64,000 bases of DNA, from assembly GCA_030704615.1 (NCBI GenBank), contig CM060734.1:30194001-30258000 (forward strand), read 5' to 3'. Every line of letters begins with the position of its first letter. Positions within the stretch are counted from its first letter, which is position 1. This DNA comes from Takakia lepidozioides. Taxonomy: Eukaryota > Plantae > Bryophyta. This document shows positions 1-64,000 of this stretch, piece after piece. The position numbers and the translations under genes were made by a program. A model generated the notes under the pieces. That model did no database searches and was not told where the DNA came from. It was given only the letters and a program-made list of their open reading frames with translations.

Positions 1-2869
1 CGGAGAGCAGAGGTGGGGAGTTTCCAGATGCTAGTAGCCTACTGCATCAGCGTGCCCAGGTGGCTGGATTAGAGCCTGTCAGCTTCATAACGCTTGCTAC
101 CCCCCATCTAGGAGTGAGGGGGAAGAAACAGGTAGCTTACTTTCCCTAAGAAGTACGCGGATAGCTTTTGTAAGAAGCTTATGTCTTTCTGACTGAGTGC
201 ATTGTAAACAAGATCTGGTTGGTTTGGAATGTGTCAACTCTTTGAGTGTCATTTAATTTGGATGTCCAGAGGTAAGAAACAGGTACATTGTAATTGGTGC
301 TTGTTTTACTCTTTCACGGTTTAGGAAGATGGATGCAGAAGAGTCTCGCAGGAAGGGTGAACAAACTCTCTTTGGAGTAGTGTGAATGGTGCTAGTGCGA
401 ATCACTTGTACTAGAGTAGCTTCTATCTTTCAGGAGACTATGTTAGGATAAGCTGGGAAAGAACTGCTAATATTTTTAAACTGCTGCAGCTACCATTTTT
501 GCTGGGAGTGCCAGTCCTGGAGAAGCTGGCACCACCATTGGCACCATTTGTGGTGGGACGGACAGGACGACAACTCTTTCTGAAGGATGGAAAGTCTAGT
601 GACCCCCCTCTACTCTTGCGCATGGCCTCTGACTGTGCAGAAGGTCCCTTCATGTATGTATGTGCTAATTTCTTCCTTCGTGCCATTTGTTTGTGTTCGA
701 TGATTGAGAGTTCAATGTCTTAACCATCTTGGGTGCTGGTTAACCTGGAAATGCCTGTAGAATACAGGGAGTGGCAGTTGTCTTGTCTGCTTAGACGACA
801 TCAAAGGATGATAGAAAGCAGATTAGTGCAACTTATGTGTTTGTTTTGTTGATTACAGATCTGCACTTCGATCTTTTCAAGCAAGGGTGGCCTATGCCAA
901 CGTCAGCTATGATCGTATCCTCTCCTACAGTTTGAACCAATGAAGGGGTGCAATGTGTAGGAGAAGGGGAGAGAACCTCCCTTGAAACGGCAAGGACTGA
1001 TACAGATACTTTCATCTCAAACCAAACCATGCCTCCACTCACTCTCATATATCTACTCCTAATCTACATACCACATGGCCTTGATTGTCTTGCAACTGCA
1101 GTACGAAGAGAAGAAGAATGTTGTTACCTCAACAGGGCGCTGAAGGGCAAATGTCCTGAGAGAAAGTTTTCAAAACCAAGGCTTATATGCATAACAGAGT
1201 TGTAGGTTCTGTATTGACCTACACAGGGGGAGAAAGAAAGAAAGAGGAGAAAAGCTTTATAATGTCCAGGGGCTGAGGAAAGGGGGGAGAGGGGGAGAGA
1301 ATGTACTCATAAGACGTTGTTTGCTGTAGGGGAGAGGAAGAGAGAGAGAGAGAGAGAGAAGAAAACTTCTTATGTCCCTGGCAGGCCCAGAGGCCCCATA
1401 GAGCACAGTAGAATGAGTGGAACCAAAGAACGAATCTAACCCCACAGGTTGCACGAAGAGTGAGACATTTCCTCTGGTGGGTGAAAGAAGTGATTCCTGA
1501 CCTACCCTCTAATAGATATGGTTGGATGGCGTACATCGTCGATTCGAAGAGAAGACGAGCTGTCAAAGGTAATCTTTCCCTTTCAACTTCCTGATCTTGA
1601 TTCAACCAGATCGAAAAAAAGTACTCCTGAGACATTGTTTGCCATAGCCTTGTGGCCATAGACCCTGTGCCCAGTTTGGATGGAACCAGATCACGAGAAA
1701 ATATGTTAAAGAGGCATGCCTGGTTATTACCAGGTATGGTGTGTTGCAAGAGCAGTTTCCTGTAGCTGAAAGTTGGAAGGAGAGTATATTGAGCTACATG
1801 GCTGAGTTGGGTTCTTCAGTATCAACAGGGTGTCAGGCTATGATAGAACTAGAGCATTTCTACAACTTATTCTGCAAAGCAGCATTAAGGCATGGGAAAA
1901 AAGGCAGACTGCATGAAGGTGTTCAGTACAGCCACTCACTCTCAACAGAAACAATGCTGACAGTATCGAGTGTACAACTAATTCACTGTTGATGTGTTTT
2001 GCTGATTGCAGACTCCACGCCACTCTTTATATGGGTACAAGCATGTAGTGAGCGTTGTCTTTTGTCCAGCAGTTGAGAGCAATGCACCCAGTTTCGAGAA
2101 AGAGACTGCCAGGGGAAAGGCCGCTGCTCAAGTGGCCCCCAGTAGCAAAAAAGCGGCCGCCTACCATGATGTACTTGAAGGCACGTTGTGTAGTTCCCTG
2201 TTCGGCCAATTGTGTGTGCTTGTGTTTTTGTCAGTTACATCATACATGAGGTCAAAGCACCTTATGTCTGTTGGAAAGGATCCTAGATCAAAAACTAAGA
2301 AGCTTTTCTAGCATGCACTCTCATGTATATGTTTTTCTGTCCAGTTATCTCAGTTGGTCTCTTTCCCCTACATTGACAATGGCATGGTGGCCCTTGCAAC
2401 AGAGGAGATGATACTAGGGTTGCAGCAGGTGAGTTGGCGCAAAGTCGATGTGAGCTTTCACTCAGCTGCATGGCCATTCTTGGCTCACAATCACATCCAT
2501 GTAACCATTCTTCTACCTTGCTTGACTTTGGTATGTGTTAGTGTAGCTACTGGTTGTAATGTACAACACTCTATCTGAAGTTTCTAGATTTTAAGAGATT
2601 TGGGGTGCTTTTGTGACTATCTGGACTTCAAGAAACTTGAAAATCCACAGATAGACTCTGTATCAAAACTCTAATTCAATTTTCAGATTGCGCCAAATAT
2701 TTGGCAAGCATGAATAATCTGCCGGTAATCTGATTTGAAGGAGGTGTGCAAACACCAATGGCAGGTGAAGCAAGAGTGGCTGCATTCTGAGGGAGCGGGT
2801 GTCATTGCACATGTCGCGGACACTTTGAAACAGCAGGAGCACTCTGTATTTCTGGAGGCAAGTCTGTAG
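1..2869 (+). CDS. DUF676 putative serine esterase/lipase (ROG1-like), 3' part, multi-exon
   Basis: Spliced exons ~1-131 (AGLEPVSFITLATPHLGVRGKKQ), ~490-652 (LPFLLGVPVLEKLA...GRTGRQLFL...LLLRMASDC), ~859-914 (RVAYANVSYD), 1516-1568 (HMVGWRTSSIRRE), ~2012-2180, 2403-2500 (EEMILGLQQVSWRKVDVSFH...AHNHIHV), 2765-2869 (VKQEWLHSEGAGVIAHVAD...stop). These motifs are typical of plant DUF676 proteins. Confidence 0.9.
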
Positions 2870-3666
2870 TGTTAGCATCGCACAGTTCCACCTGGCTTTA
2901 CTGTTTCTGGAGGTGAGCCTATAGTGATAGCATCGCACGGTCCACCTGGATTTACTGGTTATGGAACCCTTCCCTTGGATCCACAGAGGCAACAAGAAGC
3001 TTAAGTGCTCCTTCAATATGTGAGATTTCATTTTACTTTTTGTATCAAAAGATGTATTTTCCAGTATTTTTTACTGATCAACCAATCTAATCACTAGCCC
3101 ACAAATAAAGTGAAATGATAAAGGTGAAGTTGAAGTCTTGCCTTCATGGTGTTAGGATTTAGAGGCATGACAAGCTGCAGATCAGAGTGGTGATTGACAG
3201 TTCCAACATATCTATTCTTTGCAAGCTGGAGTGGATTCCAGTTTCTGTTTTACACCCCATACAGGCAGTTTTAGATTGACCTTGCATAGACAACATTATA
3301 TTGCAAAAGGTGACATTTTGTGAACTATTTTACTTCAAAGGCTCATTGTGCGGGAAAAAATGATTGGATTCAGGATTGCTGCGTGTCATACCCAGGCATA
3401 ATGAATGAAATCAGATACATGGCCAAGAATAGACACTCCCAACACACAGACCTGCCCGATAAGCAAAATTTGCTCTTCATCCCGATCCACTTCATGCTGC
3501 CTAGAAAGGTAGGGAGTCTACTGTAAAAACTTCCCTAGCTTCTCCAGGAGCTCTCTAGTATTTTGTACTTCTGTTCCCTTTCTTTTCCTGCCTCTCCAAG
3601 CAGAAAGCACGGAATATCCCGTGGGGCCAATGCCTGTCAGGTCTTTGAAAACAATGTATCGTATGC

Positions 3667-6600
3667 CTACAAAAGGGCTGCTACAGTTGCAGCAATAACC
3701 GCAAATAACAGAGCCGTTGCCACTCTCAAATCTAGGCCACTGCTTGGTAGGGAGGGATAATCTTGAGGTTCAGGGAGAACACAGTCGTCTCCATTGAAGT
3801 ACACACGATGAGGAAAGGTCCATCCATGGCCCAACTGGAAAGCTGGATCCTTCCTAAATAAAATCTCTGATTGGACATTTCCATCTCGCCCAGCTTGCAT
3901 GAGCATGTCGTTGTAGTACTTGATACCCCAGAAAATAGCCGAGTCATCTGCAAAAGTAAGCAAGCCCTAACTTCAGTTCCACTCTACTTGTTACTGCATT
4001 CAGTATCTTCACTGTCTGAGTTTGGTTACTTGCTCAATCCCAGCTCACCGGTTAAAGAAGCTCCAGGGCATCAATAGGGGCCAAATCACACTGCTCACTA
4101 ACATCTGTATGATGCAGCTGCAAAGCTTCCAAGAGCAAAGCCCCCTATATTTGTCCCACAGGGTTATGTATAATCCATCAGAGCCTGATTGAGCCTGTTG
4201 GCCCTTCCAGTACTTCCAGTGCATGTATCTCTAACATTCTGAACAGGCAAGTACATCAAGACAAGTGTGCCAACCATCATGTGTTGCACTCACTGCTGTG
4301 TGACCCATATGGGTTGAGGCCATTATAGCTGAAACTGAAAGCCTCGGTGAAATTCCGGAAGTTTGGGTGCTGGACCACCAAGTTCCATTGTGTGTAGTTC
4401 CTTGACAAGTCACGATTTGTGATAGTGATCTTCACCCGCCAGTACTCCTGGTAATTGGTCTTAACATGCCAGTGTACTTTCACAGGACACATATCCCTGG
4501 TGCAATACAGCATATCTTGCGTATGGAGCCCATTGCTTTTAGGCGGAATGTAAGGGTGCGTGTTCGCACTGCAGTAAAAGAACACTTTTCAATTAGAAAG
4601 AGAGAAACAGACACACATAGGTAGTCACTAGTCATTGCAAGAATGGAAAGAAAGACTTTTGTCCACTGGGATGCACAAAGGACCTTGGGAACCAAATTAC
4701 AACAGTGCTCTAAAACCACCTTCAAGTGAGGAAGAGAGAACCTTCCCCCTCAATATAATAAAGAGATACAAGCTTTCCTACAGATATACGGCGAATTTCA
4801 GTGCAACGTGAGGAGTATAGTAACTGTCTCTCACTTCCTTTTGTCCTTGAAATCTACAGGCAGTGTTTGTCTTTTGAAATGCAAGTCACCAGTCTAACTT
4901 GTAATATAAATTTGTTGCATGGGCTGTCCCTTAGCATATGAATCTTAAAAAGGCATGGACATGGAGAGCTTACGGATCAATGCATGTGAGAGCAGAATCT
5001 ATTGTTGTCAGTCCAGTGACATTAGATGGGCAGGCACAAGCGCACTCAGGGCATGGAACAATTGTGGAGTTGTAAAATGAGGAGAAGGACACACAGCACG
5101 TTGGTGCCTGTTGCGCCAAGTACTGCGAGTAGGTGCATGTGATATTCCAGGTCACTGCATGCACACAAGTCAAGTGCACATTTGTCAGGTCTTTCATTCT
5201 GCCCTACTGATATCTAGCAGGGTTGGAGGAGATGCCCAACTTCATGTCAACAGGTAGGTTTCTGCACAGATGAAAAAGCCTGTGCAACAAGCATTGTCAA
5301 CTCCAAAACTTCACCATAGATAGTTACAGAGATAAGTGGGGGACGGTGCAGGGCCAGAAGGATGACATTCACAGGTGCCTTCATGAACTAAAGGTAAACC
5401 AGATTGTCCACATGGAATCATTGTCATTACTGACACATGATCTCTACCATGAGATTTCATTGCTACTCCACATCATATGACCAGATATTTCCGAGTTAAA
5501 CATTCAAAGCAGAAACTCATGGAGGAGAAGGAACAGACTTAGAGCTTGAGTGAATCTCCTTCCATCAGGTGTAGGAAACAATGTTTTTGGCACCTTCATC
5601 GCAGGCCCACAAGTGTACCCAGGTCCTGGTGTCATGAGGGTAATATTCTTTGGGAGCAGCACAGTAGTGTTGGTGTTCCCTGAATTCCCCACAGTTATTT
5701 GGAAACTTGCAACTGACGTTTTTGAATCCTGGGCAAATGATGATAGCACCCCGCCCCTACAACAGTTTGCCGTTTGCTGGTTGTAGGGAACGCCAGGCAG
5801 CAGGTCAATGACATTTGGGTTTGGTGCACAACAGTGCGGAAGTGCAGTGTGGAACTTGGAGCAGTCACCCTGGTAGACAGTTTGGGCACCAATCATGTTC
5901 CAGATGACTTCCTTTTTAGCCCAATGCCAGCCCAAAGTCCAGCCAGGGGCCTGAATATGACGATACTGCTGCCAGTTGAACATTGTCACAATGGCCTGCA
6001 ATTCCGAGTTTGGAGCATTGGTCACAGATCAATATCCAGACCGTCATCCACCTGTAAAGGTGGACAATCATTTTCTACGGTTGCAAAGGAAGTGACACAG
6101 GAGCAGTTGTACAAGGTCAATTCTTGATGTACAAAAAGATCATATTACTGCCAGTGTATGTGTATCCAGCCAAGATAGTGAATTTTCCCTTCTTGGACCT
6201 CTGCACGTTCCTTTCGATCTAGTATGTGCATTTGCAATGTAGAATGTCTGCGGCACAGCATTCAAGTTCCAATTTAGCAGATGCTGTTTAAAGAGATTAG
6301 AGTTACCTACTGTGTATCCGTCTGGTGTCCACTGTATGACATCCCATTTGATAGTGATATTTCCATTTGGATCCAAAGGATCAAAAGCCTCTGCCGACAG
6401 ACAACAGGTAAGTGAGCAAACAAAATACGTACATCGGGTCTGCATTGCTGCATGTATAGGCAACCACAGACGACAAGATGTGAAAACTGCTTCAGCAAAT
6501 GATGAACAAAATAGCGAGCTACAGTCAAAGGCTACACAATCGGCACTCCTCGCACATTGCAACCTGATAGTCCAGGAAATCATTGCTACACCAGATATGA

Positions 6601-6696
6601 ATACATGAGGGCTAATGACAAAAGTCTCACCAGCACACTGAAACGCGAAAAGGAGGATCACTCCTACCGCCAAGGAGCTCCAGCTGCAGTTGTTCA
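3667..6696 (-). CDS. COBL: COBRA-like GPI-anchored cell wall protein, 6 exons
   Basis: Signal peptide exon 6696-6631; AFDPLDPNGNITIKWDV (6390-6311); WQQYRHIQAPGWTLGW...CCRGGV (5995-5539); CCVS motif PTCCVSFSSFYN (~5155-4973); CTRDMCPVKVHWHVKTNY (~4569-4294); FWGIKYYNDML...GWTFP plus hydrophobic GPI tail (~3947-3667). Confidence 0.95.
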
Positions 6697-7136
6697 TGCC
6701 GCTGAGATGTAAACCCACAAGAAGCTTTCTAGGTGTCTTAGCTGCACGTCCTTATCACAGTGCTGGTCGCAGCGTCCAAGCTTGGCATTGCGCCTCCAAC
6801 CACCTCCGCCAATGAGGAGTGAATGCCATTTTCTGCACCTATGTGCGAGATGTTCTCTGGAGAAGCGAGAGTTAGTTCGAGGACCCCGAAGCTGGGAGCC
6901 CAAAAAAACCATAAGTGATTCTTCTGGTCCTTCCGCCTCAGTTTCCACACACGAATGAGAGTGCACCATTGCGGACCTCCAGGCATGCAATAATGCTACT
7001 CATCAATCGTCATAACAATTAAAGGGTGTACGTAATGTGAGACTTGTGCTGCTGATCATAGCTCTTTAACGTACCTGCTTGAGAGTTTAATAGTTATTCC
7101 TTGTTTCCCGTATGCTCATAAGAGTGTGAGACACCA

Positions 7137-7372
7137 GTTGCTGCTGCTGCTTGTGCTTGCTCCTCAGCTACCTATTGTGAGAGTCAAGTTTCTGGTCTTC
7201 GCTTCAATACAGAGAAGGAGTGAACCTGAAACTTTGAGACTTGTTGCAAGTGTGTGCTTGCTGCACACACTTGTGTTGCTGCTGCTTGCTCCTCAGCTAT
7301 CGTGACAGTCAAATTGCTGGTCTTTGCTTCAATACAGAAAAGGAGTGAACCTGAAACTTTGAGACTTGTTGC
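7137..7372. repeat. Direct duplication (~100-130 bp, 2 copies) upstream of COBL
   Basis: gttgctgctgc...ctcctcagct...gcttcaatacaga.aaggagtgaacctgaaactttgagacttgttgc occurs at ~7137 and ~7275. Confidence 0.85.
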
Positions 7373-8331
7373 TGGTTCTTGTTAGATGATCCCCCAGTTT
7401 TCACCTATGAACTAACAAAAAAGAGGTGTCTTTGCTGTGAGAGACTAATGTCTGGTCCGTCCTCCACAGCTTACATAAACAAAAACATGTGTACCTACAA
7501 CTGTCAACTTCCAGTTGTTTTTGCTTCTTGGTCCTCACCTTCACACACATTACAGACTGTCCTTCCTACTTCATCCAGTTGCTCTCCAAAACAACCCACA
7601 GGAGAGGACTGCAAGGAGGACTGAACCTGTGCAAGCTACCTAGTGATTGAGAAGAAGACTCGCATGCAAGAATACCACTGTGAGAAGTTAGCGCCCTCCC
7701 CACCCCGCGCCGCCCCCAACACGTGGCGCTTTGGCACTGCCTCATGTTACTGGTAAGTACCCATCCTTACGTGGGTTTAAGCCATGGTCGGCAGGCTTGG
7801 CGCGTGACGGTGTAAGAGGGGCAGGTAGACGAGAAGGTAAGGGAGATGATGACCGCTACTATTATAAATGCTGTTCAGACACAGGACGGCACAACTTGCA
7901 TGCGATCATTACCACATTCACGCTACAACGTATTTCCTGACCTGGGCAGTTGCTAGGTGAACACTTAGGGAATTCCAAATAGGCCTTGATGTGAAATGCA
8001 GCGCAATTCACTTGATCAGATGCCAATTCTATTGAATTGCGATGCCAATTCAATTGAACTGACCCTAATTTGCAATTCAATTGAATTGCTGACTGCAATT
8101 CAATTGAATTGTAATCTATAATTTTTAACGCAGTTTTGTATATAATATATTATCATGTGTATGTATATGTATATGTATCATATACACATATACATATGAG
8201 AGTATAAGATGAATATACATGCTGGCCCGTCTATTCCTGCTGCCCGTCCATCCTTTGCTTGTGGTAAGGCCTAAGTCACGACATGAGTCGCGTACCCTAA
8301 AGGAGAGATATATACTACACATATATACTAG

Positions 8332-8580
8332 TAGAGGTATCGTCATTAGGTTGTAGCCCTGTTTGATATATCTACAGAGGTATAGTATTTCATTTTACAA
8401 GAAAAGTTGGCCAAATTAATCTATATTTATGCGGAGGTATCGTCATGAGACAGTAGCCCTGTTTAGTATACCACCAGAGGTATAGCGCATGACTTACAAA
8501 GAAACCTGGTCAAATCAGCCTATATGCAGGTTGAGGTATCGTTATGAGGTAGTTGCCCTGTTTAGTATACCTACAGAGGG
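8332..8580. repeat. ~100-bp tandem repeat (about 2.5 copies) just inside the left TIR
   Basis: gaggtatcgt.at.ag...gt.gccctgttt..tata.c..cagagg recurs at ~8334, ~8434 and ~8533. Confidence 0.8.
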
Positions 8581-8985
8581 ATTGGCATCGTACGCATTCT
8601 TATCTCTGTTTTTATCCCAGTCCTCGCTTGTTAGATTCTACAGTTGTTCATCGCGTAGCACTTGACTACATGATGTCTATTGTTTCTGGTTTACTCAATA
8701 AGAAGAGTGGGATAGAAATGTCAAGTGAGTTTTTCATGGTACGTGTCATGGTTGGGTGGACAGGAAGCGGCCAAGGAAGAGGCAGCAGCAGAGCTGACAC
8801 ATTTGGTAAGGCAACCGTGTCCATCCTGAGTATGAATGATGCTGCACCCTCGGAAATACAAGATGCTTCAAGTAAGTTCAAAGAGCTTTCTTCTCTTTCT
8901 GGTGTGCTGGATATGTATGCGGAGGACAACTAATATCACCTTAGGTGCCAAGGTAGAAACAAACAACCAAACCCTATTTCATTTC

Positions 8986-9029
<44 letters not shown>

Positions 9030-9379
9030 CTCTCGTGTTTCTCCCTGTCCTCTAGGAAGCCTATTGACATTGGGTAGACTTGAAACGGGAATACATTAAT
9101 GTCTCTGTCACTAAATGCCGGCCTTCTGACCTCGTGTCCTTGTTTGTTTCGACCTTAAGCGTTTTGCTTCAGGTAAGGTAGTGCATTGGATTTAGTTGGA
9201 AAGCTTGGGGCCTTTCCCTCTTTAGAATATGCCTACACGGGCCATTCCCTGCAACTCCCTGGAGTGTGATCTCTGAATGGTAACAAGCGGACTCCTACCG
9301 CTTGGGGGCAGCTCCTCCGCCCAAATTGGGCAGTCGTATGCTCTGTCTAGCATACTCGGCACTTGGGCTCGGGTTGGTT

Positions 9380-9830
9380 CCTGTGCTTAAACTTATGGCC
9401 TGCGAAAACAATCAAAAATTTAGCTCCTATCAACATCAACACTCCTCAGGGTGATCCCTCACAAGTGGTTACTTATGCGAAATCTAGGGCTTCATGTGTA
9501 GTTTTTGGGGTGAATCCCAAGATGGACGATGTGTCCTTTAAAACTACATGCTCTACCTTAGGCTTGGATTTCATGGTTAATGGTACCATCTCAAGACTTG
9601 ATAACAGGGGTACGTTGAAGGTTGCAATGACCAAAAGTGCTTCTAATAGAGTCCCGCATCAATTCAATCTCAAAGAAGTTCGTTCGTGATTTCTTGTTTG
9701 ACAATTGTGAAATTATCAACAAGGGTTTGAGGTACGAGCATAGTATCTGGCTAAAACTAAATTTGAAGGGCGGCATGAGTACTCTGCTGGACCTCTTTGT
9801 CCGTTGTGTTTACATGCCCACAGAGGGGAC
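9380..9830 (+). pseudogene. LINE-like fragment (APE endonuclease piece) inside the Pack element
   Basis: VRDFLFDNCEII...SIWLKLNLKGG...LFVRCVYMPTEG resembles the IWxK...LxxxxVYxPP segment of non-LTR APE domains. Confidence 0.5.
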
Positions 9831-10417
9831 CCTGTGTGCAAACACGGAGGATGAAGAAGGGACAAACAATGATGGAGGAGATGAGGGAGAGGAGGAAGAA
9901 ACAGATGACGACGATGCAGATGAGGAGGAGGAGGAGGAGGAGGAGGATGATGATGATGATGATGAAGAGGAAGGAATGTAGAACAAATCGAATCAGGGCC
10001 TCTTTTTTGGCTACCTTCACCTTGTAAGTATGGAGAAAATTCGACTTGTTTGTGTGTTTCTTCTTACTCTCTTTTTGACATTCTAGTTGCCTAAGAAAAG
10101 TGCCCAAATAATGGTACAAAGATACGGACTACACTACTCCATTGTAGGGAGGCTATGTCGCTATTGTCCTACCAAGAGGAATGTGGTTTGCAGGCTATGT
10201 AAGCGCCGGGTGGTTTTCCTAGCCTCAAGTATAGCTCCCAGGAACCTTTGCTAAATGGGTGCATACAACATAAAAGTTGTAGGCCGAGGCTATGTACATA
10301 TTTTGAGGCTATGGATACAGTGACTGCTTTAGGATTAAGCATGTAAATGGGTACATTGGGAGTCCAATTCACTTACTCTTTGGCCATGTTGCTGATCTGG
10401 TGCTTGTGCATTTGTAG

Positions 10418-10537
10418 GATTTTAAGCAGAAGTATCCAGACGTGATTGTGCCAAACCCACTAGAAGCCATTCAACAACTGCGGAACAGGCAGTCGATGCT
10501 TCAGGATGTGGCCGATCTAGACCTTTGTGACTATGTG
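10418..10537 (+). pseudogene. ITPK: Captured single exon of inositol-tetrakisphosphate 1-kinase (ITPK)
   Basis: After a tttgtag acceptor it reads DFKQKYPDVIVPNPLEAIQQLRNRQSMLQDVADLDL, matching the plant ITPK segment HPEVTVLDPPxAIQHLxNRQSMLQxVADL. No other ITPK exons are nearby. Confidence 0.8.
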
Positions 10538-11269
10538 GTTGGTTTTAGGCCAGTACACAGTGCCTTCAACCAGCTCTTATATCTATTTGACCTGGAGTTT
10601 CGGTTTAGGGGCATCAATTTAATCAATTTTACTCACACTGAGAACCAAATTTTGAGTAACCAGTCATATTGCAGACTTAAGTTAATTTAAATCTCAGTGA
10701 TTGAGTGAGTGAGTCCACGGCAATGCCTGGATACATGAGAAGTTGACCTGCATTTTGTTGTTTTCTGCAACTTTTGGAATTTGAATATGGTCCTGGACGA
10801 CCATCCGATCTGCTTCCTTCTTTTCATAGCCCCGTGTTTTCATTTTGCTCGTGTTGTTTGTAATCTGAGTATCCCGCAACAAAGAGGAAGATTTAAAGAA
10901 CTTAGTTGATGAATTATGTTCTGCATGATTCCCACATCTGAGGAACAACGGAATCACCAGTCATGAAGCAGGTTAGAGGTCTGCTACAAGTGGTCACTTG
11001 CGTATGGGCTAATATGGACTTGGTAGTGATCTTCCTGTGCAGACCGTTGTCCATGTGCTTTTCAATCAATCTGCGGTTCCAGTACAAAAGAATGTAGAGG
11101 TATTGACCACAAGAGGAAGCAATATAACTTGGCATAGGGGCTGATATGGACTTGACATTGATCTTCCATGTGCACACCTCTCTCCATGTGCTGCTCATCC
11201 ACCACTCTACCCACTGCCTGCGTATCGCTGGTTTGACTAAGTGACTGGTCACTAGATCACCAGTCACAC

Positions 11270-11401
11270 CTTCATAGGAGTTGGCATGTGGCTTGCAAGT
11301 GTTGGGCTGCCAATAACAAACCCACTACAACGTTGCACTACAACCATAATCTCATCACTATTGTAGAACTTAGCATTCATGCTCTCGATTCCCACTCCAG
11401 C
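11270..11401 (-). pseudogene. FLV: Captured fragment of a flavodiiron protein (FLV, flavodoxin-like domain)
   Basis: Minus strand reads AGVGIESMNAKFYNSDEIMVVVQRCSGFVIGSPTLASHMPTPMK followed by a GT donor. This matches the FLV motif AGVxVESxNxE...GFxIGSPTLGGHxPTP. Confidence 0.8.
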
Positions 11402-14202
11402 CTTTCAAATTCCTCAACTTCCATTCAGCATCCCATGAACCCCACATGCAGCCCGAGTGTTATTACAAGCACGTTATACTTTGGTAAATACTGTTGTTGG
11501 AATGAGGCAAAGCCCTCAAACCTTGGCCAAATGTTTATGCAAACCTCCTTAAACTGCTTGTGAGCTAAATGGGTTTGATGTGCATGCCAGGGCTAGCTCC
11601 ATCTCATTTTTTGGGGGACCCTTTGGGAGACAGATGGCTTACTCAGAAGTGCTTCAGCTTCCTCTGATTCACTGGCAAAAGATATATGGCTACCTCTGAA
11701 AGAAACAAACAATTTCAAACCTCACAATTGATGAATGGCTTCCCCTGCATCATCATGTACTCCCCTGGCACTAGTATCTGGCCCCCATGACACAACCCCA
11801 GAGAAAACAAAAGACATGTTCATTTCGAGAATTATCTCCAATAATCTTGTTTCGATACTCTTGCAAAGGTATCATGTTGCAATTGGGCTGTGTGTTCGAT
11901 AGAGAGTTTAATATATCAACTCTTAGACGTTGATACTCTTACAGTGGTATCATGTTTGGTATATGTACATAGCCATATATTGGCACTATAAGGGCTTGGC
12001 AGTATGAAATTGGTTAGTGTCTCAAGGTGCAGATGAAACATGCTAACATATTTAGATTGTAAGCAACACCCACCAGTCAAACTCATCCTCAGAAGAGATT
12101 GATACACAAAAATTTCTCAGGGTCGTTGGTGCGCAGGCTATCCTAAAATGTATTAGCAAACCACAGTACACAGTGTGGGCAGGTTGAAGACAAACCATGT
12201 GATCAAGCTCTTTCTTTCAGTGTATGTGTTGAGGAGCGTTTGGTAACCCACTCTACTACCCCTAAAGTTCTCTCCTCAAAACTCATGAGTCACCTGCACG
12301 TACACAAGAACTACAGCTTTAGCTAAAATGATATCTTTATCAATGATTGGGGAAACTCATGCCAATATGGGAATGTGCTTACTCATGGGCAGATCTTGTC
12401 ATTTGGTGATCCAAGAAGGCTTCCATCATACATAGCGCCACCACCGCTCCACCACCGCTCAACCCTAAACTTGTTGTTGCATTCTTCTCTCGTTACTTCT
12501 CGTCCTCCAACTGATTTGATCTTTTCACTTTTAGGGCACCTCTGCCCTAAAAACCCTTCATCACTTCATTTCTCTCTCCCTTTCCTCTCTCGCTCTCTCT
12601 CTAGTATATATCTCTCCTTTAGGGTACGCGACTCATGTCGTGACTTAGGCCTTACCACAAGCAAAGGATGGACGGGCAACAGGTATAGACGGGCCAGCAT
12701 GTATATTCATCTTATACTCTCGTATGTATATGTGTATACGATACATATACATATACATACACATGATAATATATTATATATATTATATACAAAACTGCGT
12801 TAAAAATTATAGATTACAATTCAATTGAATTGCAGTCAGCAATTCAATTGAATTGCAAATTAGGGTTAGTTCAATTGAATTGGCATCGCAATTCAATTGA
12901 ATTGGCATCTGATCAAGTGAATTGCGCTGCATTTCACATCAAGGCCTATTTGGAATTCCCTAAACACTCTCACCTTGGCAGGCTGTAATGTGGGCAGTCA
13001 CATTTATCTACATAAACACCCAAGGACGCCCCCCAACGCACACCCACACGTGGGATGCGTCGTATACACAAAAGCAAAGAGACAGACAGGTGAAGGCCAG
13101 GACTCCCCAAAGCATCCCTGCGATTTCCAAGCTAAGTTACTGCCCAGGTACGCCCTGATCTCTACCCTGTCCAGTCTCCATAACTTAACTTACTAGGTGC
13201 GAGTCGAGATCAGTCGAGACTCGAGACAGACCCATCGGATCCCAGTGGTATAAATTACATAAAAGTAAGACAGATGTGAAGATTTCACTAAAACACACGG
13301 GCATTGCGCACAACATTTCTGACTTGTTCACAGATCCCGACTGCCGGGGACTCCCAACTCCAAAGCTTGCAGCTCTCATTGCGAGCCGCTTGAGGCAAAG
13401 CTCGCATGGCGATTCCTCGCAGCGTTGGTGATGAATCTCCCGGTAGCAGCTGCCGACAAAGAGTGATCAGATTTGCGATCCGCAGATTTGAGCACAGGAT
13501 CATCTTCTCCGTGTAAGTACTGGACGAACAGACTCAGTAACGGCTCTGTACATCCAGGCTCATTCATCTGTGCTTCACGTTCCCGAACCCGTGATAAGAT
13601 CAACTTTTACACAATGGCACCTCCTTTCAGAAGGGACGGCTGAGATGTGAGATCAGTGTGGGGAGAGAAAGCACGAAAGCACCGACTGGTCTGGAGTGTC
13701 GACAAAGGGTACACTCGCAGTCGGGCGTTCCTCTCGGTCGTCCTCTCGGTGCAAGCCGCACGGTATGATGAGGGCATCGTGGCTGCTGCCGTCGCCAGTT
13801 TCACAAATTGGAATGCCTCTGGCATGCAGATCTGATTGTTCAGGTAAATTTTCATCCAGGTCTTTGGTTCGGTCTGCAGAGTGGGGAATGATTGATGGTG
13901 AAAATATGCTTGTTAGGCTTTTCCAGGTATCCCGATTTGGATCCTTGGAGTATTTTCTTGCTTGAGAAGATATATTTCGTGGAATCAGCTGTTAGAATTC
14001 GAGCTAGATGGAAGTATGGCTTGTGTTGAATGTGGGAAAGGCTGAAATTGTGTTTTGTTCAGAATTTTGGGCAGATTTTGAGTTGCTGCTTGGACTTGGA
14101 CGTAGGTCTATAAGATAGTTCCTCGTTTGTAATTGCGTTATTGGTGCAAATGCAGGTTGCAGAGTTGTTGCTTCCAATGCTGATGGTTGGACTCCCACTG
14201 GC

Positions 14203-17200
14203 ATGAGTAGCTGTGACCATCACAATTCATCAAGATGCACGAATCCAGAAGACATTGTTTTAGGAAAACCTAATGCCCGTGCGGGCTTAGTCCAAGTAAA
14301 AACATTCGTAGGGTTTAGAACAGTTAGCTGCCGTCCTTTGCACCCTGCATTAGTATGTACACAGCAGAATCAGCACAGTACATTATCAGGGAATTTCAGA
14401 ACACTGACGCAGAGAAACCCGGGGAGAAGACAGACAGGTTATGGCAATGTAGAATGGAGGCCAAGGATTCTCAAGCCTGCCATATCATTAGGACCACCAG
14501 AGAAGGAAGGCCAATCAAGGCTAAGAGTAAACATGAGTTGGCGCTCGGGATCCAAGACTGCAACAGAGACATCGCTTACGAGGACGACACTAGGAAATCC
14601 ATGGCGGGGCTTCTTCGAGCATGCAGGGTAGCTTATTCCTCTTGTTTTGAAACTCTTCTTTTCTCCTTAAAAGAGAAGGTGGATCAAGGCTGCACATAGC
14701 AACCTTAACACTAGTTTATATTCTGATTTCATGCTCTGGTTGATATTTTCTGTTGTACTTGTTGGGGGGATTGGATGAAGGGCTACCTGAGCAGTTGAAT
14801 ACCAAATGCTGCTAATCTTAGTGCTAGTCAATTTTCTGATTCAATCACCATGTTTGGAATTAGGTGAATTAGGAGATTGACTAGTTATTGCAAGCTCTTT
14901 GAGCATGGTGGCTAGACCTCCCTCTCTCATTTTGGTTGGGATCCTGTTCCACGGGTTTCAAATGCCCTGGTTGCACTTGGTCAATGTATTGGCTTCAGCA
15001 ACAAATGTTTATATGACTGCGTTACTTTTGTTCATGCTATCATAAGCGTCAGGCCACAGATACTTTGTGGATGTGGGGTTAATTTGTCAAAGTCAGCTGA
15101 CACATAGTTGTGGGCCTGATTGAACGGGGCACCAGTGATGACAAACTCAAAGGGGACGATATTCTGAGGGAGATTGCTGTGCTTGCCTTGCCGGCTATGA
15201 TAGCACAGGCTGCCGACCCAGTGGCCCAGCTTCTGGAGACAGCCTACGTAGGGCGCATAGGTACTATCAAAGAAAAACTACAAACAGCTAGATTGACACA
15301 TCACCTCCTCAGGAGACCTTGCCTCATTAGCATCGGGTCATTGGATGTGTGAAAGAAACCTTCATGACTGATATAGTTGGACTTGCAATGTTGACACCCT
15401 TCTGCAAAGTTTTCTTCCAGCAATGTGTTCAGGGCAGATGATCTTGGTCTGGAGATTGCATTGATTGCATTGCCGGCAGCATTAGCGCTGGCAGCCGACC
15501 CTCTTGCCTCTTTGGTGGACACCGCATTCATCGGGCAAATAGGTACCCCAGCCATTTAGATTCACAAATAGAGAGCATTTGCCAAAATTGGCCCAATTTC
15601 AGTAGAAAATGCAGAGTTCTTTTCAAGTGTGGTCTTTGATACTATAGTGCCAATCATGGCACAACTAAGTGGGAACTGGTCGTAAGTGCGTTGGTGTGCT
15701 GCGGTTTTTGACCTTTGGCTTTTACAGAGCTTCCTCACTGGCACAATAGCCCACTCGTTCAAGTGGCATACTTTTCTTCTTTTTGGCATACGGGCTTTTG
15801 TGTTTAACTCCATTTGAGAAGGAACGTGACATATGAACAACACCAGCAATTGGCCACATTTTGAAAGCAGATGTATGAGGAAGAAACATGAAAAAAATCA
15901 TCTGCCTTAATGCCCATATACAAATTTGTCTGCAAGGGTTTGCACATGAACACCTTGTCAAGCTCTTTGTGTACGCTGTTCCGTTGAGGCCAGAAGCAAG
16001 CTGAAGTTGGTTTTGTGCTTATGTTTGTTTCGTACCCTTGTGTACTTCTGGAGAAAGAGGGTTGAACTTCTGCAAATCTTGCTTTGTTCAGGTCCGGTGG
16101 AGCTGGCAGCAGTGGGTGTCTCAATCTCAGTGTTCAATTTGGTGTCCAAGATGTTCAACATTCCTCTTCTGAATGTCACAACATCGTTTGTGGCCGAAGA
16201 TGATTCTGACGAAGAAGTTGTCAATGGTATGCCCTTGGAGCCTGCCTCACCAACTTCCGCTGCATTGCTCTCCACTAAAGGTGAGCAGGATAAGAAACTG
16301 CAATGCAATTTGTTCAGCTTCAAGTTATGTTGTCTATCCTATCCTCAGCTTTTTTGTTGAATGGTTGGCTGGAACAACACTCTGCACTTTCTTTCTAACT
16401 GGCTCTATATCTTATGACGACTCAGTAAGGCAAGTCTTTACATGCTAAGCTTGCCCCCCATAATCTCCCTTTTGAGTGTGTTTGTATAGAGTTGCCAGAT
16501 GCAGAGTTGAAGGAAGAACATGGAAGTTTGGACTCAGAAAGGAGAGAATCAGGAAAGCGGGTCCTTCCATCAGTCTCATCGGCACTAGTTCTTGCAACCT
16601 TCCTGGGGGTGGGTGAAGCATGTGTGCTGGCCTTTTGGGCAGGGCCTGTGTTGTCTGTCATGGGCGTAAACACAGTAAGTCTGCCACAAGTGCTCCCTTA
16701 GCTTTTAGGGGAACCTGTGTCTACTGAATACAATATGAATCAGTCATGTATGGATAAACGTATCTCACTGGAAATGGAAGGATGTTACACAACTACTAAA
16801 ATGCTACACACTTTGGTCACATTGTGATAACGCTGGATGCTGCAAGGGTCTTTGAACTGTTACATTCGCGCTCAAAGTGTCTGGCATGCTCCCAGGATGA
16901 AGCTAGCTGGAAGCAAGTAACATAACTTGTCATTGTCAAATAAGCTTCTGGTCTCCATGACCATGCCTGCTCTGGGGAGAGGATCCAAAATTGGGGGAAG
17001 ATCCACCTTCGTGATGCTATTTTGTATCTAGCAGATCACGTCGCTAGGCTGATAGACGGAATTGACTTTGTAGCTCATTGTTGAACGTGTCTTGATTCTG
17101 TAGAATGCAGCCTGCAGGAATTGACATGATGTAAGGTCTCTGGCACTGTGAGGGTGGAAACAGATGTCACCCATGCGTACTCCAGCTGTACAGTATCTGG

Positions 17201-20200
17201 CATTACGCGCTATAGGGGCTCCTGCTGTGGTGATCTCACTTGCCATACAGGGTGTATTTCGGGGGTTCAAAGATACCACGACTCCACTTTATGCCAGCTG
17301 TGAGAAAGCTGAATCTTTCCTGCTTGTACTTAGATTTGCTATCAGTGTGACCACGGAGGGAGCACGAAGATCTATGAGATATTAACTCCAATTATTGCCC
17401 TATGACTCTCTTAAACTTCTCATGCAAAATAATAGCAAAAACATTGGCAATGCAGCTGCAGAAGATTGTTCCCAGCATAATTAGACGGGCCTAAACTGGA
17501 TTCATTTGGGACATGGGGGTGGTGTTGTCATTAGTTGGTAGAATGTTTGACATGAAGTGTGAATTGTAATTTGTTGGTGGCAATTACAGTGGCAGGGAAC
17601 GCAATCAACATTGTTTTGGACCCCATACTCATGTTCTCACTGAAGTTTGGTGTGAGCGGGGCTGCAGTGGCAACTGTGGCTTCACAGTAAGTTGACAAAC
17701 TCCTGTCTTGGCAGATGGAGTTTGTTTTGTCCTTGATATCTGTAATAGTATAGCTATCAAGACCATGTCTCCCTCCTCATCATATCAGGGGTTAACATCT
17801 CACCGGTTAACATCTCTTGCAGGTATGCTATTGCAGGAATGCTTTTATGGAAGTTAAATAGGCGTGTCGTACTCTTACCATCGTTGAAAGATCTGCGTTT
17901 TGATCGTTTCTTGAAATCAGGTAAGCAGCTCTTTTTCACATAATGTTTCTGTTATGCAGGGCTAAACAGTGAAAGCAGACAATGTCAAGCAAGGATTTTG
18001 TTGTCACTTTGCAGCATTAGCGTATTGTTTGGGTAAAGAGTTCCTATGTTACAATGTCATTACTATGAACTTTAGCATTGAGCTTCTTACCTCAATGACA
18101 CGCATGTGGATGAAGGTTGTTACGTAACATACACTTGAATCCTGCTTTCACTTTCTTCTGGCCAGACTGATAAGTGTAACTGGCCATGCAAGCACAGCCA
18201 CATCTGTGTAGCACAGTTGCCCCTGATATACTCGTGGTACAAGGACTTCGTCTCTCTTCACACCACCAACCATGCTCATCTCTCACAATCCATATACTTG
18301 AATTTACGTTCTGCCATGATCACTACTTGGATCAATCTATGCATAACAAACGTGAGAAATACGTCGCACTTATCTTGGCCCTTAGACAACGCGACTCACA
18401 AACCGCCCCCTTCACTATCATTACTCGAGGTGCCCGTGGCGGGGTTCATTGCTGCCTTTGAAACAAAACCTTGGCCTAACCCACGCCATATCTTTGTTCC
18501 CTCCATCTCACTGCCATTAGGTCCCTCACAGCACTCATCCTCAACAAATGCAAGATAGAAAGCGGGAAGCTGACGCTTTGTAGGCAGACCCCCACTTATA
18601 TATATTTCAATATAGAGCCCACACCTGAAAGGGGGCAGTACCCGAAAGGGGAAGAGGCTCTTATTTACGCTAACTTCAGTTGGCGTCCTGTCTCTCTCTC
18701 TAGCACAGTTGCAGTGCTAGTGTGAAGGCAATGCTTTCTGGTGTGATCATGACACTTCCCTAGGTTGCCATCAGCTGTTCACACCATGGTGCGACTGGCT
18801 GAATTTTGCACCATGGTGGATTAAATACCTGTCAGCAAGGTCCGCAAGGTTTAAGGGCCAAGTAAGGTGCCTTCAATGGCATGTGACAGCCAATGTTCAT
18901 AGGAAATGGTAAATGAGCACATCTCTCTCTCTCTTCGTGTGGCTATAGCTTTTGGGGTAAACGCTCAACTCAAACTTTTAAACTGTAAACAAACTGTCAG
19001 GAAACCTATCAGGGTGCTAGATACGTCATCTTTGTTAAATTCTTTGTCTGGCTACGCATTAAATACAGGTGGGTACTTACTGGGGCGGACGATTGCCCTC
19101 CTCGTTGTCATGACACTTGCAACATCCATGGCAGCAAGGCAGGGAGCCATCCCCATGGCTGCCCATCAGGTCTGCATGCAAATTTGGTTGGCGGCATCTT
19201 TACTCTCAGACTCCCTGGCTCTTGCTGGTCAGGTGCGTGTTGAGATGTGTAGACAATACTCGCTCCTTTATTTTTAGGGTTTCCTTCAGGTAAATTTAAA
19301 AGGGTTGGCAACAACTGAGATTAAGCTAAAATAGCTAGCAGGAAAGACCTCACTATGAATTTTGTATTTTCCAGATTGGACACCAGTTGGCTGTTAAGTG
19401 CCGCTGAATCAGCAAGCCCATGTGTTGCGTCAGGGTCAGTCTTTGGTCCAGGATGCCAGGTCGTTCTCTCAGGAATATGAAGTCACTAATAACCAATCCT
19501 CTGCTTTTGAAGGCAGTTTGTCAGAAGCCAGTTCTACAGGTTTTTGAGACTGTGCATTTGTAGGAGTTGTTTGTCTCTCAGATGTTCATGTCACTAAAGT
19601 GGCTCCATATACAGGGTATGCTTTGCATCTCCTTTTGAAGAACACAGGAACCGTTGTCCCGTAGTATTACATGACTTTTCAGCCTTTGTTCTATTCAAAA
19701 TCAAGAACAAGATTCTACAGTCTTATGTGGGGTGTTCTCTTCAGGCCACTTATGTTAGGTTCTGTCTCTCTCTCCCTCTCTTTCTTCCCAAACTATGTAT
19801 TGGGTGAGTCCTCCCGTGTTATTCGGGGTCTAATTGGACGGCATCTTTTTATTGTTTCTTTTTCAACTTCATTGTCTTGATGTGTTCGTTTTCATGTTTG
19901 AAAGCTTTTGTTTACAGTGGATACTGACTGTCTCATTTCAACTTTAGTTACCTCTCAACTATGAGTTCAGAGTTTATTAGGCTCTCACATTGAGATATGC
20001 TTTTGAAAGCAGGTATGCAGCCAAGTGGTTAGGACACAAGGCTGCCTTACAAGTGGTCCGGGGTTCAAAAGCACATAGGTGTATGTTGGATGTCATCCAT
20101 TTTAGCCAACCCATAAAAGGGGGTCGACCGGTCACCTAATGTTTAGGTACCTGGGGGCTCTTAGGTTTGTTGCCCTGGTTACAGCTGTTAGAAGGTGTCC

Positions 20201-22165
20201 ACTTCCCATCAGAAGGCCCATAATTTACGCTTGCTTCAGTGGAGTCAACCCTTTTGCTGGATCAGCTCCAAGACTGACTGTGTGTGGTTTGACTGTGTTT
20301 GTTGGAATGCTGTTGATATATCAGGCGATAATTGCTAGTGCCTTTGCCAAACATGACTTGAAGCGTGCAAAAGAGGCCACCTTCCGTGTTCTACAGGTTG
20401 GTATCCCGCATTCATGCATGACTGATATTTGTGATTGATGTGCAGGAATATGTAACTTAACTTTTCAACTCGGAAACGATGGACATCTTAAATGCTACAA
20501 TATGTTATCAGACTCCTCAGTGATTTTGTGTTTCAAGATTAAGACAGCTTGTAATAGTGACACTTAGGTGGGTGACTACCAACAGCCATGTTCTAACTGT
20601 CTGTGTTTTTATCTCTGTGATTCTGACAGGGATCCCTTTTATGTCATTTGGGAGCAGATTGGATTGGCATTTGGATTGTTCATGGCTCTGGTCCTGGGAG
20701 TGGGTATGCCTGCCTTCTCTAGGGTATTTACTAAGGACACTGGCGTCCTAGAAGTCATGGCACTCCTTATTCCGGTATGCTATTGCTTTTGGAGTCCTGT
20801 GGTTGAAAAACTATTGGATAAGTCTTATTTCCTTCAGTTCTGCTAGTAACCATATCATTCTGGCAAGGCATGACAGTATCTATCTCATCACCAATTTTCT
20901 GTATGATGTTCCAGGTTTGCTGGATAATACATCGGTAAAATGTTTGATCCAGTGTACGTTTCTGCAGTTTTGGGTTTGAAGTGCCTTTCATCTTTAACTG
21001 GGGCAATGTACCCTCTTACTTTCACCTACATGTATTTGGTATCTTGCAGTTTGTGGCTGTGACACAACCAATCAACGCACTCGCATTTGTATTTGATGGT
21101 CTTCATTATGGGGCTTCGGACTTTGCATATGCAGCATACAGTATGGTGAGACAGCTTTGCTTTCCTAGTCCTGTCCCCAAAATAGAAACCACTTTTAGCA
21201 GATGTCAATTTTAATTCCTGTTCATAGTTGGGTTGAATTACGTTGATCATGTTATGCTATAGGTGGACCAGGATTGAGATTCTTTTAGTGATTCAAATGG
21301 CTGTTGTGCTCTGCCCACCAGGTTTTGAGTGGCTATGGAAACAGATGTCAGCTATGGAAAGGTTACTTACTGGGGTGCTGAAACATGTGTGCAGATACTA
21401 CTTGCGATCCCAGCTACCTTAGTCCTGCTGTTTCTTCCAAACATATGGGGCCTTCCTGCAGTGTGGATGGGGCTTACAGTCGTCATGAGCCTCCGTATGT
21501 TTGCTGGATTTCTGAGGTTTGTTGACCCTGCTACAAGCATCCCCATCCTGGTCAGTCAAGGCTATTAGAGTACAAGTGCAAACACAAGGAGCAGTCTGCC
21601 CTGGCCACATTGGTGTGGTATTATCAGTACTTGCTATATTGATTTGTATGGCAGGACCATCTGGGTTAGTAGAGAGTACCACTTATCTTAACCAGGCCTT
21701 CAGCCTCCCCATGTTCTTTGGAATATGTATGATGGCCAAACGGCAAAAGGGCAGGGAGTGGGTGGTCTGGAATTCAAATCCCGTCACCAAATTCCACCAA
21801 CCCATAGTCATATCAATGAGACGAGGATTTTTCCAGCAGGTTCATCTTATGATTACTGTGCACTGAAGTGCATGGCTGCTACTGTAGGTGCTCCTTTTGT
21901 CTATTTTTGAAAGAAGTTGACCCTGACAAGGTGGGATGTGAGCTGCTCTGAAGAACTCCCAGTTTCAGGCTTAAATTCCATGTCAACATAACAAAGTTAT
22001 CACATGGAATTATTGATTTCTAGTCATAGTAAGAGATTGGATGATGGTAGTTTCTCTCGTCTTTCTAACTTTTTCAATGTCCTGTATATCTGCAGGCTAG
22101 GAAGTCCGATGGGGCCTTGGCACTTTTTGACACAAGAGCTAGAGGATAGTCAACCTGAGTTGTGA
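14203..22165 (+). CDS. MATE efflux transporter (DETOXIFICATION 42-45 group, probable plastid transit peptide)
   Basis: Exons 14203-14628, alternative 15136-15260 or 15421-15542, ~16092-16280 (GPVELAAVGVSISVFN), ~16490-16674, 17164-~17299 (QGVFRGFKDTTTP), ~17590-17687, ~17823-17920, ~19069-19232 (MAAHQVCMQIWLA), ~20325-20396, ~20658-20774, 21050-~21145 (QPINALAFVFDG), ~21394-21516, 22096-22165 (GPW, stop). Confidence 0.93.
18090..18560 (+). mobile_element. 3' remnant of an RLE-type non-LTR retrotransposon in a MATE intron
   Basis: PDILVVQG...IHILEFTFCHD...KREKYVALILAL is a PD-(D/E)xK restriction-like endonuclease signature; similar to the copy at ~37780-38400. Confidence 0.65.
20015..20275 (+). 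mobile_element. tRNA-derived SINE-like element in a MATE intron
   Basis: A-box-like agccaagtggt and B-box-like ggttcaaa. The downstream cores aaggtgtccac.t.cc...c.gaaggc and tac.cttgcttc.g are shared with ~31755-31915. Confidence 0.45.
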
Positions 22166-23399
22166 AAGTAACGTCTCATCGCTGGAGCCTGGGAAATGCA
22201 GCTTTCCCTTACATCTCTTGAAACAAGAGGGACAAGATTGTGAACCAGAGTTGTAAAAATAGGTATAGCCACCCATCTCCACAGCGACACAAATTCAGTA
22301 GTTGGGAGGGATGTGCATTTCCACCTGAGTTGGTCGGTAAAGTGGTGCAAATCTGACTATGGCCTCTACACCTGATGCCATGGCACCATCTGGAGTAAAA
22401 GAACAAGAAAAGATGTGTGTTCCCTCTTTGTGGCAATCTCAGGGAATAGTAACGAAATCCTGCATTGTTATGAGGTGCGGGGTTGCATATTGACATTATT
22501 CCGCAATTTGTGATTGTGAATAGCACAGGATGTACATTGTCAAACTCCAATCCATTTTTGAAGTGCAGAGTGTGTGCTAACACTAAATCAGAAAGAAGTT
22601 ATGCTTGAGTGGGCTAGTGGGATCTCCAATGCCACTCCCTTAGTGCTGCGTAAGTGCAAATTAGCTTGATTGTATGTACAAACGCACCTGGCATCTTGCA
22701 GCTTTCTATTCAAGTCTCAGTAGGAAGGCCACGGTAGTGGGACTTACCTTGGTAGAAATGAATGAAATGAAATGAAATGAAATGGTACTTCAGATGTCAG
22801 TGGAAAGTTCCAAGACTCATGGGACAAGAGGAAGAAAGAAATAAGAAAGAGAGGGGCCCTCCACAAGCAGCCCAAAAGCAACTATGATGGTAAACCCACG
22901 CTGATAACCTAATGCAGGTAAGCTGCCAAGCATTTCTGGTCCTCGAAAGGAAGAGCTTTCTGAGGAATTGGGTATCACGGGGTACTTAGACAATTGAATC
23001 TGCCACGGATCCATTGAAAGAAGAAATGCTCTTCATATGTGGTCCTCATTCCGCAGACTGTAGAGTGCCAATAAGCCCCCCAAGTTTGGGTGGGCCCTGT
23101 TCATTCTGAATTAGCGTGGTCCAGGAATTAGAGTGGGGGGGTTATATAATAAGGCATATGCAGAGGGATTTCAAGAAATGAAGGGGTCCAAAAAAAGACG
23201 GCAGGAACGTGATACCTATTAAATCGAGGATGGTTCAGGGCCGCGATTTGTCTCGATTGTTCAGAATGATCGTTCTAGAAAACTACATGCAGGGTGACGG
23301 GTGGTATGGAAGGACGAACAGATCAGGTCGCAAGGAGAGAGTGCATGAGAATATGAACGCGATAGAGACATGGCGATGCTGCCAGATGCAAAACAAAGG

Positions 23400-24090
23400 A
23401 CAAATTTTTACAAACTAGCGTCACCATAGGTGTTGGAGGAGCAGATGTCCCTGAAGATTCTCGGGCAAATATGGACGACTTTCTGCAGGAAGCTTGTGTG
23501 GCTGGATCGTGCGCGTTGGAAAAGGGTGGCACCCTCTTGCATCTACATCTGCAAATGGTTTGTCAGGTATATACTTCAAGTATCCAAATGTTGAACATAC
23601 TCATAAAAAAGAAATTAGGATGTAGATCCAAAAGCTGCGCCTCCCGGTCATCCGGTTCATTGCAAATTATTGGGAGAGAGGGGTCTTCATACATTTGTTG
23701 GCATGGTGGGCTACTATCTCAAAGACAACAATGAACCGCACTTCTGGTTTGTGCATAAGGGTATTGTAGCTCAGCATATGCAACAGTGCATGGACGAATA
23801 TGTCAAGTTTGGTGCATTTGCCTCAATGTGTCATTTCTCCCAATTGTATATTGAAAGATGGGAGGAATATTTGTATACATTGTCGTGGAATCTCACCACG
23901 AACCTTTTTCGCCTCTTTGCAAGTTCTTGCATCCTGCACTTGGGAAAGTGAGCTCTCACGGTGTCTCCCGAAATGTGAGCATGCACTCCCTTCCACGAGC
24001 CATCAGTGAGCAGGGCGTTAGGTACATTGACAAACGTGCGTGGACAAAGGCCCTGCTTGACAAGATCCAGGGCACATCCCAATGAGCGTC
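23400..24090 (+). mobile_element. Replitron-type HUH endonuclease transposase remnant (frameshifted)
   Basis: SVTIGVGGADV...ALEKGGTLLHLHLQMV (HUH motif, ~23540) then, in another frame, LHTFVGMVGYYLKD (catalytic Tyr motif, ~23712). No helicase is seen. Confidence 0.75.
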
Positions 24091-24829
24091 AGCAAATGAA
24101 CCCCAGATTATTTACATGGCCATTACACATCATTTCTCTCACAGTTGGTCGCTCCAAAAGATTTCCTCCCCACCCGGTGGCGGAATTGGGTTTACTGTCC
24201 GATGAGGCCATGAAAGAGAGGCCCCTGGGAGAATCATTCTGCACGCCTTGTTGACCCGCAAGACCTTGGCTGGAGCGTTAGTCGAGCACCCTTAATTCCA
24301 AGGACCAACAGGGGGTATGATCCTAGGAAGGACCAGCCTTCAGAATGTCGGAAAGCACTGCATCAACGTGACTAGAGATCAATTTCCAGCTTCTAGCACT
24401 CATCCTAGAACTTAGAAACTCTGAGAGTTGCAAAGGTCGTGATATGCAACGGTCATGGAACTCTTTCCACTAGTTCTACCTGAAGATCGTGAACCCGCAC
24501 ATGGTATCACAGATCAACCAAAAAAAGGAATAGCAGGGGACCGAAAGTCCACACATTACCCTTACATTAGCCCTAAAAAGTAGTACAGACGAGAGGCTCA
24601 ATGACACGACCCGCTGCGGCCCCGTTTTCACGTTGTATGAATGCCAGAAACAGTTTATAGCACAGTAAAGCTTTGATATCAATACAAAAAAATAACAGCA
24701 CATGAGTCCGAATGTGCACTTTGAGCATACAAGTCCGGATCTTAGACGTTTTTAAGCCTGCCCTGAGCACAAACTGATAAAGTTAGACTTCTGGGACAAC
24801 AAATGGAGATTAAATATGGACAATCACAC

Positions 24830-25800
24830 ACTAACAGTCAACAAGAATCACCTACTCTTCTTGCTTACAACATATTCTCAATGGTGCGCACATACCAATC
24901 CATCTTCCTCAATCACAATCTATCTAGTGGAAATTAGCTTCTATTACTTCCCTCCTCATACCCTAAACACAAATTTGTGACAAGAAACCATTCACGTCTC
25001 TTGGCACATGATCCATTATGAGCACAATACCATCAACAACATATGCAACAGAATTTGCCTCTCCAAGCTCCTCATCTTAATCCGAATCCATGTCCTCGGT
25101 CGATACCTATGCGAAAGCCTCCAATTCAGCCCCAAGAGCATATGGGGAAGAGAGATCACCACTCTTCACACCTCTATTACATCCTACCCCCCATGGTACT
25201 GTTAACACTCCCAAATCCACTGACATCCAATTCCATGGCTGGCCTAGCACCATTTGCTCGCTCTGCTTCCATCTCCCCTTGAGGAACTAGCACCACTCTC
25301 TAGTCCACCACTGCCACCACCACCTTCACCAAGTCCACACTACAATAGATTGGCCGTATTACGATTTTTTCTTATGTTTTTATCCTGAATTTGACATAGA
25401 AGGGGCTATTGCAGAACATGGTTGCGTCAAGCATCTTCCAAGCAGATGAATGCTTCTTCCAGCATTTATAAACTGCTGCTGCAGATACCGATGGCTGGGA
25501 GTCTAAGAGCCACTCCCTGGTTAGTAGAAGCATGGTAAACGCCATAACCAGCGTGAGAGCCGGATAGGGAGACCCCGCCACCATATTACGTGCTGAGCTT
25601 ATGGCTATTTTCGAAGCACTCTCCCAGTTGTCCTCATCCCCTCCCCCACTACATTTTTACAGATATCCTTACCTCATTATTTCTTATTCGTAATCACCTC
25701 TCCAGCCCATCTTGCCACCTCCATCACCCAGACCGTAACCTCATCACTATTGTCAACCTTGCCGTTTCCATCGATCACACCATACACTTTATCAAACTGT
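24830..25800 (+). mobile_element. Degenerate non-LTR retrotransposon RNase H region (Dualen/RandI-like)
   Basis: TDG...ETPATILRAELMAIFEAL...YIFTDILTSLFLI...HHPDRNLI matches RNase HI motifs, interrupted by stops and frameshifts. Confidence 0.6.
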
Positions 25801-27130
25801 CGGACATCCTGCACGGTGATCCATAGAGATGCAAAGTCCCCCCAAGCCGCTTCAGTGAGAAGAAAGGACATTGGCGGTCTTTTCTTGAAAATTAGTGGAG
25901 AAATGCAGGAAGCCTTTGGGATGTCCTGGAAGCCGATCTCTGAGGAGCTGCTGAGGAACAAGCCTGGGAATGTTTTGATACTTGCAAGTGTCTTGGCAAT
26001 AGCAGAGTGGCATGCAATTCCGGTGGTGACCACAATGTTGGAAGGCTGCGGTGATCTGTTGGGAAGAATTGCTGAATCAGCCGGAGGTGGGGTGGGTGTA
26101 TGTAGAACCCCTCCTACGGGTATCCATTTGCCTTTGCTGGCCCAGGTTGCCTTTACATGTGTTGATTCCAGTCCCATTGGGTCTGTAGAGTTCCGGACTT
26201 TCTTAGGGGCTGGAAGAGTGGGGCTGATTTGTTGTGGTCCAGAGCCTGGGTTGTTTGTTGGACTCTTGATTTGCAGCAGATCTGCGGGTTCATCCGATGA
26301 ATAGGAGGTGCCTCTGGCTCCTACGAGGTTTGTCTTGACCGGAGTGGAGTTTTCCCCTGGGTGGTGGATAGGGGCAAGAAAAGAGTTGCTGGCTCTTCCT
26401 CCTCCTCTTTTCCATTTCCCTCTGCGTTGTCGTTGATTTGTTCAAGCAGATCAACTGGGGGGGCCAGATCCAAGCGTTGCTGGAGTTGTGTGGGCTGTCT
26501 GTTTGGATCGGGAGGAATCTGAGCTGCACGGTCGAAGAATCGAGCTGGGGAGGTGGGCTCCGTCAGCTGCGTGTGAATCGGGAGGGATGACTGTGCTTGG
26601 TGGGCCAGAAAGAAGCCCGTCCCAGAGGAGGGCTGGGGACGGAGTGCGTGAGGGAATCTAGGGGGACCTGATAGCGGGCGCTTCCAGTGCTTGTTGCAGT
26701 TCTTGAGATGGGATGAGGTAAGGGGCCCCATTGTTGTTAGAATAGTAAGAGGTTGAGGAGGAGCAGGCACGGGCACCAGCGAGGAGTAGAGGTAGCAGTG
26801 TAGATCTCGCGCGAAGAGCTTGACTCGGCTTGGGTGGCGGTGGTGGGGGCGATTGGGGGGCCGACCAAGTGGCAGAGTGAGAGTTATAGGACTTGAAGGT
26901 GACGGCGGCAGCTAAGGCATGGGGGATCCGAAGCTGATGAATGGCACCGCTTAATAGATAGGGAGTTAAGATAGAGGTCAGGACAATGAAGGACGTTTGA
27001 TGATTTTTAGATGTGAAGGTGATGATAAAGAGAAGGATGATGAGAGGACAAGAGGAGTGAGCAAGTGCATGAAAAACAAGTGTAATGGAAATCTGTTAAA
27101 GCAACTGCAAAGAATAAAAGTATTAGGATT
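25800..27130 (-). mobile_element. Possible LINE 5' UTR/ORF1 remnant
   Basis: Pro/Ser-rich broken reading frames and strong strand-compositional skew abutting the RNase H remnant; no diagnostic motif. Confidence 0.3.
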
Positions 27131-27549
27131 GAGTTATCCGTCCTGAAAGACTGTTTGTACAGCCACACCAGAAGTAGTCGCGAAGGCGAGGCAGCGAGAG
27201 AGACGAAGAGACCGTTGGGGGTCTCTCTCTCTCACCGCAAACTGCGGAACTCCTCCGCCGCTCCATCCCCCGGAGTTCCCTACTTTTGTTTCTCTGTTCC
27301 AAGATTTACATTCCACTCGATACTTCTTGTTCTGGTGGGCTCTACACGTAGGGCCCTATTTAAAAACGCAGACTAGAACATGAACCATAATTATATCAAT
27401 GTTTGTATGAATAAGTACCTCGTCACTAATGCAACCCTCGACATGATGCTACCATCATGTGTATCTCTACTAGATAGGTACCCCCTAAATTTCTCTTTGC
27501 CTTATCCCATAATATATATGTTCTTTCACGGTTTTCTATTTTCCTAAAT

Positions 27550-28202
27550 CTACACGTAATGCAATATCTCGCAATGTTTTTGGATCTGTGCGTGAGCTTT
27601 CTCAGGAAGCTTGGGGTTCATAATTGCCTCATTCGGATATGAGATAATGAACCAATCAAGACGACAGTTGCTACCCGCACCTGTGTCGTCCTCCCGTACA
27701 CATCCATTGTGAAGTTTTCCATTGGGAAGCTTAAAATTGTGGATTTCTTTAACAAAGAGCACAGTGTTTTGTGGGAGGTCGTCCGAGGCCACACTCGCAA
27801 ATGGCACTAATGCATTGTATGCACCTTGTCCATAAGGATATTCTCTTTTATTGATGATGCTGAAGGTGTCCGGCTGAGAAGCAGTGTTGATGAGCTCGCC
27901 ATTGCTTAGATAACATGTTCCTTCTTCATAGCACTTGCCATAGGTGCTTTTGTCGACTTTTGCTATAACACTCCAGAATCAGTTTTGAGTGCTTTCATTT
28001 TGGGTCCGCTCAAATTAATCACATTGCCATTATCATCTACGTCTTTTTCTCCCTCTCTCGAAATCCAAATTTGGGTGAATTCTACAACCCGTCTCGCACC
28101 ATTGTAGCAGCTTAACCCTCCTGCATCGGTAGTCTTGATCATTCCCAACGATACTACAAGCAAAACCGTAGGAACAACAAACAATGAATTCATCTTCATC
28201 AT
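27550..28202 (-). pseudogene. Intronless secreted 3D-domain (MltA-like double-psi barrel) protein with one frameshift
   Basis: Signal peptide plus SCYNG...FTQIWISREGEKDVDDNG...LKTDSG; after a 1-nt shift at ~27972: VIAKVDKSTYGKCYEEGTCYLSNG...PYGQGAYNALVPFASVASDDLP...KLPNGKLHNGCVREDDTGAGSNCRLDWF...HYV*. The three-Asp pattern is present; about 217 aa when repaired. Confidence 0.75.
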
Positions 28203-28671
28203 TCCTCACTACGTTGTTTTAATTTCAAAACTTACCACAAACTACAATGAAGACTATCACCTTGCAATGACCACTCAAAATAATTATACTCACAAGCTTA
28301 AAATGCCATCTCAAAAAAGTGCACAGAGGTAGTGATGATGAGTATAGAAGTTCTGACTTAATATTGAATATTCAATGTTTAGTAACACTTTGTAGATCAG
28401 GTGAAGATTGAAATTCATCATTGATCAGTTGTTTGATCTTTTATAGTTGCTTTAGGGAGCACCATGTTCATCATAGCTTGTCATAAACTATAGACATAAG
28501 CCAAAGAGCTCTATGACCTAATATTAGTTACTATCTTAGATCAGTCCAACAGATAAGCCATATGGATTTTATTTAATGTACTTCAATTCCGTCCCTACTG
28601 AATCGGAGTTCAGAAGAGATAATTACAAGAATACTCGTCTGATTGACCCCAAGGATTGACCATGTTTTTAA

Positions 28672-29184
28672 CCTAGTTGCACAAAATGACGTGACGTGAC
28701 GTTAACACGTCAGCAGCACGTCCGAAGTCGCATCCTAACTTACATCACGTCACCTCAAAATTGACTCTACGTTGTGTAATGTTTTGTAAATTTTAACTTT
28801 TATATTGTATAGTTTATTATAGTATCACATAAGCCGCCATATTATATCTGGTAGTTCAAAATTTTAAGAAACTATTTTCAGAAAAATATATGAGAGCGCA
28901 AGATTTAGCGGCCCTAAATTTAAAAAATATATTTGATAAATCGAGACCGCCAGCTCTGTACGCCCCGCATTATCAAGCTGACTAATTGTAACGGCTGACA
29001 TGGCAATTGTTTTTGTATTGTTTGTTTATGTCACGTGACAATTTTTTGTATGGTTTAGTTTATGTGATACTTGTCTTTATCCCCTATATTTTTATTTTTA
29101 TTTTAAATATAAAATTGACATAACGCAAGCCCATCTCAGCGTCAGATCTGACGTGACCTTATGTTAGATCAGTGTGCAACCCTA
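28672..29184. mobile_element. hAT-like MITE
   Basis: Imperfect TIRs (cctagttgcaca / tgtgcaacccta), 8-bp TSD gtttttaa (28664-28671, 29185-29192), subterminal gacgtgac repeats. Confidence 0.65.
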
Positions 29185-29220
29185 GTTTTTAATACCATCT
29201 TTATATTTGATAATTATATT

Positions 29221-29600
29221 CAAGGCGGTAGTGGTGTTACATTTATTTGTTTATAGGCCCTATTGGGAACAAGTACCCACCAGTTAGTGTACTAGGGTTT
29301 ACTTTCACTTTTGCACGTTTCATACCACATGTTGTCTATCGCTATAATCGCAAACATCTTTCACACCGCTCGTTCTCTTTTATAAACATATTGTCTGAAA
29401 TTGTCCCTATCCATTTATAACTCCCCACATTAATTAAGCCTCTAAAGTCGAATTTATCTACCACTCTTGAAAATATGGTTTAAGAACCTTATAAGTTATC
29501 ATTAATGATATCTGACCACAAAACTCTCATTTATACTCTTGGCCATAAATTACCATTCAATAAGGTACTCCAGTAGTTAGAGATGTTTTGAACCACACAA
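29221..29600. repeat. Diverged ~370-bp repeat, inverted copy at ~35335-35703
   Basis: Collinear reverse-complement blocks, e.g. ttagtgtactaggg, gcctctaaagtc.aatttatctacc, cttggccataaat, ttagagatgttttgaacca. Confidence 0.8.
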
Positions 29601-30234
29601 ATATTGACGTTATCCTCATGCATGACTATGTTGCATTGCCAATTTCAATTTTAATGCACTTTGTTGTAGATGCAACTTGAACCGATTGGATCAATATGAA
29701 TAGGAAATGAAGTCAAGTGGCCCCAACCCTAAACTAGTGGAGCAATGTGGATCAGTGTTGGTGGTGATTAGATTTCACACTAGAGAATCACCAGCCGTTA
29801 GCCTGGTTATGTACCCCTGAAACTGGTGGTTATGAAAAAAATCAAATAACATGTGTTATTGATAATCTTCAGTTATTATCAGTGTTGGGTGGGTATGTCA
29901 CTGAGGACATGACCTACGGGCCCGGACTTGTCAATACGAAAACACATTAAAAGCCCTTCAGAGCTTGTGAAGAAACAAATATTTTTGTTGTCCGAAGGAT
30001 ATGCATAATTTGTGCTCATTATTTCCTTGCCGGACATAGGTATAAAGGGTTTGTTGCTATAGAAGCCTCTCGGTCATGTATCAGGGCAGGTCATGAATTT
30101 TATTAAAAATATATATTTTAACTGACTCCAACTTCTCTAAATATTTTTATCTTAAGAGAAAAAAAAAATCAATTGCCAATGGCTCAAGTACATCATTATC
30201 CCTACCCTCACTTTGTTAAGCCATGCCTTAAGAC

Positions 30235-30885
30235 AATGATTACGCATTCACTTGGGTCTACAACTATCTAAGCGTTAAAAGTAGCTTGGACGTTAACATT
30301 AGGACTATGCATTTACTTGGCTCTATAATTATATTAACGATAAAATTAGTAGCTTAACACTAAAAATATCTTGGATCTCAATGTTAGGATTACGCATTCA
30401 CTTGGGTCTACAACTACTTTAATGCTAAAAGTAGCTTGGACCTTATTTTAGGCAAGGACTACGTATCCATTTGGATCTACAACTATCTTAACCCTAAAAA
30501 TGGCTTGGACCTTAACGTTAGGACCACACATTTGCTTGGATCCACAACTACATTAACGGTGAAAATTCTTGGACCTTAGCATTAAGACTACGCATTTATT
30601 TGGTTTGCAACTACCTTACTGCTAAAAGTAGCTTGCACTTGACATAATGCAAGAATTACGCATTCACTATTTGGGTCTACAACCCCCTTAACGCCAAAAG
30701 TAGCTTGACTTTACTTATAGCAACGACTGTGCATTCACTCAATGGGTGACCCACAAGTATTGTAGTGCTAAAAATAGCTTGGATTTTACTTAAAGAACGA
30801 CTACACATTCACTAATTGGGTGATCTATAAACTGTACCTTAATGCTAAAAGTAGCTTGCACCTTAAACGTTAGGAGTATGCATTT
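30235..30885. repeat. ~60-bp tandem minisatellite, about 10-11 diverged units
   Basis: Unit approximately ga.tacgcattcacttgggtctacaacta..ttaa.gctaaaagtagcttggac.ttaa..ttag, repeated head to tail. Confidence 0.9.
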
Positions 30886-31754
30886 TGTGGCAATATGTTC
30901 AAACTAATCTTTGTCTGCATAAAGCGTTGAGTGCAAAAATGAAGCTAGGATGTTGTACACTTGCTTTTTCTCCTTCTATAACTCCCCCTCAAGCCATAAT
31001 TACTAGCTTAATGTGCGCGTATGTTAGTTTTCCATTGCGCCTTCAGCCCAAATAAGAGCTTCAGCAGAATGTTGGGGTGTGACAGTCTTTTTTAAGCCCC
31101 CCAATAGATCATCCGACTATTAGGGCAACATAAATGGTGGAACTTTCCTATGGTTGTAGGCAATTTGGAACAACTCCCAACGCTTGATCGCTTTGATCTA
31201 ACTCGCCCTTGATCGCTTATTGGGCTTTCACCGCTATCGAATTTACTACTTTCTACAGAGGTTGGATAGTGGTGATCATACTCATGCCAATGTGAGCAAG
31301 CAAACTAGAATATTCTATAGATTCATGAAATATCATGAGAATATGCTACAGCAAAACGAAAATACGCTCACGCGAAACTACAAAATTTGTGCTCACACTC
31401 TTTTGGGTTTGTTTCGCCAATGAAACTCATTGTGCTCACGTAAGCACAAATTTTGAAGTAGTTTTGTTAGCGAAATACTAATGTTAGATGATATCATCAC
31501 GACCTTTATTTTTTATGAAATTATAATATTAAAACTAGTGTTTCACTATTAAATATTTATGTTTTACAGAGAGTTTTAACTAAAATATACTTATACACCA
31601 TGTTATTGACCCTATTAACGTCGGGGTACCATTATTTGTATTTTTGTTCACAAACATATTACTCCTATAACCGTGGATCGTTCTCACGCTTGTTTTCTTT
31701 CCTACTCACGTTGTGCTTACATGATACCAAACCCCATTCTACATATACTTATAT

Positions 31755-31915
31755 AGGCAGCAGTGGAATTTCTACTTAAGTCTCTTACGAGTGGTTGTGG
31801 GTTCAAACCACCCTGTTGGTTATTACAAAGGTGTCCACCTTCCTACCGGAAGGCAGTAGCCCTTCTGGATCAAGTGACACCATAAGTACACTTGCTTCGG
31901 CAACACGTCCACCTT
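31755..31915 (+). mobile_element. SINE-like repeat related to 20015-20275
   Basis: ggttcaaacc B-box-like motif and shared cores aaggtgtccaccttcc and tacacttgcttcgg. Confidence 0.4.
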
Positions 31916-32479
31916 ATTCTACTTAAGTTATGGCGCACCACCAAAAGAACCCTCAACTCCCTATGAGAGCTATGGTGAGTCTCGGCCCACCCTTGTGGCT
32001 GTGGTGAATCCCAAGACTCTATGATTCCCATGCACATAGAGCCCCTAAGCTCTTGATGAGTCGTATACCATCCACACTATGTTCCCCCTAATCTATGGCC
32101 CATGACCACCACTTGAAGCCCCACCGCATTCCGGTTGAAGGGCTTCCTTAGCCACCTCAAGGGTCTTGGCCCACCATGGGAGCAACCCATTCAGTGTCTT
32201 GATCCCGCCCTTAAGACAAAAAACCATGAAAAGATTGTTCATAATTGATTTGAACCCAATATCACCCAAGTGACACTCAGTGATTTAGTATTAAAGCCAA
32301 TACTAGTGAATCCACATTATGAAAAGTCAAGTTTAGGGTTGTTGTTGGTGAAGAGGAAGAGACTAAGACTCATGCCCTTCACCCCAAAGGAATATGACAT
32401 TTTACCTGAAGGCATAATGCATTTTGTTTGGAAGGTTAATACTTTTTATCGACTATAAATGGGGCAATGCGGTTGCCCA

Positions 32480-33900
32480 AAACCTCCCCCAAGGTCTCAA
32501 AAGACCCTATGTAGCCACACATTAAGTAAACAGTTGATCCGAATGCCCTTTTATAGTTGAATTTGCATTGGTTATGATGGGTAACATCCGACATACACAT
32601 ATGTGGCTTTGATCCCACCAACTATAATTTGTAAGGCGATCTTGTGCCCTAACAATTGGGCTATTTGCTGGATGTTGATAATAGTTGGTGTGTTTGAGCC
32701 GCTTTTTGTGACAACAACACGATATTCTTGAATGTAACATGACATTGTGTATCCTTATCATCGTAGCCCTGCAGTATAATTTATTATCCTTATTATTATT
32801 CGAAACAATGAATGCTCACAAAACTTACAAGGCGTGACAGACACTTAGGGGCCTTGCCACTTATGTAGGTAAGAGATAAATAAACAAAAATTTCTATTCC
32901 CACCAGGCAAGCAGCGACCTGCCGACTAGTATGCATTCGCCACCAAGTGTCTCCTTGCTTGGCTGTCTTGCATTTCTTCAAGCAAGTCAATGAGGGGGGC
33001 AATCCCTTTCTATTCAGCCTGACAGTACTAGTGACCCATGTCCCAAGCAAAGCCATATTGTATAGCAACTCTGGTGAGGTGAAGTAATTGTCAGTTACCA
33101 CCACATGCCCAAGCCCATGCAATCCAGAGACTAGATGAGTGACCACATCATATCCTTCATCTTTGCCAGACTTCTCCCTCATGCCCTGGGGGCCACCGTT
33201 CTTGCCACAATAGACATCAAATCGTACATATAGCTACTGACTGCATCTGCAGGGGCCCAGACTTTTATGCCCCATTTCATTGGCTTTTTGGGCATATATT
33301 GGTGTATGGCACAATATTTTCCCTTATACCTTATCATGATTTCATCCACAGTTAGCAATTTGTTCAAATTCCAATGACATTTGCAAGCACTTGCAATATC
33401 CTCACAAGCCCACCTCACCTTGCCAATCTTGTCGAATGCAGTACTAGTACGATCAGACACCAGGATTAAGTTGTCCACCAAATGCAAGCACCGCAAAATA
33501 GCTTCATACCGATCGTTGGTCATAACCTTTCTAATGACAAGGCATGCAAAAAATACCTCACTTTGCTGCTAGTAGCAGCGGCTGTTGGGCAGCCTCTTTA
33601 TCCTCATGAACAAACACAAGCCAATCCAAGCTTCCAACTTTGTCACAAATCAATGGCCTCCACATTGGCCCACCTTGAGTTCCACATGGCTATATTCTCG
33701 ACAACATACAGATTTGTCTCTCGACAAATTCGATCAAGGATTGTACTCAACCAGAACAATTTGAAAAAAGAACGCACAACAGGAGAGGTCTATGTCATGT
33801 TGCCCAGACAAGGCCCAGGTGCAGGCCCACCAAACAACTCTCTATCAGTACAAAAAGTAGTTTTTGTGCAGTCCCATTTTCCAAGACTAGCAAACAAACT
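32480..33900 (-). mobile_element. piggyBac (PGBD/DDE_Tnp_1_7) transposase pseudogene
   Basis: MTNDRYEAILRCLH...DKIGKVR...LTVDEIMIRYKGK...QYMPKKPMKWGIKVW, then VVTDNYFTS...TVRLNRKGLP; frameshifted. Confidence 0.9.
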
Positions 33901-36900
33901 AGCAAAAGATGCATTTGGAACATCTTCCGCCTCCTCACAGTCACCATCATTTTCCCAGTCCTCTTCCTCACACGAATCGCCCTCATATCCATCCATAGCA
34001 ACCATCTCGACATCCCTAGGTACAGAATTCCCAAGTTCTAAAGTACTTGCACCCACAAGAGCCACGACATGAACAGAGCCCAAAAAAATCCGAGTAACAT
34101 CACTCAAAGGAGACCTGCAGGGGTTAGTGGCAGCAGCAATACAAGTGTCGAGATTGGCACGCAAGTGTGCGGTAGCTGGCACATTGCCCCCCCAAATCAT
34201 GAGGAAGCGAATTCTGATTGCCCGCAGGTCTCGACCGTTTTTCCCGAGCTAAAGGGCCTGTATTGTTTGACTGTCCTCATCTAGCCAGACATCTTCCCTT
34301 AGCACTTCGTTCACCGCCTCACTAAAGCCTTGCTTGTCACCTTCCTCCCTCCTCTCTTTCCAACCCAAAATCAAACTGACATGCCTTCTAAACAGAAAAC
34401 GGTAGTTGAGAGCACGAGGGCGCAGGCCAAGGCTCTTGAAGAGGTTGAGGATGTTTCTTTTGCGGAGGATGTTCTCAAGGTGGCTATGGCGGAGCATTAC
34501 TCAACACAAAGCAGGCCTAAGATCTCTCTCAATTGCCCCTCAGTAGCATGATGTTCTACCCAAGCCCAGTGTGAGAGTATTTCCACAACTTTCTTATATA
34601 CCAGCTGAGGTGTTGGTGGCTCGTGTGTCCAGCCCTGCCCGCCGGGACCAACCTTGTCTTTTACCCGCCCCAAGACCTGCATAGGCGGTTAGTGCTCAAG
34701 GAGGCCCCCCAAAAGCCCTACATAGTCGGATTAGAGGTGTGAGATGGCTAATAATAGTTAAGAGACACTGCGATTTCGCAACATTCCTCATTAATTGTGT
34801 CCCCTTTGCTTCCTGCTTGTCCCTATTTTGGGATGTGTCTGGCCGTCGTGATTCACTAACCGTACTACCCTGCATTTGCTGTGCAGTTTGTCATTTACAT
34901 CTTGGCGATCGTCTTTATTTCCAACTTGGGCTGTGCTTTTCATTTGCTTTAGTTCTTAGTGTGCGCTTGGATATCTAGGGTTTGGGTGCAGATCCCAAGC
35001 GCAAGGTGTCTGATGCTTGTGTATATACCCTGGTACATACTCGGCTCTCACCTATGTACCTATTGGATTACAATGTTGTGCGGGTAGTGCCTTTTTAAGG
35101 AACCCGCCGAGTCCGGTTTCGGACTTTTTTTGGTACCAAGTCCGGGTCCGGGTCCGGGTAGTTGTTGGAAAATATTAGCGGGTTCACGGGTTCGGATCCG
35201 GGTCCTAATTTATTGATTAAATAAATTAGGAAAATAAAATTAACTAGAGAGAAAATTATTTTTGGCTGGAAAAAAAAACTAAATCCTTATTGTGAATTTT
35301 ATTTTAAGAGATATTGCATGTGGATAACGTCCACACATGTTTGGTTCAAAACATCTCTAATTACTGGGGTACCTTATGGAATGGTGATTTATGGCCAAGA
35401 ATACATTGAATGAAACTTTTGTGGTCACAAAATCTTAATGATAATTTTTAAGGTTCTTACACCACCTCTTCAAGGGTGGTAGATAAATTTGACTTTAGAG
35501 GCTTTAACACTGGGAGTTATAGATTGAAAAGAACAATTTCAGATAATGTGTTTATAAAAGAGGTGTTTGCAATTAGAACTTATAGATAGCGGGTGGTGTG
35601 AAATGTGCATAAGTGAGAAGATATACCCTAGTACACTAACCGGTGGGTGGTTGTTCCCAGAGGGACTAAGAAACAAATAAATGTAATTCCACCGCCACCC
35701 TTGCACTATTATGTGTGTGTGTGTGTGTGTGTGTGTGTTTCTTTATTTATTTAAAAAATTAAAAAATTATTAATTTCATTTTCTATACAATTATCAGGTT
35801 CAGAACTAGACCTTATCACAAATGTCCCTCATTATAGTTAATACTCCAACAATATTTTATCTGTCTGGTATCAATCTTAGGTGGTTCGCTATTTTTTTGG
35901 TAATAACCAGTGTTGTGGGGGTCCAGGTTTCGACCAATGTTGGACTGGTATCATAAACATTTCATACCATCCAGGGTTTGGTGTCATCGGTGAAGAGGCC
36001 TCCTTTATACCTGGCAAGTATTGGTATCAAAGTAGATATCAAATTTTTAATGTACCATTTGGTATGTATATATATTTTTATTTGCCTGGTATGGTATGGT
36101 AGTACTGCAATTTTCTAAACTTATGCTGGGGGTATATCAAGACTGATCAATACATTGCAACATAAAGCCAAAATCAACAGAAAAGGCTTGAAAACCATAG
36201 CACCTAACTGTTTGACCACATGAGAACCCCAAGCCCTTACTCAGCTTACTGAAGCACAATGCAATCATAACAGTAACCCAATGCTGAAGAAATCGCTAGG
36301 TTTTAAGCAAAAATGCCAATCTCAGGGCATGTGCCAAGCACTCTGCATTGCTGCACCCTAGCTCCACATTGATACCTAGGGTGCAAGTGACAGCGAGAGA
36401 CGGAGAACTGTTATCAACAAAGCTACGTTCTTTGCAATACCAGGTTGGTATGATATGAGCCCAAGTATTAGGCTGTCGCTACACTGTCCCCAATATGTTC
36501 TGCCCAGGGTACTGCCCATTGCTTATACCCATCTGGTCTGGTACCTTGCTACGATATCCTTACCCTTGTTGATACCCCGCCTCGCTCCCATATACTGGTC
36601 CAACACTGGTTTTGACCCCGAGTACCCGGCCAGTTAGGTTCCGGGTTGCCGGAACTGTGCCCAGACCTGTGTCATCACCATCAACCTAGACCCTGACCCG
36701 GGTTCATTCTAAAACGGACTCGGAACCGGACCTCGGACCTGCATGCTCGGTCCAAAATCCATTATATCTGCTCTCTGCGGGCTAGTGTAGTGGGTTGGGT
36801 CTAGGTTTTAAGTTTAATAACTATATATATGTTTTTTTTTTTAACTAAAATTTTATATTTACCTTGTACTTGCGCGGAGATATTGAGAGCAGTCTCTTCT

Positions 36901-37159
36901 CCCTCACTAGATTAGCTCATCGTTGGTACACTACTCCTCCTCCCCTCTCTTTACATTTGGTTTTTTGTTTGTTTAGGGTGGGGCATGTGGGGTCCACCTG
37001 TTTTGCAATTTGTGTGGAGGGGATGAGCAGGGAGGCCGCTGCAGTGGCCAGCCCCCACCACTCAAGGTAGGCCATCTCGACAACCAAGTTGTACCCAGTG
37101 GTAATGGGCACATACCACCTCAAAAGTGGTTCACACTGAACTATGTTATAAGAGAACAT

Positions 37160-37580
37160 AATTGTTTATATCATGCATGGCTGTCAAAAGTTGAGTGATG
37201 TTTCACCTGGGGTCCAGTACCATGGACATGATAGAATAGTGCTAGTCATTCTTGTCAAAGGGTATTCTTGCGATGTAATCTATCCATGCCAACAGTCTGT
37301 GGTTTCCGTCCCATACAAAGAACATCTTTCCCTTGAATGGCATTGTCACGGGGTTTTTTGAGAATGACTCTTCGACTTCTTCGTTTACCTCCTTCCATCA
37401 AGCACCCCAATCTGCCATCACATCTTCATCCACCATTCTCTTCTTGCCATTGGTGTCCAACAAGAACACATAAAATACTTGAGTCCCCAGCATGTAACCA
37501 TGAATGAAATCGCCTTGAAGATTTGTTATATCGGGCGTAAGGGCAAGTCGAACTGCATGAATGGAAACCATCTGATAGCG
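37160..37580 (-). pseudogene. Orphan ParB-like domain fragment paralogous to 45241-45720
   Basis: MVSIHAVRLALTPDITNLQGDFIHGY...VFYV...FKGKMFFVWDGNHRLLAWIDYI...ITQLLTAMHDIN, with in-frame stops. Confidence 0.85.
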
Positions 37581-37779
37581 AGAGAGAGAGAGAAGACTCC
37601 GGCCGAAGCCGGCGTAACTAAGAGCCACTTCGCCTCATGGCTACTGCCCCTTTTCGGGGGTGGGCCCTATACAGAAAACAGGTGTCCAGGGGACACGAGG
37701 TAACCAGGGGGTAGCGGTACCTAGGGTACCTCTAAGGTACCCAGGGGTATCCTAGGGTACTGTGGGGTATCAAAGAGGG

Positions 37780-38815
37780 CTTGGATTCGAGTTGTTGCTT
37801 AATGGTAATGAGAGTTGTGAGGGAACGAAGGGCGGTGAGACGTATATCATTAAAGCATTTGTGGATCGGGGGATAGGGATATGAAGGTTTTTATGCAGAG
37901 CGGTTATATTGGCGTTATAGATACCACCTCTAGTACCGGTTCGGTGTACCAACCACGCTGGCGGTTAGCAAGGATGTGGGGGGCATATTTTTGTCGTTTG
38001 TTTAAGATGCAGGAGGCTGGGTATCGGTCATTACATTATGTGAATTCAACGAAACGAATGATGAGATTCGGGGATGGAGAAGTGGGTAGGGGGCCATTGA
38101 TGGGTAAGCCTTGGACAAGTAGGATGTCAGGGCAGAGTCGGGAGGGGCAGGTGCAGGGTGAACGTAGACAAATACATGGAAGGAGCCAGTGGGGGACAGT
38201 ATGATTAGGGGGTCTGCCTTGGTAGGTGCCTGCATTGATGAGTGAGAACCATCTAGTTTCAGGGCGGTTCATGAGAAGTTTATGAATGTGCCAGACTGCG
38301 TGGTTATGGTGAGTAATGCGGAGGCCATGTATAACGGGGTGAGTACACTGACTGAGAAGGTGGAGTCATGTGTCGCATTCTTGATGTGTATGTGAGCATA
38401 GGGGGCAGTTGGGGGATGGAAATAGGCATGGCCAGAAAATGTGCTTGCGTTGGTGACCTATGTACTGAGCATAACGGAACTTGAGTGTTTGTCGGATTTG
38501 CGCGTCAGTGGCAGCCTTGATGTGCCAGAAGTAGTTTGATAACTTATGGTGAAGTACAGTAGATTGTATCCACTTCTGGATATGGACCTTGGTGTGGCTG
38601 GTAGATGCTAGAGCTTGTATATTTGCTTCAGGGGTGAGGATGGTCTGCACGTTACGTATTGGCCTGGTAATCGGGAGTTCTAGGACGGGATGTATTAGCA
38701 AAAATGCAGGGTGGGTATGAGCAATATAAATGGGGTCGGCTGAGGAGATTTGGCTCCCCCTGACTGGGCGAGGAGGTCTGCCCTATCGTTGCCGCTAATA
38801 CCAGTGTGGGAAACA
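37780..38815 (-). mobile_element. Dualen/RandI-like non-LTR retrotransposon 3' part (RNase H end, Zn knuckle, RLE)
   Basis: HTGISGNDRAD (RNase H), CPLC...HLLSQC, HNHAV, PDILLVQG...FVEFTxCND...KRQKY. Confidence 0.7.
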
Positions 38816-41800
38816 GCTCGCCCACCAACTGCCCCGAAAATATGCTCAAAAAAAAAATTCAAAAATTCTTTCTGGCTTTTCAACCGCACTACCACTTGTC
38901 AGGCACCACCAAAGTCTCATGGGGTTCCTTCTTGGTCAAATTCCTAGGGCTCAGTTGTAACCCTGTGGCACACATCCTGGCTCTTATGGAAGAAGCAGAT
39001 ATCTACGGGACGCAACCACCTACAGGTTCATCTTGGGTACGGAAAAACATTCTCTCAGAACCAAGAGGGGCTGCCAAACTCAAGCCAAGGTTCAGAGAAA
39101 CTCTCACCAATGCCCTTGCTATGCTAGAAGCAATTGTGGAAGCAGAGATAGATGAGGAAAACCACAAAGGAGACCTCCAGCGAACTCGGGACCACCTCTA
39201 CGGGGCAAGGCCCCCGCCCTCGCCATCTTCCTCATCAAGCGTTTCTGCCCGCTCCGTGGCGCTTGCCCCTTCAATGCCAGGTCAACCAGCTGCATCAGGC
39301 CCTTTGCAGCAAGACACCACACATTCTCCTGCCTCTCCAGCTTCTGCCCATCAAGATCTTCCTCCACTTCAGCCTACAGCTCCAGCTCCGGACCCCAACA
39401 TGGAAGATGTCACCACCAAAATGGACCAGGTTCCACATAACCCCTCCCCTTGCTTCATTTTTTATGCTGACAAAGGAGACTCTAAACGTTGTTGGCTCCT
39501 CTGTCGTAATGAATCCTCCTATCAGTCTGCAGACATATTCCATCCATCTCTCTTCCTACTTCTCTCTCAATACCCTTCTCCAACCAACTCACCCACAACA
39601 TCCCCATTCCCCCTCTTCATCTTCCTCTCCCTCCTGACTTCTTCCTTACCTACACTCATCTGTTATCCATCGACACATTCTAATCAAACCCCACCCAGTT
39701 CGTCCCATCTCCACCTCCACCTACTCTGTCTGACCAAGATACCCAAACTAATGTGGTTATGATCAAGGTTAGGAAGCTCCTGCCTAAACCACCCCCCACC
39801 TACCGATGGGTCAGCTCTTTACTCCCGACAGATCGTACGGTCCCCTTCTTCTTTGACAACCCTGGGCCATCGAATGAGATTAATACCCTCAGCCTTCTAT
39901 TCCACCCACATGTTGATTAACTTATCCTCATGGAACATCAGGGGGTTGGGGCAAGGCCCAGACTCCCTAAAAAACGTCAGGCTTAGGAACTGGCTGCAGC
40001 CAGTGTTCCGCCAAGATGCCATCATTTCCTTTCAAGAACACAAACTAGATACCCAGAAAATTTCAAACCTCACTGACCATCTTTGGCCAATCAACAACTC
40101 TCTCTGGAAGCCAACATCCACCGGTTCAAGAGGGGGTACCGTAATCCTCCTCTCTCCTTCTCTTCACTCCCGCCTCCGTTGTGAGGTTTCATGGGTTCGG
40201 GGAAGGGCCCAATATTGTGCCCTGGACCTACCCAACAACGCAGGAACACTAGGCATAGTCAACGTCTATGCACCCCACTCTACCGCTGAAAGGGCAGACT
40301 TCTGGACTACCCTTGAAAATAAGATGAAAGATGTCGACTACGTAGACGGTTGGGTGGTCATGGGAGACTTCAACATGGTTGAGGCCCCAGAAGACCGGAG
40401 ATGCCCTTCCGCCTTTAACCCAACTATGCCAGAAATGGATAACTGGAACAATCTCTCTCATTCACACAATCTAGTGGAAGCTATCTCTATTTCCCAGAAC
40501 GTACCACCAACAACCCAAATTCCGACCTTCACCTGGTCAAACAACAGAACCTTACCTGACCTTCAAATGGCTAGGCTAGACCGATTTTACTGCTCTTTAA
40601 ACATTGTCCAATGGATAACTAGGAACCCCCATACCCCAATCTTGCAAGGCTTCGACCATGCATTCATTTATGCTCCTCTAAAAATCCCAAACACCCAATC
40701 CAGAGGTAAAGGTATCTACAAACTTAATACCTCTCTCCTCAAAATCCCCTCCTTTAAACAAGGGCTCAAAACATCTTGGTCCCAATCCGGCGCCCTCCTT
40801 CGGGGGGGGGTGCTAGTCCGTGAGTGGGAAGATGCTCACGCCAGAGGTTGTTGGGGTCCACATCCGCGGACGGTGATAACCAGGGGACCTATTTCCGTGG
40901 GAACGAGTGTAAATGTAGTGTGTACCTGGATGTGAAGTTGGATGAACGTTGGATGAATGGTGGATGGATGAAAAATATTGGATGGATGAGAAATATTTGA
41001 TGGATGGTGGATGGATGTTTGTTGGATGTTACATGCATGATGGCTGAGTGTGGGGCGAATAATGGATCATATATGCTGGAACACTGGATGAATGACGGAG
41101 TGTCAAACTTGGAATGGTTGAATTTCGGACAGTTGATGGATGGACTTATGTTTTGGATGCAAGCACAATATACGTACGTATGTGTAAAGTCTGGAAGTAT
41201 TGTGGACCCACAGAGATTGTATGAATGGACTTGGAAGTGTAGATGAAAAATTTTATGTCCAGAAAATGTCTTATGTAGACACTGTTGGAAAGGGAGGCAT
41301 GCATTTGAAGGAAGAGAAGCAATCTCCCCACATTTGATTCCCCAGATACTCCCAAACAGGTGGATCCAATCGGAAAATGTCTATGCACTAGAACTTGTGG
41401 TAGCACCGGACTCCGATGCACAAATGTCCATGAAGATCCTAGCCCTGTTGTCCACATTTTCCACACGATTGAAGCAAACTAGAGGGGGGGAGTCGCAAAG
41501 AGAGAACTTCCTAGCGGCAGCCTCCGCATAGCATGGCAACCGCAGGGGGGCAGTTGGGCTCGGGAAAAATTCCGGGTTAGCATAGAATGGGATGCTTCTC
41601 CTTGTTGTTGGTGTCCTGCAAAGATTCCCGAAGTTGCAAGCCCATAAGCTGAAAGACACTACCGCGCTTGTGACAAAAATGAAGGTATGAATAAATGAAA
41701 AACCCAACATGTCATCCAAAACAAACCGGACTTACGTACACTCAAAGTCGGAGTCCACGTCGAGGTCTTCATCTGGAAGTTCCCGTTCGTCAAAAACTGG

Positions 41801-43529
41801 TTCCTTGTGTGGGGCTGATCCCGAGCCGGAGGTGAGTTGTTGAATCTCGCACGAAAACAGCTCCGCATCCCCCTCCATGCCGAAGAAGTGTCTAACGGCG
41901 CTCTTACAAGCATGGAAAGTTGCACCTGCAAATGCACAGAACGAATGGTCAAAAAACCCAGAATCATTACAAAATTCAAGATTATCGACACGTTAGAGCA
42001 GGAGACTTGGCAGGGCGAACCTGTTCCCAAAGAAAAGTCCACCACCCGCCCCCCATGCCGGCTGCAAGTCTCCACCAGAGTCTGCATAAGTGCTGGAGAT
42101 TTCTCCCGAGCACCTCTCCAAGGGACACCATTCGTCCTTTTGATGGTCCGCCCGGAGTCCACGTAATTGTAGAGGACATCGTCCCCCACACCCTAAACTT
42201 GTGGGGTCGATGTGTGCTGCAAGGTCTCTCAACTGGAACTCCACAATACCTGGAGGGAGGGTGTCCTTTCGCATCCTCACCAAACATAAAGCCTCGAACA
42301 CCCAAGTCTGCATTGCCCCCCCCAAAACATTCAGTTCACGATCATGCATAATGAACTGAACAGAATGAAATTAGCAGAAGAGACAGTCCACCATCCTGAA
42401 CTCACCCTCTGTCCTGGAAACTCTCCCTTGGAAAGTGGAAGAGTGTTGATACACGTTCATGTTTTGATGACCTTAAAGCCGGAAGCTTTCATGTAACTGA
42501 AAAGGGTTCTGCGCGCCTGCATGTCTTTTGACTGCAAAAGAAGAAGTGCTCCTGCATCAGACAAAAATTTGTTGCTGAAGAAAAAAACCCACTGCAGAAA
42601 AGGGCATCTGACTTGTTCCACGATGGTGTTGTGTTCGATGGGAGGACATCCGGCACAGGCAGACCATCTGGAATGTCCAGGACCACCAGGTTTGTTGCAT
42701 ACGCTTGCTGGCTTCCATTCACCCATTCAGGTCTTTTGGTGACATGTTCCACTTAAAAAAACAGTGGACTAGTTAGGAGCAGAACACAATGTTGAACAAA
42801 GTAAAAAATACACCAGGCAAAGTTTTGTGTGGGCACCTTTGTGAGGAAAGAAATTAGGATGTCCCAAGTCTTCGATCTCTCTCCTTTTGAATGTGGATTT
42901 TCTGGATTCCATCATTGCCAAGAAACTCTCGTTAATCACCTCACTTTCATACTGACCCAACACCCGTGAAGGGTGCTCTCTGGCCTCGTAAGGCTGTTCT
43001 TTAGTTTTAGGAGTTCTCCTGTCCTTGCGAGGTGGAGAGGGTTGACGCTCCGTGGTGTCCTGCACAACCTGATCCTGCCCAACCACAATCTTCCCCTTAC
43101 CCTTCCCATCACCTGCGCCCTTCCCTTTCCGTTTGGGAGTGCTACTTTTCTCCGACTCCTTTGCTGCGAGGGCTTGAATTATTCTCTCCTGAATTTCCTT
43201 GTCACTAAGTGGTGCAAGAGCAGCTGCATTGTCGTTGAAGTTGAGCATGACCACCTCCTCGAACGGTGTGTCCTATTTGGGCAAGTCCAGATACCAGCCA
43301 CAATCTCTGAAGTGCGCCCTGCCCCAGTCCTTCGCGATTCCAGCAGTGTACATTGTCTTGTCCTTAGTGGGGTCCGCCCACATGAAAATGAAATCCGGTT
43401 CATCACTGAGGTACTTGCCGGGAATGAGGACATGGCAAATGTACCTGGAAAACACACCCAAATGATCAATTTAGTGAAGGCCAATGTCCAGCAGAATCAT
43501 AGAAGCTGGAAAAAGATAGTACCTCGAAC

Positions 43530-43974
43530 AACCTTGCGTTGACGCAAGGTTGTTTGAGGCATCCCAACAAATTGCCGATACCAGAAATGATATCTCAAAA
43601 TTGGTCTATTACGAGCAAAGGATAGCATTGCGTCAAAGCAAGGATGTACATTGCTCTGAAGTTTAACTTAAATCTGCAGGTAGAATCAAGTCTCAAACAA
43701 CCTTGCGTTAACGCAAGGTTGAAATGAGTTTGTTAAATGAAAATTTATAAGCAGAATTTGAAACGAAGAGACTGCGGACAAGAAGAGAATGAACGGAAAA
43801 TGTACCTCTACGTGCAATGAAATTTCGGAAAATACTGTTCTGCAGGACCTACATTCAACCTTGCGTCAACGCAAGGTTGGAACAAGCCTGGAGAAGCACC
43901 ATACTACCAAACGAAAATCTGTGAAACAAGTGCAGAACTACCAGCCCGATTCAACCTTGCGTTGACGCAAGGTT
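43530..43974. repeat. Intronic array 1 of the 22-bp palindrome AACCTTGCGTYRACGCAAGGTT (5 copies)
   Basis: Copies start at 43530, ~43625 (degenerate), 43699, 43857 and 43953. Confidence 0.95.
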
Positions 43975-45970
43975 AAATTGCGTCTGGAAAGGAACGGCAC
44001 GGCAGACGATCAGTGTAGCCTCACATTGGCAGTCCCAAACCATGCCTTGCAACAATGAGGATAAACGAAACCAAGAAAAGAATCAATGAAGATACATGAT
44101 ACATATACAAGACTCGCTTCATAGCTTGCTCGCTATTGTACTGATTCTTGAACTCATTCAACCTGGAAATGCCTTTGTCTCTTTCAAACTCCCTGAAGAA
44201 ACAATTGTTCCATATTGCACCTTTCCATCTCCGAATGTATTGCTCAAGAGAGATTCAGGGTGTTGTCATTGTGATTTTGTAGTCAGTCAAGGACTCTCCC
44301 AGTGCTGAAATAGCACGCCTTTCTAGCTGTTCCAACAAGGCAAATGTGAGGCTATGGAGCTATGCAACACGGATTCACAAAAAAATGGAGACTGCAAGAA
44401 TGAATTGGTGCTTGCTCTCACCTGGCTCCAGAATGTAGCTTTGTGAAGCCACTAGTTGAAGGAGTGGTCGCTCACCACTTTTACCACATTGGTTTTGGGG
44501 TCTTTCTCTGTTCTTGGAAACCCATACGTGTCCTTCACCAGAGGATCCGAGTTCCAAATCTTCAACCATCTGATTTTGGTTGCGGTGTCCACCATTGAAA
44601 TGGACAGGCGATGCAGTTTCTCTTGTGTCATTTCGGGATTAGTTCCGTACTTGTCGTAATGCACTTTCACCTGCTCTAGGAACTCTGAGCCGGGACCGGG
44701 ATCTGCAATACGGATTTGTTTGTCAAACGCACTCAGCAGGTTCTTTCTGTGGTTATCCATCTCAAACCGGATTGCCTCCGCCACCCCAACAACAGACCTC
44801 TCCTCCTCTGCGTGAGTGGCGTAGTATTCGGCCTTCGCCTTCAAGCCTGTCTCCGTTATCTCTTGCTGCAAACAATCCAACATATAAAACACTTCAGTTC
44901 ACAGCCAATGGAAATAGGTAACAGACAAGTCTGAATTTCAATTCGGTTTAAGTTTCTTTACCGTGTACATGTAGTCAAGAAATGCCTCTCTTGTCAGGCT
45001 ATACCAGGTGACGAGCTTCTTCTCCCTGCATCTCTTCATTTGACTTGGACTCAACACGTTCGCAAACGATTCCAGTGGCATCATACCGATCTTCTGAACC
45101 CGGAAAAGGGTGTGGCAGAGGTTGGTTGTTACGTGGGAGGTTTCGTTTGATCTGCATTGAACAGTCAGTTTTCCAATTAAGAACAAAACAACCACAAACA
45201 GAGCAATGCAATCAAATAATGCACAATAATTTCGGCAGACTTACTTGTTGATGTCGTGCATGGCAGTGAGCAGCTGTGTGACTCGTCCTTTGTGATCCAG
45301 AATAGAATGAACGCTCCAGTGCCAGTTCTTTTCGTCAGAGTGCAATTCCGATATGTAGTCCATCCAGGCAAGCAACCGGTGATTACCATCCCACACAAAA
45401 AACATCTTCCCCATGAAAACTTTCGTGGAAGCCTTCTTGGATAGTTTGGCCTCGAACTCCCTGTTAACTTCACACCAACACGTATCCCAACCTTCCTCTA
45501 TCTCTTCTGATACAGGGCACTCTTCGCCCTTCGTGTCAGTTGTGGAAACATAAAACACCGCAGAACCCTTCACATACCCATGCACAAAATCGTTTTTAAG
45601 TTTCCTTATGTCGTTTCTGAGTGCTGGCCGGACAGCGGGCATCGATATCATTCTGCACAGTGGGATAAGGATGTCTCCACTAGGAATTTCCATGGACAGG
45701 ATGACCTTCGAAGAGTTCACCTTATGTCCCCCGATAGCAGCCTCTGCTCTGTCTGCGTAATGCTCGTCATCGCCTTCTTCATCATCTTCATCGTCTGCCT
45801 CTCCTCCGTCTCTAGCAGGTTCTTTCCTTTTCCTTTTCCTCTGTAAGAAAACGGAAGATCAATCAGTCATTTTGTCTGGTATTGAACATAGTTGTAGATA
45901 AACATGCAGTTGTATGGCCCTAAACAACCTTGGGACAAGTGAAAACGACTCTTCATTTGCAGCCCCAATC

Positions 45971-46873
45971 AACCTTGCGTTAACGCAAGGTTGTTTGTGG
46001 AGATTCCAACAATGGGAAAGGAGATAAATACAGACTTCGCCAGGACTCAGGACACAGGACACAGGACAAAGAACAACAGCCCAAATCAACATTGCGTTGA
46101 CGCAAAGTTGTTTCATGGGGCATACAACTGTGGGGTTGAAGGAGAAAGCAAACATTGGCAAGACTCTCAAACTACCTTGCGTCAACGCAAGGTTGTTTGA
46201 TGAGCTTTAGTAGTTCCAGAATCCATGCAGATGGACACTCGAGTGTTTCTTGGGCTGACAATTTTCAGAGTGAAGACAAAACGAGCCGTTGGGTGTGCTC
46301 TCAAACAACCTTACGTCAACGCAAGGCTGCTTGATGGGCTTTAGCAGTTCCAGAACCCCTGCAGACGGACACTCTAGTGCAGCCCAAAACAACCTTGCGT
46401 TGACGCAATGTTGTTTCTTGGGCTGACAATTTTCGGAGTGAAGGAAAAACGAAGGTTGACCTTGCGTCAACGCGTCAACGCAACGTCAACGCAACCATTG
46501 ATGTCAACGCAAGGTTGTTTCATGAGCCTCAACATTTTGAAAAAACTCTTCAGAAGGACACAGGCCTGCAGCCCGAACCAACCTTGCGTTGACGCAAGGT
46601 TGATTTTGGGATTTGCAACGGTGGGAAAACAAACAATGAATGGGCGAAGCTGACATGGACAGTACATTCGAAACAACCTTGCGTCAACGCAAGGTTGTTT
46701 TGTGGCATTCAAAGGGCAATGTTCTTCTCGATTGTCTGTGTCTGTAACCTGAATCAACCTTGCGTTGACGCAAGGTTGATTTGGGTTGCCTTCATAGAAT
46801 CATGTTCTTGTCAATCAGTCTATATTCGAGCGTTCCAGCAACCAGCAAATCGACCTTGCGTTGACGCAAGGTT
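45971..46873. repeat. Intronic array 2 of the same palindrome (10 copies)
   Basis: Copies start at 45971, 46088, 46173, 46307, 46391, ~46458 (internally expanded gtcaacgc), 46580, 46675, 46756 and 46852, all within intron 45841-46932. Confidence 0.95.
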
Positions 46874-47929
46874 GATTGCTATCTACCAGACAGACTAAAA
46901 CTCAGCTGTGGCAACTGGTACGTCATACATACCTCTGCTTGCTTCTTTGCAGAGCTCGAAGGCGCACCTCCCGTCTGACTCGTCTCCTTCAATTCGTGTG
47001 GTAGGACCGGTCCCAGAAGATCAGGCTGGTGGGTGACAAAACCACGAACTTCAAGCTCCGCTGTCTCTTCCATTACGCGAACCATCGGGGACTGTTGTCT
47101 GAGTCCTTCCCAGGGTTCCTCCTCTCCACCCTCAAAAGACTGAAGCTTGTTGGGCTCCTCCTGCATGGCGGCTAAACCCTCTGGAGACTACCGCGCAACA
47201 ACTCCTCCGGCCTCTCTTTCTTCAACCTCTGCCTTCCCCTCTCCTCCGGCTTGTCCCACCCCGGTGTCCTCTCCCAAATTGAATTCCCTTCGGATCTTCT
47301 TCATTCTCTCCTTCGCCCGCAACCTTTGTTTGCTAGATGTGAAGTACAGAGTTCGGCGATGCCTTCTCCTAGCTCAAGAGGGAGTCTCACTATCGACAGG
47401 ATCCAAGATTGCAGAGAGGGAGAGAAATAGTGGTGCGAGAAAGACGAAATCACTTGCCTCTCCCCCTCCCCTACTGCGCCAAGATGCCAGCTTCGTAGAG
47501 AAGCGGCGGGGTTGCGTGGAGTATCTGCATGCAAGACACGTCGTCCCTGTACGGTCAAGAGTCGCGCTAAAATAAGGTTATTTTAGAATAGAAGTACGGT
47601 CCTAGGAAATTTTTGGTTGTTGCTTCGGTGGTGGTGGCTTCTCCACGTCCTCTGCTCATTCAAAACAAATGAATGAAAACAAGTCTGAAGAAAACCGTTG
47701 GATATAAGCAGTTATTGATTACATAAGATGCCTTGTAAGATGTGTAATGTGGATGGATGAGGATAGATGGCCTAGTGCAAATTGCAATGAAACTGCTCAT
47801 CCACCTTGCCGTGCATCGTCACTAACCTTCCAGTATGGGCGCGTCGATCATGTTGTTTGATGCTATCCCCAGACGTACGGCTCGTTGCTCCACTGCTGGC
47901 ACGCTTTGTTGGACACTGTTCCCGTACTC

Positions 47930-50900
47930 TTGTCTGCTTTACGAATGGCTCTCACAAGAGACTTGGTAAAATTCTACTGTCCTTACAAATCTCTCCCCCT
48001 CACCAAAGTGCCAGACGCCAATGGGATGGCAACCGTTGGAGAGGATGTCCTCTGTAGAAGCTTGGATCTACAAGTTGGAACTGTGCATGTGGAGAAAGAA
48101 GTGCACGACTCCGCCAGTAGAGTCGACAGCATGATGATTCTGGAGCCATTCGTGTGCGAGGACCGTGTCAGACAATGGAGAGTTCCAGCAGGCACTTACC
48201 GCGTGCACGGGGATCAGCGACGTTTGTCTGCAGGTTCTACACTCACTCCAGGAACTGTCGCTTCGGTGGCTCCGGCCTTCACACCTGCTACAATAAAAAA
48301 AAAAGGACACCAGCACATCGACGGCTTTTGTCGATCTCTCGGAAAGCTCTGGTGACGAAGACATCTCTGAGATTCCACCACCTCCAACACATCTATCTTC
48401 TTTCGAAGAACCAGATTTGAAGGAGATAGGCAGTGTCGTTCCAAAGTTGCAGTCTATGAAAGGCTTGCCAAACTGCAGAAATGACGTGCGTGGAATTGCA
48501 TGGGGGACAATAAATATTGTTAGAGCAAAATTCCTTCCCGCAGAATTTGATGGAGATGTGGTTTTTGAGCTGCCCCCTCCGACGTCCTGTGGGGGTTTGG
48601 GGGGACTCATGCAAGGGATGGACAAGAAGCACGACGGACATCCATGGTGTCGAACTAAGACAACCAATATACATAACCCTCATGGCTTGTCTTTCCGTAG
48701 ATCAGTCTGTGTTGGGCACCTACGTTGTGGAAATGAAACATGCCACTGTCTGACATTGAGAGGCTCCCCAAACGAGACGAAGTGGGAGGGTTGCGCGGAT
48801 AACCCATTTGAGGTTGGGTGCCCACCTCCTAAAAATATGACGTTTCTCTGCAAATATTGCAAAACGGCTCCAACATACATTGGCACATGCAAGGCCCGCA
48901 TGTACTATGTGCTCCATCGTTTTCGCGGCCTAACCCGAGCTTGTGTTCATCTCGGTAATCATACCCACCCCGTGTCGAAAGGGGATTGTCGAGAAAGTCT
49001 TGAAACAATTCGGGGACTTCTATGGCACGAGGTGGAGAATGCTCCTTATGCACCGCCATCTGCAATTGCACTTTCTGCAAGCAAAAGCTTCTTATAAAAA
49101 CACATTCTAGGAGGAGCGGAAGAGAACATCGAGAAACTGGACAGCGAAAAACTGGACGTGGTTATGGACTACTTCTCGACCCTTAGTTCACCAAATGTGC
49201 GCAACCAGATGAACACACTCAGAATGGGAACTGGGAGCGCAGGTTATGTGGATAGCATCTTGGAATTGAAGAGGAGAAGCATGTACGACTTCATTCAAGA
49301 CAATGTTTTCCCTGGTCAGGGGTCGTTGAAAGTGTTCTTATTCAAGATGTCCACAGTTGCGGAGGGAAGTGGAGTTAGTTTGGTCCGCAGAATGCAGCCC
49401 GGTGGCGATCTCCAAAAATCCTGGCTCATATTTGATCATGTGAAACGTGTGAAGGGCTGGACAACCATGGCTGCTCATGTGTACGATCCTTCTTACCAAA
49501 GGGTTATGACAATTGCAGTGTGTGACATGCAATCCGAAGACACTGAGTCTCAAATCCTCATGTGGAAGTCCCTTGTGAAAGTCATGAGGAATCATGGTGT
49601 CTTAGATCCAAATTTTCATGGGTTTATGGCCGATAGCGCGCAGACAAATTGGAATGCAGTCCGGTCTGTTTTTGGAAGTGGTGATCCGAAAATACCCATG
49701 GTGGGCAAGGAGCGCACTTGCCTGTTCCATTGGATCCGAAGGTACACTAAGAATTGCATTAAACCAGAGTTGTAGGAGGAACACATGAGACTCTGTCGGC
49801 TGTATAAAGATGCGACAAGCGAGATCGAAGCAAACTCCTTATACCAAACTATAAGGGCATGGTGGTACTCCTTCGTCAAGTCAGGCAGCAAGTCAGGATG
49901 GCCTCAAAGAACTTGACGACTGGATGGAATTCTGGCACTTCAGATACAAACAGTGGGGAGGATTCATGACAAGAGTAAGGTCCCTTCTAAATTTCCAATG
50001 CTTGCAAGAGTTCAATTTGCGGTGTTACCCCTGTTGACGTGTCTTTTCTTCAATGCTATTAGCTTTTGAAGTACACTAATAAATGGAAAGAACATTGTGT
50101 GCAGAATATGTCTCTGGAGGACATAGCGGATATGCCTTCTTGTAATCTATCCGAGACTGTGCATAGTGTGTGGAATGCACAATCCGGCAAGAACGGACGG
50201 GACCTGTACGTTGCCACTTCGGATGACATGGTCCGAGTGCTTTCGCAACAAACATGGTACCGGGATTTCCTTCGTGGACGTGGTTCTGGTAAGGGGCCAG
50301 ACAGGGCAGAGTTGCAGTTGAGGGCTGCAAACAGATGCAAGAATCCTGTTAGAATGGCAAAGGTTGTAAACGAATGCACAATGGGAACACCTTTGCAATC
50401 CAGACATCCTCATCTGGAAGGTGAGGAGAGATTCGGTTCATGCAAGCGCAATCTGGACACCCCTCCGAGATCGGACGAGGATTCACATCGACATGATAGG
50501 GATAACTTTTTGGTGCCACGTGTGCCCGTGCCACCCACTTTCGTGCACGCAACATCCTTTGTGGGTGAATCTTCCTCAACAGAGTTCACAGAGTCGACAA
50601 CTACAACTATACGGGAAGAAGGGGCGAACCTGCTGCCCATCCAGGAGTCTGATTGTGCAGACGCGCTGTGGCACATAGAACGAACTCCGCAAGGCTCAAA
50701 GGTGAAATGTTCCGCTATCAGGGCAACGTCATTTGTGAAGTGCACATCTATGATTTGTAGAGCCCCAGCAGGGACTCCAGCCCCAACTTTCACAGGGTTG
50801 TTCAAGTGCGCGGGAGGCTAGGCTTCACAAGTTTTGGTTTTGTCCTGATGACATGAAACGTTGCGTGATGGGAACTGCCCGTGATTCGGTGATAAGCAAA

Positions 50901-51475
50901 CCTCAAATCCCAAACATTTGGCCAGTTAAGATGGGAACTACACTATCACAGGAAATTGACATGATGGAAGATGCAGGATTTCGGCTCCCAAGAGGACCAA
51001 CTATCATGACGGTTAATTCTTCGCATGATTTCCCTTCCCCGTTTCCTGCGCGCCCTCCACTTGGCAACGACTGGCCTACAAAAAGAAACGGAAAGGTGGT
51101 CCGGCGGGTTGAGGCAGGTGCAGAGCACGAGTGCAAGATTGAATCAGCGAAAACCCTTGAGTGTCGGATCACCCACGTTGCCCAACATGCTACGGACAGG
51201 TGTATAGTATGGTGACGATGGGATCTATTCTTCACAACAGGGCGTACGAGGTAACAGTTTCCAATTTCCCAGATTGCACTTGCCCAGACTTCAAAAACAC
51301 AATCTCCAATTCTCTAGGAAAGAGAGGTAAATTTGTGCTATGCAAACATTTGTACTACATGTACATTCAGAGGATGTTTTGTGATCCAAAAAGAGACACA
51401 TACATTCACCAATGTACGATAGGGCCAGCTGATGTTATGACACTACTTGAGCGAGATAGTACTGCACGAGTTTGA
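47930..51475 (+). pseudogene. MULE-type DDE transposase with GCM/WRKY-like Zn domain and C-terminal SWIM finger, disrupted
   Basis: GHPW...RRSVCVGHLRC...CKYC...C...HLGNHTHP (GCM-like); FDHVKR, GFMADSAQTNWNAV, CLFHW, NLSETVH (D, D, CxxH, E); CTCPDF...CKHLYY (SWIM). Stops at ~49095 and ~49773, plus frameshifts. Confidence 0.85.
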
Positions 51476-54400
51476 GATATTCTCGAGCATGACCTTGCAA
51501 AGCCTGGGCTGCTTTTCTGTGACGTCCGGTGACAGATGACAAAGTCGCGCCTTTGTATGAAAAAGCTTCAGGTTGTTTGATGGTAGCACTTTCTTGACTC
51601 AGAAGCCATCTCCTACCCCATGTCATGATCAAATGAATGGCAATGCTTTGTACACTTTGTACACTTTCCAAATTCGACCGTGCGTTCTAAATATACCCCA
51701 GTCTTACATGGACCTTCACTACTGGCATTGTTTATACGACATGTATATTGTTTTGAACACAAGGTACGTGAACGTCAAAAATCGTTCGAGTTCTTTCAAC
51801 CAAGATGTCATTGGTCTCATCCATTGTATATTCATCCGTATTTTGACGTCCCATCATTCATCCTACATTCATCCCGTAACCATCCAACATTCATCCTACA
51901 TTCATCCATTCCACAAACCCATTCATCCGCGCGGATTTCATCTCGCATAACTCTCAAATTTCCATTCATGTCTTGCATATGTTGCCCCCATAAACCATAA
52001 ACGTCGTCCCCACGGCAATAGGTTCTGCTTTTCCCATGGCTATAGGCTCCGCTTTCATTCTATGCTCACGCTTGCTCACACTTAGGAAATCTGCTCACGC
52101 TTAGCGGAGCGCGCTCACGCGCTAGCTTCCCTCCTCCTTCAGGACCCTATTGAAAGGTTTCAAGCTAGGCTCAAGGTAGTCAGTGTGACTGCTCAAACCA
52201 TGAGCAGGGATTTGGCTCTGGAACGCTCTAGGAAAACCAAAGCTTTAACCAAGTGTCTTGCTGCGTGTCAGTCTCGAATCGAATTTCCCCATTGTGATAA
52301 TCACACTTACCTCACATACCTTGAAGCCAAGCATAATTTAGAATCCCTCCAATCCCTCCAAGAACAGAAACTCAAGCTCCAAGCAGGAGTCAACTGGTCA
52401 ACCAAGGGGGAGAAAATGTCAAAATACTTCTTTGACAAGACTAGGTTACGCAGAGCCTCTCAGAACATTACAGAACTAATTGACCAATCCACTGGTACTT
52501 CTGCCTCAACCCCAAAACAGCTATCCACCCTAGCAAAGATCCACTTTACAAATCTCTTCCAAAGTGACTCTCACGGAGATCTAACCCTCTCTCCTCACCA
52601 ACAAACATGCCTACAATCCACCCCATCCCTGTTACATCCAAACCTATCTGCTTCCCTTGAAGGGGAGCTCACTCTGTTGGAACTAGAAACAGCGTTGCGC
52701 AAAATGCACAATGGGAAATCCCCGGGCATCGATGGAATCCCAGTGGAATTCTATAAATGCCTCTGGCCTGAAATCTCCAGTGACTTTATCTCCATGGCTT
52801 GTAACCCTAGGTCTTCTTCCCCCTTGGGAGGTTCGTTCGTTCATCACTGACTACGGTGTGTGTACCTAATCTGGAGTTTTAATTTTTTTCCCCACAATAA
52901 ACTCAATAAAACTAATTCAGGCCACCCCCCCCCCCCCCCCTGTTCAACCAAAAAAAAAAAAGAAAAAAGAAAAAAAGAAGAAGAAGTATCATGCGATTTA
53001 TATATAGATTTTTAGGGCAACGGGCCTGACCCACTCGAGCGGCCTTAGTGCCTTTTAGGAGGCTGGTTTGCTCCATTGCCCATGTTTCTGCAGCCCCATT
53101 CTCTTCATATACACCTTAGTACTTATCCACTTGCTACAAAATAACAACATCCTAGTCCCCACTCCCACCCCATTCTTAGCTATTGGCTTACTTATTGATT
53201 GCACTTGTTGGTACCATTGTCTAATTAATTATAATACATTGGAGATCGATATGTATTTATGTATGCTGCTGTTTTTTGTGCTAAATAAAGCAGGTATTGG
53301 GACCCCACGTTTTATTTTTAATCAAACTCCAAAAAAACAAGAAAAAAAAGTTTGGCAAAATCGCAAGAGGTGGCATGACCTTGAATGAGACTGGTTAATT
53401 GCACAAAATTGACAACCATGCTATTGTCTGATCATACTATGATCTATTAATATATCCATGTGAGACACCTTCTCCATCTCTTGTCCCAGAATTTGACATT
53501 GAACAGATGTGTAAAATCTGCGAGGGCTAACTTAGACAAGCTTATCATGTTTGTATAGTATGGATGTGGGTATTATTTATCCTGCACGTGTAATGATTCC
53601 TTAACCAATGCGACTCTTATTCTACATGACATTGCATCTCAAGTGTCATCCGTTAAACCATCCATATAAACTCCATGATACCGTAAATAAAAAAGCTTGG
53701 TCAAAGAAGAAAGATATAGGTTTGATTTCAATATTCAAAATATCATTTGGTCCTCATAAAAATATAGCAATTAATTTAAATCAACGGTGAAATGCTCAAA
53801 TTTTTGGTATGTGGAAGATATGCATGAATATGTAAGGTAGGTAGTCTGTAATATATTGGAGAAGGCTTTCAGAAAGCGCACATAATGATGTGTGCGCAAT
53901 GGAAGTCTGTGTTTGTATGTGTAAATAATAGTATAAATTAGTTTTGTGGAAGTCACAGAAAACCCTAAAGAAGTAGAAGGCAATGATATGGGCAATGGTA
54001 GAAAGTAAAGAAGACTTGACCTGTGAAAAATGACAACCTAGAGCTCAAATGTGGAGCCTACAACAAAGCAATTGCCTCCAAAAACCTACATTAGGTCGAG
54101 CCTTAGAGGAAATGGATCTATTCAACTTTGAGTTATATAATTAGAAATAATCTATTTCATGAGTGTTCCTACAAAACTTGAACTTCCCCTTAATGCCCTC
54201 TTCAAAGGTATACTACAATCCACATGAAAGTGTTATCTTGTGCTTCAAATCCGGGTTTTTTGCATGAATTTGGTCACACAGCTCCTTCAGCTATTATTTC
54301 CTCTACACCAGTCATGTAGCCACCACATCAATTGTTCATAGGTCTGAAAAACCTCCATCCCACACCCATGTTGCACATAAGCTAGCCTACCCTATCACCA

Positions 54401-55739
54401 ACCCCTTTCCTAATTCCGCCACCCAATTTTTTTTCCCTAAACCGTCATTGGCGTCCTTGGCAAGTGCGTTGGACACATGGACGGAATAATGCGAAAAAAT
54501 GGAGGGAATCTGGTTCATTCCATCATGTGGATGGACGACATTATTAATGTTCATTTAAACTTGATGGTGCGTTTTAATGCGATATATTAAGTGTCTTTAT
54601 ATTTTAATGAGGTGCGTTTTTGAACGAGATTGTTCTCGTAGCTTCCAAACATCGAGTTCAGTTCTACGGACTACTGTAGATGGATCTCTGTGTTTGTAGA
54701 CATGACATTGCATGTCACGCGGTGTTTTTGCAAAACTACACGTGATGTTTTTGCTCAACAGTGTCACGAGATTACAAAGTTTTCATGATGGATCGTATCC
54801 TTCTCTCACACAATATTGCACTAGAGTAGAGGTCACGCCGCTGTAGATTAGAGGTCACAATCCACCAATATCCTTAAGTTCCCAAGCCCTTTTTGGACTT
54901 TTTACCAATTTTTGGTACCCAGCTGCAGTAAATTGCTCCTAGAAACCTACCAGGAATCATCCAGAGATTCCAGCCTTAGAGCAGTGGGCCCAGCTCATTT
55001 ATGCATGAGATACCAAAAAATGAGCCAAGTCCACCGTGGAAATTGTGAGATTATAACGTTGGCCCGGACCTCAAAATATCAGGTCCCAAAGAAATTAGAA
55101 TTTTCAACTTGTACATAAAATTTGCTGATGAACAAACTAAAGAATGTGAGAGTGAGAAAGAAATTGGTTTGACCAAATCAAAACCTAGTTTTATCCAATT
55201 TTGCTTGTCCCAAGACCCACCATTTCCAAATCAATAGTGGAGTGGCTATGACCCCACTAAATTGCAGGGCCAACTGATTTTTTCACCTATGGTTGCTTTG
55301 CATGCAATTACATAGGGGTTGAAAATCTCAAAATTGACAAGAGAAAATGTGCCTCCAAATCAAGTACTTTTTTTTCCTACAAATTTTTAAAAGCCAACGG
55401 TGGATGGATGTGTGTATGTAATGCTCACACACCACAAGGTTTACAAAATTGCTAATTTTTTGCCAAAAATGGCCTTTGGAGTGCAATCTCTTTTGGGCTT
55501 GTTTACTTGCCACGTCAGCGGTCAACAAGCACTTTTCAAGCCCAAAACGTGATAAATTTATCTAAGATATTTTCTGTAGATTGTAGTTTTTATTTTATTT
55601 TATTTTTTCTTTTTGCATCATACTCGAGACAAATCCCTTGTCATTAAAGCTTAAGGAGTGGGCCCCATTAGATTAGATCTGCAAAAATTAGGTGGAAGTG
55701 GTCTACCTCTCAAGTCAGTAGGCACTCTATCCATTCCTT

Positions 55740-56420
55740 GCACTACATGGACATAGACGATGTCGACATCACCGGCAGATACACACCTCTGTCTGCACGT
55801 AGGTTCTCTCACTCCAACATGAGTCAATCGCCTGATCTCAGTAGCAATGACGTATATGGAATGCAATTTGCACAAACACAGAGTCAGTTTGACACACCAA
55901 TTCCAGATGCAATCTGCAACCAACATTCAGCCACACCATTTAGAGATTTGACCAATCAATCTCCCCCCTTGCCTTCAAACTCAAATCCATGTCACGACTT
56001 GCTACCTCGAAACAGATCAAAGAAGAAAAGAGGGCAATGGTCAAGCGAGGATTTGGAACACACCATGAATGCTGCAGATGAAGGTATGGAGCTTAAGAAG
56101 GCTGCTCGTTTGTGGGGCATCCCTCTCTCGTCCCTTGGAGATCATGACCTCATCCACAAATTTCCCTGCGAGTTGCACAAGGGCTGGAAACGAAGAGATG
56201 CAGGACATGCAAGAACCGATAGACAACGACCATCGACCATGTCCTGTAGGAATTTCATGGTTCTTATCCCTCCCCCAAATTATCGAAATTCCTGCTTCCA
56301 AGAAACATAATGCTGAGCTGATTATTGATTACACAAAGTCATTGATCATGACTTCAGATGAGTATCTTGCTGGCTTATAACAAAAGGCAAAGAAAAAAGA
56401 GGAAGCTGAAAGAGGTCAAG
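55740..56420 (+). mobile_element. pogo/Fot1-like transposase remnant with internal deletion
   Basis: RGQWSSEDLEHTMNAADEGMELKKAARLWGIPLSSLGDH (psq-type HTH) joined to a C-terminal IMTSDEYL...KAKKKEEAE segment; the DDE core is missing. Confidence 0.7.
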
Positions 56421-56709
56421 TTGACAAGGGTGTCTTCACTGGTGGCAATAAAATGAGGGTTGGTTTAATTAGTTTTGTTTTCTCACCTAAAGAATTATCA
56501 CCTGTGGGCCGTGTGGCCCACTGATTAAGATTCTAGGTGTGTGGCAATTGTCGATCAACTCTGAGGAAATACCTTTATATTTTTGAGGTTGTTGAGATCA
56601 ACAACCTAGCGAGTACTGGCAGCTGCTAGTGAAATTCTGAACAATGGTCAGGGTTTCCACAAAGGCAGTTGTATTGTAATTTGGAAATTCAATAATCTTG
56701 ATCCATTTA

Positions 56710-57200
56710 GCAAGCTAGGACAGTAGAATGATGGTTAACATCATTGCAGATTGCTACATCCACTGAGTTCCCATTTTTCTGAGCCATATTCACTGCTTGA
56801 ACTGCCACACCAAATATGCAATATGCCACAGAAAGACATGCCTATGTATCGAATTGCACTTGAGCTCTTCTTCATTTACTTACAATTTTATCATGTTTCT
56901 TTTATGGAAACTTTCAAAATCCAACAATGCACAAGCACAACAAGGCTACCATAAGCTTTTGTAATAAGAGGTTCCCATACCACACTGAGTTTAGAGCTAC
57001 CTCTATATTTCGCAAGCTAGGACAATAGAATGATGGTTAACATCATCGCAGACTGATACATCCACTGAATTCCCAATCTTATGAGCAAAACCCACTGCTT
57101 GAACTGCCACACCAAAGATGCAATATGCCAGAGAAAGACAGGCCCCTGTACCGAATTGCGCTTGAGCTCTTCTTCATTTAGCCCCATCCCAACAATTTTA
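56710..57200. repeat. Direct duplication of ~170-190 bp
   Basis: gcaagctaggaca.tagaatgatggttaacatcat...cttgagctcttcttcattta at ~56710 and ~57012. Confidence 0.85.
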
Positions 57201-58519
57201 TCCTGTTTGTAGCCCTTGGGATAATGACTTATTTGCACCACTCTCACCCCTAACAAATTAATCAATTCAACCAAATTTAGGCAACAAGGACAGCCTCACA
57301 GACAAATTTCCGTCACAAATGCATGAAAACAAAAAAAGACAAGGAAGTCACCCAAACGTTACAATTGAGAATACAGTCCCAGAAGCTAAGAATGCTCAGA
57401 TGAAGGCTTACCCAACTGCTGCACATGTCGAGCAGAGCCAAACCAGGAGTGTTGCTCGGGGAAAACATATAGGCATAGCGCTGAGTGAGGGACTTGATTG
57501 CTGGGTCATTGATATGCGTGACAAATCTTGGCCAGGAATAAAAAGTGATGTAACCCTGAAGACTTTATTGGCTCCTCCCTCAAGATGAGACCACGCATCA
57601 CTGCCAAACTGGGAGAAGATCCTGATATACCTTCACCAGAAAACACTCAAACATAGGAGATATACCTTCACTAGTTAAGATTACTCTTGATTAATGATCA
57701 TCAAATATTAAGCACATGTGTGTGAAAGAAATGTGAAATGGATGACTGAAAAACGAGAAACGTGATAAGTGTGTTTTGGATCGGAACTCTAGCTGCTTGG
57801 AAACGGAAGTTACTAGTCAACGTAGAAGGGTGATGCCAAGGGCTCCCTCGTCTTTCTCTTTGCCTCGCGAGTATTTTGCTTCTGCATTGTGTCTCAGATC
57901 TCTTTTCGTTCATGAGTACAACCAGCGCCTTGAGTTTGTTGATTCAATTCGAAAACTAGGAGCTCTGGGCAACCCTTGTATGTGCACTTTTTTTGGGTGT
58001 CTTGGTGCTTAGGCACTGACTGCTTTTCATGGCATGGACAGCTAAGTAAAACTGCAAATGTGGTTAATGACAAGGCTACCTTGTATCCGTTTAATAGAAT
58101 AGTGATCATCTTATGAGGCCTTGTTTCGATTTGAGTCGGGTTTTTGAAGATTCTTCAAAGAATCTAAAGCTGTATGTGCCTTTAGTATGCAGTAATTACA
58201 ACAGACCTCTCCAATTTTGCTATATGCTAGGGTGTTGTGGGTCTTGCACTGTATAGGGATAACATGGGTTGCCTATGAAGAGCTTTGCTGGATTGTTACC
58301 ACAGATAGGAAAGAACAGGGTGGGCTTCAATTGGCTGATGTTTGGTTGATTGCATATGCAGCTGGGGAGCTACATGAGACTTTACTCAGACGATGAATGG
58401 GAATCTGTGGCATACATCTATCTTGTATTTATTTTCAAAAATGTATGAAAATCTGGTCAACTTGGTATTGTTGGAAGAGAACAAGAGTTCTTTTGTGTGT
58501 CCGTGACACTGCGAGAGGG

Positions 58520-58698
58520 ATGTGCATAAAGCGGTCCAAAATGAATATTCTCTTTTTGTTTTTTGGGCTGTTGTGTAGTTATGCAAGTTGCAGGTTGGTT
58601 GGAGCCAGAGAGAGAGTGAGACAAAGATTGACCATCCAGAGAGTCTTGAATAACCATTTGGATAGAACTACACATAGGGGTGTCGAGCATGTATTTAA
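58520..58698 (+). pseudogene. Possible orphan first exon of a secreted (neprosin-propeptide-like) protein
   Basis: MNILFLFFGLLCSYASCRL...QRLTIQRVLNNHL...HVFK followed by a GT donor; no downstream exons found. Confidence 0.3.
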
Positions 58699-59534
58699 GG
58701 TAGAATTCATAGTATGCGGGCGTCCTCATAGACTGTACCTGTATTGTACATGTTATAATCTTACCTTACAAGAATCATCGTCCCGTCACTTGGTTAGGAT
58801 TTGATTGGCAGAGTATGTGAGTGTGGACACTTTTCTCATGTTTGCAAAACAATTCCATATCCAGCTCTGTGATTGCAAACAAGAACTATGTGGTGTGTTG
58901 GTAATGGGAGTTGTCATTTGGGGGAACAACCTGAAGATTTACAATTCACTTGTGGAGACATACTTGTGTCACAAACAGTGGCACTTGGGTGCAAATTTGC
59001 AAGGGAGTCAAAAGGAGTAGATCACTTAGCCTAAAACCACCTGAAGAGTCCCTATAGGAAGGGGCTGTGAAATTTTCAACATGTCTGAGGCCAACGTCAT
59101 TGGTACCTGAGGAAGACAACGCCTAGAAGACATATTAAAGTCTCTTCTTATAAAAAGATGTGAGAGTAGCCATTGTTATGCTATTTCTCCCTTGTTCATA
59201 TAGTGCAAAGGCAGCCGCTCACTTGCCAGCATTGAACATAGAGGGTAAACCAAGCTTGTTTGGAAAGCGGCGGCTATATACCTTTTGGCTTCCCTATAAT
59301 TTCTGTGATGTCAATTATGTAGAGGTCTTTTCTCTTTCGATTGGAATCTTTCAATTGGAAAGATACCCACTTCGATTCTACGTCAAGATGATTAGTCATA
59401 TCACTGTAGATAGATAGATGGTGCATGAATTGTCAGATAGGGAGCAAGTCATCACATGCTATTGAAAGAAGTTCTATAGACTTTAAACCAAAGAGGCATT
59501 TCAGCAGATTCAAATGCTTATAATATTTTAGTAC

Positions 59535-59755
59535 CTCAAAATTTCAGTATTTCAATAATTAATCAAGATTTTCAGCAAGTATTTCAGTATTTTCAGCCAG
59601 ATTTTCAGCGAGTATTTTAGTATTTTCAGCCAAATTTTCAGTGAGTATTTCAGTATTTCAATTCTCAGCAAGTATTTTTACATTTTAGCTAGTTCTTCAA
59701 CAAGTATTTCAATATTTCAGTTAGTGCAAGCATCTCAATATTTTAATATTTAGTA
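59535..59755. repeat. AT-rich short-period tandem repeat
   Basis: Recurrent gtatttcagtattttcagc-like units. Confidence 0.75.
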
Positions 59756-60689
59756 AATCTGAAGATCAGTTTTGTAATGTCATACATCAATCATTTAACA
59801 TCAATAAAGTTCTGCCAAGACCTTCGTTCCCGGCTTTATAAATAAATAAATAAATACATTTTTCTCTTGTGCAGAACATGTTTAAAATATAGTTTGAATA
59901 TGTGATTGCCTTATTTCAATATAAGATTTTAAGGAAATTTTCTACTTAGACTTTTAGGGTGGAGCCATTACACCACTAGCCGCTTGTTTACAACATGTAC
60001 AATGGGTGAACATACATAGGATGAGAAGTTGTGTCTGGCGACCTGAACACAAAGTCCATTATGTTCAAATAAATATTTACCTCCAAGATACAGTCTTCTT
60101 TATAGTGTCTATCAAAAGCAGCTACTGGCGGGACTTATGGTGTCACTGACTGGCCGTAAGGGTATTGCAGTCAGTGGGTATTACAGTCAGGACTAATCAG
60201 CACTGAGCTGTGGTCGTATTCTTAGATGATGTTTAGACGTTTGGACGTCACCACATTGTAGAAGCGGTCAGCGCTTGCATCCAGCCGCCGAATGGGCCAC
60301 ATGCAATTGCCACTTTTCGAGGCAATTGCCACCCTCCCTGTGGATGTCCACCGGGCTTTGGCTGATTTTATTTTTTGAACGACTTGGGGTACATATATAG
60401 TATTTGGAACCTGAGAAAAACTTAAATGCCAAGACCGTGGCTCTGGCTGCCCAACGCCTTCCTCACTGGTCGTTTTCAGAGACCACTCTACAATCTCCAG
60501 ACTGCAAACATAAGCTGGGTTAGCATCTGTGTGAGTCTGGACGTGTTCGTTGTTCTCATCGTGTAGAGCCCAATGGAGCGCAAAACAAGTTGCATGAATG
60601 TTGTTGAAAGCTCATTATCACCCCTCAGTAAAGGACCTTGTCAAAATGTTGATGCTGTCGGATTTTCGAGCACAAACCTCTACCTTGGA

Positions 60690-63600
60690 GCACGGAGCAG
60701 AGCTGGCATGAGTTTTTTACCGATCCTTCACGATGGTGGGACAACCGCAATCGCAAGGTGTGGCTTTTTCTTAATTTACGATGTGAAGAAGTTTGCCCAT
60801 CCTGGGCTCTTGGCTCCTGTTAGTACCATGATTTGGTATTCTTCCTGATGTTTACAAGGTTCTTGGGAGAGTCAGCTTGGTCTTAGCAGGCCGTGTTTCA
60901 ATCTCTGCCTGCTCAGCTGCACCGTGGTGGTTCTCACAGACCAATCCGACATTACCTGACTATAGACACAAGCAGCACACACAAGAGGTCTTTTTGCGTT
61001 GATGGTCGGTCAAATCCTCCATGGGTCATGACACAAGGTCAAGGACAATGTGGTGAGGGCGCCTTCTTCTTCGACCTATTTCAGCCTGTTTTTCCCTCTC
61101 ATCAGATCGGGCCCTGAATTTGCATATTGAATTCTGTAAGTTAGCTCGTTGGGTGGATCTGTGGTGGTTTGGAGTGATTTTGACAATTTACTGCCGATGT
61201 GGCAGCAGGAAAGTATCCAGAAACAGATAACAGAGATGAGGAGAAGCTTTGGAATGAACACTTTTCCTACCCCAGTCAATGGTGGGACAATGGAGACAAA
61301 AAGGTGAATGCCTGTTGGAAGCAGACGCAAGTCAGCATAGGAACTAGTGTGATAAGTTGAGTTGGGTGTCTCCTAGAACAAATCTAGGCTGTCATTGTCA
61401 GCTGCTAGCAGCAAGGCAAGGATGTATGCATGATCTGTGCAGAGGCATGGATAGCTGAAGGAGCAGGGATAGAGTGTGGGTCCAGATTCATCCAAGAGGG
61501 CCAGATTTCAAGCACAAGATTACCTATGATTCCCTGTGGATCAACAGCTACAAGAAACCTGCATGGGTAGATGGTCAACTGGAAGCAGCAGCAGAAGCAG
61601 CGGCACAATTGATAAAATCAGGCACTGCTAATGAAGGCACATTCTTCAACACATTTCACCCTGTTTTTCCCTTTTATTAGAACTGGCCCTAAATTTCCAT
61701 GTTGAATTCTGCAAGTTAGCTGGTTGAGTGAATCTAGTTTGGAGTGACTTTGACATGATGCTGCCAATGTGAAAACAGGAAAGTATCAAAAAACAGGTAA
61801 CAGAGACGAGGAGAAGCTGTGGAATGAATACTTTTCTGACCCCAGTCAATGGTGGGACAACCGAGGCAAAAAGGTGAATGCCTGTTAGATTACAGAGAGT
61901 AGCAGACGCAATTCCGCACAGGAACTAGTGTGATAAGCTGAGTTGGGTGTTTCCTAGAACAAATCTAGGCTGTCATTGTCAGCTGCTAGCAGCAAGGCAA
62001 GGATGCATGCATGATTTGTGCAGAGGCATGGATAGCTGAAAGAGCAGGGATAGAGTGTGGGTCCAGATTCATCCAAGAGGACCAGATTTCAAGCACAGGA
62101 TTACCTATGATTCCCTGTGGATCAATAGCTACAAGAAACCTGCATGGGTAGATGGTCAACTAAAGGCAGCAGCTGCAGCGGTACAGGTTATAAAATCAGG
62201 CACCTCAACCATGACCACAGCTTCTGGCAGAGGATCAAGAGAGGGAGTCCACAATGCCTCTTCTGGCACTTCTGGGCATGTGAAGATGCTTTGTGAGGCA
62301 GGCAGACTGAAAGAGGCTCTACAGACTTTAAACCAAGGAGGCATTTCAGCAGATTCAGATACGTATGTCTGTCTCTTGCATAAGTGCATCAAGATGAAAG
62401 GCCTGGAAGCTGGAAAGCAGGTGCACACTCACATTATCCAAAGTGGATTCACGCCAAATGTTTTTCTACTCAACACCCTTGTCAACATGTATGTTAAGTG
62501 CAGGAGCATCATGGATGCTCACCAAGTGTTCAACAGAATGCCTCAACGATCTTTGATCACGTGGAATATAATGTTGGCAGGATTTACCAAGCATGGGTGT
62601 GGTAGGAATGCTTTGGAGACCTATGAGCAAATGATGCGCGAAGGGGTGAAGCCCAACCACATCACCTTTGTTAGTGTTTGCAATGCGTGTGCAAGCCTGG
62701 GAGCCCTGGAAAAGGGGAAAGAGGTCCATGGTGACATTCTCAAAGCTGGAATTGTACCAGATGTCATTCTGAACACTGCCCTGGTGGACATGTATGCCAA
62801 ATGTGGGTGCATTGAGGATGCAAAGGGAGTTTTCAACACTATGGCTGAACGAGATGTGGTGTCGTGGAATGCGATGCTTGCAGGGTATGCACAGCAGGGA
62901 CGTGGTATGGAGGCTTTGGAGACCTATGATCAAATGATGGGGGAAGGGGTGAAGCCCGACCACATCACGTTTGTGTGCATTTGCAATGCTTGTGCAAGCC
63001 TGGAAGCCCTGGAAAAGGGCAAAGAGGTGCATGGTGACAGCATCAAAGCTGGAATTGTACCAAATGTCATCCTGAACAATACCCTGGTGGACATGTACGC
63101 AAAATGTGGGTGCATCGAGGATGCAAAGGGAGTGTTTGACACTATGGCTCAACGAGATGTGGTGTCGTGGAGTGCGATGATTGCAGGATATGCACAGCAA
63201 GGGCGCGGGATGGAGGCTTTGGAGACCTATGAGCAAATGATGTGCAAAGGGGTGAAGCCCAACCACATCACGTTTGTGTGCATTTGCAATGCGTGTGCAA
63301 GCCTGGCAGCTCTGGAAAAGGGCAAAGAGGTCCATGGGGACATCGTCAAATCTGGAATTGTACCCGATGTAATTCTGAACACTGCCCTGGTGGACATGTA
63401 TGCCAAATGTGGGAGCATCGAGGATGCGAAGGGAGTGTTTGACAGTATGGCTGAACCAGATGTGGTGTCATGGGGTGCGATGATTGCAGGATATGCACAG
63501 CAGGGGCGCGGGATGGAGGCTTTGGAGACCTATGAGCAAATGATGGCGGAAGGGGTGAAGCCCAACCACATCACGTTTGTGTGCGTTTGCAATGCTTGTG

Positions 63601-64000
63601 CAAGCCTGGCAGCCCTGGAAAGGGCAAAGAGGTGCATGGTGACATCATCAAAGCTGGAATTGTACCAAATGTCATCCTGAACACTGCCCTGGTGGACATG
63701 TATGCCAAATGTGGGAGCATGGAGGATGCGAAGGGAGTGTTCAACAATATGGCTGAACGAGATGTGGTGTCGTGGAACGCGATGCTTGCAGGGTATGCAC
63801 AGCAGGGGCGCGGGATGCAGGCTTTGGAGACCTATGAGCAAATGATGGGTGAAGGGGTGAAGCCCGACCACATCACGTTTGTGTGCGTTTGCAATGCTTG
63901 TGCAAGCCTGGCAGCCCTGGAAAAGGGCAAAGAGGTGCATGGTGACATCATCAAAGCTGGAATTGTACCAAATGTCATCCTGAACACTGCCCTGGTGGAC
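60690..64000 (+). CDS. PLS-class PPR protein (probable organellar RNA-editing factor) with three N-terminal OSB-type PDF motifs; 3' end outside the window; apparent frameshifts
   Basis: Exons encode WHEFFTDPSRWWDNRNRK|TNPTLPDYRHK, LWNEHFSYPSQWWDNGDKK|IHPRGPDFKHK...LW and LWNEYFSDPSQWWDNRGKK|IHPRGPDFKHR...LW. The last exon (62067 on) continues into L-S-P triplets of 101 aa. 1-nt shifts at ~60975 and ~63620; start codon unresolved. Confidence 0.85.

Follow-up and report, generated by a model that had tools for sequence, protein, structure and literature searches.

Why should one 22-bp palindrome recur some 15 times within two introns of a moss locus, and what, if anything, would recognize it? 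The locus lies in a 64-kb stretch of Takakia lepidozioides DNA (hereinafter the window), to which all coordinates refer. An earlier sequence-only reading had proposed that the palindromes are selected binding sites for a dimeric protein. We analyzed the element that carries them, the gene that they interrupt and the predicted product of that gene.

An intronic palindrome array in a Mutator-like transposon

The palindromes reside in an 11,330-bp Mutator-like (MULE) DNA transposon (40802-52131), delimited by its ends, its target duplication and a contig of the uninterrupted site that joins position 40792 to position 52132. MULE target-site duplications measure 9-11 bp; the 9-bp duplication found here (left copy 40793-40801, right copy 52132-52140) carries one mismatch, falls within this range and is supported by the empty-site joint. 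A Sola transposon was rejected on the same feature (9 bp here versus 4 bp in Sola1-1_Ec32). The MULE interrupts the endonuclease/RT frame of a LINE of the L1 type (endonuclease PF03372). Its terminal inverted repeats (TIRs) are short and imperfect (~20 bp, no long TIR) and are combined with inverted subterminal repeats, namely GCTCACR and TGGATG at the left end (40802-41160) and CATCCA and GCTCACR at the right end (51814-52131).

The transposase gene (47972-51475, plus strand) is broken in the present copy. MULE-type DDE transposases carry a D, D, CxxH, E signature, often with a SWIM domain. The gene encodes D, D, CxxH and E-like motifs and a weak SWIM match (E 0.009), its relatives share 51-66% identity, and FDH, ADS and CxFH columns are conserved across 37 relatives. 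The ten best family-bearing ESM Atlas matches of one relative, P0192, all belong to the MULE family or clan, with scores (0.91-0.93) below the recognition mark. Pfam returned no MULE match in ten transposase relatives, and the transposase core was recognized by neither Pfam nor PDB sequence searches. Together, the ESM Atlas matches, the conserved columns and the weak SWIM match assign the enzyme to the MULE-type DDE transposases. A parABS partition system was rejected, as no cognate ParA ATPase was matched among the 14 reading frames of the element scanned; the transposase gene and an accessory gene occupy the coding space of the element.

The accessory gene is encoded on the minus strand and is transcribed divergently from the transposase gene. 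Its putative first exon (46933-47370), which is of low complexity and whose start codon is not fixed, ends at a consensus donor and joins exon 2 (45245-45840) in frame and in phase 0 across the 1,092-nt GT..AG intron 1 (45841-46932). Exon 2 encodes the predicted ParB/Srx-fold domain, with DGNHR at 45376-45390. Exons 3-5 (44103-45151), located by tblastn with the relative P0012, encode a helical middle region, are bordered by short introns (45152-45244, 44866-44961 and ~44360-44400) and contain premature stops near 44451 and 44254. A second long GT..AG intron of ~658 nt (~43445-44102), across which a Ceratodon relative is continuous, precedes the 3′ exons (41700-43444). Alignment to relatives and the fold of P0012 assign the latter to a linker and a putative beta-class amino-methyltransferase domain, with a motif IV-like DIPD at 42666-42677 and a motif I-like DFSLGTG near 42020-42039. 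The 3′ exons are interrupted by stops near 43272 and 42456 and a frameshift near 42594, and this copy of the gene is dead. In two presumed-RNA runs, intron 1 was covered by one and zero contigs and no splice joint appeared, a result that is uninformative on expression.

A scan of the window for the consensus AACCTTGCGT-YR-ACGCAAGGTT, allowing up to three mismatches, recovered 13 full copies with 0-2 mismatches spanning 43530-46873; the maximum over 100 shuffles was zero. Nine full copies start in intron 1 (45971, 46088, 46173, 46307, 46391, 46580, 46675, 46756 and 46852), together with a split or rearranged copy (46458-46516; half-sites at 46458 and 46507), and four start in the second long intron (43530, 43699, 43857 and 43953), together with a decayed copy with four mismatches (43624-43645). 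The original estimate of about 15 copies is therefore a fair count, and the palindromes are indeed confined to the element, being absent from its exons and from the 52 kb of the window around it. By the gene model, both clusters would fall in introns. Since these introns are the only long non-coding space of the gene, tandem duplication can enlarge the arrays there and leave the protein undamaged. Start-to-start spacing within each cluster is 81-189 bp (about 80-160 bp as first described). The two flank types described earlier are visible, and the centers are TG in seven copies, CA in four, TA in two and never CG.

The arms match the consensus at 253 of 260 positions in the 13 full copies, whereas identity in successive flanks drops to 71%, 50% and 46%. 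Five pairs of intron-1 spacers align at 65-85%, indicating that the intron-1 array grew by tandem duplication; no pair with a second-intron member passed z>4. The original observation is qualified in this one respect: spacers of intron 1 are still related to each other. A CRISPR-like repeat-spacer guide array was rejected, the spacers being of non-uniform length (59-167 nt) and mutually related, and a search for spacer sequences elsewhere in the window gave no meaningful match.

The transposon family is abundant, and contig joints show that copy-number changes between palindrome sites are common in its genomic copies. In run X1, nine motif bins total ~113,800 depth units versus ~8,300 expected from only spacer-sharing elements (median spacer bin 555) with 15 sites each, where summed contig depth is inflated by overlapping short contigs and does not equal copy number. 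Many different flanks run off the motif in these contigs. One diverged contig of 522 nt, whose exon part differs at 40 of 199 nt, appears to retain a motif at the same end of the intron, with unalignable DNA in between; exon and motif were placed on one contig by equal length, depth and strand. Inside the palindromes we counted one of 35 intron-1 variants (~6 expected), a figure of little weight that draws on 40 of 91 entries listed, from contigs that break at the motif. The motif is thus much better kept than the spacers, both in the window and across genomic copies. Recent plain duplication is insufficient to explain the array, because the arms are nearly invariant, the spacers are at 65-85% and diverged genomic copies keep the motif without the spacers.

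All 26 arm CpGs are intact in the 13 copies, bearing out the observation that nearly all copies keep both. Given only seven arm changes, the chance of this outcome is P=0.21 without CpG hypermutability and P=0.003-0.02 at a three- to fivefold CpG mutation rate. Intron-1 spacers have a CpG observed/expected ratio (o/e) of 0.41, similar to the rest of the window, so at most the motif, and not the spacers, shows the suggested shielding from deamination of 5mC. The element has a CpG o/e of 0.68 and other 2-kb blocks of the window reach 0.66-0.73; as an indirect measure of 5mC loss over the element, CpG o/e is equivocal.

Predicted folds of the accessory protein

The predicted accessory protein joins a ParB/Srx-fold domain to a beta-class amino-DNA-methyltransferase fold, both folds being supported by models of close relatives. 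In the VIA comparison of the N-terminal model, the top eight matches (Z 7.4-5.3) are without exception ParB/Srx-fold proteins, and the ninth drops to Z 4.0. KorB ranks second at Z 7.3, tied with PadC. The Z-scores for this fold are all below 8, a range the tool calls middling. Nearly all top Foldseek matches are ParB/Srx proteins as well, led by Noc on its DNA site (E 5.5e-3), and none reached E 0.001. Pfam gave no ParB match, and the domain went unrecognized in Pfam and PDB sequence searches. The GxxR nucleotide-binding box of ParB is GERR. In the accessory protein an Asn replaces the glutamate of this box, and 50 of 56 motif-bearing proteins retain the resulting GNHR. Beyond the ParB fold lies a helical region; the Foldseek alignment extends over both Noc domains, at an rmsd of 13 Å. 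No helix-turn-helix was recognized in this region, which gave only weak unrelated structural matches and no ESM Atlas match above 0.78, and which is poorly modeled in the full protein (mean pLDDT 54).

The fold of the C-terminal domain was examined in the relative P0012, which matches PF01555 (E 4.9e-7) and whose C-terminal domain superimposes on CcrM (Z 18.3, rmsd 4.3, 223 aligned), with other beta-class enzymes matching too. The window protein aligns to P0012, P0090 and P0155 over motifs IV and I. The predicted beta-class (PF01555) fold and the order of motif IV before motif I are as in CcrM, M.BceJIV, M.MboIIA, M.RsrI, M.PvuII, rotifer N4CMT and Marchantia DN4MT1. The canonical beta-class catalytic motif IV is (D/N/S)PP(Y/F/W). 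Motif IV is DIPD in the window, and none of the six distinct relatives listed is canonical (DTPF, DMPD, DQPF, DAPE, DMPS and DVPE); because of this consistent departure, the methyltransferase domain may be catalytically inactive. The resulting DxP[D/E/F/S] pattern differs from the canonical form and also from the TSPPY reported for DN4MT1 (bioRxiv 10.1101/2021.02.12.428880).

Candidate functions of the palindromes

We consider it likely, at a probability of roughly 60%, that the palindromes are parS-like loading sites for the predicted ParB-methylase fusion encoded by the gene around them, with which the MULE would recognize and mark or shield its own DNA against host silencing. The earlier proposal of selected, parS- or operator-like sites for a dimeric protein is partly borne out, in that the gene around the palindromes belongs to a predicted ParB/Srx-fold family and the motif outlasts its spacers. 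The ParB-fold protein would bind the 22-30 bp palindrome, we infer as a dimer, and clustered palindromes would raise occupancy so that the protein spreads over the element in the way that ParB, Noc and KorB spread from their sites. The methyltransferase domain would then add N6-methyladenine (less likely N4-methylcytosine) or serve as a non-catalytic shield. The outcome would favor expression or mobility of the transposon family, with intact copies serving broken copies in trans.

A more specific version, ParB-parS clamp loading in land-plant chromatin, is tentative: the ParB-methylase would load at the 22-30 bp intronic palindromes, slide, write 6mA/4mC (possibly at the GTYRAC center) with its non-canonical motif, tag family members as self and counter 5mC silencing. 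The GTYRAC center resembles a HincII site, a likeness that is no more than a lead because GTYRAC alone is not special in the window (five further sites within the element, 0.52/kb, versus 39 outside it, 0.74/kb).

The sites could instead be operators for negative feedback, at which the ParB-fold protein would repress the element via its own introns in a KorB-like manner and limit copy number. The rank of KorB among the structural matches (Z 7.3), the position of the sites within a gene transcribed divergently from the transposase, the degenerate motif IV and the lack of local CpG sparing are all compatible with repression. We nevertheless judge it unlikely: the family is abundant, a simple repressor would have no need of a methyltransferase fold whose SAM-binding-like motif is kept, and VANC, the known analogue with intronic arrays, activates (PMC5735166).

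The palindrome might also have no function, tandem duplication having multiplied it while template switching and gene conversion held its copies symmetrical and uniform; we judge this improbable. The units are tandem-duplicated, copy-number changes between sites are common in genomic copies, and TG and CA centers alternate in same-orientation units, as expected if the loop inverted or an ancestral CG decayed. However, template switching equalizes the arms within one copy and not 13 copies in introns 2 kb apart, the spacers of the two introns no longer align, and the motif persists in diverged family members with differing spacers.

Binding by the transposase or a host factor, with the placement in the ParB gene incidental, would accommodate the fusion protein, in which no recognizable DNA-reading domain was found. 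This seems quite improbable, given that all 13 sites lie away from the element ends, where different subterminal repeats sit, that the remaining 52 kb of the window is free of the palindrome, and that algal elements with other transposases also combine ParB genes with inverted-repeat arrays (bioRxiv 10.1101/2025.02.11.637652).

Finally, intron 1 folds strongly with neighboring copies pairing, and the outer flanks co-vary slightly (89.6% of cells paired, matched by 3-4 of 500 shuffles; 3 of 14 outer flank pairs change on both sides), as might be seen if the palindromes acted as pre-mRNA hairpins (a splicing aid or small-RNA source) or DNA cruciforms. This hairpin alternative of the sequence-only reading is weak and a structural role highly improbable, in that such folding is expected of any multi-copy palindrome, template switching in inverted repeats also yields flank co-variation (PMC8604942), no Rfam family was found at cut-off (three sub-threshold hairpin matches were taken as chance), and sequence, not pairing alone, is fixed because the nine core pairs show zero two-sided changes in 13 copies.

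Comparison with known systems and distribution of relatives

ParB-parS, Noc-NBS and KorB-operator systems combine a ParB/Srx-fold N-terminal domain, a GxxR box and a following helical region with multiple palindromic sites. The Takakia element and its predicted protein would share these features, and differ in having no ParA, GNHR in place of GERR, no recognized helix-turn-helix and a methylase fold joined to ParB. Palindromes of 16 bp serve ParB and Noc as binding sites from which they spread, mammalian cells included (PMC11109969), whereas the candidate site here is 22-30 bp long versus the 16-bp parS.

The best reading by analogy is that the palindromes in the accessory introns may work like the VANC anti-silencing arrays of Arabidopsis. 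VANDAL/VANC likewise pairs a Mutator-like element and an accessory protein with dense tandem-duplicated motif arrays in introns and non-coding DNA, and VANC21 binds such arrays in the introns of its own element (PMC5735166). Dense intronic motif arrays built by tandem duplication are found in the Takakia element as well. In VANC, binding is shown, the motif is 9 bp, non-palindromic and in one orientation, and 5mC loss ensues (PMC5735166); the Takakia element has predicted bacterial-type ParB and methylase folds and a candidate 22-30 bp palindrome.

Red-algal Plavaka elements bear inverted-repeat arrays beside ParB genes (bioRxiv 10.1101/2025.02.11.637652). Their PAG3 (Bostrychia moritziana) has an N-terminal ParB-like domain and adjacent tandem inverted-repeat arrays, and its authors propose self-binding and self-modification (bioRxiv 10.1101/2025.02.11.637652). 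PAG3, however, joins ParB to a putative 2OG oxygenase and leaves the methylase to a separate gene (PAG2); its carrier is Plavaka/EnSpm, and its arrays adjoin the gene, whereas in Takakia the carrier is a MULE, the sites are intronic and ParB is fused to a methylase fold. A further relevant case is Sola1-1_Ec32 of Ectocarpus, whose ~1,100-aa ParB-like and N4C/N6A methyltransferase protein, encoded opposite to the transposase, is proposed to bind and modify its own element (PMC12477816). It differs in its Sola carrier, 4-bp target duplication and brown-algal host, and the main text and supplement rows found mention no palindromic array (PMC12477816).

ParB genes with inverted-repeat arrays and ParB-methylase fusions are reported in algal transposons; the Takakia locus represents a variant from a land plant, carried by a Mutator-like element, whose candidate site is precisely defined. 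The red-algal study singles out VANDAL as the one transposon for which binding and modification of its own sequence are known (bioRxiv 10.1101/2025.02.11.637652), and ParB-containing accessory proteins are proposed to do likewise (bioRxiv 10.1101/2025.02.11.637652; PMC12477816). With a candidate site that is long, exact and strongly conserved, and a fused candidate writer alongside it, the Takakia locus makes the proposal of self-binding and self-modification directly testable in land plants. If true, it would imply a large family of self-marking transposons in early-diverging land plants, from which 6mA or 4mC in plant genomes might originate, and would provide a compact epigenome tool that is site-specific and spreading.

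The literature searched, mostly open-access, contained no description of a land-plant ParB-methylase transposon or of its palindromes. Viral contigs gave zero palindrome matches and no relatives of the transposase or accessory gene, prokaryote genomes gave no relatives of the ParB domain, and a search for short methylase-domain relatives found none. Two matches from a metagenome motif scan, a terminator-like hairpin and a recombinase coding sequence, were rejected as unrelated bacterial chance matches. Phages gave two weak matches, to the methylase part only. ParB-methylase relatives are present in moss, liverwort and lycophyte, and the moss relative matches 856 protein clusters at 50% identity, mostly fragments.

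Palindrome copies and their carrier

A motif scan of the window finds 13 copies of the 22-bp palindrome at 0–2 mismatches between 43530 and 46873, and 100 dinucleotide-shuffled versions of the window yield none. Four full copies cluster at 43530–43974 and nine at 45971–46873; together with one decayed copy (43624) and one split copy (46458–46516), they bear out the roughly 15 copies proposed in the sequence-only reading. In the full copies, 253 of 260 arm positions follow the consensus, and agreement drops outside the arms to 92/130 at 1–5 bp, 131/260 at 6–15 bp and 179/390 at 16–30 bp, with symmetry reaching 28–30 bp in some copies. The entire window contains 16 perfect inverted repeats whose arms reach at least 9 bp, and ten of them are palindrome sites. 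Seven centres are TG, four CA, two TA and none CG.

The carrier is an 11,330-bp element (40802–52131) inserted into an L1-type LINE, in land-plant DNA that also contains PPR and COBRA genes. The two copies of its 9-bp target duplication differ at one position, and its ends carry a terminal inverted repeat, short and imperfect, along with inverted subterminal repeats. One contig displays the empty site, joining 40792 to 52132. The plus-strand transposase is broken (134 matches to relatives), and its conserved columns agree with D-D-CxxH-E, the Mutator transposase pattern; the nearest family-bearing ESM Atlas clusters of a transposase relative are MULE, and a Pfam search of such relatives returned no MULE call. 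An upstream frame at 47972–48304 (+) matches the N-terminus of transposase relatives, so it belongs to the transposase, from whose main frame a frameshift separates it, and is not a third gene. Contigs of sequencing run X1 cover 30/30 bins of the element at summed depths of roughly 900–33,000, compared with about 50–75 for single long contigs, indicating that the element exists in many copies. A different 20-bp inverted repeat lies at 47567–47586, between the divergent accessory and transposase genes.

A predicted ParB-methylase gene houses the sites

Both clusters fall in two long introns of the spliced, minus-strand accessory gene, whose introns were placed from sequence and homology. Its best full-length relative is P0012, a 1,147-aa Ceratodon protein with a C-terminal PF01555 domain, and tblastn with P0012 locates the corresponding exons. 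Intron 1 (45841–46932) is a phase 0 GT..AG intron, and the protein continues in register with P0012 across the second (about 43445–44102). The P0012 search matched 856 clusters (50% identity), mostly fragments; the named relatives belong to Ceratodon, Riccia and Selaginella. The window copy is dead, as it carries four premature stops and one frameshift.

A structural model of the relative P0003, built from an alignment of 90 and with a mean pLDDT of 79, retrieves ParB/Srx-fold proteins in all of its top eight rows, including PadC (Z 7.4, rmsd 3.0, 98 aligned) and KorB (Z 7.3), with the next unrelated row at 4.0. Foldseek ranks Noc on its DNA site first (E 5.5e-3), and the GNHR box is retained in 50 of 56 motif-bearing proteins. 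These middling scores are consistent with one another and with the GNHR box, and point to a predicted ParB/Srx fold for the N-terminal domain; structure matches and ESM Atlas gave no helix-turn-helix assignment. The C-terminal domain of P0012 matches CcrM (Z 18.3), a beta-class amino-methyltransferase fold. Methyltransferase motif IV reads DIPD in the window, a non-canonical form, and is likewise non-canonical in 6/6 distinct relatives among the matches listed.

An isolated second ParB-like fragment of the accessory family lies at 37164–37604 (−; 39% to P0012, three stops), with short GGTACC-rich repeats flanking it around 37690–37775 and no 22-bp palindrome close by. P0008, a ParB-like relative, and P0302, a transposase relative, both list 275,659 as the length of their longest contig, a hint only of linked genes elsewhere.

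Conservation of the sites against duplication, hairpins and CpG decay

Five spacer pairs in intron 1 align at 65–85%, so this array expanded by tandem duplication; no pair involving the second intron exceeded the cut-off used for intron 1. The palindrome arms agree at 97%, so the spacers are, as previously proposed, much more divergent than the motif. The depth contrast points the same way: among 41-bp bins of intron 1, after exclusion of 14 at exon edges, motif flanks and a rearranged stretch, the median depth is 6,221 (439–65,694) for nine bins assigned to motifs and 555 (198–1,013) for seven pure-spacer bins. The 13–15 copies per element could alone suffice for this ratio near 11, but the total over the motif bins is about 113,800 versus about 8,300 expected from copies per element, a contrast that is qualitative only because summed contig depth is not copy number and is inflated by overlapping short contigs. 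Numerous unrelated flanks lead off the palindrome in genomic contigs. A 522-nt contig of run X6 differs at 40 positions in 199 nt of the exon after the second intron and appears to carry the motif roughly 140 nt upstream of that intron's acceptor, the intervening DNA having no alignment to the window. The motif–spacer contrast is stronger across genomic copies than within intron 1, again qualitatively, and equal conservation of spacers and motif, the refuting outcome named in the sequence-only reading, is not what the data show.

Pre-mRNA hairpins are a less likely alternative. The nine core pairs contain no two-sided change on either strand; the sequence itself does not vary, in keeping with a protein site. 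Some co-variation is seen in the outer five pairs (paired fraction reached by 3–4 of 500 shuffles), and it suits symmetric recognition or occasional template switching, a process described for inverted repeats (PMC8604942), as well as it suits structure.

All 26 arm CpGs are intact, matching the earlier claim of near-complete retention. The seven arm changes in 260 positions spare all 52 CpG bases (P=0.21 at equal rates; P=0.02–0.003 if CpGs mutate 3–5 times faster), which mildly favors a motif that is under selection or protected. The proposed shielding from 5mC deamination therefore gains mildly at the motif itself but does not extend to the adjacent DNA, where no CpG-sparing halo is seen (CpG o/e 0.41 in intron-1 spacers, 0.67 in the second intron). 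The element overall, with a CpG o/e of 0.68, shows less depletion than the host LINE (0.43 and 0.33) and the remaining window (0.45 and 0.41), but other 2-kb blocks reach 0.66–0.73. The TG, CA and TA centres may have arisen by decay of an ancestral CG or by loop inversion through template switching, or they may reflect a need for GTYRAC or a flexible YR step.

Proposed function, precedents and other features

We put at roughly three in four the probability that the sites are bound by the ParB-methylase protein of the element, a repressor variant included. We consider most likely, with moderate confidence, a fuller scheme in which the protein would dimerize on the palindromes, accumulate at or spread from the clusters, and mark or shield the element, helping it to evade silencing; intact copies would supply broken ones in trans. 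Catalytic activity of the methylase domain is somewhat less likely than not. Transposon-borne DAM methylases, a different enzyme class, reportedly gave no 6mA gain in E. coli despite intact pockets (bioRxiv 10.64898/2026.05.21.726589), so a negative heterologous assay would not be decisive.

The palindrome array is a real feature, and its design is already published for algae. Bostrychia Plavaka elements combine ParB genes with tandem inverted-repeat arrays (bioRxiv 10.1101/2025.02.11.637652), Ectocarpus Sola1-1_Ec32 carries ParB plus an N4C/N6A methylase (PMC12477816), and both papers put forward self-binding and self-modification. VANC/VANDAL of Arabidopsis is a functional analogue tested experimentally (PMC5735166), and in chlorophytes and chytrids a 2015 review describes methylases from another clade that are fused to ParB-HTH (PMC4738411). 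Our literature search, which reached few subscription papers, found nothing on such elements in land plants. Particular to the present element are the Mutator carrier, the intronic sites and the long, sharply defined site.

Elsewhere in the window, an exon of a COBRA-like host plant protein (PF04833) lies at 5507–6028 (−), and an identical perfect 18-bp palindrome occurs at 8072–8089 and 12839–12856, 4.8 kb apart, possibly within paired long repeats. Broken fragments of piggyBac-like transposase sequence occupy 32799–33568 (−), with PF13843 matches at E 3e-19 and 4e-12; the piggyBac superfamily is uncommon in land plants. The PPR reading frame at 62040–64000 (+) consists of 303-bp tandem units (4.6 copies, 91% alike), with a match to the transposase-associated domain PF13963 at its N-terminus.
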